Sequence record: DRR723986_5604
Length of the DNA: 53,214 nucleotides
Strand: one strand, 5' to 3'
This document shows, one piece after another, positions 1-53,214 of the stretch. The first letter of the stretch is position 1; each line of letters opens with the position of its first letter. Both the position numbers and the translations under genes were made by a program. The notes beneath the pieces are model-generated. The model saw nothing but the letters and a program-made list of their open reading frames with translations, had not been told where the DNA came from and did no database searches.

Positions 1-1674
1 ATGCTGACCTGCATCCGCAAGGCCTTCGACATGCTGGAGAGCCACAAGGGCATCCATCACACGCTGGCCAGCATTCCGCCGGACGACCAGCCGACCTATG
101 ACATGCTGTGCCGGGCCGACAGTATCGGCGTGTTCCAGGTGGAGAGCCGCGCGCAAATGGCGATGCTGCCGCGTCTGCGCCCACGCGTGTTCTACGATCT
201 CGTGATCGAGGTCGCCATCGTGCGACCCGGCCCGATCCAGGGCAACATGGTCCACCCTTACCTGCGCCGCCGGAACGGGACGGAACCCGTGCGCTTTCCC
301 AGCCCCGCCCCCGAACATGGCCCGACGGACGAACTGGAACAGATCCTGGCACGCACCAAGGGCGTGCCGCTCTTCCAGGAACAGGCGATGCAGATCGCCA
401 TCGATGCTGCGAAGTTTACGCCCGACGAAGCCAATGGCTTGCGCCGCGCCATGGCAACGTTCCGCCACCTCGGCACGATCCACAATTATGAAGAGATGCT
501 GGTCTCCCGCCTGATCGAACGGGGGTATGACCCGGCGTTTGCCCGGTCCTGCTATGAGCAGATCAAGGGCTTTGGCGAATACGGCTTCCCGGAAAGCCAT
601 GCGGCCTCCTTCGCGCTGCTCGTCTATGTATCGTCCTGGCTGAAATGTCACCACCCGGACATTTTCTGCGCCGCCATCCTGAACAGCCAGCCGATGGGGT
701 TCTATGCTCCGGCCCAGCTGGCGCGGGATGCGCAGGAGCATGGCGTCGAGATCCGCCCGGTGGATGTGAACCATTCCGACTGGGACAATACGCTGGAGCC
801 GGTGGAGGATGCCTCCGGCCTGTTCGCCGTGCGCCTCGGCTTCCGGCAGGTGGACGGATTGCGGCAGGCCGACATGGAGCAGCTGATGCTGCACCGCGGC
901 GCAGGCTATGCCAGCCCGGACGCACTGACACGCCGGGCCCGGTTGACACGCGCCGTGCTGGAACGGCTGGCGGCGGCGGACGCGTTCCGCTCCATGGGCC
1001 TGTCGCGGCGCGATGCCCTCTGGAAGATCCGCGGTGAGGCGCCGGGACACGCCCTGCCGCTGTTCGCAGCCGCCGACCTTGCCGAACAGGGCGCGGAGGC
1101 AGATGTGGAGCTGCCACAGGTTCCGCCCTCGGAACATGTGCTGCAGGATTACCAGACGCATCGTATGTCGCTGAAAGGCCATCCGATGCACTTCCTGCGG
1201 AATGCGCATACGCGGCGGGGCATTGTCTCCACCGCCGAAGCCACCGGGCGGCGCAGCGGCCAGCGGGTGGAGACGTCGGGCCTCGTCCTGGTGCGCCAGC
1301 GGCCGGGCTCTGCCAGCGGGGTCGTCTTCGTCACGCTGGAGGATGAAACCGGGATCGCGAATCTCGTCGTCTGGCCGCGCGTGCTGGAACGGTTCCGCAC
1401 GGTCGTGATGCGCGCGCGGATCCTGCATGTCGTCGGCCGGGTCCAGTCCGCCGACAATGTCACCCATATCGTGGCCGAGCGGTTGATCGACTGTACGGAG
1501 GATCTCTCCCTCTTGTCGGAAGATGTGCTGCGCGATCCGCTGAACGGGGTGCTGGCGCGCCCTGACGAGGTCCGCCGGCCTGTGGCCCCGCGCAAGGGAC
1601 CGGCCGGGCGCCCCTCTGGCGGGCGCCATCCGCGCAACGTCCGCGTCATCCCACCAAGCCGGGATTTCCATTGA
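1..1674 (+). CDS. dnaE2: Error-prone DNA polymerase III alpha subunit DnaE2 (5'-truncated by window edge)
   Basis: GVFQVESRAQM, GFGEYGFPESHAASFA, NSQPMGFYAP, OB-fold VRQRPGSA, and the C-terminal SRDFH tail typical of DnaE2. Confidence 0.96.
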   Translation: MLTCIRKAFDMLESHKGIHHTLASIPPDDQPTYDMLCRADSIGVFQVESRAQMAMLPRLRPRVFYDLVIEVAIVRPGPIQGNMVHPYLRRRNGTEPVRFPSPAPEHGPTDELEQILARTKGVPLFQEQAMQIAIDAAKFTPDEANGLRRAMATFRHLGTIHNYEEMLVSRLIERGYDPAFARSCYEQIKGFGEYGFPESHAASFALLVYVSSWLKCHHPDIFCAAILNSQPMGFYAPAQLARDAQEHGVEIRPVDVNHSDWDNTLEPVEDASGLFAVRLGFRQVDGLRQADMEQLMLHRGAGYASPDALTRRARLTRAVLERLAAADAFRSMGLSRRDALWKIRGEAPGHALPLFAAADLAEQGAEADVELPQVPPSEHVLQDYQTHRMSLKGHPMHFLRNAHTRRGIVSTAEATGRRSGQRVETSGLVLVRQRPGSASGVVFVTLEDETGIANLVVWPRVLERFRTVVMRARILHVVGRVQSADNVTHIVAERLIDCTEDLSLLSEDVLRDPLNGVLARPDEVRRPVAPRKGPAGRPSGGRHPRNVRVIPPSRDFH

Positions 1675-1700
1675 GCGGATAACCTGCGGCCCGAAATATA

Positions 1701-1719
1701 TTGACAGTTCTTATGTCAA
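1701..1719. promoter_or_regulatory. Palindromic operator TTGACA-N7-TGTCAA (putative TetR site)
   Basis: ttgaca gttctta tgtcaa; the same core recurs at 6616-6632 and 8481-8497. Confidence 0.6.
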
Positions 1720-1760
1720 TTATTTAGATTTCCCGAAACACATCAATCGGAGGCAACGCC

Positions 1761-2222
1761 ATGGATGTCCGGAACGAAGTTTTCCCATCCGACCCAGCCC
1801 GCATGACACAGATGTTGGAGAAAGGTCCTGACGGCCCGATATTCATGCTCAACCTACTGAAATTCAAGGAAAAAGCTGAGTATGACGATGGCCGCGAGAC
1901 GGACCTTTCCGGACGCGATGCCTACATGATCTACGGCCGGGCGGTGGCCGATATCCTGCCGAAATTCGGCGGACGGGCGGTCTTCGCCGCGGACGTTACC
2001 TTCCTCGCGCTCGGCGAAGTGGAGGAGCTCTGGGACGAAGTCGCCATCGCCATGTATCCCACCCGCGCGGACATGGTGCGCATGTCCCTGTCGGAGGAAT
2101 GGCGCAAAGCCGCCGTCCACCGGTCCGCCGGCCTGAAGGGGCAACTGAACATCGAAACTGTCTTACCCGCAGCCCAGCAGGACTCCCCATGGGCGAAAAA
2201 CCTGATTCAGGAGCAAAAATGA
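1761..2222 (+). CDS. DUF1330-like dimeric alpha/beta barrel protein
   Basis: GPIFMLNLLKFKEKAEY, SGRDAY, WDEVAIAMYP and HRSAGL motifs; GGAGG RBS. Confidence 0.8.
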   Translation: MDVRNEVFPSDPARMTQMLEKGPDGPIFMLNLLKFKEKAEYDDGRETDLSGRDAYMIYGRAVADILPKFGGRAVFAADVTFLALGEVEELWDEVAIAMYPTRADMVRMSLSEEWRKAAVHRSAGLKGQLNIETVLPAAQQDSPWAKNLIQEQK

Positions 2223-2358
2223 CGTTTCTCGCAGTTTCGTCAGCAGCGGGAAGCTTTCCTCAAGACCCAACCTGTTTATTCTGGACTTCTGATTGTGGGG
2301 ATAATTGACGGCATTCGGCTTGCTTTCAGCGTCCGGTGGCATTGGCAAGGAAATAGAC

Positions 2359-2964
2359 ATGGCGACAGACCAGACCACGCAGGACGAAACCCACGTCTCG
2401 GATGGCCGCAGGCTCAGGTCTGAACGCAACCGGCAGAAAATCGTGACCGCGATGATGGAACTGGTTCGCGAGGGGGACTACGACCCAAGCGTTGCCAGCA
2501 TTGCGGAACGCGCCGGCGTTGGCCTCCGCACCGTGTTCCGCCATTTCGACGATGTCGACACGCTTTACCGCGAGATGTCCGGCCAGATGGAGGCCCGCAT
2601 CCTGCCTGAGATCGCCAAGCCTCTGACAACGGAGGCGTGGCAGGATCGCGTCAAGGAGATGATGGGACGCCGCATCCGCATCTTCGAAGACATCATGCCC
2701 GTCCGGATCTGCGCCCGCGTCCGGCGTTTCCGGTCAGAATTCCTGATGGCCAATCACAAGAGGTTTGTGGCGCATGAAACGGCTGCGCTGTCCCTCGCAC
2801 TTCCCAAGGAAGTGCTGGAAAATGAACCGCTGAAACTCGCCTTTGATGTTGCGCTGAGCTTCGACACCTGGCGGCGCCTGCGTCAGGATCAGGAATTCTC
2901 ACGGGCCAAGGCCACCGCGACTCTCGAAGCCATGCTGGATGCGCTCATCGCCGCCGCAGAATGA
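2359..2964 (+). CDS. TetR/AcrR family transcriptional regulator
   Basis: DGRRLRSERNRQKI and HTH SVASIAERAGVGLRTVFRHF; ATG at 2359 follows AAGGA. Confidence 0.9.
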   Translation: MATDQTTQDETHVSDGRRLRSERNRQKIVTAMMELVREGDYDPSVASIAERAGVGLRTVFRHFDDVDTLYREMSGQMEARILPEIAKPLTTEAWQDRVKEMMGRRIRIFEDIMPVRICARVRRFRSEFLMANHKRFVAHETAALSLALPKEVLENEPLKLAFDVALSFDTWRRLRQDQEFSRAKATATLEAMLDALIAAAE

Positions 2965-3857
2965 AGCTGACACACAGTCTCATACTTGCGGCGATGATAG
3001 CCACTGCCTGCAGTGGACCAACTAATCAGAAGACGTCATCCAAGACATGTGGCCTCGCGCCTGGCGCACTGGACACATTGATATCATTCGGACCCGGATC
3101 TTTCGACAAGGGAAAGGATCCGGTCTATCCGGAAGAGTCCCCCACTCTTACTTTGCACATGGATGCATTTGACCTGCTGTCTCATGAAGTAACGAATGCC
3201 GAGTTCGCCCGCTTCGTTGAAGCAACCGGTTATGTAACCGACGCGGAACGCAGCGCAGCGACTGGCGGAGCAGGTGCAGGATCTGCTGTGTTCCAGTCTG
3301 CGGAAGGCTCCATCGGGAAATACCCATGGAAGCTCGTCTCCGGGGCAACCTGGAAGTCACCGGAAGGCCCGGGATCCAGCATATCCGGACGTGAACAGCA
3401 CCCGGTCGTACATGTATCGCTCGCAGATGCCCACGCCTACGCGGCCTGGGCCGGCGGCAGGTTGCCGACAGAGGCCGAATGGGAATATGCCGCGTCTCTT
3501 GGCCTGTCTGACCCGTCGCGTTCCAACTCCGGCGCATATGCCGAAGGCGGTGAACCAATCGCGAATACCTGGCAGGGTATCTTCCCCGTCGCCAATACAG
3601 GTGCTGATGGCTTCAAGGGCACCTCGCCGGTTGGGTGTTTCGGGCCGGATAAAGCCGGCATGTTCGACATGATCGGAAACGTCTGGGAATGGACAGACAC
3701 GCCCTACGGCCCCGGAACGAACACGATCAAGGGCGGCTCTTATCTGTGTGCAGAGAATTTCTGCCGGCGGTACCGCCCGGCCGCACGCCAGCCGGAGGAG
3801 ACGGACTTCTCGTCAAATCACATCGGCTTCCGTATCGCCCGGGATGTGAAACACTGA
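2961..3857 (+). CDS. Formylglycine-generating enzyme (SUMF1/FGE), predicted lipoprotein
   Basis: RLPTEAEWEYA, DMIGNVWEW, and GGSYLCAENFCRRYRPAAR with both catalytic Cys; N-terminal h-region ending ATAC; ATGA overlap with tetR. Confidence 0.9.
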   Translation: MKLTHSLILAAMIATACSGPTNQKTSSKTCGLAPGALDTLISFGPGSFDKGKDPVYPEESPTLTLHMDAFDLLSHEVTNAEFARFVEATGYVTDAERSAATGGAGAGSAVFQSAEGSIGKYPWKLVSGATWKSPEGPGSSISGREQHPVVHVSLADAHAYAAWAGGRLPTEAEWEYAASLGLSDPSRSNSGAYAEGGEPIANTWQGIFPVANTGADGFKGTSPVGCFGPDKAGMFDMIGNVWEWTDTPYGPGTNTIKGGSYLCAENFCRRYRPAARQPEETDFSSNHIGFRIARDVKH

Positions 3858-3861
3858 ACAG

Positions 3862-5523
3862 TCAGTTCGGCCAATAGACATATTCTGCCCCAGCCTCGAA
3901 CCGGTCTGCCGCAGTCTTGTCGACCATGATTGGGCTCTCCACGGTGTAAGGATAGAGAGGCTCCCGCGCATTCGCCCAATGCGCATCGATCAGAGACTGA
4001 AGCTCTGCGACCTTGTCCGGCATGGAATCCGCGAGGTTTTTCTGCTCCGTTGGATCATCCGCCAGATTGAACAGCCAGGATTTCTCCTGCCGTCCATTTA
4101 CCTGCAGTTTCCAGTCGCCAGCGCGTACGACACGGTAATAGCCGCTGGACCAGAAGATCGCATCATCCTGCCGTTCAATGTGCCCGCTCCCTGTCGCTTC
4201 TGGCAGCAGGTTTTCTCCATCAATCTCCACACCCGCCGGCAAGACCGCACCTGCGATTGCGGCCAGAGTTGGCATCAGGTCTACATGCGCCACGGGGGTC
4301 TCTATCGTGGAGTCAGCGGCAATTTTGCCAGGCCAGGAAACAAACATCGGCACTCGGATGCCGCCCTCGAACAGGGTGATCTTCCACCCCCTGTATGGGG
4401 CATTCACTTCCGGCAAGCCGATATACCCCGCGCCGCCATTGTCGGACGTAAAGACGATGACCGTATTGTCCGAGAGCCCCTCTTCCTCCAGCTTATCCAT
4501 GATGCGGCCGACACTCCGGTCGAGCGCACGCACCATCGCCGCATAGACTCTCAAGCGCTCCGGCTGGATGTCTCCCACGGCATCATAGTCTTCCTGAGTG
4601 GCCTGCAGCGGTGTGTGTACGCCCCAATGGGCAAGATAGAGGAAAAACGGCCGATTGCGGTTCGCTTCGATCACCTTGCTGGCTTCATCGGTCCAGTAAT
4701 CGGTCAGATATCCACCCGGCTCGAACCATTCACTGTTATTGAACGATGCCGCGTACTGCATGCGTGCCCAGAGGAATTGGTCAATGGGATCGAAGTCCAG
4801 CTTGGCGTTGACCACATCCGGATCATCGCCGGGAAGATAAAGGCCACTCGCCATCAGCAGGCTTTCATCAAACCCTTGCGCGGTTGGACGCGACTCTTCA
4901 CTACGCCCCAGGTGCCATTTCCCGATATGGACCGTATGATACCCGGCCTGTTTCAACAGCTCAGCAACCGTCACTTCTTCACCCGGCAAGCCCTGCTCTT
5001 CAAACGGTACACCGCCTTCATCCGCCTGCTTGTTCCAGAGGATCGGAGGAAGACCGTTGTCCATGTCGTTCCCAATCCTGGAAACGATCCCCCCCATCCC
5101 GGCTGGCGTTGGTGTAAACTCAAAACCTGTACGGGTCGGATAGCGCCCGGTCATCAGCATCGCACGAGAAGGCGCGCAGGTTCCTGTGCCAGCGTAAGCT
5201 TGTTGGAATATCGCGCCTCGCGCAGCAAGCCGGTCGATGTTCGGGGTGGGAACAAGCCCGCCTGCTACACCGCCGCCGAACGTCGAGATGTCGTTGATGC
5301 CCAGATCATCCGCCACGATGAAAACGATGTTCGGTGGGCCTTCCGATCTGTCGGCCTGCCGACGTTCTGGCCCCTGATCCCAGGCAATCTCCTGATTGGG
5401 CGCCACGTCCACCCGGCCGGTATGCGACACCAGAAACAGGATCACGGTTTTCTTGTTGAACCAGGCAAGTCCGGCAATAGCGACCAGAATCGTGGCAATT
5501 GCGATGAGAATTTTTTTCAGCAT
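3862..5523 (-). CDS. Cys-type sulfatase with N-terminal membrane anchor/signal
   Basis: NIVFIVADDLG, CAPSR signature, GKWHLG, FTSDNG. Confidence 0.93.
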   Translation of the reverse strand: MLKKILIAIATILVAIAGLAWFNKKTVILFLVSHTGRVDVAPNQEIAWDQGPERRQADRSEGPPNIVFIVADDLGINDISTFGGGVAGGLVPTPNIDRLAARGAIFQQAYAGTGTCAPSRAMLMTGRYPTRTGFEFTPTPAGMGGIVSRIGNDMDNGLPPILWNKQADEGGVPFEEQGLPGEEVTVAELLKQAGYHTVHIGKWHLGRSEESRPTAQGFDESLLMASGLYLPGDDPDVVNAKLDFDPIDQFLWARMQYAASFNNSEWFEPGGYLTDYWTDEASKVIEANRNRPFFLYLAHWGVHTPLQATQEDYDAVGDIQPERLRVYAAMVRALDRSVGRIMDKLEEEGLSDNTVIVFTSDNGGAGYIGLPEVNAPYRGWKITLFEGGIRVPMFVSWPGKIAADSTIETPVAHVDLMPTLAAIAGAVLPAGVEIDGENLLPEATGSGHIERQDDAIFWSSGYYRVVRAGDWKLQVNGRQEKSWLFNLADDPTEQKNLADSMPDKVAELQSLIDAHWANAREPLYPYTVESPIMVDKTAADRFEAGAEYVYWPN

Positions 5524-5535
5524 GTTTGCCTGCGC

Positions 5536-6573
5536 CTAACTGAGCAATTCTTCACAGCCCGTACCGGTCAGAATCTTCTGGACTTCACCCCGGGCGGCTG
5601 CGGGAAGCGCGGTGGCTTCTTCACGTAAATGCTTCAGGCATTTGGCTTGATACGGGAATGTCGGCTGTTTCCAGATCTGACCATCTATTTCCGTTTCAAA
5701 CTCGGGCTTTCCGGCGATGGCCGCCGCAGCATTCGCTTTGAGGAACGGGAGGTAGACCCGGCCTATTTCGCGAAGCAATGGTTTAAGCCGTTCTTCCGCC
5801 TGCTCACAGGTGAACCAGTCACCGTCTTCCGGTTCTAAACCGGACAAGTCTTCCACCCGGTCCAGCCAGGCTCTGACCCGGGCGGAGCGCCCGCTCGTCA
5901 AAGCTGCAGAGGTCGGCTCCACGATAGCGAGCTGCGTGAGCTGTCCATAAATTGCGAAATCGGCTGAAGAGGGCCGGGCGCCGAGCACATAGCCCGCGCC
6001 TTGCAACAAGGCATCCAGAAGGTCGATGAAGCGGAGATAGCTGGATTCAATGGTCGACGCGGTGACGTCATTCGAACCAACGACATAAAGCCGCTCAGTC
6101 TGCCGTTTACTGAACATGTCCGCCATTTTCTGCGCATCCGGCGCGGCAAGCGTCGGCAGAGACCAGTAGACGAGCAAAGGCGCGGCATTGTCACGGTCTG
6201 CTTCGAAATACCAGCGATAGTGGAACATGGCCTTGGTCAGCCATTCATCCGCATAATCTTCGATCAACTCATTCAGGAAAGCGAGCGCCGGATTTTCCGG
6301 AATGACGCTCCGGCCAGCATAGTCCCGTTCCAGCCGGCGGGTGATGGGTGTGGAATCGACTACAGCCTCAACATCACCGTTTCCATCAGGAAAATAGAAA
6401 GTCGGTAGCAGCTTCACCTTCGGCTGCGGAAGGCCTGGAGGCGGGTTTTGGTGCCCGCCCCAGAGAACCGCGTAGGAAATCCGTCGATACCGCAGCAAAG
6501 CCACCATCTTGCGTGTATACGGCGAACCGGGCGCGCCCATCAGCTTGAGACGATCGTCACCTGTGACGTCCAT
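5536..6573 (-). CDS. Glutathione S-transferase family protein
   Basis: GAPGSPYTRKM, LLPTF, DSTPI, and RPSSADF N-capping box; start chosen at the ATG after GGAGG. Confidence 0.8.
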   Translation of the reverse strand: MDVTGDDRLKLMGAPGSPYTRKMVALLRYRRISYAVLWGGHQNPPPGLPQPKVKLLPTFYFPDGNGDVEAVVDSTPITRRLERDYAGRSVIPENPALAFLNELIEDYADEWLTKAMFHYRWYFEADRDNAAPLLVYWSLPTLAAPDAQKMADMFSKRQTERLYVVGSNDVTASTIESSYLRFIDLLDALLQGAGYVLGARPSSADFAIYGQLTQLAIVEPTSAALTSGRSARVRAWLDRVEDLSGLEPEDGDWFTCEQAEERLKPLLREIGRVYLPFLKANAAAAIAGKPEFETEIDGQIWKQPTFPYQAKCLKHLREEATALPAAARGEVQKILTGTGCEELLS

Positions 6574-6615
6574 GTTTCCTCCCTGCCCGCGTGCCGGGTC
6601 TTGTCCTTTATTTAT

Positions 6616-6632
6616 TGGCACTCTTTCTGTCA
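6616..6632. promoter_or_regulatory. Operator copy TGGCA-N7-TGTCA upstream of the GST-sulfatase unit
   Basis: tggca ctctttc tgtca; 1 mismatch to the motif at 1702 and 8481. Confidence 0.5.
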
Positions 6633-6663
6633 TTTATTTCCGGGTCAATAGAAGATCGCCGGG

Positions 6664-8457
6664 TCAACGCCGGATGAGACGCCGGACCAAGTAAACCAGG
6701 AAGCCGGCAATCGTGATGACTCCGATGAACAGGACGAGCAATTGAGGCCAATAGGCCTTGAACTGACGCGCCATTGTATTGCGCGTGATCTCTCTCAAAG
6801 AGCTATAGCCTTCCGGCACTTCCAGAACGCCGACACGCTTGCTATAAGCCTGATACTCATCCAGCATGTCCGCGAAGACACCCGGCTTGTCCGCGCTCAG
6901 ATCCTTCGTCTCCCCCGGATCCTGCTCGATATCATATAGCCGCCACTGGCCATCACCATGCGGCTTCTGATTGCGGGTGATCTTCCAGCGGCCCTTCAGG
7001 ATGGCAGAATTGCCCGATACTTCCATCCCGATCACATCGTCAGGCTGGTATACCGCCGCTTGCGCACCGGACAGGATCGGCCCTAAGCTGCGCCCGGTCA
7101 TCACATTATCCGGTGCTTCAATTCCCGCGTATTTCAGCAAGGTTGGCGCGATATCCGTCACAACTGTCCGGGCATCGACGGCCTCTCCTTCCGGCACGCC
7201 GGGCCCTGCCATGACCAGCGGCACGCGTAGGCCACCCTCCGATCCAAGAAACTTGAACATGTTATTGGGGGACGCCGCCGCGATCGCCCATTCCGGACCG
7301 ATAAAGCCCCAACTTCCCTGCTCCCCAATGCCATCAATGCCGATGTGATAGCCGTGCATCTTCATCCAGATCGTCAGGCGGATGTCTTCATCGCCGCGCG
7401 ATGGTTCCGGTCCATTGTCGGACGTCACGACGAAGATTGTATTTTCATACTGACCGGTCTGTTCGAGGTGATCGATGAGCCGGCCGATCTCGATGTCCAT
7501 GGCCTCCATCATGGCAGCGTTCACCTGCATCCGTGCTGCATAGAGGGCCTGATCGTCCGGGGAGAGATCGTTCCATGCGCGCATCTCTTCCGGCATATCG
7601 GCGAGCGGCGCATTCTCCGGAATCAAGCCGATCTCTTTCGCCTTTTGCCAGCGCGCTGTCCGCAGTGCATTCCACCCCTGGTCATAGACACCATCATATT
7701 CTGCGGTCAGTTGCGGAGGCGCCTGGACTGGAATGTGGATTGCCTGGAATGCCACATAGGCAAAGAATGGCTGATCCTGATCGCCCTCATCGAGATAGTC
7801 GATCATGTGATCGACGATCATGGTGGACGAGTAAAACGAGTCCGGCAGCTCTGCAGGCGCTCCATCCTCATACCATGGCGCTTTTTGATAATACGGCATG
7901 TAAGGCTTAGGAGACCAGTTATCGGCACCGGATGCATCCAGCGCCAGAGACCGGTCAAATCCATGTGCGTTGGGCAAGTCACCCGCGCCGCTGCCGAGAT
8001 GCCATTTACCGGACATCAGCGTCCGGTATCCGGTCGTCTTCAGCCTGTCTGCGAGAGTCAGGACGCCCGGTTCAAGATGCATCGTGTAGCCGGGCTGACC
8101 GACATGCTCCTTCGGCAGCACTTCGGGAATCGTGGCGATGCCGGTCATGTGATTGTCCATGCCGGTCAGGAGCATGGCCCGCGATGGCGAACAGAGAGGA
8201 GATGAATAATGCCGCCGGAACATGGCCCCGCGCGCGGCAAGCGCGTCGATGTTGGGTGTGCGCGCCTCTCCGCCATAGATGCCGAAGTCCATCAATGCCG
8301 CATCATCGACCAGGATAAGGACGATATTGGGCCGCGTAACTTCCGATTGGGCCTCGGCGGCCATGCCAGTACCGAACAGGGCGATCGCTGCGGTGATCCC
8401 CCCACCCAGCCATGCGAAACTTTTCCGAACGAAACCGCTCGCTTTCCAATCCGGCAT
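6664..8457 (-). CDS. Arylsulfatase (AtsA-like, Cys-type) with signal peptide and C-terminal TM anchor
   Basis: NIVLILVDD, CSPSR, GKWHLG, TSDNG; C-terminus WPQLLVLFIGVITIAGFLVYLVRRLIRR; start uncertain. Confidence 0.9.
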   Translation of the reverse strand: MPDWKASGFVRKSFAWLGGGITAAIALFGTGMAAEAQSEVTRPNIVLILVDDAALMDFGIYGGEARTPNIDALAARGAMFRRHYSSPLCSPSRAMLLTGMDNHMTGIATIPEVLPKEHVGQPGYTMHLEPGVLTLADRLKTTGYRTLMSGKWHLGSGAGDLPNAHGFDRSLALDASGADNWSPKPYMPYYQKAPWYEDGAPAELPDSFYSSTMIVDHMIDYLDEGDQDQPFFAYVAFQAIHIPVQAPPQLTAEYDGVYDQGWNALRTARWQKAKEIGLIPENAPLADMPEEMRAWNDLSPDDQALYAARMQVNAAMMEAMDIEIGRLIDHLEQTGQYENTIFVVTSDNGPEPSRGDEDIRLTIWMKMHGYHIGIDGIGEQGSWGFIGPEWAIAAASPNNMFKFLGSEGGLRVPLVMAGPGVPEGEAVDARTVVTDIAPTLLKYAGIEAPDNVMTGRSLGPILSGAQAAVYQPDDVIGMEVSGNSAILKGRWKITRNQKPHGDGQWRLYDIEQDPGETKDLSADKPGVFADMLDEYQAYSKRVGVLEVPEGYSSLREITRNTMARQFKAYWPQLLVLFIGVITIAGFLVYLVRRLIRR

Positions 8458-8480
8458 ATCTACCCCTGACTCAGATATAA

Positions 8481-8497
8481 TGACACTCGAAATGTCA
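8481..8497. promoter_or_regulatory. Operator copy TGACA-N7-TGTCA upstream of the arylsulfatase
   Basis: tgaca ctcgaaa tgtca. Confidence 0.6.
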
Positions 8498-8582
8498 CCA
8501 GTTTGATCTTTTGTCAAAGTCTGGGCTGAAAACCGCAGAGAATATATCGGCGCAAAATTCCGGAATTCAGGGTCCTTTGAGG

Positions 8583-9401
8583 TCAGACGGCCGGATCGCT
8601 GGAGCCTCTCCAGTCGGGCCGCTTCGTAATATCGCGCCCAAGGCTTGTGCCGGGTGCAAGGCGTTCGGGACCGTGCCGGTGGTAACGGGCGCCTTTCAGG
8701 ACCAGCTTGAACGCTTCCCAATGGATGCCTGCGATGACACCCAGCGTCATGAATGGAAATTTGGCCAGCAGTCCAAGCGTGGTTCTCGTCGTGAGCGGCT
8801 TTGCCTTCCCGGCGAGGTGCGCGGACATCCGCTCCATTCCGCCGTCACGATAGGATATGGAAAGCGCGACTTTGTCGGATGGCGGCCGGACAATAAATTC
8901 GTAACGGCCGCGCTGATCGAAGAAGGGAGAGACATAGAAGGCCTTATCGCACTCATGTCGGCAAAGCCCGTCACTCAGGTCTGCCGCACAAAGATAAAAA
9001 TGCCGCTCACCGAACGTGTTGCCGACTTCATAGAGCACATGATGTATCTCCCCTGCCTGATCGTAGAGAAAATAGACCGAGACCGGATTGAACACATAGC
9101 CGAACATCCGCGGTAGAGTCAGGAGTTCAATTCTGGACACATCTTCCTGAACACCTTGGTTGGCGACGAATGTACGAACCCAGGCCGCCAGCTCCTCCGT
9201 CTCGCCTTCTCCATGATCCCGAGGGTCGAAACTGATCAGCCCGCGCTTCCCGATATTGAAGAACCGCGACAGGCGTCCCGCTTCCTCCAGTCGGTCCAGA
9301 TCAAGCAGGAGATAGGCAATCCGGTAACGCAAAACATGCGAAATTCCACCAAACCGCCTGTGGCTCACTTGCCCAGTAAAATATTGCGCCGGTTGTTTCA
9401 C
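8583..9401 (-). CDS. DUF1365 family protein (UfaO-like)
   Basis: HRRF, PRMFGYVFNPVS, EVGNTFGERH, KAFYVSPF, IHWEA; GTGA overlap with the upstream gene. Confidence 0.9.
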   Translation of the reverse strand: MKQPAQYFTGQVSHRRFGGISHVLRYRIAYLLLDLDRLEEAGRLSRFFNIGKRGLISFDPRDHGEGETEELAAWVRTFVANQGVQEDVSRIELLTLPRMFGYVFNPVSVYFLYDQAGEIHHVLYEVGNTFGERHFYLCAADLSDGLCRHECDKAFYVSPFFDQRGRYEFIVRPPSDKVALSISYRDGGMERMSAHLAGKAKPLTTRTTLGLLAKFPFMTLGVIAGIHWEAFKLVLKGARYHRHGPERLAPGTSLGRDITKRPDWRGSSDPAV

Positions 9402-10768
9402 GCAGGCACCTTTCCTGCGTCCGAACGCGAAAGGCGTTCCTGCTGGTAATCGAAAATCCAAGGCCGTTTCCAGTCGCTCAGCAATTCCGCAACCGCCAGT
9501 CCGGATTGGATCCCATCCTCATGGAAACCGTACCCCTGCCACGCCCCGCAATGCCATGTGCCGCGGCGGCCCTGGATGGACCAGATTTCCCGCTGCGCAT
9601 CCATGGCAGGGCCATCGAAGACAGGATGGTTGTAAACGAACTCCCGCTCGACCTTTTCTGCGGCAGGCTCCTGTTCCGGATTTAGCGTGACAAAATAATC
9701 CGTGTCGGTCCCGAGCCGCTGCAAGCTGTTCATCCAGTAAGTCACCGACAGCTCAAGAGAGTCACTTCGTTTGGCGCGATAATTCCAGGCCGCCCACGCG
9801 GCACGCCGCTCAGGCATCAGGCTCTTATCGCGGTGAAGAATTACGCGGTTCGGCTGAGTTCTGAAGCGAGTCAGGATACCCGCCTCCGTTTCGTCGGCGT
9901 CTTCAAGCAGGGCGAAGGCGTCGGGTGCGTGGCAGGCAAAAACAATCTCGTCGAAGTCTTCATGCGCCCCTGTCTCGAACTCAATACGGACGCCGCTCCC
10001 GGTCCGCTTCACAGAGCGAATGCCTGCATTACAGCGAATGCGATCAGCAAACCCTTTTGTCAGTGGCTCGAGATAAGATGCACTGCCGCCTTCGACGGAT
10101 TGCCACGGGAACTGCGGGCGGACGCTGACCAGGCCATGATTGACGAAGAAACGCGCCAGGCTTGCCGCCGGAAAATCCATGATCATTGAAACCGGACAGG
10201 ACCAGATCGCCGCCGCCATGGGCAGAAGGTGATAGTCCACGAAAGCGCGGCCATAGCGTTCCTCGGCCACGTACTCCCCAATCGACCGGCCCCGTTCGCA
10301 TTTCGCCAGTTCGTATGATGCCGCGTGAAATCGCAAAATATCCTTCAGCATCAAATAGAAGCGCGGGCTGGCCATGTTCCGGCGCCAGGCAAACAGCCCC
10401 CCCATGCCATGGCTGGCATATTCCATACGCTCGTCCGGCATGGAGACCGAAAAGTTCATTCGGGTGGGATTGGCCCGCACTCCCAGATGTTCAAACAGCG
10501 CCGTGAGGTTCGGGTAATTTGGTTCGTTAAAAACGATGAACCCCGTATCCACGGGAACTGGCCCCTCTGGTGCATCCACAATCACCGTCGCCGTATGACC
10601 ACCTATCCGGTCCGCCTTCTCGAACACTGTGATGTCACAGGTGTTCTGAAGGGCCCACGAAGCGGAAAGGCCTGAAATGCCTGTTCCAATGATTGCGACT
10701 TTGGGGCGGCGGCCTTCCGATGTGTCCGCAGGATGGCGGCTGACAGGTGCGGCGACATCAAATGGCAT
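9398..10768 (-). CDS. FAD-dependent oxidoreductase of sigmaE/cfa clusters (UfaD-like)
   Basis: GTGISG, RIGGHT, VDTGFIVFNEPNYPN, WAAWNY, GFHEDG. Confidence 0.9.
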   Translation of the reverse strand: MPFDVAAPVSRHPADTSEGRRPKVAIIGTGISGLSASWALQNTCDITVFEKADRIGGHTATVIVDAPEGPVPVDTGFIVFNEPNYPNLTALFEHLGVRANPTRMNFSVSMPDERMEYASHGMGGLFAWRRNMASPRFYLMLKDILRFHAASYELAKCERGRSIGEYVAEERYGRAFVDYHLLPMAAAIWSCPVSMIMDFPAASLARFFVNHGLVSVRPQFPWQSVEGGSASYLEPLTKGFADRIRCNAGIRSVKRTGSGVRIEFETGAHEDFDEIVFACHAPDAFALLEDADETEAGILTRFRTQPNRVILHRDKSLMPERRAAWAAWNYRAKRSDSLELSVTYWMNSLQRLGTDTDYFVTLNPEQEPAAEKVEREFVYNHPVFDGPAMDAQREIWSIQGRRGTWHCGAWQGYGFHEDGIQSGLAVAELLSDWKRPWIFDYQQERLSRSDAGKVPA

Positions 10769-10795
10769 GGGCGTTCTCCGATTTGCTCCAAGAGA

Positions 10796-10821
10796 TACGC
10801 AGCAGCCCGCCTGCCGGATTG
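10796..10821 (-). promoter_or_regulatory. sigmaE (ChrR-type) promoter for the ufaD/ufaO-like operon
   Basis: Minus strand CAATCC-N14-TGCGTA, mirroring the plus-strand promoter. Confidence 0.65.
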
Positions 10822-10823
10822 AA

Positions 10824-10849
10824 TGATCCAGTCAGCCAGCATTTGCGTA
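10824..10849 (+). promoter_or_regulatory. sigmaE autoregulatory promoter
   Basis: TGATCC-N14-TGCGTA, matching the RpoE-ChrR promoter consensus. Confidence 0.75.
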
Positions 10850-10870
10850 AAAGCACCAAAGGAGTCGATA

Positions 10871-11518
10871 ATGCGATCTGTGAAGTCCGCTCATTCAGGA
10901 GCCATTGATGGCATCAAGTCGAAAAGCCCGGCCAAAGTGAGCGCCCTTCCTGGCCGCTCCGCTGTGGATAGCGAGTTGATGTTACGCGTGGTCACCTCTG
11001 CTGACCGCGAGGCATTCAACACGCTCGCCGTTCACTACGCCCCTCGCTTGAAGGCCTGGCTGATGCACCGCGGCGAAGGCGATTCGACGTCCGAAGATAT
11101 CGTGCAGGATGTCCTGACAGCGGTCTGGCAGAAGGCGGCAAGTTACGACAGTTCGAAGGCCAGTTTTTCAACATGGGTCTACCGGATGACGCGTAATCGC
11201 TGGATCGACCATAAACGGAAGCACGACCGGCTACAGCCGACTGCGCCGGAAGATATGATCGAGTTGGCTGACGCGCCTCAAGATTCGCCACACGCCGGGC
11301 TCGAAGAAGCAGAGGCTGCGCAAGCCGTGAGAGATGCGCTTGCGACCCTGCCGCCAGAACAAAAGCAAATGCTGTACCTCGCCTTTTTTGAGGGCCTCTC
11401 CCACAGCGCCATCGCAGAACGTACCGGCATAGCCATCGGAACCGTGAAAAGCCGGATCCGGGCGCCCTTGAAGAAACTGAGAACGACACTTGAAGCCTAT
11501 CGAAAGGATGAACCATGA
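10871..11518 (+). CDS. rpoE: ECF sigma factor RpoE (singlet-oxygen type)
   Basis: EDIVQD, VWQKAASYD, STWVYRMTRNRWID, GTVKSRIR; coupled to chrR. Confidence 0.9.
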   Translation: MRSVKSAHSGAIDGIKSKSPAKVSALPGRSAVDSELMLRVVTSADREAFNTLAVHYAPRLKAWLMHRGEGDSTSEDIVQDVLTAVWQKAASYDSSKASFSTWVYRMTRNRWIDHKRKHDRLQPTAPEDMIELADAPQDSPHAGLEEAEAAQAVRDALATLPPEQKQMLYLAFFEGLSHSAIAERTGIAIGTVKSRIRAPLKKLRTTLEAYRKDEP

Positions 11519-12201
11519 GCTCGGCGCACTCCCTGCCGGTCACGGTTGATGACGACTGGCTGGCCATGCAGTCAGCGGGATCGCTCTCGCCGTTCAAACA
11601 ACTCCTGCTAACCTGTCAGGCAGATATCAATCCGCATGTTCGGGAAGCCTTTATAACGGATGACCATGTGGCTGGCGTGCTTTTGGAAAGCGCGAAGCCT
11701 GCAGTGATGTCTGATGATTTTCTTTCCCGCCTGAATGCTCGTCTGGATACAAAAGTGGCAGGCAAAGCCGCTGTTGATGCAGCTTCGGCCGGCGCACGCG
11801 GAAAAGACAATCAGCCGGATTGGATGCCGTCACCGCTTGCTGATTACATACGGCGATCCGGCCGCCGACTCAAATGGCGGAGCGCGGGCCTGGGCGTTCA
11901 GCAGGCACGGCTCGGCCGGAATGAGCGGGGCGAACGGCTTTATCTGTTGCGCGCAAGGCCAGGACTTCCACTGCCGCGTCACTCCCACAGCGGACAGGAA
12001 TGGACGCTGGTTCTCGCAGGCGGATACAAGTCTGGCGCGCGGCAATTCGGTCCCGGTGACCTTCACCAGGAAGATGAAGGCTGCATGCATGACCTGCGGA
12101 TTGATGATGACGGGCCGTGCATTTCCCTCATTGTCGACGAAGGAAAGCTGAGGTTTGCGAACCCTCTGTTGCGTCTGTTCCAACCCGTACTTGGAATCTG
12201 A
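11515..12201 (+). CDS. chrR: Anti-sigma factor ChrR with cupin domain
   Basis: Cupin PRHSHSGQEWTLVLAG..GPGD..H..CI; ATGA overlap with rpoE. Confidence 0.88.
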   Translation: MSSAHSLPVTVDDDWLAMQSAGSLSPFKQLLLTCQADINPHVREAFITDDHVAGVLLESAKPAVMSDDFLSRLNARLDTKVAGKAAVDAASAGARGKDNQPDWMPSPLADYIRRSGRRLKWRSAGLGVQQARLGRNERGERLYLLRARPGLPLPRHSHSGQEWTLVLAGGYKSGARQFGPGDLHQEDEGCMHDLRIDDDGPCISLIVDEGKLRFANPLLRLFQPVLGI

Positions 12202-12256
12202 TTCGACAATTCCACCGGCATTGTGGGCTTATCGTATTCCTTTCAAATTGAGCCGA

Positions 12257-13408
12257 TCAAGTGACCTGGTTTGCGTTCCACACCCGCTGGAAATTCCCGC
12301 CAAGGAACGCAGCCAGTTCCAACTCACTCATGCCTTTTCGGCTGAGCAGTGCTACCAGGTCCGGCAGGCGCCTGTAGTCGTCGAAAACAGGCTTGTAGTT
12401 CGCATCCATGTCGGACCCGAGGCAGACATGCTCGATCCCGACCATGTCCACTAGCTGGAAAATCCGGTCGGCGAAGCCGGCAAGATCCCCGATTTCGATC
12501 CCTGTAGGCCAAGCCCCGATGATACCCCCTGCATCAGCGGCCGCTTTTGCCAGTTCAAGCGAAATGAAGCGCGGATGATAGGAGTAAGCTGAACTGATAT
12601 GCGTATGCGTGAACATGACCGGCCGGGTACTGAGTTCCAGAGCCCGAAACGCCCCGGCTTCGGCCATGTGTGACAGGTCGACCACCATTCCCAGCTGATT
12701 CATCTCCCGAACGATCGCATCGCCTTCAGAGGTCAGGCCATCATGGACCGGTTCATTGGTCATGGCGTCAGCAAGCCCGTTCGTCCGGTAATGAACCAGT
12801 GTGATGGATCTGACGCCGTCCTGGTACGCCTCGCGCACGCGCTCCGTTGAGCCCTCCAGAAAGTCTCCGCCCTCCACCGTCCAGATCGCACCGGGCCGGC
12901 CGGAGGCCCGCGCTGAATCCAGCGCATCTGGTTCCAGCATTTCCGAGACGAGTCCCTGCTCCGCAAGCCTCTTGAGATTACCGATCTGGATCTTGTAGCT
13001 CTGCCAGGCCTCTCCCTCCTCGAAGGGACGCCGGGCTTCGAGACCCTTGCCTTTCGCAAGATTCAGAACATTGAAGTCCGACACTGCGGCAAAGCAGGCC
13101 GCCGTTAGGTGGCCTTCGCGCATATCGCTGATTGTCCGGCGTTCGAAGCCGGACTGAGCCTTGTAAACCTTCAGAAGTGGTGCGAGGCCCGAGGCTCCGC
13201 GGGCAAATGTCCGTCCGGGGTGGGCATGACTGTCGATCGCCGGATACTTGTCCAGCAGCGCGACTGCGTTTGCTCGCTCTTCCTCGGATACCTCAAAACC
13301 AAGAGGCGCCGGCGCAGGCCGCTTGTTCAGCCAGTAAGCGCCATACGCTAAACCTGCGCCAGCGACCAGTCCGCCGCCGATCAGGGCGCGCCGCGTCAGT
13401 TTTCCCAT
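12257..13408 (-). CDS. Membrane/renal-type dipeptidase (peptidase M19), Tat signal
   Basis: LTRRALIGG signal; IDSHAH, VEGG, MNQLGMVVDLSH, HPRFI, GSDMD. Confidence 0.85.
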   Translation of the reverse strand: MGKLTRRALIGGGLVAGAGLAYGAYWLNKRPAPAPLGFEVSEEERANAVALLDKYPAIDSHAHPGRTFARGASGLAPLLKVYKAQSGFERRTISDMREGHLTAACFAAVSDFNVLNLAKGKGLEARRPFEEGEAWQSYKIQIGNLKRLAEQGLVSEMLEPDALDSARASGRPGAIWTVEGGDFLEGSTERVREAYQDGVRSITLVHYRTNGLADAMTNEPVHDGLTSEGDAIVREMNQLGMVVDLSHMAEAGAFRALELSTRPVMFTHTHISSAYSYHPRFISLELAKAAADAGGIIGAWPTGIEIGDLAGFADRIFQLVDMVGIEHVCLGSDMDANYKPVFDDYRRLPDLVALLSRKGMSELELAAFLGGNFQRVWNANQVT

Positions 13409-13515
13409 CTGCTCTTCCCTCCTCCCGGGTATTGCGATCCTACGACACCGCGGATATCCGACAAGATCTGTGAGCAGGCGTCCGCCAGGCTGGAAAGCTG
13501 AGACTGGTGCCCAGG

Positions 13516-13548
13516 AAAAAGGGCGAAGCGATCTGAACCGCCTCGCCC
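13516..13548 (-). terminator. Intrinsic terminator after the aminotransferase
   Basis: gggcgaggcggt-tcag-atcgcttcgccc followed by TTTTT on the minus strand. Confidence 0.75.
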
Positions 13549-13614
13549 GTATCTGTTTGATAGCTGATTGAGATGAGCGATGAAGGCGCCCCAAATCAGG
13601 ACGCCATTCTCTAA

Positions 13615-14784
13615 TCATGCACCGACGATGGCTGGGAGCGCTTTGCAGAAGCGTTCCACGTCTTCGATCTTGCCGGTCGAAACACGGGTCCAGTCGACAT
13701 AGTCCATGTATTGACCGCGGACAGAGATCTTCTGCTCAGCGAAAGCTTTCTGGACGTCGTTGGCTGCCTTGCCGGACTTGAAGAACACGAAGTTCGTCTG
13801 CGACGGCAAGTATTCGAGGCCGAGCGTGTCGAGCGTGGTCGTGATCATCTCACGCGCTTCTTTCACCTTCGCCTTGGAATAAGTCAGGAATTCCTCGTCA
13901 TTGTAGCAACCGATGGCCGCTGCGTACGACGTGCACGGCGACCAGGACATCGCCGTGGCCTGGATCTTCTGGGCAACTTCCGGCGAAGAGATCGTGTAGC
14001 CCATACGGATACCGGCCATGCCGTAGATCTTCGAGAAGGTCCGAGACACGATCACATTCGGATTGTCCTTGATCAGGCCGATGCAGGTGTTGCCTTCCGG
14101 ATCGTCGGCCAGTTCCATATAGGCTTCATCGACCAGAACCATCGTCTTGGAAGCCATGCGGGTTACGGCGGCTTTCAGCGTCGCGGCGTCTGCCACCAGG
14201 CCAGTCGGGTTGTTCGGATTGCATAGCTGGACGAGACCGGTTTCGGTCGTGACCTTCGCCTCAATACCTTCGAGGTCGGTCGTCATGTCCGCTTTCAGCG
14301 GCACACGGTCAATGGTCGCCATGCCAAGACGGGCGGCATAGAGGGCCGTCGTATCCCAGAACAGACGCGGCGCAACGATCGGGCCATTCGGACCATAGAT
14401 CATGGCTATTGCCGACAGCGCTTCGCCCGAGCCGGTGGTCAGCGCAATCTGCTCCGGCGCGACGCCGTTCTTTTCGGCGATCATCGTCGCCAGCTGTTTC
14501 ACTGCATCCTGCGAAGCGTAATAGGCGCCCTTCGAACCGGCATATTCGATCATTTTCAGCGCGGATGGAGACGGGCCGTAAGGGTTCTCGTTGCGCGAAA
14601 GAAGCGCCACGCCTTCCGGCGGACCGAGAAGGTAGGGGTTTTCAACAGCGACCTTCTGAGGCGGGAAGGCTGCCTCTGTGGTTTCCGCGATCGCCGATGC
14701 GCCCGACGCGCAGGCTGTTGCGCCTGCTACACCGAGGCCGGTCGCGCCAGCCAGAAGAAAACGTCTGGAAATATCGTAAGCCAT
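13615..14784 (-). CDS. PLP-dependent class I/II (HisC-like) aminotransferase with Tat signal
   Basis: SRRFLLAG signal; NENPYG, CNPNNPTG, VDEAY, RTFSKIYGMAGIR. Confidence 0.9.
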   Translation of the reverse strand: MAYDISRRFLLAGATGLGVAGATACASGASAIAETTEAAFPPQKVAVENPYLLGPPEGVALLSRNENPYGPSPSALKMIEYAGSKGAYYASQDAVKQLATMIAEKNGVAPEQIALTTGSGEALSAIAMIYGPNGPIVAPRLFWDTTALYAARLGMATIDRVPLKADMTTDLEGIEAKVTTETGLVQLCNPNNPTGLVADAATLKAAVTRMASKTMVLVDEAYMELADDPEGNTCIGLIKDNPNVIVSRTFSKIYGMAGIRMGYTISSPEVAQKIQATAMSWSPCTSYAAAIGCYNDEEFLTYSKAKVKEAREMITTTLDTLGLEYLPSQTNFVFFKSGKAANDVQKAFAEQKISVRGQYMDYVDWTRVSTGKIEDVERFCKALPAIVGA

Positions 14785-14859
14785 ATTCTGAATTACCTGT
14801 AGCCTTTGGGTTGAAAAGAAACTGAATCCTCGAGGTCCGCTTGATTGCGAATGGCAGCA

Positions 14860-15192
14860 TCATCCTGTCCGACGATTGTACAGGACTATGCCGGATGTTG
14901 CGACCGAAGGGGTAGCAATTGCCGTTGTGGCGCTTGCGACGTTGAATTGATGGGCAGCTTTGGTGCTCAAGAGGGCAGTCAGGAAAGAAATTGTCACGCT
15001 TGCCGCCGCGGCAATTGCATAGATCTCGAGCGAATACTCGAGAAGGAGATTCGCTGGCGCAATGTGCGAAATCACGAAGACTATGGCGCCGCACAAAGCA
15101 AGAGGAACCAAAACACTCCGAAAGGTTGATCCCTCGAAGACAAGAAGCGGTTCGCGGACGGCGGATGCGTGCCGCAATTTATTGCCAGACAT
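14860..15192 (-). CDS. Possible small membrane protein (hypothetical)
   Basis: ORF fills the TBDR-aminotransferase gap and has two hydrophobic stretches; no recognised motif. Confidence 0.3.
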   Translation of the reverse strand: MSGNKLRHASAVREPLLVFEGSTFRSVLVPLALCGAIVFVISHIAPANLLLEYSLEIYAIAAAASVTISFLTALLSTKAAHQFNVASATTAIATPSVATSGIVLYNRRTG

Positions 15193-15248
15193 TCTGATCT
15201 GCGTTGCCTGATCGAGGCTTTTCAAAGCGCCCCTTCCCGAAGATGCAA

Positions 15249-15308
15249 GGAGGGGTAGCGATACCCCTCCCCGCTAAAATGTCGCCCGCCCCGCTTACTA
15301 GGCGGGCG
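15249..15308 (-). terminator. Two tandem GC-rich hairpins just downstream of the TBDR
   Basis: ggaggggta-gcga-tacccctcc (15249-15270) and cgcccgcc..ggcgggcg (15283-15308); weak U-tract. Confidence 0.55.
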
Positions 15309-15322
15309 GATTTCATGCCGAC

Positions 15323-17950
15323 TTAGAAATTGGCCTGCAGTTTGACGTAGTAGTAGCCACCCTGCCAGTCGATGATGTCACCGGAGCGATAGATCCGGCC
15401 ACAGCAGCTGTCGCCGAGTTCCGCTTCATCCGGATACTGGTCGAAGGCATTACGTGCACCGAGCGAGATCTTCACAGCTTCAGAAGCCTGGAATGATCCC
15501 TCAAGGTCCACCTGAACCTTCGCACCATAATCCTGATAGCGCAGTGGAGCGTTCGAGCCGTCAGAGTTCGTCGACTCACCGTAGTAATTAGCGCGTGCCA
15601 GGAAGCTATACGGGCCAACGTCATGCGTCACAGAGAAGACGCCGCGCCATTTCGGATCGTAGTTCACGAAGTCATACTGGTCTTCATCGTTAAACAGGCT
15701 ACCAACATCACTGTCGAACTCGGTCTTGTTGTAGTTCACAGATGCGGTGAACTTGGTCGAAGACCCGTTTGCCCAATCCTTGGAGTAGGTCCCGACCACG
15801 TCGACACCCTTTGTGCTCGTGTCGAAGGCGTTGGTGAAGTAGAATACGCCACCGATCGATTCAGCACCGACAACTCCAGCGCCGACAAGGGCGAGATAGT
15901 TGTCATATGCGGTTCCGGACGTCGGATCCGTTGACACATCCTGCGTCGAGATCGCGTTCACACGATCTTCCAGGTCGATCTGGTAGAAGTCGACCGTCAG
16001 CGAGAAGGCATCATAGGAAGACGTGAAGCCCAGCGTGTAGTTGGTGGACTTCTCTGGCTTGAGCGGTTCGGCCCCCAGTGCGCCGGCGATCGGACCGCCT
16101 GCCGGGAACAGACCGGTTGCAACCGGGAAGCCGTTCGGAAGGCGGGTCGACACGTTGGTTGTACCTTGCTGACCCGGTGTCGGAGCGCGGAAGCCCGTAC
16201 CGACTGACCCGCGTACCGCGAAGTTCGGAGTGAATTCGTAGCGGCCGGCCAGTTTCCAGACCAGTTCGGAGTCGAAGTCCGAATAGTCTTCAAAGCGCAG
16301 AGCACCTTGCAGGAACAGGGAGTCAGTTACGTCAGCACTCAGATCACCATAGATAGCATAGGAGTCGCGAGTATACTCACCGGAGAACTCCGGTGAGTAG
16401 CCCGGGAAGCCGTTCGAACCCACGCCGAGCGCCGTGTAGACCGGATCAGAGGAGTCAGCACAATCCAGTGTGGAGCCGTTCGAGATGACGGCTGCACCTG
16501 CAGCAGTCGGCGCGCCTGCATCACAGAAGCCGTACGGATCCGGAAGCGAGTAAGGTCCATCGATGTAGGACTCGTAGTTCCCACCAACGAGTTCGTAGGA
16601 TTCATCCAGGTAGCTGGCACCGAAAGCGAAGAGCAGCGGGCTGGCCAGACCGGTTTCGAACTCCTTCGAGAAGTCGGCCTGCAGTTGCATTTCTTCGTTG
16701 ATCAGGTCACCTGGATGGAAGCTCGTCGGAGACATTTCGCCCAGCGACGGGTTGACCGTATTCTTCAGCGTGTACTTGATCTCGTTGTGACCGATACGGC
16801 CGCTGAAATCATAGGCGATCCCGTTATCCCATTCGCCACGCACACCACCGACACCGGAATAGTCGATGACGTTGCCGAAGAAGCGCGGGGTAAAGCCGCC
16901 AGGGAACAGGAACAGCGAAGACCAAAGCGAACCATCCTCAAGGCGGATGTTTTCGATCGTGCCGTTACCTGGATAACGATAGAAGAAGCTGCCGTCCGCT
17001 TCGGAGTTCGAATAATTGCCGAACCCGTACAACTCGAATGCACCAAAGTCATAGCCAGCATTCACAAAGGTACGGAACGCTTTGGCGTTTGGCTGACCCC
17101 AGGGCTGAACCACTCCGGAACCGGAATAGTCGGCACTGTCGAGGCCGGCGATGAAGGAGTCCAGATCGAACCCGGCGATGGAAGTATCACCTGGAGCAAA
17201 ATCCGGGCTGTTCACGTCCACACAGACCCAGCTTTCACAATACTGTTCGCCGCGAACGGTCATATCCGCTTTTGAGTATTCGGCCGAAACATTGACGAAG
17301 CCGTTGTCGCCAAGCGCAAGACCGAAGTTGCCAGCGAGGGTCGTGTTGAATCCGTCCCCCTCATAGTACTGACCGAAATCAGCACTGATGGAACCACCTT
17401 CCGGCGAGTCCTTCAGGATGAAGTTGATAACGCCGGCAATGGCGTCTGAACCGTACTGTGCTGCAGCGCCATCACGCAGAACTTCAACACTCTTAAGTGC
17501 GATAGCCGGGATGGTTGCGATATCCGGCCCCTGTGTGCCAGAACCGCCAATTTGAACCAGAGCGGCGCGGTGACGGCGCTTGGAGTTGACCAGAACAAGC
17601 GTCTTGTCGGTCGGCATACCACGCAGCGTGGCCGGGCGGATGAACGTGCCGCCATCCGAAATCGGCTGACGCGCCAGCGAGTAAGACGGAACCAGCGTCT
17701 TGATAATATCGTTCGCGTCCGTGAACGGCACGTCGGTAATTTCGTCCGAGCTAAGAACATCAACCGGAACCGGAGAGTCCATCACGGACCGCGCTTTGCC
17801 CCGCAAGCCGGTGATGATGACTTTTTCCTGGACGGAAGTTTCGTCTGCTGCCGGTTCATCGTCAGGCTCTGCATAAGCCACCCCCCCGGTGACCACCATT
17901 CCAACGACCGCGGACGATACGGCACATTTCAAGAAAGAACTAAATCGCAC
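15323..17950 (-). CDS. TonB-dependent receptor
   Basis: Signal peptide, VIITG, DSPVPVDV, VEVLRDGAAAQYGSDAIAGVIN, LKPEKS, C-terminal F; GTG start after AGGGA. Confidence 0.95.
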   Translation of the reverse strand: MRFSSFLKCAVSSAVVGMVVTGGVAYAEPDDEPAADETSVQEKVIITGLRGKARSVMDSPVPVDVLSSDEITDVPFTDANDIIKTLVPSYSLARQPISDGGTFIRPATLRGMPTDKTLVLVNSKRRHRAALVQIGGSGTQGPDIATIPAIALKSVEVLRDGAAAQYGSDAIAGVINFILKDSPEGGSISADFGQYYEGDGFNTTLAGNFGLALGDNGFVNVSAEYSKADMTVRGEQYCESWVCVDVNSPDFAPGDTSIAGFDLDSFIAGLDSADYSGSGVVQPWGQPNAKAFRTFVNAGYDFGAFELYGFGNYSNSEADGSFFYRYPGNGTIENIRLEDGSLWSSLFLFPGGFTPRFFGNVIDYSGVGGVRGEWDNGIAYDFSGRIGHNEIKYTLKNTVNPSLGEMSPTSFHPGDLINEEMQLQADFSKEFETGLASPLLFAFGASYLDESYELVGGNYESYIDGPYSLPDPYGFCDAGAPTAAGAAVISNGSTLDCADSSDPVYTALGVGSNGFPGYSPEFSGEYTRDSYAIYGDLSADVTDSLFLQGALRFEDYSDFDSELVWKLAGRYEFTPNFAVRGSVGTGFRAPTPGQQGTTNVSTRLPNGFPVATGLFPAGGPIAGALGAEPLKPEKSTNYTLGFTSSYDAFSLTVDFYQIDLEDRVNAISTQDVSTDPTSGTAYDNYLALVGAGVVGAESIGGVFYFTNAFDTSTKGVDVVGTYSKDWANGSSTKFTASVNYNKTEFDSDVGSLFNDEDQYDFVNYDPKWRGVFSVTHDVGPYSFLARANYYGESTNSDGSNAPLRYQDYGAKVQVDLEGSFQASEAVKISLGARNAFDQYPDEAELGDSCCGRIYRSGDIIDWQGGYYYVKLQANF

Positions 17951-18082
17951 TTTGTATTCCCTTTCCGCAGCGGAACCGTCACTCTCATATTGAGGTTCCG
18001 TCTGCCCCCTGTTGTCGAGCACACACCAGCTTCCCCCATTGGGCAGAACGCCCAAGGCACTGATATCCTGAGGTGTTGAATC

Positions 18083-18153
18083 GGCCCGCCGTTGAGCCAT
18101 ATACGTCAGCAGACTGCTCAAAATGCCTCCATTGGCATTCAGTTCCTGCTGAC
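18083..18153 (-). ncRNA. Putative ANTAR-target dual hexaloop leader RNA
   Basis: aaugcc-AAUGGA-ggcauu (18122-18139, on an extended gucagcag/cugcugac stem), a 6-nt linker, then ggcuc-AACGGC-gggcc (18083-18098); both loops have A1/G4; adjacent to an ANTAR gene. Confidence 0.65.
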
Positions 18154-18316
18154 TTGCCTATCAAGCTGTCCTGTGCCCCTGCGAATGCCAATTCGAAACG
18201 TGTCGCCAACGATGTTGAATCGTTAACTCGTCTCGCTTTTGTGCACTGCACACCAAACAACGCCCAAAGTCTCAGCACTCAGAATGCAGAAATCAGGCTC
18301 CAGAAGATCAGAGGTT

Positions 18317-19000
18317 TCATGGAAAAATCGCGAAGATTGCGAGAATGTTTTCCGCGATCTCCCGCAGTGGTTTTCCCTGAGTCATGGCCATGCGACGCAT
18401 GGAATCATAGACTTCCTGCTCCGCGAGACCGCTCTTCGTCATCAACAGGCCCTTGGCCCGCTCAATTGTCTTGCGGGCCGCGAGATCTTCCTGCGTTTTC
18501 TGCAACTGATCCTGCAGGGACAGCGTCAATGCATGACGCTCCTCTGCCACATTCAGGATTGCAGGAACGCGTTCCGGCTCCAGGCCATCGACGATGAATG
18601 CACTGACGCCAAGCTTTAACGCCCTGCTCATCTCTTCCCGGGATCCCTGATCGACGAACACGAGGACCGGCACAGCACGGAACCTTCGCATGGCCAGAAG
18701 ATCAGTCAGCAATTCCAGGTCTGCAGTTGGCGAGGCGAGAAGAATTGCCCGCGCGCCCATCAACCTTAATCGCCGGGTCTGCCAGTCCGCATGACCCGTG
18801 ATTTCAGTGTGATGCGGCTGCTCACCCAGCCCATTCGAAATCTGCCTGGCCCGCGTTTCATCGCTGGCAAGCACCAGGATCTGTCCACCCCAACTCGCCA
18901 TTTCGGACGCGGGAATGGATTGCTGTTGCTCTTCCAGCAAGACTGTACTGCGGGGATTCTCGGCAGCCATGTCGGTCGGGGCTCTCTGCAAAACATTCAA
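18317..19000 (-). CDS. NasT-like ANTAR antiterminator (pseudo-receiver plus ANTAR)
   Basis: GVSAFIVDGLEPER, LAARKTIERAKGLLM, EVYDSMRRMAM, LREIAE; start may instead be 18970. Confidence 0.9.
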   Translation of the reverse strand: MNVLQRAPTDMAAENPRSTVLLEEQQQSIPASEMASWGGQILVLASDETRARQISNGLGEQPHHTEITGHADWQTRRLRLMGARAILLASPTADLELLTDLLAMRRFRAVPVLVFVDQGSREEMSRALKLGVSAFIVDGLEPERVPAILNVAEERHALTLSLQDQLQKTQEDLAARKTIERAKGLLMTKSGLAEQEVYDSMRRMAMTQGKPLREIAENILAIFAIFP

Positions 19001-19318
19001 ACCATTGATGTCACTTGAATTTTGAGAACAACCGCACCGAGTCCAAACAGCCAGAATGAAGTTGGCATGTCAGATTGCCGCATCTGATTATTCCTGTTTC
19101 GCGATTGACCAAATACTCGGCACGAAAGGCTGCATTTACGCCCCATATCATTGTTGAGGCATTGTCCAGTTTCAGGGCAACCATGATCATGTCAGGTCAA
19201 AATCGCTGAATCAGCGTGCATTCCACTAGGCGACGCTTTGGTCTGGGGGGCGCGTCTTGACCCTTTAAAGGCAGAGCTCAACAGTCGCCTACGGGAACGC
19301 TTACGCATCGAGGAAATC

Positions 19319-20464
19319 ATGAAACGTAGAGACTTTCTGGCGACAGGGACTGGCCTCGGCATTGCTGCCCTCACGAGCTGTACAACGACCACTACGGGAT
19401 TTGCTCCCGCACCAGTGACCGGCGATGCGTTGGTCCAGTCCATCGATGCACCGATGCGGCCCATAAAATCCTCCATGAGCCGCGTGACTCGCACAATTGT
19501 CGGTCTGCGCCCCTTCCGAAAACCCGGTCCCCGGCTGGAAGCAGTGAAGATCGGTTCCAAGGATGTCGTGCATAATTACGGCCACGGCGGAGGGGGTGTT
19601 TCCCTGTCCTGGGGCGTCGCAGAGCTGGCAGCGGCACTCGTCAAAAAGACACACAGTGACAAGGTCGCCGTTCTGGGATCCGGTTCGATTGGCTTGTCGA
19701 CAGCCATTCTTCTCCAACGTACCGGCATAAAGGTAACGATCTACGCCAAGGATTTCCCGCCCTACACGACCTCGAACGTTGCGGGCGCCATGTGGCACCC
19801 GGTGACCCTGTTTGAAAATGATCAGGTCTCCCAGGAAACCCTGGCCATGCTGGATCTCGCCTCCCGGATCGCCTTCAACCGGTTCATCCGCTTTGCCAAC
19901 GATCCGAAATACGGCGTTTACTGGATCCGCCAATATTCATTGAGTGACCGACCCATGAGTACGATCCGGCCGTATGTGGGTGGCGACGCACTCTATCCGG
20001 GGCTCAAACGCAACCAGCCCGGCGGTCCGTTCGGCTTCCCGTACTATGACGGGTACTACACGCTGATGATCGACCCGGACATTTACCTGCGTGCACTGGT
20101 AAATGACTTCCTCGCGGCCGGTGGCAAGATGAAGGAAATGGCTTTTGAGACCGAGGGCGACCTCGAAAAGCTGCCGGAGCCCAGCATCGTGAACTGCATG
20201 GGACTTGGTTCCGGCAAGGTGTTCGGAGACGAAAGCATCATTCCGGCACGTGGTCAGCTGAGCTTTCTGCTGCCTCAGAACGACATTGATTATGGCTATG
20301 CCGGATCAACGGATGACTATGGCCTGCTTTACTCCTTCCCCAGGAAGACGGGAATTCTCCTGGGCGGATCTGTCGACAAGGGTGACTGGAGCCTCGAACC
20401 GAGGGCCGATGAAATCCGGCGGATGGTCGACGGTCATGCCTACCTCGCTTCCAAGCTGATCTAG
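19319..20464 (+). CDS. D-amino-acid oxidase family flavoprotein, Tat (lipo)protein, circularly permuted
   Basis: KRRDFL signal ending LTSC; GLRP..HNYGHGGGG..SWG precedes GSGSIG; TTSNVAGA, VNCMG, PARGQ, LGGS. Confidence 0.88.
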   Translation: MKRRDFLATGTGLGIAALTSCTTTTTGFAPAPVTGDALVQSIDAPMRPIKSSMSRVTRTIVGLRPFRKPGPRLEAVKIGSKDVVHNYGHGGGGVSLSWGVAELAAALVKKTHSDKVAVLGSGSIGLSTAILLQRTGIKVTIYAKDFPPYTTSNVAGAMWHPVTLFENDQVSQETLAMLDLASRIAFNRFIRFANDPKYGVYWIRQYSLSDRPMSTIRPYVGGDALYPGLKRNQPGGPFGFPYYDGYYTLMIDPDIYLRALVNDFLAAGGKMKEMAFETEGDLEKLPEPSIVNCMGLGSGKVFGDESIIPARGQLSFLLPQNDIDYGYAGSTDDYGLLYSFPRKTGILLGGSVDKGDWSLEPRADEIRRMVDGHAYLASKLI

Positions 20465-20499
20465 CCCCCCCACCAACTCAATCAGACACGGTGCCATGA

Positions 20500-20530
20500 C
20501 CGGGCCTTCACTCTGAAGGTCCGGCTTTTT
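20500..20530 (+). terminator. Intrinsic terminator
   Basis: ccgggccttca-ctc-tgaaggtccgg then cttttt. Confidence 0.8.
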
Positions 20531-20733
20531 GCATGAAGTCTCTAACCTCCTCGCCCACCCGCAATCCGTCGCTTTGACGCGACCGGTCAAAACTGTGTCG
20601 TCCGCCGTCAATACCGGCGCCGCTCCAACGAGTAGTCAGAATTCAGCTCACTTCTGAAGGGCAAGGCAACTCAAAACCGATGCCTCTCCCCAAAGGAAAA
20701 GCAGAACCCAAAACGCCTCTCATGGAGACCATC

Positions 20734-21543
20734 ATGTTTACCTCCCGCCTCCCACTGAAACTCGCCCTGGCATCGGCCGGACTGGCCGGCCTGCTGTTCG
20801 CCCAGCAAACTGCCAGCGCTGAAACCGCCCGCGCCGCGACCGCAAAAATGCCGCCGGTCAATGACGGCCTTCCCATGCCGGGCTTCACGATCGATCCGGC
20901 AACGACTGCAATCGTCATCACCGATCCGCAAAATGACTTCCTGTCACCGGAAGGCGTGACCTGGGGCGTTGTTGGCCAGAGCATCACCGAGAACGGCACG
21001 GTCGAAAACCTCGAGGCACTCTTCAAAGTTGCCGATGAGACCGGCATGCCCGTTTTCGTGTCGCCGCACTTCTATTTCGAACACGATCACAAATGGGAAT
21101 TCGAAGGCACGCTTGAAACACTGATGCACAGCATCGGCATGTTCGACCGTCCGCACGCCCTGACCGTGGAAGGATTTGAAGGATCCGGCGCCGATTGGCT
21201 CGATCGCTACAAGCCCTACATCAACAATGGCAAGACGGTCGTCACCAGTCCGCACAAAGTCTACGGCCCGGAAACCAATGACCTCGTCCTTCAGCTTCGC
21301 AAGGCGGGCATTTCGAAAGTCATCCTCGGTGGCATGTCGTCGAACCTCTGCACGGAATCCCACATGCGTGAACTGATCGAGCAGGGCTTCGAAGTGATGG
21401 TCGTAACTGATGCGACCGCAGGCGCCATCACTCCGCTCTACAACGGCTATGATGCGTCCTTGACCAACTTCCGGATGATCGCCAGCTCAGTCGACAACAC
21501 GGCAAACACCGTGAAAGCGATCAAGGCCGCTCACGGAAAGTAG
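20734..21543 (+). CDS. Isochorismatase-like cysteine hydrolase with signal peptide
   Basis: TDPQNDF, PHKVY, GMSSNLCTESH (D-K-C triad), DATA; signal ending ASA. Confidence 0.88.
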   Translation: MFTSRLPLKLALASAGLAGLLFAQQTASAETARAATAKMPPVNDGLPMPGFTIDPATTAIVITDPQNDFLSPEGVTWGVVGQSITENGTVENLEALFKVADETGMPVFVSPHFYFEHDHKWEFEGTLETLMHSIGMFDRPHALTVEGFEGSGADWLDRYKPYINNGKTVVTSPHKVYGPETNDLVLQLRKAGISKVILGGMSSNLCTESHMRELIEQGFEVMVVTDATAGAITPLYNGYDASLTNFRMIASSVDNTANTVKAIKAAHGK

Positions 21544-21881
21544 TCTCCTCCCGATCCGCGTTTCGCCGACGTGGATGCCCCGCAGCCCGGCTGGTGCCCC
21601 CCCTCTCTCCCCCGCCAGCCGGGCCCTTTCGGGCCGCAATAGAATGCGCACCCGCCCCACAGAATCTCAGGACGCACGACATGTTGCAGCAAGAACTCCT
21701 ATTCTCGCCGGAACCAGAAGTCGTCACGGCACGTGTCGTCTGCCTACTGATCTTCCAAGTCAGTCTGAAGTTCACTGCCCAAGAGACTTCAGACGTCCAT
21801 CGCCTGCCGGGCGCCTCCCCGGTCCGGCAGGCACCTTCCCCACCGAGCCTGTGGCTCCAACCTCCCAAAAAGGAAATTGAA

Positions 21882-22367
21882 ATGTCCCGCACAATCACAC
21901 TCTCCGCCATGGTGGTGGCCACAGCCATCGCTACTGCCATGCCAGCTGCCGCCGAAGACGAGTACAACGTGTCGGCCGGCATCACGACGGCGGGCGTACC
22001 GCTGGGTCTTCATGGCGTCGATGCTGTCGCGCTGACGACGCTGAACGCCGTTGCCGAAGGTGACGCACAATACACTGTCGTCGAAGACGGCGTGGCCTAC
22101 TACTTCGCGTCCGAAGACTCCGCGAATAAGTTCAAAGCCAACCCGGCAATGTATGCACCTCAATATGGCGGCTTTTGCGCCTATGCGGTTGCCCTTGGCA
22201 AGAAGTTCGACGGTGACCCGCAATATGCCGACATCGTGGATGGCAAGCTCTACCTGTTCGTGAATGCGGAGATCTTCGAAAAGTACAAGAAGGACTCCAA
22301 GCGTATTCTCGCCAAGGCCGAACGCACCTGGCCGCGCATCGAACACAAAGCCGTCGGCGACCTTTAA
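21882..22367 (+). CDS. Secreted YHS-domain protein (selenoprotein family, Cys form)
   Basis: [40 protein letters not shown]. Confidence 0.88.
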
Positions 22368-22441
22368 GCCCGTACGCGGGCGGCTGGATACTGCTTCCAG
22401 CCGCTCATGCTTTCCTCCCGGAACACAAAGAGACAACAAAC

Positions 22442-22903
22442 ATGAGACCGCCCCTCCCGCCATTCACCGCTGAAACCGCAACGGAAAAAGTCCGCCTCGC
22501 AGAAGATGGCTGGAACAGCCGCAACCCAGAAAAAGTCTCTCTCGCCTACACGGAAGACAGCGCCTGGCGGAACCGCGACCAGTTCATCACGGGACGGGCT
22601 GAAATCGTCCGCTTCCTGACGGAGAAGTGGAAAAAGGAACAGGAATACCGCCTGATCAAGGAACTGTTCGCATTTTCAGGCAATCGCATTGCCGTCCGCT
22701 ATGCTTACGAGTTCCATGACGCGAGCGGCCAATGGCATCGCGCCTATGGCAATGAGAACTGGGAGTTTGACGCAGAGGGCCTGATGCAGAAGCGCTATGC
22801 CAGCATCAATGATCTGAAGATCAGCGAAGCAGAGCGTCTCTTTCACTGGCCGCAAGGCCGGCGCCCGGGCGATCATCCGGGGCTCAGCGAACTGGGCCTC
22901 TGA
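22442..22903 (+). CDS. DUF1348 / NTF2-like protein
   Basis: [40 protein letters not shown]. Confidence 0.92.
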
Positions 22904-22909
22904 CCGGGA

Positions 22910-24496
22910 TCAGGCGTCCTCCAGAACTGGTGCCACGTCTGCCGGTGCCAGCCGGATTAGGTAATCGAATGCGGAGAGGGCCGCCTTAGCCCCTTCGCCC
23001 ATCGATATGACGATCTGCTTGTAGGGCGTCGTCGTCGCATCACCGGCCGCGAAGACGCCCGGAAGCGACGTCTGGGCCCGCATGTCCGTCACGATCTCTC
23101 CACGCTCGCTCAGCTCGACGCTGCCGCGCAGCCACTCTGTATTCGGCACAAGGCCGATCTGCACGAAGATACCTTCCAGCTCGACCTGGTGCAGTTCTTC
23201 GGTATTGCGGTTCATGTAGACCAGACCTTTCACCTTGGCCCCATCGCCGAGGACCTCAGTCGTCATGGCCGACGTAATGATGGTGACATTCGGCAGGCTG
23301 CGCAGCTTGTTCTGAAGCACCGCGTCAGCGCGCAGCTGCGTATCAAACTCGATCAGCGTCACATGGGCGACGAGCCCCGCAAGATCGATCGCGGCCTCCA
23401 CGCCGGAATTGCCGCCGCCGATGACGGCGACACGCTTGCCTTTGAAAAGCGGACCATCGCAGTGAGGGCAGTAGGCAACTCCCTTGTTGCGGTACTCTTC
23501 CTCACCGGGCACGCCCATCTGGCGCCAACGCGCACCGGGGGCGAGGATCAGGCTGCGTGTCTTCAGGCTCGCGCCATTCTCCAGAACGACTTCATGCAGA
23601 CCGCCCTCAACTTTCGCCGGAACAAGCTTCGAGGCCATCTGGAGGTTCATCATATCGATGTCGTATTCCTTGATGTGCGTCTCCATCGCGGTGGCCAGCT
23701 TCGGCCCTTCCGTATACGGCACAGAGATCAGGTTCTCGATGCCCATCGTGTCCAGCACCTGCCCGCCAAGCCGTTCTGCGGCGATACCTGTGCGGATGCC
23801 CTTGCGGGCCGCATAGATCGCGCCAGCCGCGCCAGCCGGGCCACCGCCGATGACGAGCACTTCAAACGGCTCCTTCTGCGAGATCTTTGCCGCCATCTTT
23901 TCCTGCGCACCGGTATCCAGCTTGGCGAGGATCTGCTCGACCTCCATTCGGCCGGAACCGAAGACTTCGCCATTCAGGTAAACCGTCGGCACAGCCATCA
24001 CCTGGCGTGCATCGACTTCGCTCTTGAACAGCGCGCCATCAATGGCGGTGTGCCGGATGTTTGGATTGAGGACCGCCATCATGTTCAGGGCCTGAACCAC
24101 ATCCGGGCAGTTCTGGCAGGACAGGGAGAAATAGGTCTCGAATTCAAAAGAGCCTTCGAGCGATTTGATCTGCTCGATCACTTCCGGCGCGACCTTCGGC
24201 GGGTGTCCACCGACTTGGAGCAGCGCGAGAACGAGCGATGTGAATTCGTGGCCAAGCGGCAGGCCGGCAAAGCGCAGGCTGATGTCCGCCTCAGGCGTGG
24301 TGACCGCAAAAGAGGGTGCGCGTTTGTCTTCGCCGCGCTTCCAGGTCACCTTGTCGGAAAGGTCGGCAATCTCCTGCAGGAGCTCTTCGAGGTCACGGCT
24401 GCCCTTGGTGTCGTCCAGAGCGGCCACCAGTTCCACGGGGCGCCGGATGTTTTCCATATAGGCTTTGAGCTGGGTCTTCAGGTTGGCATCCAACAT
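22910..24496 (-). CDS. ahpF: Alkyl hydroperoxide reductase subunit F
   Basis: [32 protein letters not shown]. Confidence 0.98.
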
Positions 24497-24564
24497 GCGT
24501 CATCTCCTGCGAAGAGCAAGGCCGAGCTGACTTGCAGCGCGAATTCCTGCGGGGAAAGGGAAAC

Positions 24565-24595
24565 CCGGCTGGCTGTGACGTCCACAGCCAGCCGG
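24565..24595. repeat. 13-bp inverted repeat between ahpC and ahpF (attenuating or stabilising stem)
   Basis: ccggctggctgtg-acgtc-cacagccagccgg. Confidence 0.7.
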
Positions 24596-24614
24596 ATAAT
24601 GGAAATGCGGTGAC

Positions 24615-25178
24615 TTAGATCTTGCCGACCAGTTCCAGCGACGGGGCGAGGGTCTCCGAACCTTCTTCCCATTTCGCCGGGCACACCTGGCCCGGGTTCG
24701 CGCGGACATATTGGGCCGCTTTGACCTTGCGGACGAGTTCAGCCGCATTGCGGCCCACCCCTTCGCAGGTCACTTCGATCACCTGGATCACGCCATCCGG
24801 ATCAACCACGAAGGTGCCACGGTCAGCGAGGCCCATGTCTTCGCGCATGTTTTCGAAGTTGCGGGTGATGGTGCCCGTCGGGTCGCCCAGCATGTAGTAT
24901 TCGATCTTGCCGATGGCCGGCGAAGTTTCGTGCCATGCCTTGTGGCTGAAGTGGGTATCGGTCGACACGGCGAACACTTCGACGCCCATGCCCTGCAGCG
25001 CGGCGTATTCGGACTGCAGGTCTTCCAGTTCGGTCGGGCACACAAAGGTGAAGTCTGCCGGGTAGAAGAAGAAGATTGCCCACTTGCCCTTCACGTCGGC
25101 ATCGCTGACCGACTCGAATTTGCCTTGCTTGAATGCTTCGGCTTTGAAGGGCTTAATTTGCGTATTGATAAGGGACAT
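24615..25178 (-). CDS. ahpC: Alkyl hydroperoxide reductase subunit C (peroxiredoxin)
   Basis: [26 protein letters not shown]; start [11 protein letters not shown]. Confidence 0.98.
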
Positions 25179-25330
25179 TGTGGCTCCGTCTTGTTGTTGC
25201 TTGCCGGGACAGATCCAATACCCGTCCCATATGGCTTGCCAATAAATTGTGGTGGGACATATCGCGCGCTTGTTTTTAATTGTTGCGCGCCGCATCCCGC
25301 GACTGACGTTTCCTTCGCCCTGTTCCTGTT

Positions 25331-25347
25331 TCTATAATCATTCTAAT
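25331..25347. promoter_or_regulatory. Fur-family (PerR/Irr-like) box between ahpC and the LAAO gene
   Basis: Minus strand ATTAGAATGATTATAGA, an AT-rich 7-1-7-like island in GC-rich DNA. Confidence 0.45.
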
Positions 25348-25681
25348 TTCGGAAACAAGGGCAGCCCCGGCAATGTCTGCCGCCATTCCACAAGCCGCTG
25401 CATTTTCTGGACTCATTTGGCCGAACCGGCCCATTCACACGCGCTGTGTCAGCTTGTTTTCGCGCCCATCCGGTCCGAGCACGCCTCCGGTCTGGCGGAG
25501 AATCGGAACGCCGCTTCGGGGCAGCATGCCCTCCCTCGCGGACATGCCACACAGCGTCCCCGCCCCACCGGTCAAAGCTGATTGAAATTTGGTCCGTTCC
25601 AAACAAAGAGCCGATTCGCCCCAGTTTTTCCTTTACCTGCGCCCCCGGTCACCTACGACGAAAGGACAAATGGAGGGTATT

Positions 25682-27256
25682 ATGGAGGGAGCGACCCGTC
25701 GATCTGCATTGGCGCTCATCGGGGCAACGGCTGGCAGCGCTGCGCTGTATGCCGCGATGAAGTCCATTCGACACGTCCAGCCGTCATCATATAAAGGCCC
25801 CATCAAGCTCGATGGAGATCCGAAAGGCGCGAAAGTCCTCATTCTCGGCGCGGGTCTCGCGGGCATGGTCGCAGCATTGGAGCTTCGATCCGCAGGCTAT
25901 GACGTCGAAGTTTTGGAGTATCGCGAGAAAGCCGGCGGCCGTTGCTGGACGCTGCGCGGCGGTGACACCTACACCGAGCTCGGCGGCGCGAGCCAGAAAG
26001 TTTCCTTCGAAGGCGACAACTATATCAATCCAGGGCCCTGGCGGATCCCTTATGATCATCATGGTGTGCTGGACTATTGCCAGCGTCTAGGGGTCCAACT
26101 GGAACCTTTCATCCAGCAAAACCACAACGCCTATATCCACAACAGCAAGGCGTTTGGCGGTAAGCCGCAACGTTTCAAACACATCGCCACAGACTATCGT
26201 GGCCAGACTTCGGAATTACTGGCCAAGGCGGTCGACCAGGATCGTCTGGATGACATGCTAACGTCGGAAGACCGTGAAGCGCTGATTGAATCGCTCCGGG
26301 CGACCGGGGCACTGGACGACACCAATTCGTATAAGGCCGGCGACCTGACCAGCCGGTATCGCGGTTTTGGCAAACCGCCCGGCGCCGGCTTCAATGGCGC
26401 GCCATCCGCTTCGGATCCGATCAGCCTGTCCGAAATCCTTCAATACCGCATGTGGGGCCGGCTGGCCGACGCAGACCTGCTGGATCACCAGATGCCGATG
26501 TTCCAACCGGTTGGCGGCATGGACATGATCGCGCAGGCATTTGCACGGGAAGTGGGTGATCTTATCCGCTTCAATTCCAAAGTCGTTTCGCTGCAACAGG
26601 ACGATGATGGCGTGAAAGTTGCCTACGAAGACACGCGCACAGGCGACACACTGACAACTCAAGCGGACTGGTGTGTGTGTACCGTACCATTCTCGATCCT
26701 CGGCCAGATAGATCACAATCTGTCACCGGAACTGACAGCAGCGGTGAATAACGTCTTCTATCGCGGGTCCGCAAAATGGGGCCTCGAATTCAAACGCCGG
26801 TTCTGGGAGCAGGATGAACATATCTATGGCGGGATCAGCTATACTGATCTTCCCATTGAAATGATCTCTTACCCCTCGACAGGTCTCTTCACCAAAGGCC
26901 CTGCCGTCCTTCTGGGCGGGTATACATGGGATGATGCGCAGGCATTTGAATTCAATGCCATGCAACCGGAAGACAGGATCAAATGGGCACTTGAATTCGG
27001 GTCGAAACTCCACCCGCAATATCTTGAAGAATTCAAGACCGGCGTCAGCATCGTCTGGCACAAGGTGCCATGGGTGCTCGGCTGCTTCGGTATCTGGCGG
27101 GACAAGGAAGCCCACTATGCAAATGCGGTGAAAATCGACAACCGCGTAGTCTGTGCCGGCGAGCACGTGTCTTATCTCGGTGCCTGGCTGGAAGGCGCCA
27201 TTGAATCTTCACTCGACGCGATTGGCCGTCTGCATGACAAGGTGATCAACGGATGA
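25682..27256 (+). CDS. Flavin monoamine oxidase / L-amino-acid oxidase family protein, Tat signal
   Basis: TRRSAL signal; GAGLAG, GGRCWT, NPGPWRIP, FQPVGGMD, AGEH..WLEGA. Confidence 0.92.
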   Translation: MEGATRRSALALIGATAGSAALYAAMKSIRHVQPSSYKGPIKLDGDPKGAKVLILGAGLAGMVAALELRSAGYDVEVLEYREKAGGRCWTLRGGDTYTELGGASQKVSFEGDNYINPGPWRIPYDHHGVLDYCQRLGVQLEPFIQQNHNAYIHNSKAFGGKPQRFKHIATDYRGQTSELLAKAVDQDRLDDMLTSEDREALIESLRATGALDDTNSYKAGDLTSRYRGFGKPPGAGFNGAPSASDPISLSEILQYRMWGRLADADLLDHQMPMFQPVGGMDMIAQAFAREVGDLIRFNSKVVSLQQDDDGVKVAYEDTRTGDTLTTQADWCVCTVPFSILGQIDHNLSPELTAAVNNVFYRGSAKWGLEFKRRFWEQDEHIYGGISYTDLPIEMISYPSTGLFTKGPAVLLGGYTWDDAQAFEFNAMQPEDRIKWALEFGSKLHPQYLEEFKTGVSIVWHKVPWVLGCFGIWRDKEAHYANAVKIDNRVVCAGEHVSYLGAWLEGAIESSLDAIGRLHDKVING

Positions 27257-27696
27257 GACATCAAGCCCGCAGCGCTCTAACCGCCCTCGCTTTCTCGACC
27301 ACCGCGCTCAGCATGCAAGCCGATCAAGGCATCCCTGAAATCACAAGCTTCGAACCGACGCCACTTGAGAAGAAAATATTCGACGGCCCGGGCGTCACCG
27401 TGACCAGCGGCGACGAGATTTACTCCACGCTCTGTGCGGGCTGCCATATGCCAGAAGGAAAAGGCGCAGTAGGCGGTGGCATGTACCCCGCCCTCGCGGG
27501 GAATGAGAAGCTTGAATATCCGGATTATGCTGTCTTTATCGTCCTGAACGGGTACAAAGCGATGCCATCATTCGCCCACACGCTTTCCGACGAGCAGGTT
27601 GCCGCGGTCGTCAATTACCTGCAGTCCGGACTGGGTGAAAATTCTTATGAACCGGCCGCAACGGTCGAACAGGTCGAACTAAGCCGGCCTCAATAA
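27253..27696 (+). CDS. Mono-heme cytochrome c
   Basis: CAGCH, distal MPSF, LSDEQVAAVVNY; ATGA coupling. Confidence 0.92.
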   Translation: MRHQARSALTALAFSTTALSMQADQGIPEITSFEPTPLEKKIFDGPGVTVTSGDEIYSTLCAGCHMPEGKGAVGGGMYPALAGNEKLEYPDYAVFIVLNGYKAMPSFAHTLSDEQVAAVVNYLQSGLGENSYEPAATVEQVELSRPQ

Positions 27697-27717
27697 TCTG
27701 AATACGGAGTGAAACCT

Positions 27718-28212
27718 ATGCGCTTTACCATCCCTCTTCTTTCGATTGCCGCCATTGCACTTGGCGCCTGCGGCGCTGCCGACAGTGAAGTCATCCGTCA
27801 CAAGATTCCAGGATCCGACTTCCCGATCCTTCAGGCAGTTGAAGTGCCCGCTGATGCAACACTGGTCTATCTGAGCGGCGCAGGCCCAGCGGTCACCGAC
27901 GAAACTGCTGAACCGCGAACCCCGGCGGCCTATGGGGATATTACAACCCAGACCGAAACCACTCTGGCGACAATCGAGTCCCGCCTCGCGGGTCTCGGAT
28001 TGACGATGAGCGATGTCATCAAAATGCAGGTCTATATTGTTGCCGCTCCGGGCGAAGACTCGCTGGACTTTGGCGGCTTCATGGAAGGCTACGTGAAGTT
28101 CTTCGGGACGGAAGAGCAACCGAACCTGCCGACCCGCTCGGTGTTCGAGGTCGCCGGTCTCGCCAACCCGGGTTGGCTGATTGAAATCGAAGTTGTTGCA
28201 GTTCGCGACTAG
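27718..28212 (+). CDS. Rid/YjgF family imine deaminase, predicted lipoprotein
   Basis: LGAC lipobox; VYLSG, DVIK, PTRS (catalytic Arg), LIEIE. Confidence 0.9.
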   Translation: MRFTIPLLSIAAIALGACGAADSEVIRHKIPGSDFPILQAVEVPADATLVYLSGAGPAVTDETAEPRTPAAYGDITTQTETTLATIESRLAGLGLTMSDVIKMQVYIVAAPGEDSLDFGGFMEGYVKFFGTEEQPNLPTRSVFEVAGLANPGWLIEIEVVAVRD

Positions 28213-28335
28213 TTTCTAGGTTCCGGCGCTTCTCTGCGCCGGAACGCACTTTCCGGGCTGTGCTTGCCCCTACGCAAATCATTTCCTTCACCGGTAAGGC
28301 ATGTATGATCCCCAAAAATACCATTGGGGAGAGAC

Positions 28336-30039
28336 ATGCACTACGCAGAACTTCTGAAGGCGCGCGAGGAACTGACCGGTCCGGGCGGTGATTTCGAAAT
28401 CACCGAGGCTGAGGTTCTTGGCCACACGCTCCGTGTTTACAAGAATGCCCCGCCGAGCATTCGCGAAGTCTGGCTCGCTACCAGAGATTTCGCTGACCGG
28501 ACCTATATTGTCTATGAAGATGAGCGCCTCACTTATGCTGAAGCACACAAGCAGACGGATGCCATAGCAGCCTGGTTGTTCGATCATGGCGTCCAGCCGG
28601 GCGACCGGGTCGCCGTGGCCATGCGCAACTATCCGGAATGGCTTCTGATTTATTGGGCGTGTGTATCTGTCGGAATCACCGTGGTTGGCATGAACGCTTG
28701 GTGGACTGCCGAGGAAATGGCGTACGCCCTGAAAGATTCCGAACCGAAAGTCCTGTTCCTTGATGCCGAACGGCTCGAACGGATTAAGGGCCGCGATGAC
28801 CTGACCGGCTCAATGAAGGTGGTCGGAGTCCGGATCTCCGACTTGCCGACTAACGTCATACCGTGGAGCGACGTTATCGCCCGTGGTGGCGAGATGCCGG
28901 ATGTCACTGTCGACCCCGACTCTGATGCCTGTATCTTCTATACGTCCGGCACGACCGGTTTCCCCAAGGGGGCCCAGCTGACCCAACGCGGGTGCGTCGC
29001 CAATCTCATGAACATGATGTATGCCGGGGCTTCCACGGCACTTGCGATACAGCGCGCAACCGGCGTCGAACCTCCGGAAGATCCACCTCCGCCCGTGTCC
29101 CTGCTGACGACGCCTCTTTTCCACGTCACCGCCAACAATTGCGGCGCGTACGCCACCACAGCGGCCGGTGGCACGATCATCCTGATGTACCGCTGGGATG
29201 CTGGCGAAGCGCTTAAAATCATCGAGCGCGAGAAAGTTACCAGCCTCGGCGGCGTGCCGGTCATGGGTCGGGAACTGATCAATCACCCTGACTTTGCCAA
29301 GACCGACACCTCCAGCCTTGTCCAGCTTTCGGGTGGTGGGGCACAGGTGCCGCCTGACCTGGTCCACAAGATCGAATCCAGCATCGCGACCGCCCGCCCG
29401 GCCACCGGTTATGGCATGACCGAAACATGCGGAATCATTACTTCTGTTTCGGCGGACTTCTTCGTCGACAAGCCGGACAGCGCCGGACCGGCCATGCCGA
29501 ACTTCGAGGTCAAATGCGTGGATGAGCTTGGTGAAACCGTCGCCCCCGGCGAACTGGGCGAGCTTTGGGTCAAAGGCTCCTCGGTCATCAAGGGTTATAT
29601 CAACCGCCCCGAAGCAACCGCGGAATCGATCACCGATGGATGGCTCCACACCGGCGATATTGCCCGGATCGACAAGGACGGGTTCATCTATATCGTCGAC
29701 CGTAAGAAGGACATGGTCCTTCGCGGCGGCGAAAACGTCTACTGCGCCGAAGTGGAATCTGTCGCCTATACCCACCCTGCGGTGGCCGAGTGTAGTGTGT
29801 TTGGTGTCCCTGACGATCGGCTGGGAGAAGAAGTGGGCATCGCCATCGTCCTGAAGCCAGGCGAAAAGCTGACCGCTGACGAATTCCGGGCCCACTGCGC
29901 AGCCACCATGGCGAAACACAAAGTGCCCCGCTATGTCTGGTTCATCGCGGATGCACTTCCGCGGAATGCCAGTGGCAAGTTCGTGAAACGCGACCTGCGC
30001 GACCGTCTCAGCGCCGAACTCCAGAACGCCGGGCAATAA
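28336..30039 (+). CDS. Acyl-CoA synthetase (class I adenylate-forming enzyme)
   Basis: YTSGTTGFPKG, GYGMTE, WLHTGD, RKKDMVLRGGENV, PRNASGK. Confidence 0.93.
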   Translation: MHYAELLKAREELTGPGGDFEITEAEVLGHTLRVYKNAPPSIREVWLATRDFADRTYIVYEDERLTYAEAHKQTDAIAAWLFDHGVQPGDRVAVAMRNYPEWLLIYWACVSVGITVVGMNAWWTAEEMAYALKDSEPKVLFLDAERLERIKGRDDLTGSMKVVGVRISDLPTNVIPWSDVIARGGEMPDVTVDPDSDACIFYTSGTTGFPKGAQLTQRGCVANLMNMMYAGASTALAIQRATGVEPPEDPPPPVSLLTTPLFHVTANNCGAYATTAAGGTIILMYRWDAGEALKIIEREKVTSLGGVPVMGRELINHPDFAKTDTSSLVQLSGGGAQVPPDLVHKIESSIATARPATGYGMTETCGIITSVSADFFVDKPDSAGPAMPNFEVKCVDELGETVAPGELGELWVKGSSVIKGYINRPEATAESITDGWLHTGDIARIDKDGFIYIVDRKKDMVLRGGENVYCAEVESVAYTHPAVAECSVFGVPDDRLGEEVGIAIVLKPGEKLTADEFRAHCAATMAKHKVPRYVWFIADALPRNASGKFVKRDLRDRLSAELQNAGQ

Positions 30040-30080
30040 ACCTGCACCATTGATCGTGGGGCGGCCTGATCGTGGCCGCC

Positions 30081-31100
30081 CTAGATCAGCTTGTGTCGGA
30101 TTTTCGCCGCCAGCGCATCCAATGCCAGCACCGACAGGAAGATGATCAGCAAGATCGTCGCAACATGGTCGTACTGAAACATGTCGTACCGGCCTTTTAA
30201 CTCCTGCCCGATCCCGCCAGCCCCAACAAGGCCGATCACTGTACCCATACGGATATTGCGATCGAGGATATAGAAGCTCAGTGCGGTATAACTTGGCAAC
30301 ACTTGAGGCAGCACAGCCAAACGCAACACAGCAAAGTCGCCCGCCCCCGTCGCGCGTACGGCATCCTGCGGAACCTTGTCGGCCGCCTCGATCTCCTCAG
30401 CGAAGAACTTGGCCAGGAACCCAACGCTATGTAACGCAAGAGCCAGAATACCTGCGATGGCTCCAAATCCGAACGCCAACACCAGGAAGAGCGCACTGAT
30501 CAGCTCGGGAACAGCACGCAGGAACGAAATGAAACTGCGCGCGATTGCATACAGCGCCGGGTGGGGGGTGAAATTGCGCGCGGCAATCCATGACAATGGC
30601 AGGCTCATCATTACGGCAAACAGGCTGGCCCAAATGGCCATCTCCACCGTTTCCAACATTTTGCCGAGCGTAAAGGTCAGATATCCGGCAGGCTCGACGA
30701 GAAATGTTTTTTCCACAGTCGTCGTTGTCATCTGCATGGTCTCAGGGTCCAGCACAGATTCTTCCACTCGCTCAGTTTCGACACGTGAAAACAGAGGAAG
30801 GCGCGCCGGATCAAAATCGTCGATCAGGGATACCGGTGTACGCTCTGCGATGGCGATCGGGTACATCTGTTGAGTGACGCTGCCGATGCCCCGCCCGATC
30901 TGGGACGATTCCTTCAATCCTACACTTGCCTGAAGAAATTCACCCAATTGGCTGGAAAGCCGGTGCAGTTCCATCCGATGAGCAGAAACGGACAGCAGCA
31001 CGAACGCAACCACAACCGTCAGAACAGTCTTCCAGTCAAAAGCCGGGCGCACGCGCCAATGCGCACCTTCCACACGTCCGGTCACCGCGCTCTCTGACAT
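30081..31100 (-). CDS. phnE: PhnE/PtxC-type ABC permease with N-terminal extension
   Basis: LRAVPEL, KFFAEEIE, LPQVLP, GLVGAGGIG. Confidence 0.88.
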   Translation of the reverse strand: MSESAVTGRVEGAHWRVRPAFDWKTVLTVVVAFVLLSVSAHRMELHRLSSQLGEFLQASVGLKESSQIGRGIGSVTQQMYPIAIAERTPVSLIDDFDPARLPLFSRVETERVEESVLDPETMQMTTTTVEKTFLVEPAGYLTFTLGKMLETVEMAIWASLFAVMMSLPLSWIAARNFTPHPALYAIARSFISFLRAVPELISALFLVLAFGFGAIAGILALALHSVGFLAKFFAEEIEAADKVPQDAVRATGAGDFAVLRLAVLPQVLPSYTALSFYILDRNIRMGTVIGLVGAGGIGQELKGRYDMFQYDHVATILLIIFLSVLALDALAAKIRHKLI

Positions 31101-31101
31101 A

Positions 31102-31914
31102 TCAGGCTACCGCCATGGAAAGAGAAAAGCCTTCACGTTCCGTGCCAAAGATGCGGACAAGCATTTCCTGGCTGAGCTGGCTTGGTGGACCGTCAAATAC
31201 GATCCGCCCCTCACGTAACCCGATGATGCGGTCAGCATAGGCGCGAGAGAGGTTAATCTGGTGCAACGAACAGAGAACTGCTGCGCCCTGCTCCTCTGCG
31301 CACCGGCGGAGCAGCCCCATGACATCCTGCGCCGTCTGGGGATCGAGACTGGCAACCGGTTCGTCTGCCAGGATCAGTTTTGGGAAATTGATCAGAGCAC
31401 GGGCTATGCCGACACGCTGCTTCTGGCCACCGGAAAGACCGCTCACCGGCCGGTTCACATGCCCCTCTTCCAGACCGACGTGCGCGAGCAAACCGCAGGC
31501 TCTATCCTGAACAGACTTTGGATAGGCTTGGAACAACACTCGCCACATTGGCAAATCAGGCACCGTGCCGGCCATGACGTTCTGCGCCGCCGTCAGGCGT
31601 GCTGAAAGGCCAAAATCCTGATGCACCATGCCGACATTGCGGCGTAGGTTGCGCATCGTTTTCGGCGAGAGTTTCACCCCGCCGACATCAATGAATCCCG
31701 CGTCCAGTGGGGTTAGACCGATAACCGAGCGCAGCAGTGTGGTTTTACCGGATCCCGACGCGCCGAGCAGGACACAAAAGCTCCCCGGCTCAATCCGCAG
31801 AGACACACCGTCAAGGACAGTTGGGCCGTCCGCAAAGGTCTTGCACGCGGCATCAACCGTCAGAACTGCCTGGGGGCCTATTAGACAGGATCGCGTATGG
31901 TTCATTCGGTTCAA
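31102..31914 (-). CDS. phnC: PhnC-type ABC ATPase
   Basis: GASGSGKTT, LSGGQKQRVGIARA, ADEPVASLDP, SLHQ; start may be 31905. Confidence 0.9.
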   Translation of the reverse strand: MNRMNHTRSCLIGPQAVLTVDAACKTFADGPTVLDGVSLRIEPGSFCVLLGASGSGKTTLLRSVIGLTPLDAGFIDVGGVKLSPKTMRNLRRNVGMVHQDFGLSARLTAAQNVMAGTVPDLPMWRVLFQAYPKSVQDRACGLLAHVGLEEGHVNRPVSGLSGGQKQRVGIARALINFPKLILADEPVASLDPQTAQDVMGLLRRCAEEQGAAVLCSLHQINLSRAYADRIIGLREGRIVFDGPPSQLSQEMLVRIFGTEREGFSLSMAVA

Positions 31915-32835
31915 TCAGGAGCCGGACTTGAGCAAAATGGCGGCTTGATAGTCGGTGTCGATAAAGCCGATCGTACTTGCCATTGCTTCGAACAGTTCAT
32001 CGGAAGCATCTGTGTTGTAACGATCCACCTGTTTGCCACCATAGCCCCGGATGGACTCTGGCCGGATACCAGGCATCTCATGAACACTCCCAAGAGAAGA
32101 CCTGAGAGAAGCCTTCACAGACGGCGACAATCCTGGATGCATCGCAATAGGAGGATTCGGAATTGGGTCTGACTTAATCAGCAGGCGGAATCCTGACACG
32201 CTAAGGCCACCCTGATTTACCGCCCGCTCAAACGATATGAATGATGCGCCAGCAGCATCGACCAGGCCATTCTGCAGCGCCAGCAGGCTGTTAGCGTGGC
32301 TCCCAGTGATACGAACAGCATCAAGATCCCGAAGCGGATCAACACCGGCTTTCGATAACATCGCCAGCGGGTAGGAAAAGCTGCTTGCCGAGTGCTGTGA
32401 TCCAAGCGCGATGGACTTTCCGATCAGATCATCCGGAGTGTCGATCCCGGAATCCCGGGACACAAAGATACCCGCATAATAGGTCGAACTGCCGTCTCGT
32501 TCTTCAATGGCTAAAAGGTCTGCGCAGCCGCGCTTGTGAGCTTCCACGTAAGACACAGGCCCGAGCCAGGCAATTTCCGCTTGGCCAGCGCACATGCCTT
32601 CGATAACCGCAGAATAGCTCTGCCCGGTCTGGACATCGAAATGGATCCCGCTGGTGCGGGTGAGTGCATTAAACAATGGGAGAAAATCGGCCTGCGTTCC
32701 ATCTTCTGTCCCGCCATCCGCCGGAATTAACAGCACACGGAGCGGATTACCCGCCGCGCCAGTACGTTCGGCACTCGCTGGAAAGGCGGCCAGACAAAAA
32801 CCTATCAGGACGATCAGGAGCAATCCCAGACGCAT
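31915..32835 (-). CDS. phnD: Phosphate/phosphite/phosphonate ABC substrate-binding protein
   Basis: Signal peptide; SYSAVIEGM, GPVSY, SASS..P, GSHANS, SDPIP. Confidence 0.85.
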   Translation of the reverse strand: MRLGLLLIVLIGFCLAAFPASAERTGAAGNPLRVLLIPADGGTEDGTQADFLPLFNALTRTSGIHFDVQTGQSYSAVIEGMCAGQAEIAWLGPVSYVEAHKRGCADLLAIEERDGSSTYYAGIFVSRDSGIDTPDDLIGKSIALGSQHSASSFSYPLAMLSKAGVDPLRDLDAVRITGSHANSLLALQNGLVDAAGASFISFERAVNQGGLSVSGFRLLIKSDPIPNPPIAMHPGLSPSVKASLRSSLGSVHEMPGIRPESIRGYGGKQVDRYNTDASDELFEAMASTIGFIDTDYQAAILLKSGS

Positions 32836-32952
32836 GTCAGACCCCTCTCAATCCAGGCAGCGCCCCCTTGTGCGCTGCAACAATACTCAGGATCTTCGAT
32901 AACAGCCGCTTGTGACATTGGTGTAACGGAGTCAGTGCATTCTTGACCTTTC

Positions 32953-32967
32953 TTGAACTAAATTCAA
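32953..32967. promoter_or_regulatory. TTGAA-N5-TTCAA palindrome (putative RpiR operator)
   Basis: ttgaa ctaaa ttcaa in the phnD/rpiR divergent gap; related copies at 34704-34718 and 34752-34766. Confidence 0.5.
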
Positions 32968-32998
32968 TTAGTGTGATATGAACCTTAGGAAGCGATCA

Positions 32999-33901
32999 AT
33001 GTCCGAGAGCAAACCCAAACGCAAAGCCACAACCAAAAAGCGCGGCGACGTTCCAATCGTCGACAATGTGATGACCCGCATTCGGGTGCGTCATGCGTCT
33101 CTCGGCCCAAGCACCCGCTCCATAGCTGATTTCATCCTGGAGAATCCCCGCCAAGTGGTGGGCATGTCCGTCACTGAACTTGCCGAAGCAACAGGCGCCA
33201 GTGACGGGAGCGTCATCAACCTGTGCCGTCAGCTGGATCTGTCCGGCTTTCAGCAACTAAAACTCAGCCTGGCCCAGGAAGTCGTCCAACCGGTCCAGTT
33301 CATCCATGAAGACCTTCGCCCCTCGGACACAACACCGACCGTATGCCGGAAAACTTTCCACGCTGGTATTCAGGCCCTGCGCGACACGCTCTCCATTCTG
33401 GATGCCGATGCTGTCGACGAAGCTGTCCGCATTATCCGCGCGGCCGATCGTGTAGAAATATATGGCATTGGCTCCTCCGCCCCCATTGCAGAGGACGCGC
33501 AGTATCGCATGCTGCGGATCGGCATTGATGCCAAAGTCGTCGTGGACAGCCACATACAGGCGATCAGCGCGTCTCGTACGGGCCCGAAAGTGGCCGTGCT
33601 GACCATATCTCACTCAGGCGCGACGCACGAAACACTTGCGGCAACACGCCTCGCCAAAGAGGCCGGCGCCAAGACAATCATCGTCACGAACTTCTCCAGT
33701 TCGCCCCTGCAAGCCTATGCAGACGTGAAACTTTTCACCATGGCCCGCGAGACCAAGTTCCGGACTGAGGCCATGACCAGCCGTATTGCACAGCTTTGCG
33801 TGCTCGACGCTCTGATCGCGGCGCTCGCTCTTGCCGATTATGACCGTGCGACCGATACGCTTCGGAAAACATTCGATGTTTTGTCCCTGAAGCGCTTCTA
33901 G
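32999..33901 (+). CDS. MurR/RpiR family regulator (HTH plus SIS)
   Basis: IADFIL..ELA..SDGSVINLCRQL..GFQQLK; YGIGSS, ISHSGAT, SRIAQL. Confidence 0.93.
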   Translation: MSESKPKRKATTKKRGDVPIVDNVMTRIRVRHASLGPSTRSIADFILENPRQVVGMSVTELAEATGASDGSVINLCRQLDLSGFQQLKLSLAQEVVQPVQFIHEDLRPSDTTPTVCRKTFHAGIQALRDTLSILDADAVDEAVRIIRAADRVEIYGIGSSAPIAEDAQYRMLRIGIDAKVVVDSHIQAISASRTGPKVAVLTISHSGATHETLAATRLAKEAGAKTIIVTNFSSSPLQAYADVKLFTMARETKFRTEAMTSRIAQLCVLDALIAALALADYDRATDTLRKTFDVLSLKRF

Positions 33902-34674
33902 AAACTGACTTCCCGAGCCAAGGCCTCAAGAACACCCGGCTCTTCCGCACGAACCATCAGGGAATGCATGCCTAATCCCTGCGCCCCCGCCAGATCGGTG
34001 GCGGGATTATCTCCCAGCATGACAACCATCTCGGGTGAGAGATCAAGCGCACAGCAAGCTTTCAGATAAAGCCCAGGCTTCGGCTTTCCTACGACCTCCA
34101 TATCCACGGCATCGAGATTGACGCACGATCCGAGTGCGGACAGGAGCGCACCCGTCTCCGGCTTGATCCGCCCCTCGGCGCCAGGGTGCGTGAGATCCGG
34201 GTTCGCAACGATCAGTCGCGCACCCTTTCGGAGCGCGTTCGCAGCGCGCTCAAGTCGGCTGTAGCTAAACCGAGTATCCCGTAGCAGGACAACCACATCC
34301 GCCTCATCCCGATTCAGCCGAATGCCAATATTGCGAGCGACAGCCCGCATACGCGGATGCGCCAGAACCATGACATCGACCAGCCCCGCCTTGGACGCGC
34401 GATCGATTGCCTCGATCCCCGCCAGGACGATTTGCTCACGCTGCATGGTAATGCCTGAATTGGAAAGTATCTCCAAGAAGTCATCCACGGTATTGGTGGA
34501 ATTATTCGATACGATGGCTGCCCGGGTCTGGTGCGCCCGCAGAAAAGCGGCGGCTGACTCGGTCAATTGATTGTCGATGGCACAGCAACCATCCCAATCG
34601 ATAAGGAAACCTCTGGCCGACTGCGCGACGTGCGCGATCTCGGCCGATGAGGCGGGCAAAAAGCCATGCGCCAT
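33898..34674 (-). CDS. HAD-IIA (NagD-like) phosphatase
   Basis: IDWDGC, VSNNS, NPD, VGKP, GDNPATD. Confidence 0.88.
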   Translation of the reverse strand: MAHGFLPASSAEIAHVAQSARGFLIDWDGCCAIDNQLTESAAAFLRAHQTRAAIVSNNSTNTVDDFLEILSNSGITMQREQIVLAGIEAIDRASKAGLVDVMVLAHPRMRAVARNIGIRLNRDEADVVVLLRDTRFSYSRLERAANALRKGARLIVANPDLTHPGAEGRIKPETGALLSALGSCVNLDAVDMEVVGKPKPGLYLKACCALDLSPEMVVMLGDNPATDLAGAQGLGMHSLMVRAEEPGVLEALAREVSF

Positions 34675-34703
34675 GCAATTCACTCCAGAACTCAATCCGA
34701 TAT

Positions 34704-34766
34704 TTGAATTTTCCTCAATTACAAACCAAGCACAATGTAAATACTATTCATACCAATTTTATTCAA
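34704..34766. promoter_or_regulatory. AT-rich divergent promoter with imperfect TTGAA-N5-TTCAA copies
   Basis: ttgaa ttttc ctcaa (34704) and accaa tttta ttcaa (34752). Confidence 0.4.
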
Positions 34767-34887
34767 AGTTCACAGAAGTGTTGCGATGGCTGTCTAGATC
34801 GGCGGCGTGGCGAGTGCGGTCAACCGGCCGCCCGCGCCCGGCTCGTCGATGTCCGGCGGGTGATGGGGTTATTTGGAGACACCAGCC

Positions 34888-37557
34888 ATGAAACAGAAAC
34901 TGAAAAGCAGCGTAAAATTCTGCTTGAGCGCACTGATGGCGACGAGCGTCATTCAGGTTGCGATTGCCGAACCGGAGCCGGATGGGGGTGATACACGCCG
35001 GCTCGAAACAATTCGCGTCGAAGGCCAGGCCGTCGATGCTCTGACGTCTGATATTGCTGTCGACTTCGCCGAATTTGGTACCCAGGTCCAGCTGATCAGC
35101 TCTGATGAGATAGAAACCGGCGGTTTCACCAATTTCGGCGAACTCGCGTCCGGCCTGATCCGCGGTGCTAACATTGGCTATTCGCCGGACGAAGGTGAGT
35201 TTACTATCCGCATCGATGGCGGCACCGACCGGGACACGCTGCTTCTGGTGGATGGCGTCCCCTATTTCGACCGGTCTTCGCCGCTGGAAGACCTCTGGCC
35301 GGCGACCGCCATTGATCCTCGCATGATCGATAGCGTGGAAGTCTACCGCGGCGGCAACAGCCTTTACTTCGGCTCAAATGGCGGCCTCGGCGTTGTCAGC
35401 GTTCGCACCAAGGAGCCCGATGGCACCACCAAAGGTCAGTTCGGTGTATATGCAGGCGCCTTCAAGACGCGCGAAATCTACGGAAACATGTCATTGCCGC
35501 TCGACAAGGATGGCAAGCACTCCATCCTTGTGTTCGGCCGCTCCTATGAAACGGATGCCCACGAGCTGTTCAGCAAAGAAGCTTATGGAGACAACGTCCT
35601 CGCCCTCGGCGGACGTCACGAGTTCCCTTACAGCTACAACAGCCTGGGCCTGAAGTATCTCTGGCAGATCGGACCGGACACGGAGTTCCGCGCTGGCGCG
35701 ACTTACTCGACCATCGACTTCCGCGATTCCTTTCCGCAAAGCACGGTGTTCCAGCCTAACTTTACGGAATTCCCGATCTACAACGCAGCCTTCAAGCACC
35801 GCTTTAACGACAAGCTCAAGATCAATCTGGAAGCGCACTACCAGGATCCGCAGCTGAAGAACAACGAGATCGACGCCCGCATCTGTCAGATCCCGCGTCT
35901 TGGCGACCTGCCATCCGACATCCAGGCAATTGCAGCAGATCAGGGCATCACGGGCTTCTCGACTGCCGCAGCTTTTGAAGCCTTTGCTGCATCAGTACCG
36001 GGCCTGCCAGCCGGCTGTGTGACCAACCCCTACGGCAGCGCCGGCAGTGCGGGTGATGACAACTGGAACGGTGGCAGCAGCTACTACATCAACCAGGATC
36101 CTGACAGCCCGTTCTACGGCCAGCCCTACGGTACGATCGAAAACCCGTTCCCGATTGGCGCCCCTATCGGCTATGTCGTCCAGTCCACTGCGTCCTTCGG
36201 TGACGGCGGTCTGACCAAGGGTTTTGGCACCACTGACCAACGTGAATCCGGTTATGTCGACTATGGATTCAACGCCCGGGCCACCTACACGCTCAATGAC
36301 TATGTCGAGATTGTCGCCGGTGTTCAGAACACCAGTTACAAGGACAATTCAGACGACTCGTTCGGCGTGCGTGACGTGAAACTGACCAGCACGGGTGTCT
36401 ATGGCGACCTGCGCCTGTCGCTTCCGGTTCTGGATGGTTTCAGCGGTTCGTTCGCGGCTCGCCAGGATTTCAATGACAATTTCGACGACCAGTCTGTCTG
36501 GAAAGTCGGCCTGCGCCAGAACTTCGGCTACGGCCTCTATGCTCGCGGCTCGGGCGGCACATCCTACAGCCTTCCGAAGATTGACGAGATTGGTGCGTTC
36601 GGTGCCGGTGCAAACATCAACCCCGGCCTGCAGCCGCAGGAAGTCGACGCGTTCAACGTGGGTGCCGGTATCGACGGTGACATCTTCGGCGGAACGTACA
36701 ACGTCGAAGTCGGCTACTTCGAAACAGACATCAAGAACCTGTTCTCCAGCCGTGCTGTCGGCGCTGTCTGCCTCGAATACGCCAACGATCTGACAAATCC
36801 GCTGTTCGATAACCTGACCAACGACACGGCCGCTATCGAACAAAACCGTCGGAACATCATCGCGCCGGATGACTTCTGCTCTACCGCAGCCAACGGTCTT
36901 TCCGATCCGGGTGAAACGGTCGCCGTCAATGCTCTGGCCAATCAGGATATCAGGGGCTTCACCATCGACGTCGCGTTCGACTTCGATAAATGGCAGGCAG
37001 ACTTCAGCTACACCGACATGGAATCGCTGGAGCCAAACCCGGTCTACGGCACTCTGGCTCGTCTGGATGGCACATCGAGCAATCTTGACTTTGTGATCCC
37101 GGGTGCTGCGGGCAATTCAGAGCTCCGTCAGTCTTCGGAACGTCCTGAATGGACCCTGTCGGGCCTTGTCACCTACACGCCGAATGAAAACTGGGTGTTC
37201 TCACTGAACCCGCGTTGGCAGGGGCCTGAATGGGCTTATGCTGGGACCAGCCTGGCCCGCCTTGTCGACACCGATGGAAATCGTGTTGTCGAGGACATGA
37301 ACTTCGGTGACTACTTCGTCCTGAACGGTTCGGTTCAATACTTCATGGGTGATGAGAAGCAGCACCGCTTCCTGATCCGTGGCGTGAACCTGCTTGGCGA
37401 AGATTATTTTGAGCGCGCATCCGGTGGGTCCACCTATACCCGTGACCGGGCAGTTGTCCGAGGCGAGATCGGCCCGAACGATAGCGCTTACTACAGGCAG
37501 TATGGCTGGAACGGCAAACCGCGGTCCTTCTGGATCCAGTACGAATACTCGTTCTAA
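34888..37557 (+). CDS. TonB-dependent receptor
   Basis: ETIRVEG TonB-box, LLLVDGVP, IDSVEVYRGGNSLYFG, NPGLQPQ, C-terminal YEYSF. Confidence 0.93.
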   Translation: MKQKLKSSVKFCLSALMATSVIQVAIAEPEPDGGDTRRLETIRVEGQAVDALTSDIAVDFAEFGTQVQLISSDEIETGGFTNFGELASGLIRGANIGYSPDEGEFTIRIDGGTDRDTLLLVDGVPYFDRSSPLEDLWPATAIDPRMIDSVEVYRGGNSLYFGSNGGLGVVSVRTKEPDGTTKGQFGVYAGAFKTREIYGNMSLPLDKDGKHSILVFGRSYETDAHELFSKEAYGDNVLALGGRHEFPYSYNSLGLKYLWQIGPDTEFRAGATYSTIDFRDSFPQSTVFQPNFTEFPIYNAAFKHRFNDKLKINLEAHYQDPQLKNNEIDARICQIPRLGDLPSDIQAIAADQGITGFSTAAAFEAFAASVPGLPAGCVTNPYGSAGSAGDDNWNGGSSYYINQDPDSPFYGQPYGTIENPFPIGAPIGYVVQSTASFGDGGLTKGFGTTDQRESGYVDYGFNARATYTLNDYVEIVAGVQNTSYKDNSDDSFGVRDVKLTSTGVYGDLRLSLPVLDGFSGSFAARQDFNDNFDDQSVWKVGLRQNFGYGLYARGSGGTSYSLPKIDEIGAFGAGANINPGLQPQEVDAFNVGAGIDGDIFGGTYNVEVGYFETDIKNLFSSRAVGAVCLEYANDLTNPLFDNLTNDTAAIEQNRRNIIAPDDFCSTAANGLSDPGETVAVNALANQDIRGFTIDVAFDFDKWQADFSYTDMESLEPNPVYGTLARLDGTSSNLDFVIPGAAGNSELRQSSERPEWTLSGLVTYTPNENWVFSLNPRWQGPEWAYAGTSLARLVDTDGNRVVEDMNFGDYFVLNGSVQYFMGDEKQHRFLIRGVNLLGEDYFERASGGSTYTRDRAVVRGEIGPNDSAYYRQYGWNGKPRSFWIQYEYSF

Positions 37558-37567
37558 CCACACTCAG

Positions 37568-37599
37568 GACCCGGCCAGTCTTTCCCCGCTGGCCGGGTC
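37568..37599 (+). terminator. 11-bp stem after the TBDR
   Basis: gacccggccag ... ctggccgggtc followed by a T-rich tail. Confidence 0.6.
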
Positions 37600-37671
37600 T
37601 CCCTTGTTTTGGGACGGGTAGAATCAGTTTCCTTTCGCCCCGACCTCACACTGCATTCTCAGAGGTGATCC

Positions 37672-39204
37672 ATGTTTTCCCGTCGCTTGTTCCTCGCGTC
37701 CACCGGCGCAGCGCTCTGGGTCCCAAAGTTGGCCCATGCTGAAGGCGGGAAACCGCATTTCACCCTGGGTGTCGCCTCCGGTAGTCCGACGCCTTCCAGT
37801 GTCATCCTCTGGACGCGTCTCGCGCCTGACCCCCTAAATGGCGGCGGTATGCCTCATGGCACTGCCAAGGTCCGTGTGCGTGTGTGTACAGATGAAGCGA
37901 TGCGCAATGCAATACGTGACGAAATCATGGAGGCGTCGGAAGTCGACGCCCATTCCATCCACTACAAACTATCCGGCCTAACGCCAGGCCGGGAATATTT
38001 CTACCAGTTCTACTTCGGTGACGAGGAAAGCCCCGTCGGCCGCACCCGTACAACCGACCCGAATGCGCCGGAAGCAAAAGTCGCCCTGGCCTATTGCCAG
38101 AACTACGAGACGGGTCATTACGCGGCCTATCGCGACCTGGCTGGCTGGGTGCCTGACTGCGTCATTCACACTGGCGATTACATTTACGAAGGCGGCATTT
38201 CATCGCTTGGCGCACAGATGCGCGATGTCGGTGGCGGTGAGCGGCGCCTGTTCGAGATTGTCCGCCAGCACAACAGTAATGAAATCGTGACCCTCTGGGA
38301 CTACCGCAATCGCTACGCCCTCTACCGGTCCGACCCACACCTGCAAGCTGCCCACGCAATCGCGCCTTGGATTGTGGCAATGGACGACCATGAAGTCGAC
38401 AACAATTGGGCTGCGGACATTCCACAGGATCCGGAAAAGCAGACGCCCCTGGAATTCGAAGTTCGGAAATATGCGGCCTTCAAGGCGTACTATGAGCACA
38501 TGCCGATTGAGGCGCCGCCTGCCTTTCATAAGATGAAGGCGACACTGCAGCTTTATGGAAAATACCAGCTGGGCCCTGCATTGATCCATTTACTCGACAC
38601 GCGCCAATACCGTGATGATCAGCCTTGTGGGGATGGCCGAAAGTCTTATTGCGAGGACGCCCTCGACCCAAAGCGCACCATCATGGGCAAGGCACAGGAA
38701 GACTGGCTTACAAAGTCGCTGAAGACCTCACCCGCACCATTTAATGTGATTGCCACACAAGTCTGGTTCACGTCCTACCGCTACAATGAGACGCCGGACG
38801 CACCTGTCACCAATCTCGACAGCTGGGACGGATATCCTGGAGCACGTGAGCGCCTGTCCGGCGCGCTGGCAGAAGGCGTGTCCAACCCCGTCTTCATGAC
38901 AGGCGACTGGCACACTGCAATGGCATCGACCCTGCACGAAAACCAGTTCGATCCGAACTCCCGCCGCATAGGCCATGAACTGGTCGGTAGCTCGATTTCT
39001 TCCTACTGCCCCTGGGCGCGAGACATGGAAGTCGTGCGCAACGCCAATCCGCACGTTTCTTACCTGAACGGCAACCAGCGCGGTTATCTCCGCACAACTT
39101 TCTCCAAGGATAACTGCCGCGCTGAATTCCGCGTTGTCGCTGACTCAGGCCGGCCGGACTCGCCGGTCAAAACCGATATCGAAATTCGTACCAAAGACAT
39201 GTAA
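37672..39204 (+). CDS. phoD: PhoD family alkaline phosphatase/phosphodiesterase, Tat signal
   Basis: SRRLFL; FTLGVASG, LWTRL, HTGDYIYE, DDHEVDNN, LDTRQYR, DSWDGY, TGDWH. Confidence 0.95.
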   Translation: MFSRRLFLASTGAALWVPKLAHAEGGKPHFTLGVASGSPTPSSVILWTRLAPDPLNGGGMPHGTAKVRVRVCTDEAMRNAIRDEIMEASEVDAHSIHYKLSGLTPGREYFYQFYFGDEESPVGRTRTTDPNAPEAKVALAYCQNYETGHYAAYRDLAGWVPDCVIHTGDYIYEGGISSLGAQMRDVGGGERRLFEIVRQHNSNEIVTLWDYRNRYALYRSDPHLQAAHAIAPWIVAMDDHEVDNNWAADIPQDPEKQTPLEFEVRKYAAFKAYYEHMPIEAPPAFHKMKATLQLYGKYQLGPALIHLLDTRQYRDDQPCGDGRKSYCEDALDPKRTIMGKAQEDWLTKSLKTSPAPFNVIATQVWFTSYRYNETPDAPVTNLDSWDGYPGARERLSGALAEGVSNPVFMTGDWHTAMASTLHENQFDPNSRRIGHELVGSSISSYCPWARDMEVVRNANPHVSYLNGNQRGYLRTTFSKDNCRAEFRVVADSGRPDSPVKTDIEIRTKDM

Positions 39205-39221
39205 CGCGGACACGCTCATAT

Positions 39222-39820
39222 CTACCAGTAAAAGGCACCCCGAACAAAACCAGCTCCTTCCGGTGAATCCAAATGGATCGAACATGTTGTACATGTTCGA
39301 TCCATTAAACTCGCTTGGCGCGTTTATCTGCTCAGGATATGTGTTGAGTAGATTGTTGACCCGGCATAGATGGTGAAGTTTCCTGAAAGGACTAGCCGAT
39401 TTCAAGGTCAGCGATCCTTTCCGGGTCCACATCATAATCCTCGTCCGGGTTTGTCGCATTACGGACCATATAATGTCCGAAGCGCGTTGTCCGAAAATTG
39501 GCCTTGAAGCAGCCAGAGTCTCAGCCAATGCCAAGACTGATCTTGGAATCGGGAATAGTCTCCGTCAGGGCCGCCCGCTTACTCCGGTCAAGTATCTCAA
39601 TATTTCCTAGTACCTCGAGCTCCGGCGAATTCTGTACGCCCCCCCGAATATCCGTTTCATTCCTGTTGAACCCGCCGATGAATTTGAAGTCGCCATACTC
39701 AGTATACGCTAGATAGGTCGCGACAATATCGAGTCCGCGCGTACGCGTGTCGATAGCATTCGTATAGTACTGTCCGCTAATTCCGGACGAGAGCCCATTT
39801 GAAACGAGCAACGCCTGGAT
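39222..39820 (-). pseudogene. C-terminal remnant of a TonB-dependent receptor
   Basis: YYTNAIDTRTRGLDIV..., in-frame TGA (39521) and TAG (39392), frameshifts, then NNLLNTYP..PFGFTG..FVRGAFYW*. Confidence 0.8.
39272..39306. repeat. Perfect 16-bp inverted repeat with 3-nt spacer
   Basis: aatggatcgaacatgt-tgt-acatgttcgatccatt. Confidence 0.9.
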
Positions 39821-40024
39821 CTAATCGCCTACGCCAGCAGGAACGGGCCCGGGCGCTTCGTCGACCGCCGAGATAAGGCCGTCATCAAACACCACAGTCG
39901 CTTTGAAGAGGTTAGCACCCGTACCATCGAAGACTGTGACGCCCGTGATCGCCAGATCCTGCGCAAACGCAGATCCAGCCACGCACACCGCCACAAGGCA
40001 CGAATTCAATAATCTGCCGACCAT
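39821..40024 (-). pseudogene. N-terminal remnant of a secreted amidohydrolase
   Basis: Signal peptide ending AFA, then DLAITGVTVFDGTG..TVVFDDGLISAV, then a stop before the expected PG.IDxH motif. Confidence 0.7.
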
Positions 40025-40304
40025 AATCATCCTCTGCACTTTGCACGCATGTATGTGAACCAGACGCTTTGAATTGAGTTTCTATCCAGATCGAATAGAA
40101 ATTTTTGCTCAGATTTCTTTCGAGTCATTCACGCCTCTCCGAAGGGCAAACAAACCCATTTAAAGCCTTCAATTCAGAATGTTTTATTTGCATTGCCGGA
40201 GTGGCGATGCACGCCTCCAGCTTCCACTACGAAACATCAGAAAACCGAAAAAATGCTTTGATAGCATAGCCATAGGTCCGATCGCCGTTGGCGACTGGAT
40301 AGAC

Positions 40305-40321
40305 TTGGCGTGCCGATTGCG
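40305..40321 (+). promoter_or_regulatory. Possible sigma54 -24/-12 promoter
   Basis: TTGGCGTG-CCGA-TTGCG with exact GG-N10-GC spacing, 80 nt before tetR. Confidence 0.4.
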
Positions 40322-40400
40322 CTTATCGGTAGTTTAAGTGTAACAATTACCCCTCAAGCTAAACGTGAACGGGGTCAACCGAAAGCTGATGGGAGCGAGC

Positions 40401-41102
40401 ATGCCCGGACAGGGGCAGAAATCAGATTTGTCCAAGCATCCTCAACCCGACAATACGCCTCAGGCTTCGGATGGCGTCGAGTTGGAGACAAAAGTCTCTC
40501 CATCCCAGGACCGCGCACGCAATACATTCGAAACGATCCTGTCGGTGACCGGTGACCTGCTTTCCGAGGTCGGTTTCGAAAGGTTGTCGACCAATATGAT
40601 TTGCAAGCGCGCCGGCCTGACCCCGCCAGCACTCTACCGATACTTCCCCAACAAATACGCCATACTTCATGAACTCGGCCGACGCCTAATGGAGGCGCAG
40701 GACCAGGCCGTTTTCGAATGGTTGCGCGAGGGGGGGATCGATGCGCAGTCATTCGAGGCATCAGCAGAGAGTATCCTGCGAATCCAGAAACGAGTGAACG
40801 AAATCACGAAGACGTTTCCAGGAGGCGCCTGGGTCGTCCGCGTTATGCGGGTCATTCCCGTGCTCAAGGAAGTTCGACTGGAGTCCCGTAACCTCGTGAG
40901 TGAAGAGATCCTGGAAGCGCTCCGCAAGAACTTGCCAGACATCCCTGAAGATCGTCTTGCCATGGCAACCAAATTGACTATCGAATTGATGTTTTCGGCG
41001 ACAGAGATGGCCTTGGAGGCCCCGGAGCGGGAAGAAGAAATCACGCGGGAAGTCTGCTTCCTCGTCGCAAGCTATCACGCGCGCCTGCGAAACGGCTCCT
41101 GA
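40401..41102 (+). CDS. TetR/AcrR family regulator
   Basis: PSQDRARNTFETIL, LSTNMICKRAGLTPPALYRYFPNK; start uncertain. Confidence 0.9.
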   Translation: MPGQGQKSDLSKHPQPDNTPQASDGVELETKVSPSQDRARNTFETILSVTGDLLSEVGFERLSTNMICKRAGLTPPALYRYFPNKYAILHELGRRLMEAQDQAVFEWLREGGIDAQSFEASAESILRIQKRVNEITKTFPGGAWVVRVMRVIPVLKEVRLESRNLVSEEILEALRKNLPDIPEDRLAMATKLTIELMFSATEMALEAPEREEEITREVCFLVASYHARLRNGS

Positions 41103-41123
41103 ACCTTTTCTTTAGGACGCTGC

Positions 41124-42623
41124 CTAACTGTCTTCCTGCATCAGCTTCTCCATCTCGCCGTGGCGATGCAGAACGTGAGGCAAGACATCCCGACCAATGA
41201 TGCTGACCACGATGGCAGCAGCACCACCCAGCACGAAGCCCGGCACGATCTCGTAGATGATGTCGGAGAGCGACTGCCCGTCGATCTCGATCGGTGCGTA
41301 GAGCCAGAACAGCACCGTGACCGCCCCGACAACCATGCCCGCCAACGCTCCGTCCCGGGTAAGGCCGCGCCAATAGAGGCTAAGAAGGATAATCGGCCCG
41401 AACGCAGCGCCGAAGCCGGCCCAGGCATTGCCGACCAGCGAGAGGATGTTGCTGGACCGGTCAAATGCCAGTCCGATCGCGACCAGCGAAACGACAAGCA
41501 CAGATATCCGGCCAACCGCAACCAGCTCCCCTTGGCTCGCTTCCTTGCGAAGGAACGTCTTGTAGAAGTCTTCCGTCAGCGAGCTGGAAGACACCAGCAA
41601 CTGAGATGAAATCGTACTCATGATCGCCGCGAGAATGGCTGCCAGCAGGAAACCGGCCACCAGCGGGTGGAACAGAATTTGGGAAAGAATGATGAAAATC
41701 GTCTCAGGGTCATTCACAGGAGTACCGTGAGCATAAGTGTAAGCATAGCCGGCGATACCCGTAAGCACGGCACCAATCACCGTCACGATCATCCAGCTCA
41801 TGCCAATATAGCGGGCCGTGGCAATATCCTTGAGGGACCGGATAGCCATGAACCGGACAATAATGTGCGGCTGGCCGAAATAGCCGAGGCCCCAGGCAAG
41901 CAATGAGATGACCCCCATCACAGTCATGCCCTTCGGCCACATGCCGAAATAACCAGGCTCAACGGAAGCGGCCGCCGAGGCCCAGTCACCTTCGTTTTTC
42001 AAGACGATAAAGGATACGATCGGCACGAGGATCAGCGCCACGAACATGATGCAGCCCTGAACAAAGTCGGTCAGGCTGACGGCGAGAAATCCGCCGAACA
42101 ACGTGTAGGCAACCACCACACCGGCTGTCAGGAACAAGCCTATCTGGTAATCGAGACCGAACGAGGCCTCAAACAGCTTGCCGCCAGCGACAACCCCCGC
42201 TGACGTGTACAGAGTAAAGAAGATGACGATCACGACCGAAGACAGGACACGCAACGCACGTGTCTTGTCGTGGAAACGCTTTTCAAAAAAATCCGGGATG
42301 GTGATCGCGTCGTCTGCCAGCTCTGTATAGACACGTAGCCGGGGCGCAACAAAGAGGTAGTTGAGATATGCGCCGATGACGAGGCCCACAGCGATCCAGG
42401 CAGCGCTGAACCCCGACACGAAAACCGCACCCGGAAGCCCCATGAGCATCCATCCGCTCATATCGGATGCGCCGGCAGACAATGCGCCAACAGCCGGGTG
42501 AAGCTTACGTCCTCCCAACATGTATTCGGAAACATCACTGGTGGATTTTCGGTATGCATAAAGGCCAATGGCCAGCATCAGGACAAAGTATACCGCAAGA
42601 GAGAACAGAGCTTCGTAGTTCAT
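41124..42623 (-). CDS. putP: Sodium/proline symporter
   Basis: LSAGASDMSGWMLMGLPG, DFVQG, WGLGYFGQPHI, AAIMSTISSQL, AWAGFGAAFGP, IYEIVPGF. Confidence 0.96.
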   Translation of the reverse strand: MNYEALFSLAVYFVLMLAIGLYAYRKSTSDVSEYMLGGRKLHPAVGALSAGASDMSGWMLMGLPGAVFVSGFSAAWIAVGLVIGAYLNYLFVAPRLRVYTELADDAITIPDFFEKRFHDKTRALRVLSSVVIVIFFTLYTSAGVVAGGKLFEASFGLDYQIGLFLTAGVVVAYTLFGGFLAVSLTDFVQGCIMFVALILVPIVSFIVLKNEGDWASAAASVEPGYFGMWPKGMTVMGVISLLAWGLGYFGQPHIIVRFMAIRSLKDIATARYIGMSWMIVTVIGAVLTGIAGYAYTYAHGTPVNDPETIFIILSQILFHPLVAGFLLAAILAAIMSTISSQLLVSSSSLTEDFYKTFLRKEASQGELVAVGRISVLVVSLVAIGLAFDRSSNILSLVGNAWAGFGAAFGPIILLSLYWRGLTRDGALAGMVVGAVTVLFWLYAPIEIDGQSLSDIIYEIVPGFVLGGAAAIVVSIIGRDVLPHVLHRHGEMEKLMQEDS

Positions 42624-42820
42624 AGGCTCACTTTTTCAGGTGTTCGTATTTCGAAAAGGGCCAACTGAAACGGCCCATCGATAGATTTTACTGACTCGGC
42701 GATTTCCACATTGCACCTAGAAAACGCACTCCATTGGTACGCGCATCATGAAAGTCTGACGTCGCTTGCATGTCCTGCGTGATATCATCATGCCCTGCCC
42801 CTGCATCGCCATGAAATGCG

Positions 42821-43600
42821 TTATCGCAACTCGACTGCGCGCTTGTACGCTGCCTGTGTTGCCCCAATCAACAACCGGGAAAGGTCTCCGGTTCCATTCA
42901 AGGCCTTCAAGCCCGCTTCGGTGGTGCCCGCTTTACTGGTCACGGCGTTGCGCATGTCGGCCAGGTTATCGGTCGAGCCGGCGGCCATCTCGATCGTTCC
43001 GGCAATGGTGTCGAGCACCAGTTTGCGGGCCTGCTCTTTTTCGAAGCCAAGCTCCTTGGCCGCTTCCATGTAGGCCCGCGCGATCTCGAAGACATAACCT
43101 GGTCCACTACCCGCAATCGCGGTCACCTTGTCGAGATCGAATTCCTCGTCGACCTCCACGATAGTGCCGGCAGCCTTCATCATCTGCTGCGCCGCCTCTT
43201 TCGCGCCGTCCGGAGTCTTGTCGGTGAAATACAGGCCGCTCACGCCCTTCCCAATGCTGGCAGGGAGATTGGGCATGACGCGAATGACCGGACGCGCACC
43301 GACAATGGATTCCAGACGCTCACAGGAAACGCCCGCAGCGATGGAAAGCGCGGGCGCATCTGCCTTAATGTGATCGAGGTAGTCAGGAATGACGCCCGCG
43401 ATCAGCTGCGGCTTCACGGCGATAACCAGCAGGTCAAACGGACCACCTTCGACGTCTTCTGCCGATTTGAAGGATTTGACACGTGAATCCGGGAACGTCG
43501 CGACCGGGTCAGCGACCGAGTAAGTCATACCCGGGACATCTACCCAACGGGCCAGCAGTGACGCGCCCATATTTCCACAACCAACCATCAATACGTGCAT
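42821..43600 (-). CDS. proC: Pyrroline-5-carboxylate reductase
   Basis: GCGNMG, AVKPQ, SIAAG, RVMPN, TAIAGSGP, VTSKAGTT. Confidence 0.95.
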   Translation of the reverse strand: MHVLMVGCGNMGASLLARWVDVPGMTYSVADPVATFPDSRVKSFKSAEDVEGGPFDLLVIAVKPQLIAGVIPDYLDHIKADAPALSIAAGVSCERLESIVGARPVIRVMPNLPASIGKGVSGLYFTDKTPDGAKEAAQQMMKAAGTIVEVDEEFDLDKVTAIAGSGPGYVFEIARAYMEAAKELGFEKEQARKLVLDTIAGTIEMAAGSTDNLADMRNAVTSKAGTTEAGLKALNGTGDLSRLLIGATQAAYKRAVELR

Positions 43601-43640
43601 GAAACCTCCGAATCTGAATGCCCCGCACATAGGCCGATCT

Positions 43641-43655
43641 TACTTTGAATTCAAA
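43641..43655. promoter_or_regulatory. EctR/CosR-like operator 1
   Basis: TAC-TTTGA-AT-TCAAA. Confidence 0.55.
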
Positions 43656-43770
43656 TTTTCTACTGCGGTTTCCCTTTGTTTGCAGCCCGCTTTCGGAACA
43701 ATTACGGGCAATGGATTGTTAATTCAGGAAGAAATTCGGGGCTGTCACCGCATGTTAAGCCGGAGACTGT

Positions 43771-43785
43771 TACTTTGTGCTCTAA
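43771..43785. promoter_or_regulatory. EctR/CosR-like operator 2
   Basis: TAC-TTTGT-GC-TCTAA. Confidence 0.55.
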
Positions 43786-43847
43786 TCGTGTTGCGAACCA
43801 ACCCAACGCAGCCTAGGTCGTAGCCCGAGGAACCAAGGGAGCCCTGT

Positions 43848-45011
43848 GTGCCTAAATCTAAGCGTATCGTTATCAAGATCGGATCGAGCCTGCTGGCCAA
43901 TGAAGAGCTGCTGACGCCGCGATGGGCGTTCATGCAGCAATTGCTAAACGATGTTAAAACGCTCCGCGATGATGGATATGAAGTCCTGATCTGTTCATCC
44001 GGCGCTGTCGCACTCGGTTTGAACACGATCGGTGAAACACAGGAAACGGCTGGTTTGCGGGATAAGCAGGCAGCTGCCGCGTGCGGCATGCCAATCCTGC
44101 TGAATGCCTATAAGCAGGTCGCTCACGAATACAGCTTCGACATCGCACAGGTGCTGATCACGCTGAAAGACCTCGAAGACCGGCGCCGCTTCCTCAATAC
44201 GAAGAATACAGTGCACAGGCTGATTCAGGCCGGCATCACGCCAATCGTCAATGAAAACGACTCCATCACGACCGAAGAAATTCGCGTCGGCGACAATGAC
44301 CGGCTTGCGGCCAAGGTCGCCCAGATGGTGCAGGCCGAAACCCTCATTATCCTGACCTGCGTGGATGGCCTCTACGATCGCAATCCTGACGAACCAGGCG
44401 CACAGCTGGTTGAAACCGTGAATGACGTGAACGAATTCCTCGAAGTCACCAAAGGCGTGAGCAGTCTCGGCAGCGGCGGCATGCTGACAAAGATGCAGGC
44501 CGCAAATATGGCCCAGAATTCCGGCTGCACCACGATCATCGGGAATGGTGAAGCGGAAAATCCGGTGACCTCCCTGCTCGACGGGTCCCGTAATCACACC
44601 AGATGCATCGCACACGACAAGCCGGCGACCGACTGGACGGCCTGGTTGACCGACCGCCTTCAGATGGCCGGCAGCATTGTGGTCTCCGAAGAGTCAGCCG
44701 ACGCGCTTTGCCGCGGGGAACGCGGATTGCTGCGCCAAGACATTCAATCGATCCAGGGCACATTCGTACGGGGTGATGTGCTCCATATCTATGATGAATC
44801 CGGCAATGAGCGTGCACGCGGCCTCTCTAACTTCACGGCAGAGGAAACCCTGATCCTCGCGCGGAACAAGGAAATTCCTGCCAAGCAACTGCTGGGCTTC
44901 CAGACGAATGCAACCATCGTCAGCCGCGATAACATCGTTGTCCTTGATGGCCGGCACATCCAGTGGGACACGCCCCCGGAAAATGAACTGGAGCAGATCG
45001 AGAACCGTTAG
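43848..45011 (+). CDS. proB: Glutamate 5-kinase with PUA domain
   Basis: VIKIGSS, SSGAV, NEND..GDND, GSGGMLTK. Confidence 0.96.
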   Translation: MPKSKRIVIKIGSSLLANEELLTPRWAFMQQLLNDVKTLRDDGYEVLICSSGAVALGLNTIGETQETAGLRDKQAAAACGMPILLNAYKQVAHEYSFDIAQVLITLKDLEDRRRFLNTKNTVHRLIQAGITPIVNENDSITTEEIRVGDNDRLAAKVAQMVQAETLIILTCVDGLYDRNPDEPGAQLVETVNDVNEFLEVTKGVSSLGSGGMLTKMQAANMAQNSGCTTIIGNGEAENPVTSLLDGSRNHTRCIAHDKPATDWTAWLTDRLQMAGSIVVSEESADALCRGERGLLRQDIQSIQGTFVRGDVLHIYDESGNERARGLSNFTAEETLILARNKEIPAKQLLGFQTNATIVSRDNIVVLDGRHIQWDTPPENELEQIENR

Positions 45012-45487
45012 GTTCCCGGTTCGCTGATATCCCCGACTTGCAGGATCGGTGCGGCATCAAGATTGTCAGCGTCCATCATGAACGCCACTTTCTGCATGCT
45101 GGAAACGAGAAGCGACTTTTCCCAGTCTGCCAACCCGTTGAAAGATGACAGGAACCCCTCCTGCAGGAGCTCGGGCGCATCCACCAGGCGCCGCTTCCCC
45201 TCTTCAGTGATCACGACTTCCAGGCTCCGCCGGTCATGCTCATTGCGTTCCCGGACAACCAGTCCTGCTCGCACCAGCCTGTCCACGATCGATGTAATCG
45301 TTGCCTGCGACAGGTGAACCTGCCGCGCGATGTCACTCGGCTTCGCGCGCTTGGCGCCAGAGACGCTTTGCAGAACCAGCAATTGGGGTGCCGTTAGTCC
45401 GGTGTCCTTGGCAAGTTTTTTGGAGTGCATATCAATGGCGCGGGTTATTTTCCGCAACGCAACGAGAAGATCGTGATACTGGCTCAT
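45008..45487 (-). CDS. MarR family regulator, EctR/CosR-like
   Basis: LVALRKITRAIDMHSKKL..GLTAPQL..LSQATITSIVDRL..DRR..APELLQ..MDADNLDAAPIL. Confidence 0.88.
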   Translation of the reverse strand: MSQYHDLLVALRKITRAIDMHSKKLAKDTGLTAPQLLVLQSVSGAKRAKPSDIARQVHLSQATITSIVDRLVRAGLVVRERNEHDRRSLEVVITEEGKRRLVDAPELLQEGFLSSFNGLADWEKSLLVSSMQKVAFMMDADNLDAAPILQVGDISEPGT

Positions 45488-45614
45488 CTGATGATGCAAT
45501 AACCTGCAAGTCACACTTGTCCAGTTCAGGACGTCGCACCCGGCTCACCTTCTGCAGTCTTCCCCGCGCTCGCTCAATGGAGACCGCCATGGACGCTGTT
45601 CAGCAGGAGCAACT

Positions 45615-45631
45615 GGTCAGGACGATGTCAG
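45615..45631 (+). promoter_or_regulatory. GTCAG direct repeat with 11-nt period upstream of the response regulator
   Basis: ggtcag gacga tgtcag; same unit as 47411-47451. Confidence 0.5.
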
Positions 45632-45675
45632 CTTTTGCTGGTAAGATACACTAAATTTCCGGACTCCAGATACGC

Positions 45676-46350
45676 ATGCGAACATTGATCATCGAAGACA
45701 ACCGCGAACTGGCTAGTCTGCTGGCCGAGCGTCTTGGCGCACGCGGCATCGACAGCGACATTGCCGGCGGTATCGCCGAAGCTGACGATCACATGGCTGT
45801 TGGGCAGTTCGACGTGATCATGCTTGACCTCGGCCTGCCGGATGGTGACGGAATCGACTGGCTGCGCGGCCTGCCGGCAGACCGTCCGCCCGTGCTGATC
45901 CTGTCTGCTCGCAGCACCCTGGATGACCGCGTGACCGGTCTGGACACCGGGGCAGACGATTACCTGGTCAAACCTGCCGAAGTCGAAGAGATCGCCGCCC
46001 GTCTGCGTGCGCTGATCCGCCGACCTGGCCGCCGCGACCCTGTTGTCCTGACGGTCGGCGACGTCACCTTTGATACAACCAGCCGGCAAGCAGAACTTTC
46101 CGGCCGGCCGCTCGCCATTGGACGCAAGGAAGCGGATTTCCTGGAAATCCTCCTTCGCAATGCTGGCAAGGTCGTACCACGAGAGCGGATTGAAGGCGCA
46201 CTCTATAGCGCCGCGGATCCTGTGACGCCCAACGCGCTCGAAGCTGTTGCATCAAGACTGCGGCGTAGATTCGCCGAGGCCGGTGAAGAGGACATCCTCC
46301 ACACGGTCCGGGGTGTCGGGTATCTGTTCGGAAACCGGAGAACATCATGA
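45676..46350 (+). CDS. OmpR-family response regulator
   Basis: IIED, LDLGLPDGDG, GADDYLVKP, HTVRGVGY. Confidence 0.95.
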   Translation: MRTLIIEDNRELASLLAERLGARGIDSDIAGGIAEADDHMAVGQFDVIMLDLGLPDGDGIDWLRGLPADRPPVLILSARSTLDDRVTGLDTGADDYLVKPAEVEEIAARLRALIRRPGRRDPVVLTVGDVTFDTTSRQAELSGRPLAIGRKEADFLEILLRNAGKVVPRERIEGALYSAADPVTPNALEAVASRLRRRFAEAGEEDILHTVRGVGYLFGNRRTS

Positions 46351-47351
46351 ACTCCATCGCTGGCAGATTGCTGCGCGACCTTTTGATCTCCAGCCTTGCG
46401 GGAGGCGTCGTGCTCACCCTCATGGTGATCTATGAGTACGGCCTGCTCAGCCCGAACCCACCGCCGTTCTGGCGAACAGTACGCGAGATCACCGAGCATG
46501 TGCTCGTCCCCTTCGGCGTGTTCCTGGCACTCTTCGGCTTTGGCGCGCTTCTGGTCGTGCGCCGCGTGGAGCGCCAGTTGAAAGCCATTGCAGGCGATGT
46601 CAGGGAAGCCGCGCAAGACCTTCGCAGCTACCAGATGCCACCCGACGCACTGCCCGCAGAGCTCACGCCGTTTACAGACGCTGTCAACGAACTCACCAGC
46701 CGTCTGGCAGAGCATGCCAGACGGCAGGAAGCCTTTGCCGCCGACGCTGCGCACGAGTTGAAAACCCCGCTCTCGATCCTCGCGCTCTCGCTCGACAAGT
46801 TACCTGCAGAAGACGCGGCCCCTTTGCGTGCGCAGATCCACGCCCTGTCTGACATGGTCGACCAGCTCCTGCTGCTCGCCCGCAGCAATGCACCAGACAC
46901 CGCGCAACGCCGCAGCCTGATCGAGCCGGATAGTCTGGCCCGCCGCATCGTGGCGGAGCTCGCCCCTGCCGCGATCCAGGCTGGCAGGGAATTGTCTGTG
47001 GAAACCGATCATCCCGCCCCATTCCGCGGGTTGGAGGAAGCCGTGGCTGCCTCCCTGCGGACCCTGATCGTCAATGCCCTGCGCGCCGCCCCCGAAGGCA
47101 GCGAAGTCATCGTCCGTGCGGGCCCCGGGGCAAACCTCGCCGTCATTGACGGCGGACAGGGTCTGACCTCGGACGAACTGGAACGGCTCAAGGCGCGTGG
47201 TATCAGGGCTGACCGGGCCCCGGGCGGTGCAGCGGGGCTCGGCCTCGCAATTGCTGACCGGATTGCCGACTCCCATGGCGGCGAACTGGTCACCTGCCTG
47301 CCGGAGTCTTCCGGGCTTGCCCTTCGGTTTCCTACCGCTCACCCCGCCTGA
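46347..47351 (+). CDS. Sensor histidine kinase
   Basis: Two TM segments, HAMP-like linker, AHELKTPL, NA, DGGQG, GLGLAI. Confidence 0.92.
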   Translation: MNSIAGRLLRDLLISSLAGGVVLTLMVIYEYGLLSPNPPPFWRTVREITEHVLVPFGVFLALFGFGALLVVRRVERQLKAIAGDVREAAQDLRSYQMPPDALPAELTPFTDAVNELTSRLAEHARRQEAFAADAAHELKTPLSILALSLDKLPAEDAAPLRAQIHALSDMVDQLLLLARSNAPDTAQRRSLIEPDSLARRIVAELAPAAIQAGRELSVETDHPAPFRGLEEAVAASLRTLIVNALRAAPEGSEVIVRAGPGANLAVIDGGQGLTSDELERLKARGIRADRAPGGAAGLGLAIADRIADSHGGELVTCLPESSGLALRFPTAHPA

Positions 47352-47410
47352 TTTTTAAGCATGCGGGTGCTGCAAATTCCGCATGCCATACCTGCAGATG
47401 CGCAATTCCC

Positions 47411-47451
47411 TGTCAGGCTGGTGTCAGTGAGCGCTGTCAGAACGTTGTCAT
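47411..47451 (+). promoter_or_regulatory. Two pairs of TGTCA(G/T) direct repeats, 11-nt period (OmpR-type sites)
   Basis: TGTCAG at 47411, 47422 and 47435; TGTCAT at 47446. Confidence 0.65.
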
Positions 47452-47478
47452 GGACAGAAACCACGACACGGCGAGAAG

Positions 47479-48537
47479 ATGATGGTGAATTGGGTTTTGC
47501 GCACAGCGCTTGCGGCAACCTCCCTGGCAATATTAGGCGAACCGGCACTCTCCCAGACAGTTGAGGTCTCTGCGGCGAGCCGGAAAGCGCTCGGCATTTC
47601 GACTGAGCCTGTTCGGACAGAAAGTTCCATCGAGGGTACACGGACATTTGGAACCGTGATCGCCCCTCCGGGAAATTCCTCACCCGTTGCCAGCCCATTC
47701 GAAGCCGTACTGCTGGAGCCGCTGGTCATTCCCGGTATGCAAGTGGAGGCCGGAAATCCGGTCGCCCTGCTCTACAGCCCTGGATATGAAACGGCCCGCG
47801 CAGAAGTCGAATCCCAGCGCATCTTGGCCGAACATATGGACCACCTGCTTGAGCGCGCATTGGAGCTTCGTGAACTCGGTTTGCGCTCCGCGCAGGAAGC
47901 AGATGAAGCCGAGCACGATTCAAAATCGGCGCATCTTAATCTCGCAGCTTCGCAGCGCCGTCTGAGCGCAGTACGCAGCGCGGGCGGTGCCGGCCGCTTC
48001 AAGCTTGTCGCGCCTGCTTCCGGTACAGTAGCCAGCGTATCGGTTACCGCCGGTGAGGCGGTTGGCATGTCCGAACCGTTTCTCTCGATCTTTGACGGCA
48101 AGCGCTACTGGCTCGATGTGGCGTTGCCGGAGCGTGTGGTAAGCACATTCTCCATTGGATCCTCAGTATCCCTAGCAGGGTCTGCCGATAAAGGCACCGT
48201 AGTCGCAATCGACCCGACAGTCGACGCGCGCTTGCAATCTGTCCGGATAAAGATCGAACTGCCGGCATCGGCCTCCTGGCGCCTCGGCCAATTGGTCAAC
48301 CTGTCGCTCGACACAGCGGAGCAGAAAACCAATCTCGTCATTCCCGCGCGGGCCATCGTCCGCATCAACGGCACAGACTGTGTTTTCATTGACACGGGCG
48401 AAGGCTTCCGCCGGGCGGAGGTCAGCGTGATCACCCGCAGCCGCGACGATGCCGTGCTGAGCGCCGGCGTCTCTCCCGGCGATCAGGTTGCCGTCTCCGG
48501 TCTCGCTGCCCTCAAGAACCTCGCTGAAGGAGTCTGA
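47479..48537 (+). CDS. RND efflux periplasmic adaptor (CzcB-like)
   Basis: Signal peptide, lipoyl-like VASPF/APASGTV, IPARAI, GDQVAVSG. Confidence 0.9.
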   Translation: MMVNWVLRTALAATSLAILGEPALSQTVEVSAASRKALGISTEPVRTESSIEGTRTFGTVIAPPGNSSPVASPFEAVLLEPLVIPGMQVEAGNPVALLYSPGYETARAEVESQRILAEHMDHLLERALELRELGLRSAQEADEAEHDSKSAHLNLAASQRRLSAVRSAGGAGRFKLVAPASGTVASVSVTAGEAVGMSEPFLSIFDGKRYWLDVALPERVVSTFSIGSSVSLAGSADKGTVVAIDPTVDARLQSVRIKIELPASASWRLGQLVNLSLDTAEQKTNLVIPARAIVRINGTDCVFIDTGEGFRRAEVSVITRSRDDAVLSAGVSPGDQVAVSGLAALKNLAEGV

Positions 48538-48542
48538 GGACC

Positions 48543-51500
48543 GTGCTGGATCGCCTTGTCTCCTTTTCGCTCACGCAGCGTATCTTCATTCTGGGCGCCG
48601 CCCTGCTGCTGGCCATATCCGGCCTCTATGCATCGGCCCGCCTTCCGATTGACGCCTTTCCCGAGATTGCCCCAACACAGGTCAAGATCATCCTGAAAGC
48701 CCCCGGCATGACGCCGGAGGAAGTTGAATCCCGCGTTGTCCGTCCTCTGGAAATGGAACTGCTCGGAATTCCCGACCAGACCATCATGCGCGCTAAAGCG
48801 AAGTATGCGATCGCCGACGTCACCATCGATTTCAAGGAAGGCACAGACATCTATTGGGCGCGCCAGCAGGTCTCCGAACGCCTGACGGCCGTTAGCGGAG
48901 ACTTCCCGGAAACGGTTTCCGGTGGCCTTGCTCCGATCTCCACCGCCCTGTCGGAAGTCTTCATGTTCACCATCGAGAGTGACGAACTCTCCCTGGAGGA
49001 ACGCCGCTCCCTGCTCGACTGGGTCATCCGCCCCGCTTTGCGCACCCTGCCGGGCGTGGCGGACGTCAATGCCCTTGGCGGCCGGGTGCGGACGTTCAAC
49101 ATCGCACCGGACGAAGCGGCCATGGCGATGGCGGGCATCAGCCTGGATGACATCCGCACGGCGCTTGAGAACAACAATCGTAATGATGGCGCCGGTCGGA
49201 TGTCAGAAGGCGAAGAAGCCCTCGTCGTCCGTTCCATAGGTGCAGCCGAAAACGAAGCGGACATCGGGGCACTGGTCATCCGCGAAACGGATGGGCAAGT
49301 CCTCCGCCTGCGTGACATTGCAACCGTCCAGCTTGGCAGCCTCACACGCTATGGCTCCGTCACCCGCGACGGAACCGGCGAAGCTGTCGAAGGCATCGTC
49401 GTCGCCCTCCGCGGCGCCGATGCCAGAACGGTCATCAAAGGGGTCGAAGACAAACTTTCAGAACTTCAGAGCAGCCTGCCCGAAGGCACAGAAATCGAAG
49501 TTTTCTACAACCGCTCCGACCTGATCGAAAAAGCCGTCTGGACGGTTACGGAAGCCCTGCTGATTGCCGTTGTTCTGGTGATCACCCTTCTCATCGTCTT
49601 CCTTGGAGATTGGCGCGCTGCGCTGGTCGTGACCCTGATCCTGCCCGCATCTGCACTGGCAACCTTCCTCCTGATGAAAATGTTTGGCCTCTCGGCGAAC
49701 CTTATGAGCCTTGGCGGCCTTGCCATCGCGATCGGCATGATCGTGGATGGCGCCATCGTGGTCACGGAAAATGCCGTCGAGCGCCTGCACGAGAACCCGA
49801 AATCCAGCAAGCTGCACGTCATCTATCGCGCAGCATCTGAAGTCGCTCTACCCACCGCGGCGGGCATTTTCATCATCTGCCTCGTTTTCGTTCCGCTGCT
49901 CACGCTGCAAGGCCTTGAAGGGAAACTGTTTGCACCGGTAGCACTGGCCATCGTGTTTGCCCTTGGTTCCGCCCTTCTGCTGGCGTGTACATTGATCCCG
50001 GTGCTTGCGTCCTATCTCCTGAAATCCTCCGGAGCGCATGAGACCTTCCTAATGCGGATACTCACACCGGCATATCGCAGCATTCTGAACCGCGTCCTGA
50101 ACACGCCAGTGATCGTCTACGCGGTTGCGGCTATCAGCGTGGTGCTTGCCGGCTTCGCTTACACATCCACCGGCAAGACATTCATGCCGACCATGAATGA
50201 GGGGGCCGTCGTGATGCAGCTCGCGGCGCTTCCCTCCATCAACCTCAACCAAAGCGAAGCCGACGCGATGCGTGCGCAAGCCGCCATTCTGGATAAGGTT
50301 CCGGAAGTCGAGCACATTGTTGCCCGCATCGGCTCAGATGAACTCGGCCTCGACCCGATGGGCCTGAACGAATCCGACATGTTCCTCGAACTCGCACCGC
50401 GGGAAGACTGGCGCGGGCCGGATACGGAATGGCTTGTCGGAGAAATCCGCAGTGTCATGGACGACTTTGTCGGCATTGAATCCTCCTTCACCCAGCCGAT
50501 TGAAATGCGTGTCTCGGAAATGCTGACAGGCTCCCGGGGCGACCTGGCCGTCAAGATATTCGGACCCGACTCCGATGAACTGGCTGATCTGGCCGGGCGT
50601 GTGGAACAAGCCATCTCGACCGTTCCGGGCGCCGCAGACGTATTCACTGCATCGAATGATGTTTCCGAATATCTGCAGGTCGATATCGATCCGATCCGGG
50701 CCGGCCGTCTGGGACTGGATGTCATTACAATCCAGGATGAGCTGCGGTCGCGCCTTGAAGGTGTTCTCGCCGGCGAAGTCATTGAACCAGGCCGACGGAC
50801 CCCGATCGTCATCCGCCAGAACCAGGCCGAAGGAACTGGCGCCTTTGACTTTGGCAACCTTCTGATCGTGAACCCAGCCGGCGAGATGGTGCGCCTCTCC
50901 GATGTCGCGACTGTATCCCGTGTCGCCGGGCTCGCCTCTGTTGCCCGCGAAAATGGGTCTCGCTACGCCGTGGTGCAGGCCTTCGTTTCCGGACGGGATC
51001 TCGTCGGCTTCGTCGCCGATGCGCAGGCCGCAGTCGATGCGGCGGTCGCGTTGCCAGCGGGCTACACGCTGGAGTTCGGCGGTGAGTTCGAGAACCAGCG
51101 CCGCGCGTCGGCCCGCCTGTCGCTGATGGTGCCACTGTCACTCAGCCTGATCTTTGTTGTCCTGTTCGGTACCCTGAGATCGATGCGGCAGGCGCTGCTG
51201 ATCCTGCTGAACATCCCGTTTGCACTGGTTGGCGGGATCATCGCGCTTAGCCTGTCAGGCGAGTATCTTTCTGTTCCGGCATCAGTGGGCTTCATTGCCC
51301 TCCTCGGGATCGCTGTCCTCAACGGGCTCGTTCTGGTCACCTGTTTCAATGACCTCCGCGCACTTGGTCTCGACACGGAACAGGCCGTGCGACAGGGAGC
51401 TGAACGCCGGCTGCGTCCGGTCCTGATGACCGCGGCAGCCGCCGCCCTCGGTCTCGTCCCGCTCCTGTTCGCGCATGGCCCGGGCTCTGAACTCCAACGT

Positions 51501-51653
51501 CCGTTGGCGATCGTTGTGGTCGGCGGGCTCGTTTCTTCCACCATTCTGACACTGTTCCTTCTGCCTGTGCTTTACCGCCGGTTCGGTGTCGACCGCACGC
51601 CAGCCGGTGTGCCGCAAGGAGAGGTCCAATGGATTCGCCCCTACGCAAACTGA
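48543..51653 (+). CDS. CusA/CzcA family heavy-metal RND permease
   Basis: LPIDAFP, NLMSLGGLAIAIGMIVDG, EGKLF, RLRPVLMT, LQRPLA. Confidence 0.96.
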   Translation: MLDRLVSFSLTQRIFILGAALLLAISGLYASARLPIDAFPEIAPTQVKIILKAPGMTPEEVESRVVRPLEMELLGIPDQTIMRAKAKYAIADVTIDFKEGTDIYWARQQVSERLTAVSGDFPETVSGGLAPISTALSEVFMFTIESDELSLEERRSLLDWVIRPALRTLPGVADVNALGGRVRTFNIAPDEAAMAMAGISLDDIRTALENNNRNDGAGRMSEGEEALVVRSIGAAENEADIGALVIRETDGQVLRLRDIATVQLGSLTRYGSVTRDGTGEAVEGIVVALRGADARTVIKGVEDKLSELQSSLPEGTEIEVFYNRSDLIEKAVWTVTEALLIAVVLVITLLIVFLGDWRAALVVTLILPASALATFLLMKMFGLSANLMSLGGLAIAIGMIVDGAIVVTENAVERLHENPKSSKLHVIYRAASEVALPTAAGIFIICLVFVPLLTLQGLEGKLFAPVALAIVFALGSALLLACTLIPVLASYLLKSSGAHETFLMRILTPAYRSILNRVLNTPVIVYAVAAISVVLAGFAYTSTGKTFMPTMNEGAVVMQLAALPSINLNQSEADAMRAQAAILDKVPEVEHIVARIGSDELGLDPMGLNESDMFLELAPREDWRGPDTEWLVGEIRSVMDDFVGIESSFTQPIEMRVSEMLTGSRGDLAVKIFGPDSDELADLAGRVEQAISTVPGAADVFTASNDVSEYLQVDIDPIRAGRLGLDVITIQDELRSRLEGVLAGEVIEPGRRTPIVIRQNQAEGTGAFDFGNLLIVNPAGEMVRLSDVATVSRVAGLASVARENGSRYAVVQAFVSGRDLVGFVADAQAAVDAAVALPAGYTLEFGGEFENQRRASARLSLMVPLSLSLIFVVLFGTLRSMRQALLILLNIPFALVGGIIALSLSGEYLSVPASVGFIALLGIAVLNGLVLVTCFNDLRALGLDTEQAVRQGAERRLRPVLMTAAAAALGLVPLLFAHGPGSELQRPLAIVVVGGLVSSTILTLFLLPVLYRRFGVDRTPAGVPQGEVQWIRPYAN

Positions 51654-51940
51654 CGCTTGTCTGCCCGAAAAGCATTCAGCCCACCGTGCTGGACACGTTA
51701 GACGCACTTGACCCGCCGCTGCCCGGCTATACCAGCCATGATGGGCTCGGCCATGGCAGCTCCCTGGATCTCGCCTCGACCGCGGAAAAGGTGAAAGGCG
51801 CGATGAAAGTCTTCACTGTACTGATGGTCCTGCCGGAGAATGCCATTCCGCTTGTGCTGGAAACCATCCGCCAGGCCTGCCCGCGCCGCCAGATCTCCTA
51901 CTGGATCGAACCCGTACTCGATTTTGGACGCCTCAAATGA
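51629..51940 (+). CDS. DUF3240-like (PII/GlnB-fold) small protein
   Basis: LTLVCP..GYT..GHG..EKVKG..YWIEPVLDFG. Confidence 0.8.
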   Translation: MDSPLRKLTLVCPKSIQPTVLDTLDALDPPLPGYTSHDGLGHGSSLDLASTAEKVKGAMKVFTVLMVLPENAIPLVLETIRQACPRRQISYWIEPVLDFGRLK

Positions 51941-53166
51941 AACTGCCTCTTCTTGCCGCCGCGTTTGCTGGCGCCATCTTCTTCGCCCAACCTGCCGCCA
52001 GCCAGACCGATCCTGTTGTCGACCTGATGGAACAGGCCATCCGGACGAGCCCGTCTTACCGCTCTGCCAAGGCCGATGTGGACCGGGCGAGCGCCTCGGC
52101 GCGGCGGATCGCTTCCGGCCCTTATGAGTTCGAGGTGAATGCCAGCGGCGGGCAGCGCAAGATCGATGACCCTCTGGCATCGGAGAACCGGTATACGGAA
52201 TGGTCTGCCGGCATTTCCCGCACTGTGCGCCTGCCGGGCAAGCGCCAGGTCGACTCCAATCTGGCGCAGCTGGAAATCGACCTTGCCGGTACCGGGCTCG
52301 ACCAATCCCTGTTCGCGGAGCGCGAAAAGTTCGCTTCGCTCTGGAATACCTGGCGCCGGGCGGACCTATTGTCGGAGTCCTCTGCGTCTCAGGCGGCGGA
52401 AGCGTTGCGCATCGCCGAACTCCAGCAGATCGCCGTGGACAAAGGTGCGGAGCGCCAGATCCGGGCGGACCAGCTGGCCGCCGAGGCCGGCTTGCTGCAA
52501 TTGCAGGCCGAGCAGGACCGAACAGCCGCTCAGGTCGCCCGCGCGTCCCTTGTGGCCCGCTATCCCGATATCGTATTTCCGGAGCGGACTGCGCCGCTCC
52601 ATGTGTCCGACGCGATGATATCCCCCCTGTTCGAGGCGGATATCGAGAACACACCGTCTTATCGCCGCGCAGGCCTGGTTGCGGAACAGGCCCGGCTGAA
52701 GGCACAACGGGCGCGGATGGAAAAACGCCCGGACCCGACCTTCGGGCTCGATTTCGGCAATGAGTTTGGCGGATCCGAAACCAGTGTCATGGCCCGGGTC
52801 AGTATTCCCATCGGCGGCTCGGCACGCCGGGCCTATGCGCAGGAAATGTCTGCCAGCGCCACCGTTGCCGAGCTGGACCGCGTCACCGCCCAGCGAGAAG
52901 CCTTCCAGGCGGTGCAGTCTGCGCGGCAGTCTCTCGGCGCTTCGATGACGCTCTACGAAAAATCCCTTGAAACAGCCGAGTCCTCCCGGAAGATTCTGGA
53001 GACGATCCAGAAAGGCTACGAGTATGGTGAGATCACCATCACCGAATTCCTGAACGGCCGGCGTGCCCTGATCTCGGCCGAACGGATGGTGGCGGAACAA
53101 CGCGCGCGGCTGGAAAGCGACGTCCTTCTGCTGTTGGCCCTGACAGGTGGTCCGGAAGCGAAATAG
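51937..53166 (+). CDS. TolC/CzcC family outer-membrane efflux protein
   Basis: Signal peptide, LPGKR, PDPTFG, VSIPI, GYEYGE; ATGA coupling. Confidence 0.9.
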   Translation: MKLPLLAAAFAGAIFFAQPAASQTDPVVDLMEQAIRTSPSYRSAKADVDRASASARRIASGPYEFEVNASGGQRKIDDPLASENRYTEWSAGISRTVRLPGKRQVDSNLAQLEIDLAGTGLDQSLFAEREKFASLWNTWRRADLLSESSASQAAEALRIAELQQIAVDKGAERQIRADQLAAEAGLLQLQAEQDRTAAQVARASLVARYPDIVFPERTAPLHVSDAMISPLFEADIENTPSYRRAGLVAEQARLKAQRARMEKRPDPTFGLDFGNEFGGSETSVMARVSIPIGGSARRAYAQEMSASATVAELDRVTAQREAFQAVQSARQSLGASMTLYEKSLETAESSRKILETIQKGYEYGEITITEFLNGRRALISAERMVAEQRARLESDVLLLLALTGGPEAK

Positions 53167-53214
53167 CTCCTTTCGCCAGCACGTTTGCCCGGAAACGCCT
53201 CGGCGCTCCGGCAA

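What the first reader, a model, noticed from the sequence alone, without database searches (positions are those of the whole stretch)
12257..20530. Candidate new system: ANTAR-controlled periplasmic amino-acid/dipeptide nitrogen-harvesting locus
Seen: a NasT-like ANTAR gene lies directly upstream of, and co-oriented with, a TBDR, a Tat PLP aminotransferase and a Tat M19 dipeptidase. It is divergent from a Tat D-amino-acid oxidase. All three enzymes carry twin-arginine signals. The window has no nasS or nitrate/nitrite reductase gene and no obvious inner-membrane importer in this block. Known: NasT/AmiR/EutV ANTAR proteins control nitrate, amide and ethanolamine genes through leader RNAs; some bacterial M19 enzymes cleave L-Xaa-D-Xaa dipeptides; DAAOs release NH3 and H2O2. 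Inference: the TBDR imports small peptides or D-amino acids (e.g. peptidoglycan-derived), which are cleaved and deaminated in the periplasm to supply ammonium, under RNA-level ANTAR control.
Basis: partly seen in the sequence, partly recalled or inferred. Interest (0 to 1): 0.8.

Follow-up and report, generated by a model that had tools for sequence, protein, structure and literature searches.

The report
ANTAR-gated uptake and periplasmic transaminase operon
This marine Hyphomonas carries a cut-down copy of an operon shared by many related bacteria, made of an outer-membrane importer, a membrane permease and an exported aminotransferase switched by an RNA-binding ANTAR protein, while the neighbouring dipeptidase and D-amino-acid oxidase genes appear to be unrelated neighbours.

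Summary
All five genes exist, but the proposed five-gene system does not hold.

**What is real.** The conserved unit is ANTAR regulator, long leader RNA, TonB-dependent receptor (TBDR), TauE/SafE-family permease, then a Tat-exported HisC-like aminotransferase (AT).
- 44 of 80 related loci show this order in full. TauE sits directly before the AT in 69 of 80.
- 47 of 55 leaders carry tandem hexaloop hairpins with A1/G4, the ANTAR recognition motif. Controls gave 34 of 1078.
- Covariation supports the hairpins.
- Two covariance models find one strong site per matching genome, directly after the ANTAR gene.

**What fails.**
- The M19 gene touches the AT only because this strain lost 5,086 bp. A strong terminator lies between them.
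- The oxidase is adjacent only in one Hyphomonas subclade (6 of 80 loci). It has its own terminator and no ANTAR hairpins.
- The missing inner-membrane transporter is an 80-residue TauE relic in this window.

**Still open.** The substrate is unknown, and I found no terminator in the leader.

**Side finding.** The oxidase is a circularly permuted, Tat-exported lipoprotein of the D-amino-acid oxidase family.

The scan's earlier notes hold nothing like this module.

The parts
18317..18970 (-). ANTAR regulator with a degenerate receiver-like N-terminal domain plus an ANTAR domain. The probable start is at 18898 or 18970; the ORF runs to 19000.
   Evidence: - Pfam ANTAR match, E 3e-17, with no Response_reg hit.
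- PDB relatives are Rv1626, an EutV-like regulator, NasR and AmiR.
- No column is at least 80% conserved in the first 110 residues of 54 sequences.
- Only 35-36% identical to the NasT-like paralogue of G001, which sits beside nasA/nirBD.
17951..18316 (-). Leader of the TBDR operon (366 nt). It holds two ANTAR-type hexaloop hairpins: GAAUGCC-AAUGGA-GGCAUUU (18140-18121) and UGGCUC-AACGGC-GGGCCG (18099-18082). The first lies inside a longer conserved stem.
   Evidence: - Sequence and fold.
- Highly conserved in G001 and G014, with frame-breaking indels.
- Compensatory changes in the clade alignment.
- Model R2 finds one strong site in each of G001, G014, G061 and G174, plus one weak match (E 0.7) in G014.
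15323..17950 (-). TonB-dependent receptor, 875 aa, GTG start, signal peptide, no N-terminal signalling extension.
   Evidence: - Pfam Plug plus beta-barrel.
- Orthologues at 52-99% identity directly downstream of the ANTAR leader.
- PDB matches cover the plug domain only.
14860..15189 (-). Relic of the TauE/SafE (PF01925) permease gene. Only the part matching the last ~80 residues survives.
   Evidence: - tblastn of intact TauE from L065 and L063 (residues 201-280 of 280), E 3e-11, 45% identity.
- Flanking genes are 88-99% identical in the same relatives.
- Intact TauE lies at this position in 69 of 80 loci.
13615..14784 (-). Tat-exported PLP aminotransferase of the HisC-like class (389 aa).
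   Evidence: - Pfam Aminotran_1_2.
- NCBIfam PRK09105 248 bits, hisC 214, PtaA 201, all below their cut-offs.
- SRRFLL motif. The TFSK lysine motif is conserved in at least 95% of 80 sequences.
13521..13548 (-). Intrinsic terminator closing the AT gene.
   Evidence: A 12-pair stem with 8 GC pairs followed by TTTTT. Conserved in G001 and G014.
13451..13454 (.). Junction of a 5,086-bp deletion relative to the nearest genome, with 4 nt of overlap. About 57 nt of the 3' end of a DUF2817 gene remain.
   Evidence: - blastn: window 12000-13454 matches G001 locus L057 6707-8161, and window 13451-15400 matches L057 13248-15198.
- The lost segment holds isochorismatase, TetR, a second TBDR and DUF2817.
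12257..13408 (-). M19-family (renal-dipeptidase-like) protein, 383 aa, with an RR motif. Not part of the conserved module.
   Evidence: - Pfam Peptidase_M19, E 4e-54.
- Nearest solved structures are 3id7 (E 3e-27) and 2rag.
- About 5.3 kb from the AT in G001, G014, G061 and G174.
19319..20464 (+). Circularly permuted D-amino-acid/D-aspartate-oxidase-family flavoprotein with a Tat signal and lipobox. Not part of the conserved module.
   Evidence: - phmmer against PDB 6rkf: query 114-370 aligns to chain 13-264, and query 58-110 to chain 281-336.
- AlphaFold model: pLDDT 84, pTM 0.82.
- Every listed PDB fold match down to rank 30 is a DAAO or DDO.
20500..20524 (+). Terminator after the oxidase gene.
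   Evidence: An 11-pair stem followed by CTTTTT.

Best explanation
The functional unit is a dedicated, ANTAR-controlled uptake operon of marine Hyphomonadaceae: ANTAR gene, long structured leader, TBDR, TauE/SafE-family permease, Tat-exported HisC-like aminotransferase.

**Shown by comparison.**
- The gene order is conserved.
- The AT carries a conserved twin-arginine signal and PLP lysine.
- Two or three tandem hexaloop hairpins with A1/G4 lie in the TBDR leader, with compensatory stem changes.
- Each matching genome has one strong site, directly after the ANTAR gene.
- The regulator's N-terminal domain has no conserved phospho-acceptor position.

**Inferred.**
- The ANTAR protein binds the hairpins of the nascent leader and lets expression proceed into the TBDR, TauE and AT genes.
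- The TBDR brings an amine-bearing (or oxo-bearing) compound into the periplasm.
- The PLP enzyme transaminates it there.
- TauE moves the product inward, or moves the co-substrate across the inner membrane.

**Unknown.** The inducing signal and the substrate. My guess is a nitrogen source that is an anionic amine, at low confidence.

**State of the operon in this window.** It is reduced. TauE is a C-terminal relic, while the TBDR and AT are intact.

**The two other enzymes.** The M19 gene is a neighbour brought next to the AT by a 5,086-bp deletion, behind a terminator. The permuted D-amino-acid-oxidase gene is a separately terminated neighbour found only in one Hyphomonas subclade. Neither belongs to the conserved module.
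For: **Synteny.** The AT query found 161 relatives, of which the best 80 loci were kept.
- tblastn finds ANTAR in 55 of 80 loci.
- ORF clusters: the TBDR cluster in 62 loci and TauE in 69. TauE is PF01925, E 1.5e-43.
- Full collinear ANTAR-TBDR-TauE-AT in 44 of 80. TBDR-TauE-AT with no clustered ANTAR ORF in 10. Reordered TauE-AT2-TBDR in 3.

**Leader RNA.**
- 47 of 55 leaders have at least two tandem A..G.. hexaloop hairpins. Control windows of the same loci gave 34 of 1078, and shuffles gave a mean of 1.7 of 55.
- 76 of 156 distinct hexaloop hairpins in leader positions 130-300 have A1 and G4.
- In an 18-sequence alignment, 11 of 15 pairs show compensatory changes.
- 95.2% of cells are paired against 82.4% in shuffles. 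The covariation score is 0.486 against 0.223, reached by 0 of 500 shuffles. Slid controls pair in 34-51% of cells.
- Model R1 gave 41 hits at E<=1 in 1.54 Mb, all in front of the TBDR, in 39 loci that all carry ANTAR. The 25 ANTAR-less loci gave none.
- R1 hit 9 of 151 genomes of the order, one hit each. The 7 strong hits lie 130-260 nt after the ANTAR genes.
- Among the 30 best ANTAR loci, 13 of the 14 with the TBDR downstream have an R1 match. The 16 without it, and the NasT-like locus, have none.
- The clade model R2 gave one strong hit in each of G001, G014, G061 and G174.

**Motif definition.** Hexanucleotide loops with A at the first and G at the fourth position, in a pair of stem-loops (passages of PMC3369931).

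**M19 and the oxidase excluded.**

**TauE relic.**
Against: - I found no U-tract terminator between the hairpins and the TBDR start, in the window or in the folded or aligned leaders of other genera. Antitermination as such is therefore not shown. Control could act on translation or on Rho-dependent termination.
- R1 does not match the window itself at E<=1. The window's clade has a two-hairpin variant that R1 hits only weakly (E 0.01-0.035 in three relatives, none in G001).
- R2 is almost a sequence profile (effective number 1.45), so it would miss a diverged second site.
- The loci are related to one another, so the counts overstate independence.
- TauE is lost in this strain and in 7 of 9 close relatives. 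Either the operon works without it or it is decaying here.
- Nothing identifies the substrate. The TBDR's only similarity to solved structures is in the plug domain, to catecholate-siderophore and B12 receptors. One ANTAR-less locus has a PiuC-like oxygenase upstream.
- No partner sensor gene is conserved beside the regulator.
- The RNA evidence consists only of contigs from metatranscriptome libraries, which cannot show transcript ends and may contain DNA.
Confidence: 0.7

Rival explanations
1. ANTAR, TBDR, Tat aminotransferase, Tat M19 dipeptidase and Tat D-amino-acid oxidase together import peptidoglycan-type dipeptides or D-amino acids and release ammonium in the periplasm.
For: - All five genes are present and intact, and all three enzymes have RR motifs.
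- The oxidase is a true DAAO/DDO-family protein.
- M19's nearest solved relative is the Sco3058 dipeptidase.
- The oxidase is divergent from the ANTAR gene in all ten genomes of the subclade examined.
- M19 lies within about 6 kb in several of them.
Against: - M19 adjacency is a 5,086-bp deletion private to this strain among those examined, with a strong terminator in between.
- Elsewhere M19 is the last gene of a TetR-isochorismatase-M19 unit.
- L065 and L063 have the module and the oxidase, but no M19 was found in the stretches held.
- The oxidase is near the AT in 6 of 80 loci and M19 in 4 of 80.
- Oxidase homologues of 37-48% identity in nine other loci have none of the module genes nearby, and the six annotated neighbourhoods are varied.
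- No ANTAR-type hairpin pair lies upstream of either gene.
- R2 finds no second strong site in four genomes of the clade.
Confidence: 0.07
2. The module takes up and tailors a metallophore or siderophore-like compound. The periplasmic transaminase would act as PtaA does on pyoverdine.
For: - PtaA is the only characterised Tat-exported periplasmic transaminase. It occurs in species that make no pyoverdine (passages of PMC6206403).
- The AT scores 201 bits on the PtaA model.
- The TBDR plug resembles the PiuA, PirA and FepA receptors.
- One ANTAR-less TBDR-TauE-AT locus has a PiuC-like 2OG oxygenase directly upstream.
Against: - The PtaA score is far below the 500-bit cut-off, and hisC and PRK09105 score as well or better.
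- Plug-only similarity is generic.
- No Fur-box-like sequence is enriched in the 55 leaders or the ANTAR start regions compared with controls: best matches are 9-12 of 19 in both. The consensus used was recalled.
- No siderophore synthesis genes were seen in the loci annotated.
- ANTAR regulators described so far control nitrogen-source and related metabolism (passages of PMC3369931 and PMC12591593).
Confidence: 0.1
3. The ANTAR protein is simply NasT, the nitrate/nitrite-responsive antiterminator, acting on nitrate-assimilation genes elsewhere. Its position next to the TBDR is coincidental.
For: It has the same domain layout as NasT (receiver-like plus ANTAR) and about 35% identity to NasT-like proteins of the order.
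Against: - G001, the nearest genome held (29% of the window's sampled 31-letter words; the module proteins are 95-99% identical), has a separate ANTAR paralogue beside molybdopterin nitrate reductase, nirBD-type nitrite reductase and an ABC transporter, on the same contig.
- ANTAR plus TBDR adjacency with the hairpin leader recurs across genera.
- No R1 hit occurs at the NasT-like locus or at the 16 ANTAR loci without the TBDR.
Confidence: 0.03
4. In this strain the operon is a decaying remnant with no current function. The permease is lost and neighbouring DNA has been deleted.
For: - TauE is reduced to an 80-residue relic that diverges fast: 45-60% identity against 88-99% for the flanking genes.
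- The region is an indel hot spot.
Against: - The TBDR, AT and ANTAR reading frames are intact and 95-99% identical to G001.
- The leader is better conserved than the regulator gene.
- The same TauE loss is shared by at least seven related genomes that all keep the other genes.
- Contigs from RNA libraries of three studies cover the TBDR and AT. These show presence only.
Confidence: 0.1

Closest known systems
EutV/EutW control of the Enterococcus faecalis eut leaders (ANTAR dual-hairpin antitermination; PMC3369931, passages read)
   Same: An ANTAR-domain regulator and tandem small stem-loops with hexanucleotide loops that carry A at position 1 and G at position 4. The regulator is encoded at the controlled locus.
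   Different: - No histidine kinase partner and no conserved phospho-acceptor in the receiver-like domain.
- Usually three hairpins rather than two.
- No overlapping intrinsic terminator found.
- The cargo is a TBDR, a TauE permease and an exported transaminase, not ethanolamine catabolism.
NasT/NasS of alphaproteobacteria (Paracoccus denitrificans; passages of PMC9409073)
   Same: A receiver-like plus ANTAR protein in an alphaproteobacterium, probably working without phosphorylation.
   Different: - No nasS and no nitrate genes nearby.
- A separate NasT-like paralogue sits at the nitrate cluster of the nearest genome.
- Only about 35% identity.
AmiR/AmiC of Pseudomonas aeruginosa (passages of PMC12591593)
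   Same: A pseudo-receiver ANTAR protein controlled by something other than phosphorylation, acting on a leader in front of a nitrogen-source utilisation operon.
   Different: No AmiC-like sequestering sensor gene lies in or beside the module, and there is no amidase.
PtaA, periplasmic transaminase A of fluorescent pseudomonads (PMC6206403, passages read)
   Same: A HisC-like PLP transaminase with a twin-arginine signal, exported folded with its cofactor.
   Different: - Scores 201 bits against a 500-bit equivalog cut-off.
- No pyoverdine genes nearby.
- Here the AT is coupled to a TBDR, a TauE permease and an ANTAR leader.
TauE/SafE (DUF81, TSUP) family of anion transporters (Pfam PF01925). 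Roles in sulfite and sulfoacetate export are recalled, not checked here.
   Same: The permease of the conserved module matches PF01925 over its full length.
   Different: Known members stand in organosulfonate pathways. None is described, in the searches I made, next to an exported transaminase and a TBDR. In this window only a relic is left.
D-amino-acid oxidase / D-aspartate oxidase (PDB 6rkf, 2du8, 1c0i and others)
   Same: The FAD Rossmann motif, the HNYGHGG motif and the GLRP arginine are present. The fold model matches DAAO and DDO best.
   Different: The segment that is C-terminal in known enzymes is N-terminal here (circular permutation), preceded by a Tat signal and a lipobox. The gene is not part of the ANTAR module.

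Membership tests
ANTAR-regulated leader/operon systems | Regulator with an ANTAR domain | tested here: met
   PF03861, E 3e-17, 62.6 bits against a 27.3-bit cut-off. PDB relatives are Rv1626, an EutV-like regulator, NasR and AmiR.
ANTAR-regulated leader/operon systems | Two stem-loops with hexanucleotide loops, A at loop position 1 and G at position 4, in the 5' leader of the controlled genes | tested here: met
   - Window hairpins at 18140-18121 (AAUGGA) and 18099-18082 (AACGGC).
- 47 of 55 leaders against 34 of 1078 controls.
- Covariation.
ANTAR-regulated leader/operon systems | Intrinsic terminator that overlaps the 3' hairpin, so that binding prevents termination | tested here: not met
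   No terminator-like site on the minus strand between 17950 and 18316. None is evident in the leaders of other genera. The expression platform is unresolved.
ANTAR-regulated leader/operon systems | Signal input through a cognate kinase or sequestering sensor (EutW, NasS, AmiC) or a fused sensor domain | tested here: not met
   No such gene is conserved in or beside the module. The N-terminal domain has no column at least 80% conserved in its first 110 residues.
ANTAR-regulated leader/operon systems | Direct RNA binding and regulation by the protein | not testable with these tools
   Needs EMSA, reporter and deletion experiments.
NasT/NasS nitrate regulator | Adjacent nasS and nitrate/nitrite assimilation genes | tested here: not met
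   None in the window. The nearest genome has another ANTAR paralogue at its nasA/nirBD cluster.
PtaA (NF051461 equivalog) | Score above the curated cut-off | tested here: not met
   201.4 bits against 500. No match over the cut-off in 6 related genomes or 14 control genomes.
PtaA-like periplasmic transaminases (functional class) | Twin-arginine signal plus a PLP-lysine aminotransferase fold | tested here: met
   SRRFLL. An RR motif occurs in 77 of 79 orthologues. The TFSK lysine motif is conserved in at least 95% of 80 sequences. PF00155, E 9e-50. Export itself was not tested.
TauE/SafE (PF01925) permease | Full-length membrane protein matching the family | tested here: not met
   In the window only the last ~80 residues are recognisable, and the small ORF has no Pfam hit. 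Full-length members are present in 69 of 80 related loci.
D-amino-acid oxidase family | FAD Rossmann fold and substrate-binding segment in the canonical order | tested here: not met
   Both segments are present but permuted: query 58-110 aligns to chain 281-336, and query 114-370 to chain 13-264 of 6rkf. The fold model matches DAAO and DDO over about 273 columns. Catalytic activity was not tested.
Peptidase M19 (renal dipeptidase-like) | Family HMM match | tested here: met
   PF01244, E 4e-54, covering 316 of 319 profile positions. Substrate and metal site were not examined.
Proposed five-gene periplasmic nitrogen-harvest system | Co-conservation of ANTAR, TBDR, AT, M19 and oxidase | tested here: not met
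   The oxidase is near the AT in 6 of 80 loci and M19 in 4 of 80. M19 adjacency arises from a deletion.

The most novel reading that the evidence does not exclude
The ANTAR-leader-TBDR-TauE-exported-transaminase module is a previously undescribed periplasmic route in marine stalked bacteria.
- A scarce amine-bearing nutrient would be pulled in through a TonB-dependent receptor.
- Its amino group would be harvested in the periplasm by a Tat-exported PLP enzyme.
- The TauE-family transporter would supply or remove the anionic oxo-acid partner.
- The whole would be switched by a kinase-less ANTAR protein acting on a three-hairpin leader with no classical terminator.

If so, it would be the first ANTAR regulon built around outer-membrane uptake. 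It would also give a physiological role to the PtaA-like periplasmic transaminases found outside pyoverdine producers.
Probability: 0.35. Interest if true: 0.75.

Novelty: new variant of a known kind. Interest (0 to 1): 0.55.

Why it matters
- **Range of ANTAR control.** ANTAR regulators are common, but only a few target operons are understood: amides, nitrate, ethanolamine and mycobacterial lipid genes. This is a well-conserved case with a different cargo: outer-membrane uptake, a TauE-family permease and an exported transaminase. There is one clear RNA site per genome, which makes regulator-RNA specificity easy to test.
- **Role of periplasmic transaminases.** Only one periplasmic transaminase, PtaA, has a known role. 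The pyoverdine review notes that relatives in non-producers must do something else. This module offers a defined genetic context in which to find out.
- **Caution for gene-order inference.** Two of the five genes that looked like an operon are there by a recent deletion and by clade-specific neighbourhood.
- **The permuted oxidase.** The Tat-lipoprotein D-amino-acid-oxidase family noticed in passing is widespread in marine bacteria. My one search on the point found no paper about it.

Tried and rejected
- **Sigma-54 promoter (recalled consensus).** 0 of 55 leaders match, so there is no sign of NtrC-type control in the leader.
- **Fur box (recalled consensus).** Best matches are 9-12 of 19 in leaders and ANTAR start regions, as in controls.
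- **Terminator search in the leader.** Nothing convincing.
- **Rfam.** Only three sub-threshold chance matches in 12000-21000.
- **R1 on the window.** No match at E<=1, so I built the clade model R2.
- **Global MAFFT of whole leaders.** Too divergent to be useful: 1017 columns.
- **Quick FastTree of ANTAR proteins.** Module-type and NasT-like proteins are not cleanly separated under midpoint rooting, two sequences sit on very long branches, and no support values were read. I draw no conclusion from it.
- **PtaA family search.** Run in the hope of a named Pseudomonas control genome. None is among the controls.
- **Protein Atlas for the AT.** Generic aminotransferase clusters only.
- **TBDR against PDB.** Plug-domain matches only, so no substrate clue.
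- **RNA runs.**
  - Only assembled contigs were available.
  - They cover the TBDR and AT in four runs.
  - One 640-nt contig bridges the leader and the ANTAR gene.
  - No listed contig bridges M19 and the AT.
  - Uncovered parts and contig ends carry no weight, and DNA carry-over cannot be excluded.
- **Earlier scan notes.** Nothing on this module, genome or proteins.
- **Literature searches**.
  - No listed paper links ANTAR with a TonB-dependent receptor or with Hyphomonas.
  - Of the 9 papers holding both 'ANTAR' and 'TonB-dependent' I read passages of one (PMC9409073), where the two words are unrelated. The other 8 were judged from title and abstract start only.

Full report
**1. What is in the sequence**

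The stretch 12257-20530 holds four genes on the minus strand and one on the plus strand.
- Minus strand: an M19-family protein; a class I/II PLP aminotransferase (AT, 13615-14784); a TonB-dependent receptor (TBDR); and an ANTAR-domain protein.
- Plus strand: a DAO-family flavoprotein.

Three gene starts needed correction.
- M19 most likely starts at ATG 13408 (MGKLTRRALIGG, behind a GGGAGGAGGG ribosome site).
- The TBDR starts at GTG 17950. The 366 nt upstream are non-coding, because the closest relatives carry 1- and 2-nt indels there.
- The oxidase starts at ATG 19319.

Twin-arginine motifs are present in all three enzymes.

No nasS and no nitrate or nitrite reductase occur anywhere among the window's 47 ORFs.

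The window is from a Hyphomonas. The best-matching contig is from Hyphomonas sp. CY54-11-8.

**2. M19 is a neighbour by accident**

A strong terminator (13548-13521, 12-bp stem plus T-run) follows the AT stop.

Relative to the nearest genome held (G001), the window lacks 5,086 bp.
- Window 12000-13454 matches L057 6707-8161.
- Window 13451-15400 matches L057 13248-15198.
- The two matches overlap by 4 nt.

In G001 the missing DNA holds an isochorismatase-family gene and a TetR gene upstream of M19 on the same strand. It also holds a divergent second TBDR plus a DUF2817 gene that converges on the AT. About 57 nt of the DUF2817 3' end survive in the window.

G014, G061 and G174 likewise have M19 about 5.3 kb from the AT. 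Two other close relatives (L063, L065) show no M19 in the stretches held.

So in its relatives M19 belongs to a TetR-isochorismatase-M19 unit and has been moved next to the AT in this strain only.

**3. The oxidase is a clade-specific neighbour**

The oxidase gene has its own terminator at 20500-20524. No ANTAR-type hairpin pair lies upstream of it.
- It lies divergent from the ANTAR gene in the window and in nine close relatives.
- It lies within 10 kb of the AT in only 6 of 80 related loci.
- In a sample of 41 related genomes, 13 have a homologue.
- Of the 11 loci fetched around such homologues, only G001 and G014 show the module genes. The other nine (37-48% identity) show none.
- The six neighbourhoods I annotated hold purL, GTA-like terminase, other TBDRs and transhydrogenase.

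**4. The conserved unit**

Searching genome contigs with the AT gave 161 relatives, of which the best 80 loci were kept with 10-kb flanks. They are Hyphomonas, Henriciella, Ponticaulis, Hirschia, Maricaulis, Hyphococcus, Marinicaulis, Parvularcula, Aquisalinus and unnamed MAGs.

tblastn and de novo ORF clustering show a four-gene order.
- ANTAR: tblastn hits in 55 loci; ORF cluster in 53.
- TBDR: ORF cluster in 62 loci.
- A roughly 280-aa protein directly before the AT in 69 loci. This protein is a TauE/SafE-family permease (PF01925, E 1.5e-43).
- The AT itself.

By ORF order, the 80 loci classify as follows.

| Arrangement | Loci |
|---|---|
| ANTAR-TBDR-TauE-AT | 44 |
| ANTAR-TBDR-AT without TauE (four of them the window's nearest relatives) | 5 |
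| TBDR-TauE-AT with no clustered ANTAR ORF | 10 |
| Reordered TauE-AT2-TBDR | 3 |
| TauE-AT only (several at contig ends) | 8 |
| ANTAR-TauE-AT | 1 |
| Unclassified | 9 |

The AT's RR motif is found in 77 of 79 orthologues, and its TFSK lysine motif is conserved in at least 95% of 80 sequences.

**5. The window's copy is reduced**

The 539 nt between the TBDR and the AT contain a small ORF (14860-15189). It matches only residues 201-280 of intact TauE from the relatives L065 and L063 (E 3e-11, 45% identity).

The relic is 45-60% identical among close relatives whose flanking genes are 88-99% identical. It is missing altogether in some. Seven of the nine close relatives examined have lost TauE, while L063 and L065 keep it.

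**6. The leader RNA**

The ANTAR-TBDR spacer is 339-671 nt in 54 loci and the window, mostly 360-470 nt.

*Hairpin counts.*
- 47 of 55 leaders have at least two tandem hairpins with six-base loops of the form A..G.. (stem of 4 bp or more).
- Random 400-nt windows of the same loci gave 34 of 1078. Shuffles gave a mean of 1.7 of 55.
- Of 156 distinct hexaloop hairpins in leader positions 130-300, 76 have A1 and G4. The loop consensus is near AAnGGC.

This is the recognition element defined for ANTAR proteins: paired stem-loops with hexanucleotide loops, A at the first and G at the fourth position (passages of PMC3369931).

*Covariation.*
- An alignment of 18 leaders shows three such hairpins, and 11 of 15 pairs have compensatory changes.
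- 95.2% of cells are paired against 82.4% in shuffles.
- The covariation score is 0.486 against 0.223, reached by 0 of 500 shuffles.
- Slid controls pair in only 34-51% of cells.

*Covariance model R1.*
- It gave 41 matches at E<=1 in 1.54 Mb, all directly in front of the TBDR.
- Both TBDR copies are matched in L088 and L090.
- The matches fall in 39 loci that all carry ANTAR. The 25 ANTAR-less loci gave none.
- Across 151 genomes of the order, 9 have a match, one each. The seven strong ones lie 130-260 nt after the ANTAR genes found.
- Of the 30 best ANTAR loci in the order, 14 have the TBDR downstream, and 13 of these have an R1 match. The other 16, and the NasT-like locus of G001, have none.

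*The window's clade.*
- It carries a two-hairpin variant at 18140-18121 and 18099-18082, with compensatory changes among ten sequences.
- R1 misses the window.
- The clade model R2 finds one strong site in each of G001, G014, G061 and G174.
- R2 is close to a sequence profile, so a diverged second site could escape it.

*Promoter.* A conserved promoter-like block lies 60-100 nt after the ANTAR stop. That this is a promoter is my inference.

**7. The regulator**

- It has an ANTAR domain and a receiver-like N-terminal part. That part matches best the non-phosphorylated adaptor domain of PleD and the receiver regions of Rv1626 and AmiR.
- No column of the first 110 residues is at least 80% conserved among 54 sequences. 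A phospho-acceptor aspartate is therefore not conserved.
- It evolves faster than the cargo: 33-52% identity across genera, against 63-75% for the AT.
- G001 has a second ANTAR paralogue (36% identity) next to nitrate reductase, nitrite reductase and an ABC transporter. The protein here is therefore not the nitrate regulator.
- No sensor partner is conserved nearby.

**8. How it most likely works**

*Shown:* conserved order, export signal, PLP site, ANTAR motif with covariation, and one strong site per matching genome.

*Inferred:*
- The ANTAR protein binds the leader hairpins and permits expression of the TBDR, TauE and AT.
- The TBDR imports a compound into the periplasm.
- The Tat-exported PLP enzyme transaminates it there.
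- TauE carries the product, or the oxo-acid/amino-acid partner, across the inner membrane.

*Not resolved:*
- The expression platform. I found no U-tract terminator.
- The signal.
- The substrate.

HisC-class enzymes act on phosphorylated amines and aromatic amino acids, and TauE-family members are linked with sulfonate anions. Both statements are recalled, not checked here. I therefore lean to an anionic amine used as a nitrogen source, with low confidence.

An iron- or metallophore-related role is a rival. In its favour are the plug-domain similarity to catecholate receptors, the PtaA precedent, and one PiuC-like neighbour. Against it, I found no Fur-box enrichment.

**9. Expression data**

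Only contigs from metatranscriptome libraries were available.
- They cover the TBDR, for example a 3,023-nt contig over 15123-18123.
- They cover the AT in runs from three to four studies.
- One contig bridges the leader and the ANTAR gene (17999-18638).

Such contigs show presence only, and DNA carry-over cannot be excluded.

**10. Comparison with what is known**

The control logic works like the EutV, NasR and AmiR systems. It meets the domain and RNA-motif criteria but not the terminator and partner-sensor criteria.

The AT is like PtaA in class and export signal but fails the PtaA equivalog cut-off (201 against 500 bits).

In the libraries searched I found no paper that ties ANTAR to a TonB-dependent receptor or to Hyphomonas.
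- The 2012 ANTAR paper has no "TonB" in its text or in the 7 supplement files held.
- The 2025 review of RNA-binding antiterminators has none either.
- Supplements not held as text could still list such leaders.

**11. Verdict**

A real, conserved ANTAR-controlled operon is present, but it is ANTAR-TBDR-(TauE)-AT, not the five-gene peptide/D-amino-acid system proposed. I rate it a new variant of a known kind, with interest 0.55.

**12. Side observation**

The oxidase is a circular permutant of the D-amino-acid/D-aspartate oxidase family.
- The segment that ends canonical enzymes (GLRP...HNYGHGG...SWG) comes first here, after a Tat signal and lipobox. The Rossmann start follows it.
- Six homologues from alpha- and gammaproteobacteria all show the same segment order and an RR motif. 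Five of the six also have a lipobox-type cysteine; P0086 does not.
- RR, the GLRP arginine and the HNYGHGG motif are invariant in 18 sequences.
- The model is confident (pLDDT 84, pTM 0.82).
- Every listed PDB match down to rank 30 is a DAAO or DDO, over about 273 aligned columns.
- A search for "circular permutation" with "D-amino acid oxidase" returned two papers. By title and abstract start, neither appears to be on this point.

Noticed in passing
window 19319-20464 (+): The 'D-amino-acid oxidase' is a natural circular permutant of the DAAO/DDO family, with a Tat signal and a lipobox. Same-order homologues, annotated only as FAD-dependent oxidoreductases, occur in marine alpha- and gammaproteobacteria such as Haliea, Congregibacter, Paraglaciecola, Ponticaulis and Henriciella. 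My one search on the point found no paper about it.
   Followed up: partly
window 13451-13454, compared with L057 8162-13247 (G001): A 5,086-bp deletion removed isochorismatase, TetR, a second TBDR and most of a DUF2817 gene. L065 shows neither M19 nor any gene of that segment in the stretch held, so this spot is an indel hot spot. In relatives, TetR-isochorismatase-M19 divergent from TBDR2-DUF2817 looks like a separate peptide or amide utilisation locus.
   Followed up: partly
window 25589-28212 (+): A flavin amine oxidase (555 aa), a cytochrome c and a RidA/L-PSP-family protein lie in a row. This may be an amine or amino-acid oxidation unit with an imine-handling partner.
   Followed up: no
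L148 (G001:C23:207764-208861, minus strand): The nearest genome encodes a second HisC-like aminotransferase with a twin-arginine motif (SRRSLMKL), 35% identical to the module AT. No TauE, TBDR or ANTAR lies within the 4 kb fetched.
   Followed up: partly
L088 and L090 (about 2950-3100 and 6074-6182): These loci carry two tandem TBDR paralogues after the ANTAR gene, each preceded by its own copy of the hairpin leader.
   Followed up: partly
L085, L086, L092, L093, L100 (Hyphococcus, Marinicaulis and related MAGs): A reordered, ANTAR-less TauE-AT2-TBDR unit stands back to back with the orthologous AT across about 1 kb without a large ORF. AT2 is a paralogue at 45-47% identity. R1 finds no leader there, so control must differ.
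   Followed up: partly
L112 5598-6275 (+): A PiuC-like 2OG-Fe(II) oxygenase lies directly upstream of a TBDR(cluster 9)-TauE-AT unit that lacks ANTAR. This is the only hint toward an iron-related role.
   Followed up: no
window 20680-25295: Downstream of the H2O2-forming oxidase lie an isochorismatase-family gene, a YHS-domain gene, DUF1348 and ahpF-ahpC. In G061 the oxidase directly abuts ahpF. This may be coincidence.
   Followed up: no
window 15246-15317 (between the TBDR stop and the TauE relic): Two GC-rich hairpins follow the TBDR stop. One has an AUCGCU hexaloop. There is also a sub-threshold Rfam chrB-a match (22.6 bits against 43.9). They are probably terminator- or REP-like elements.
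   Followed up: no
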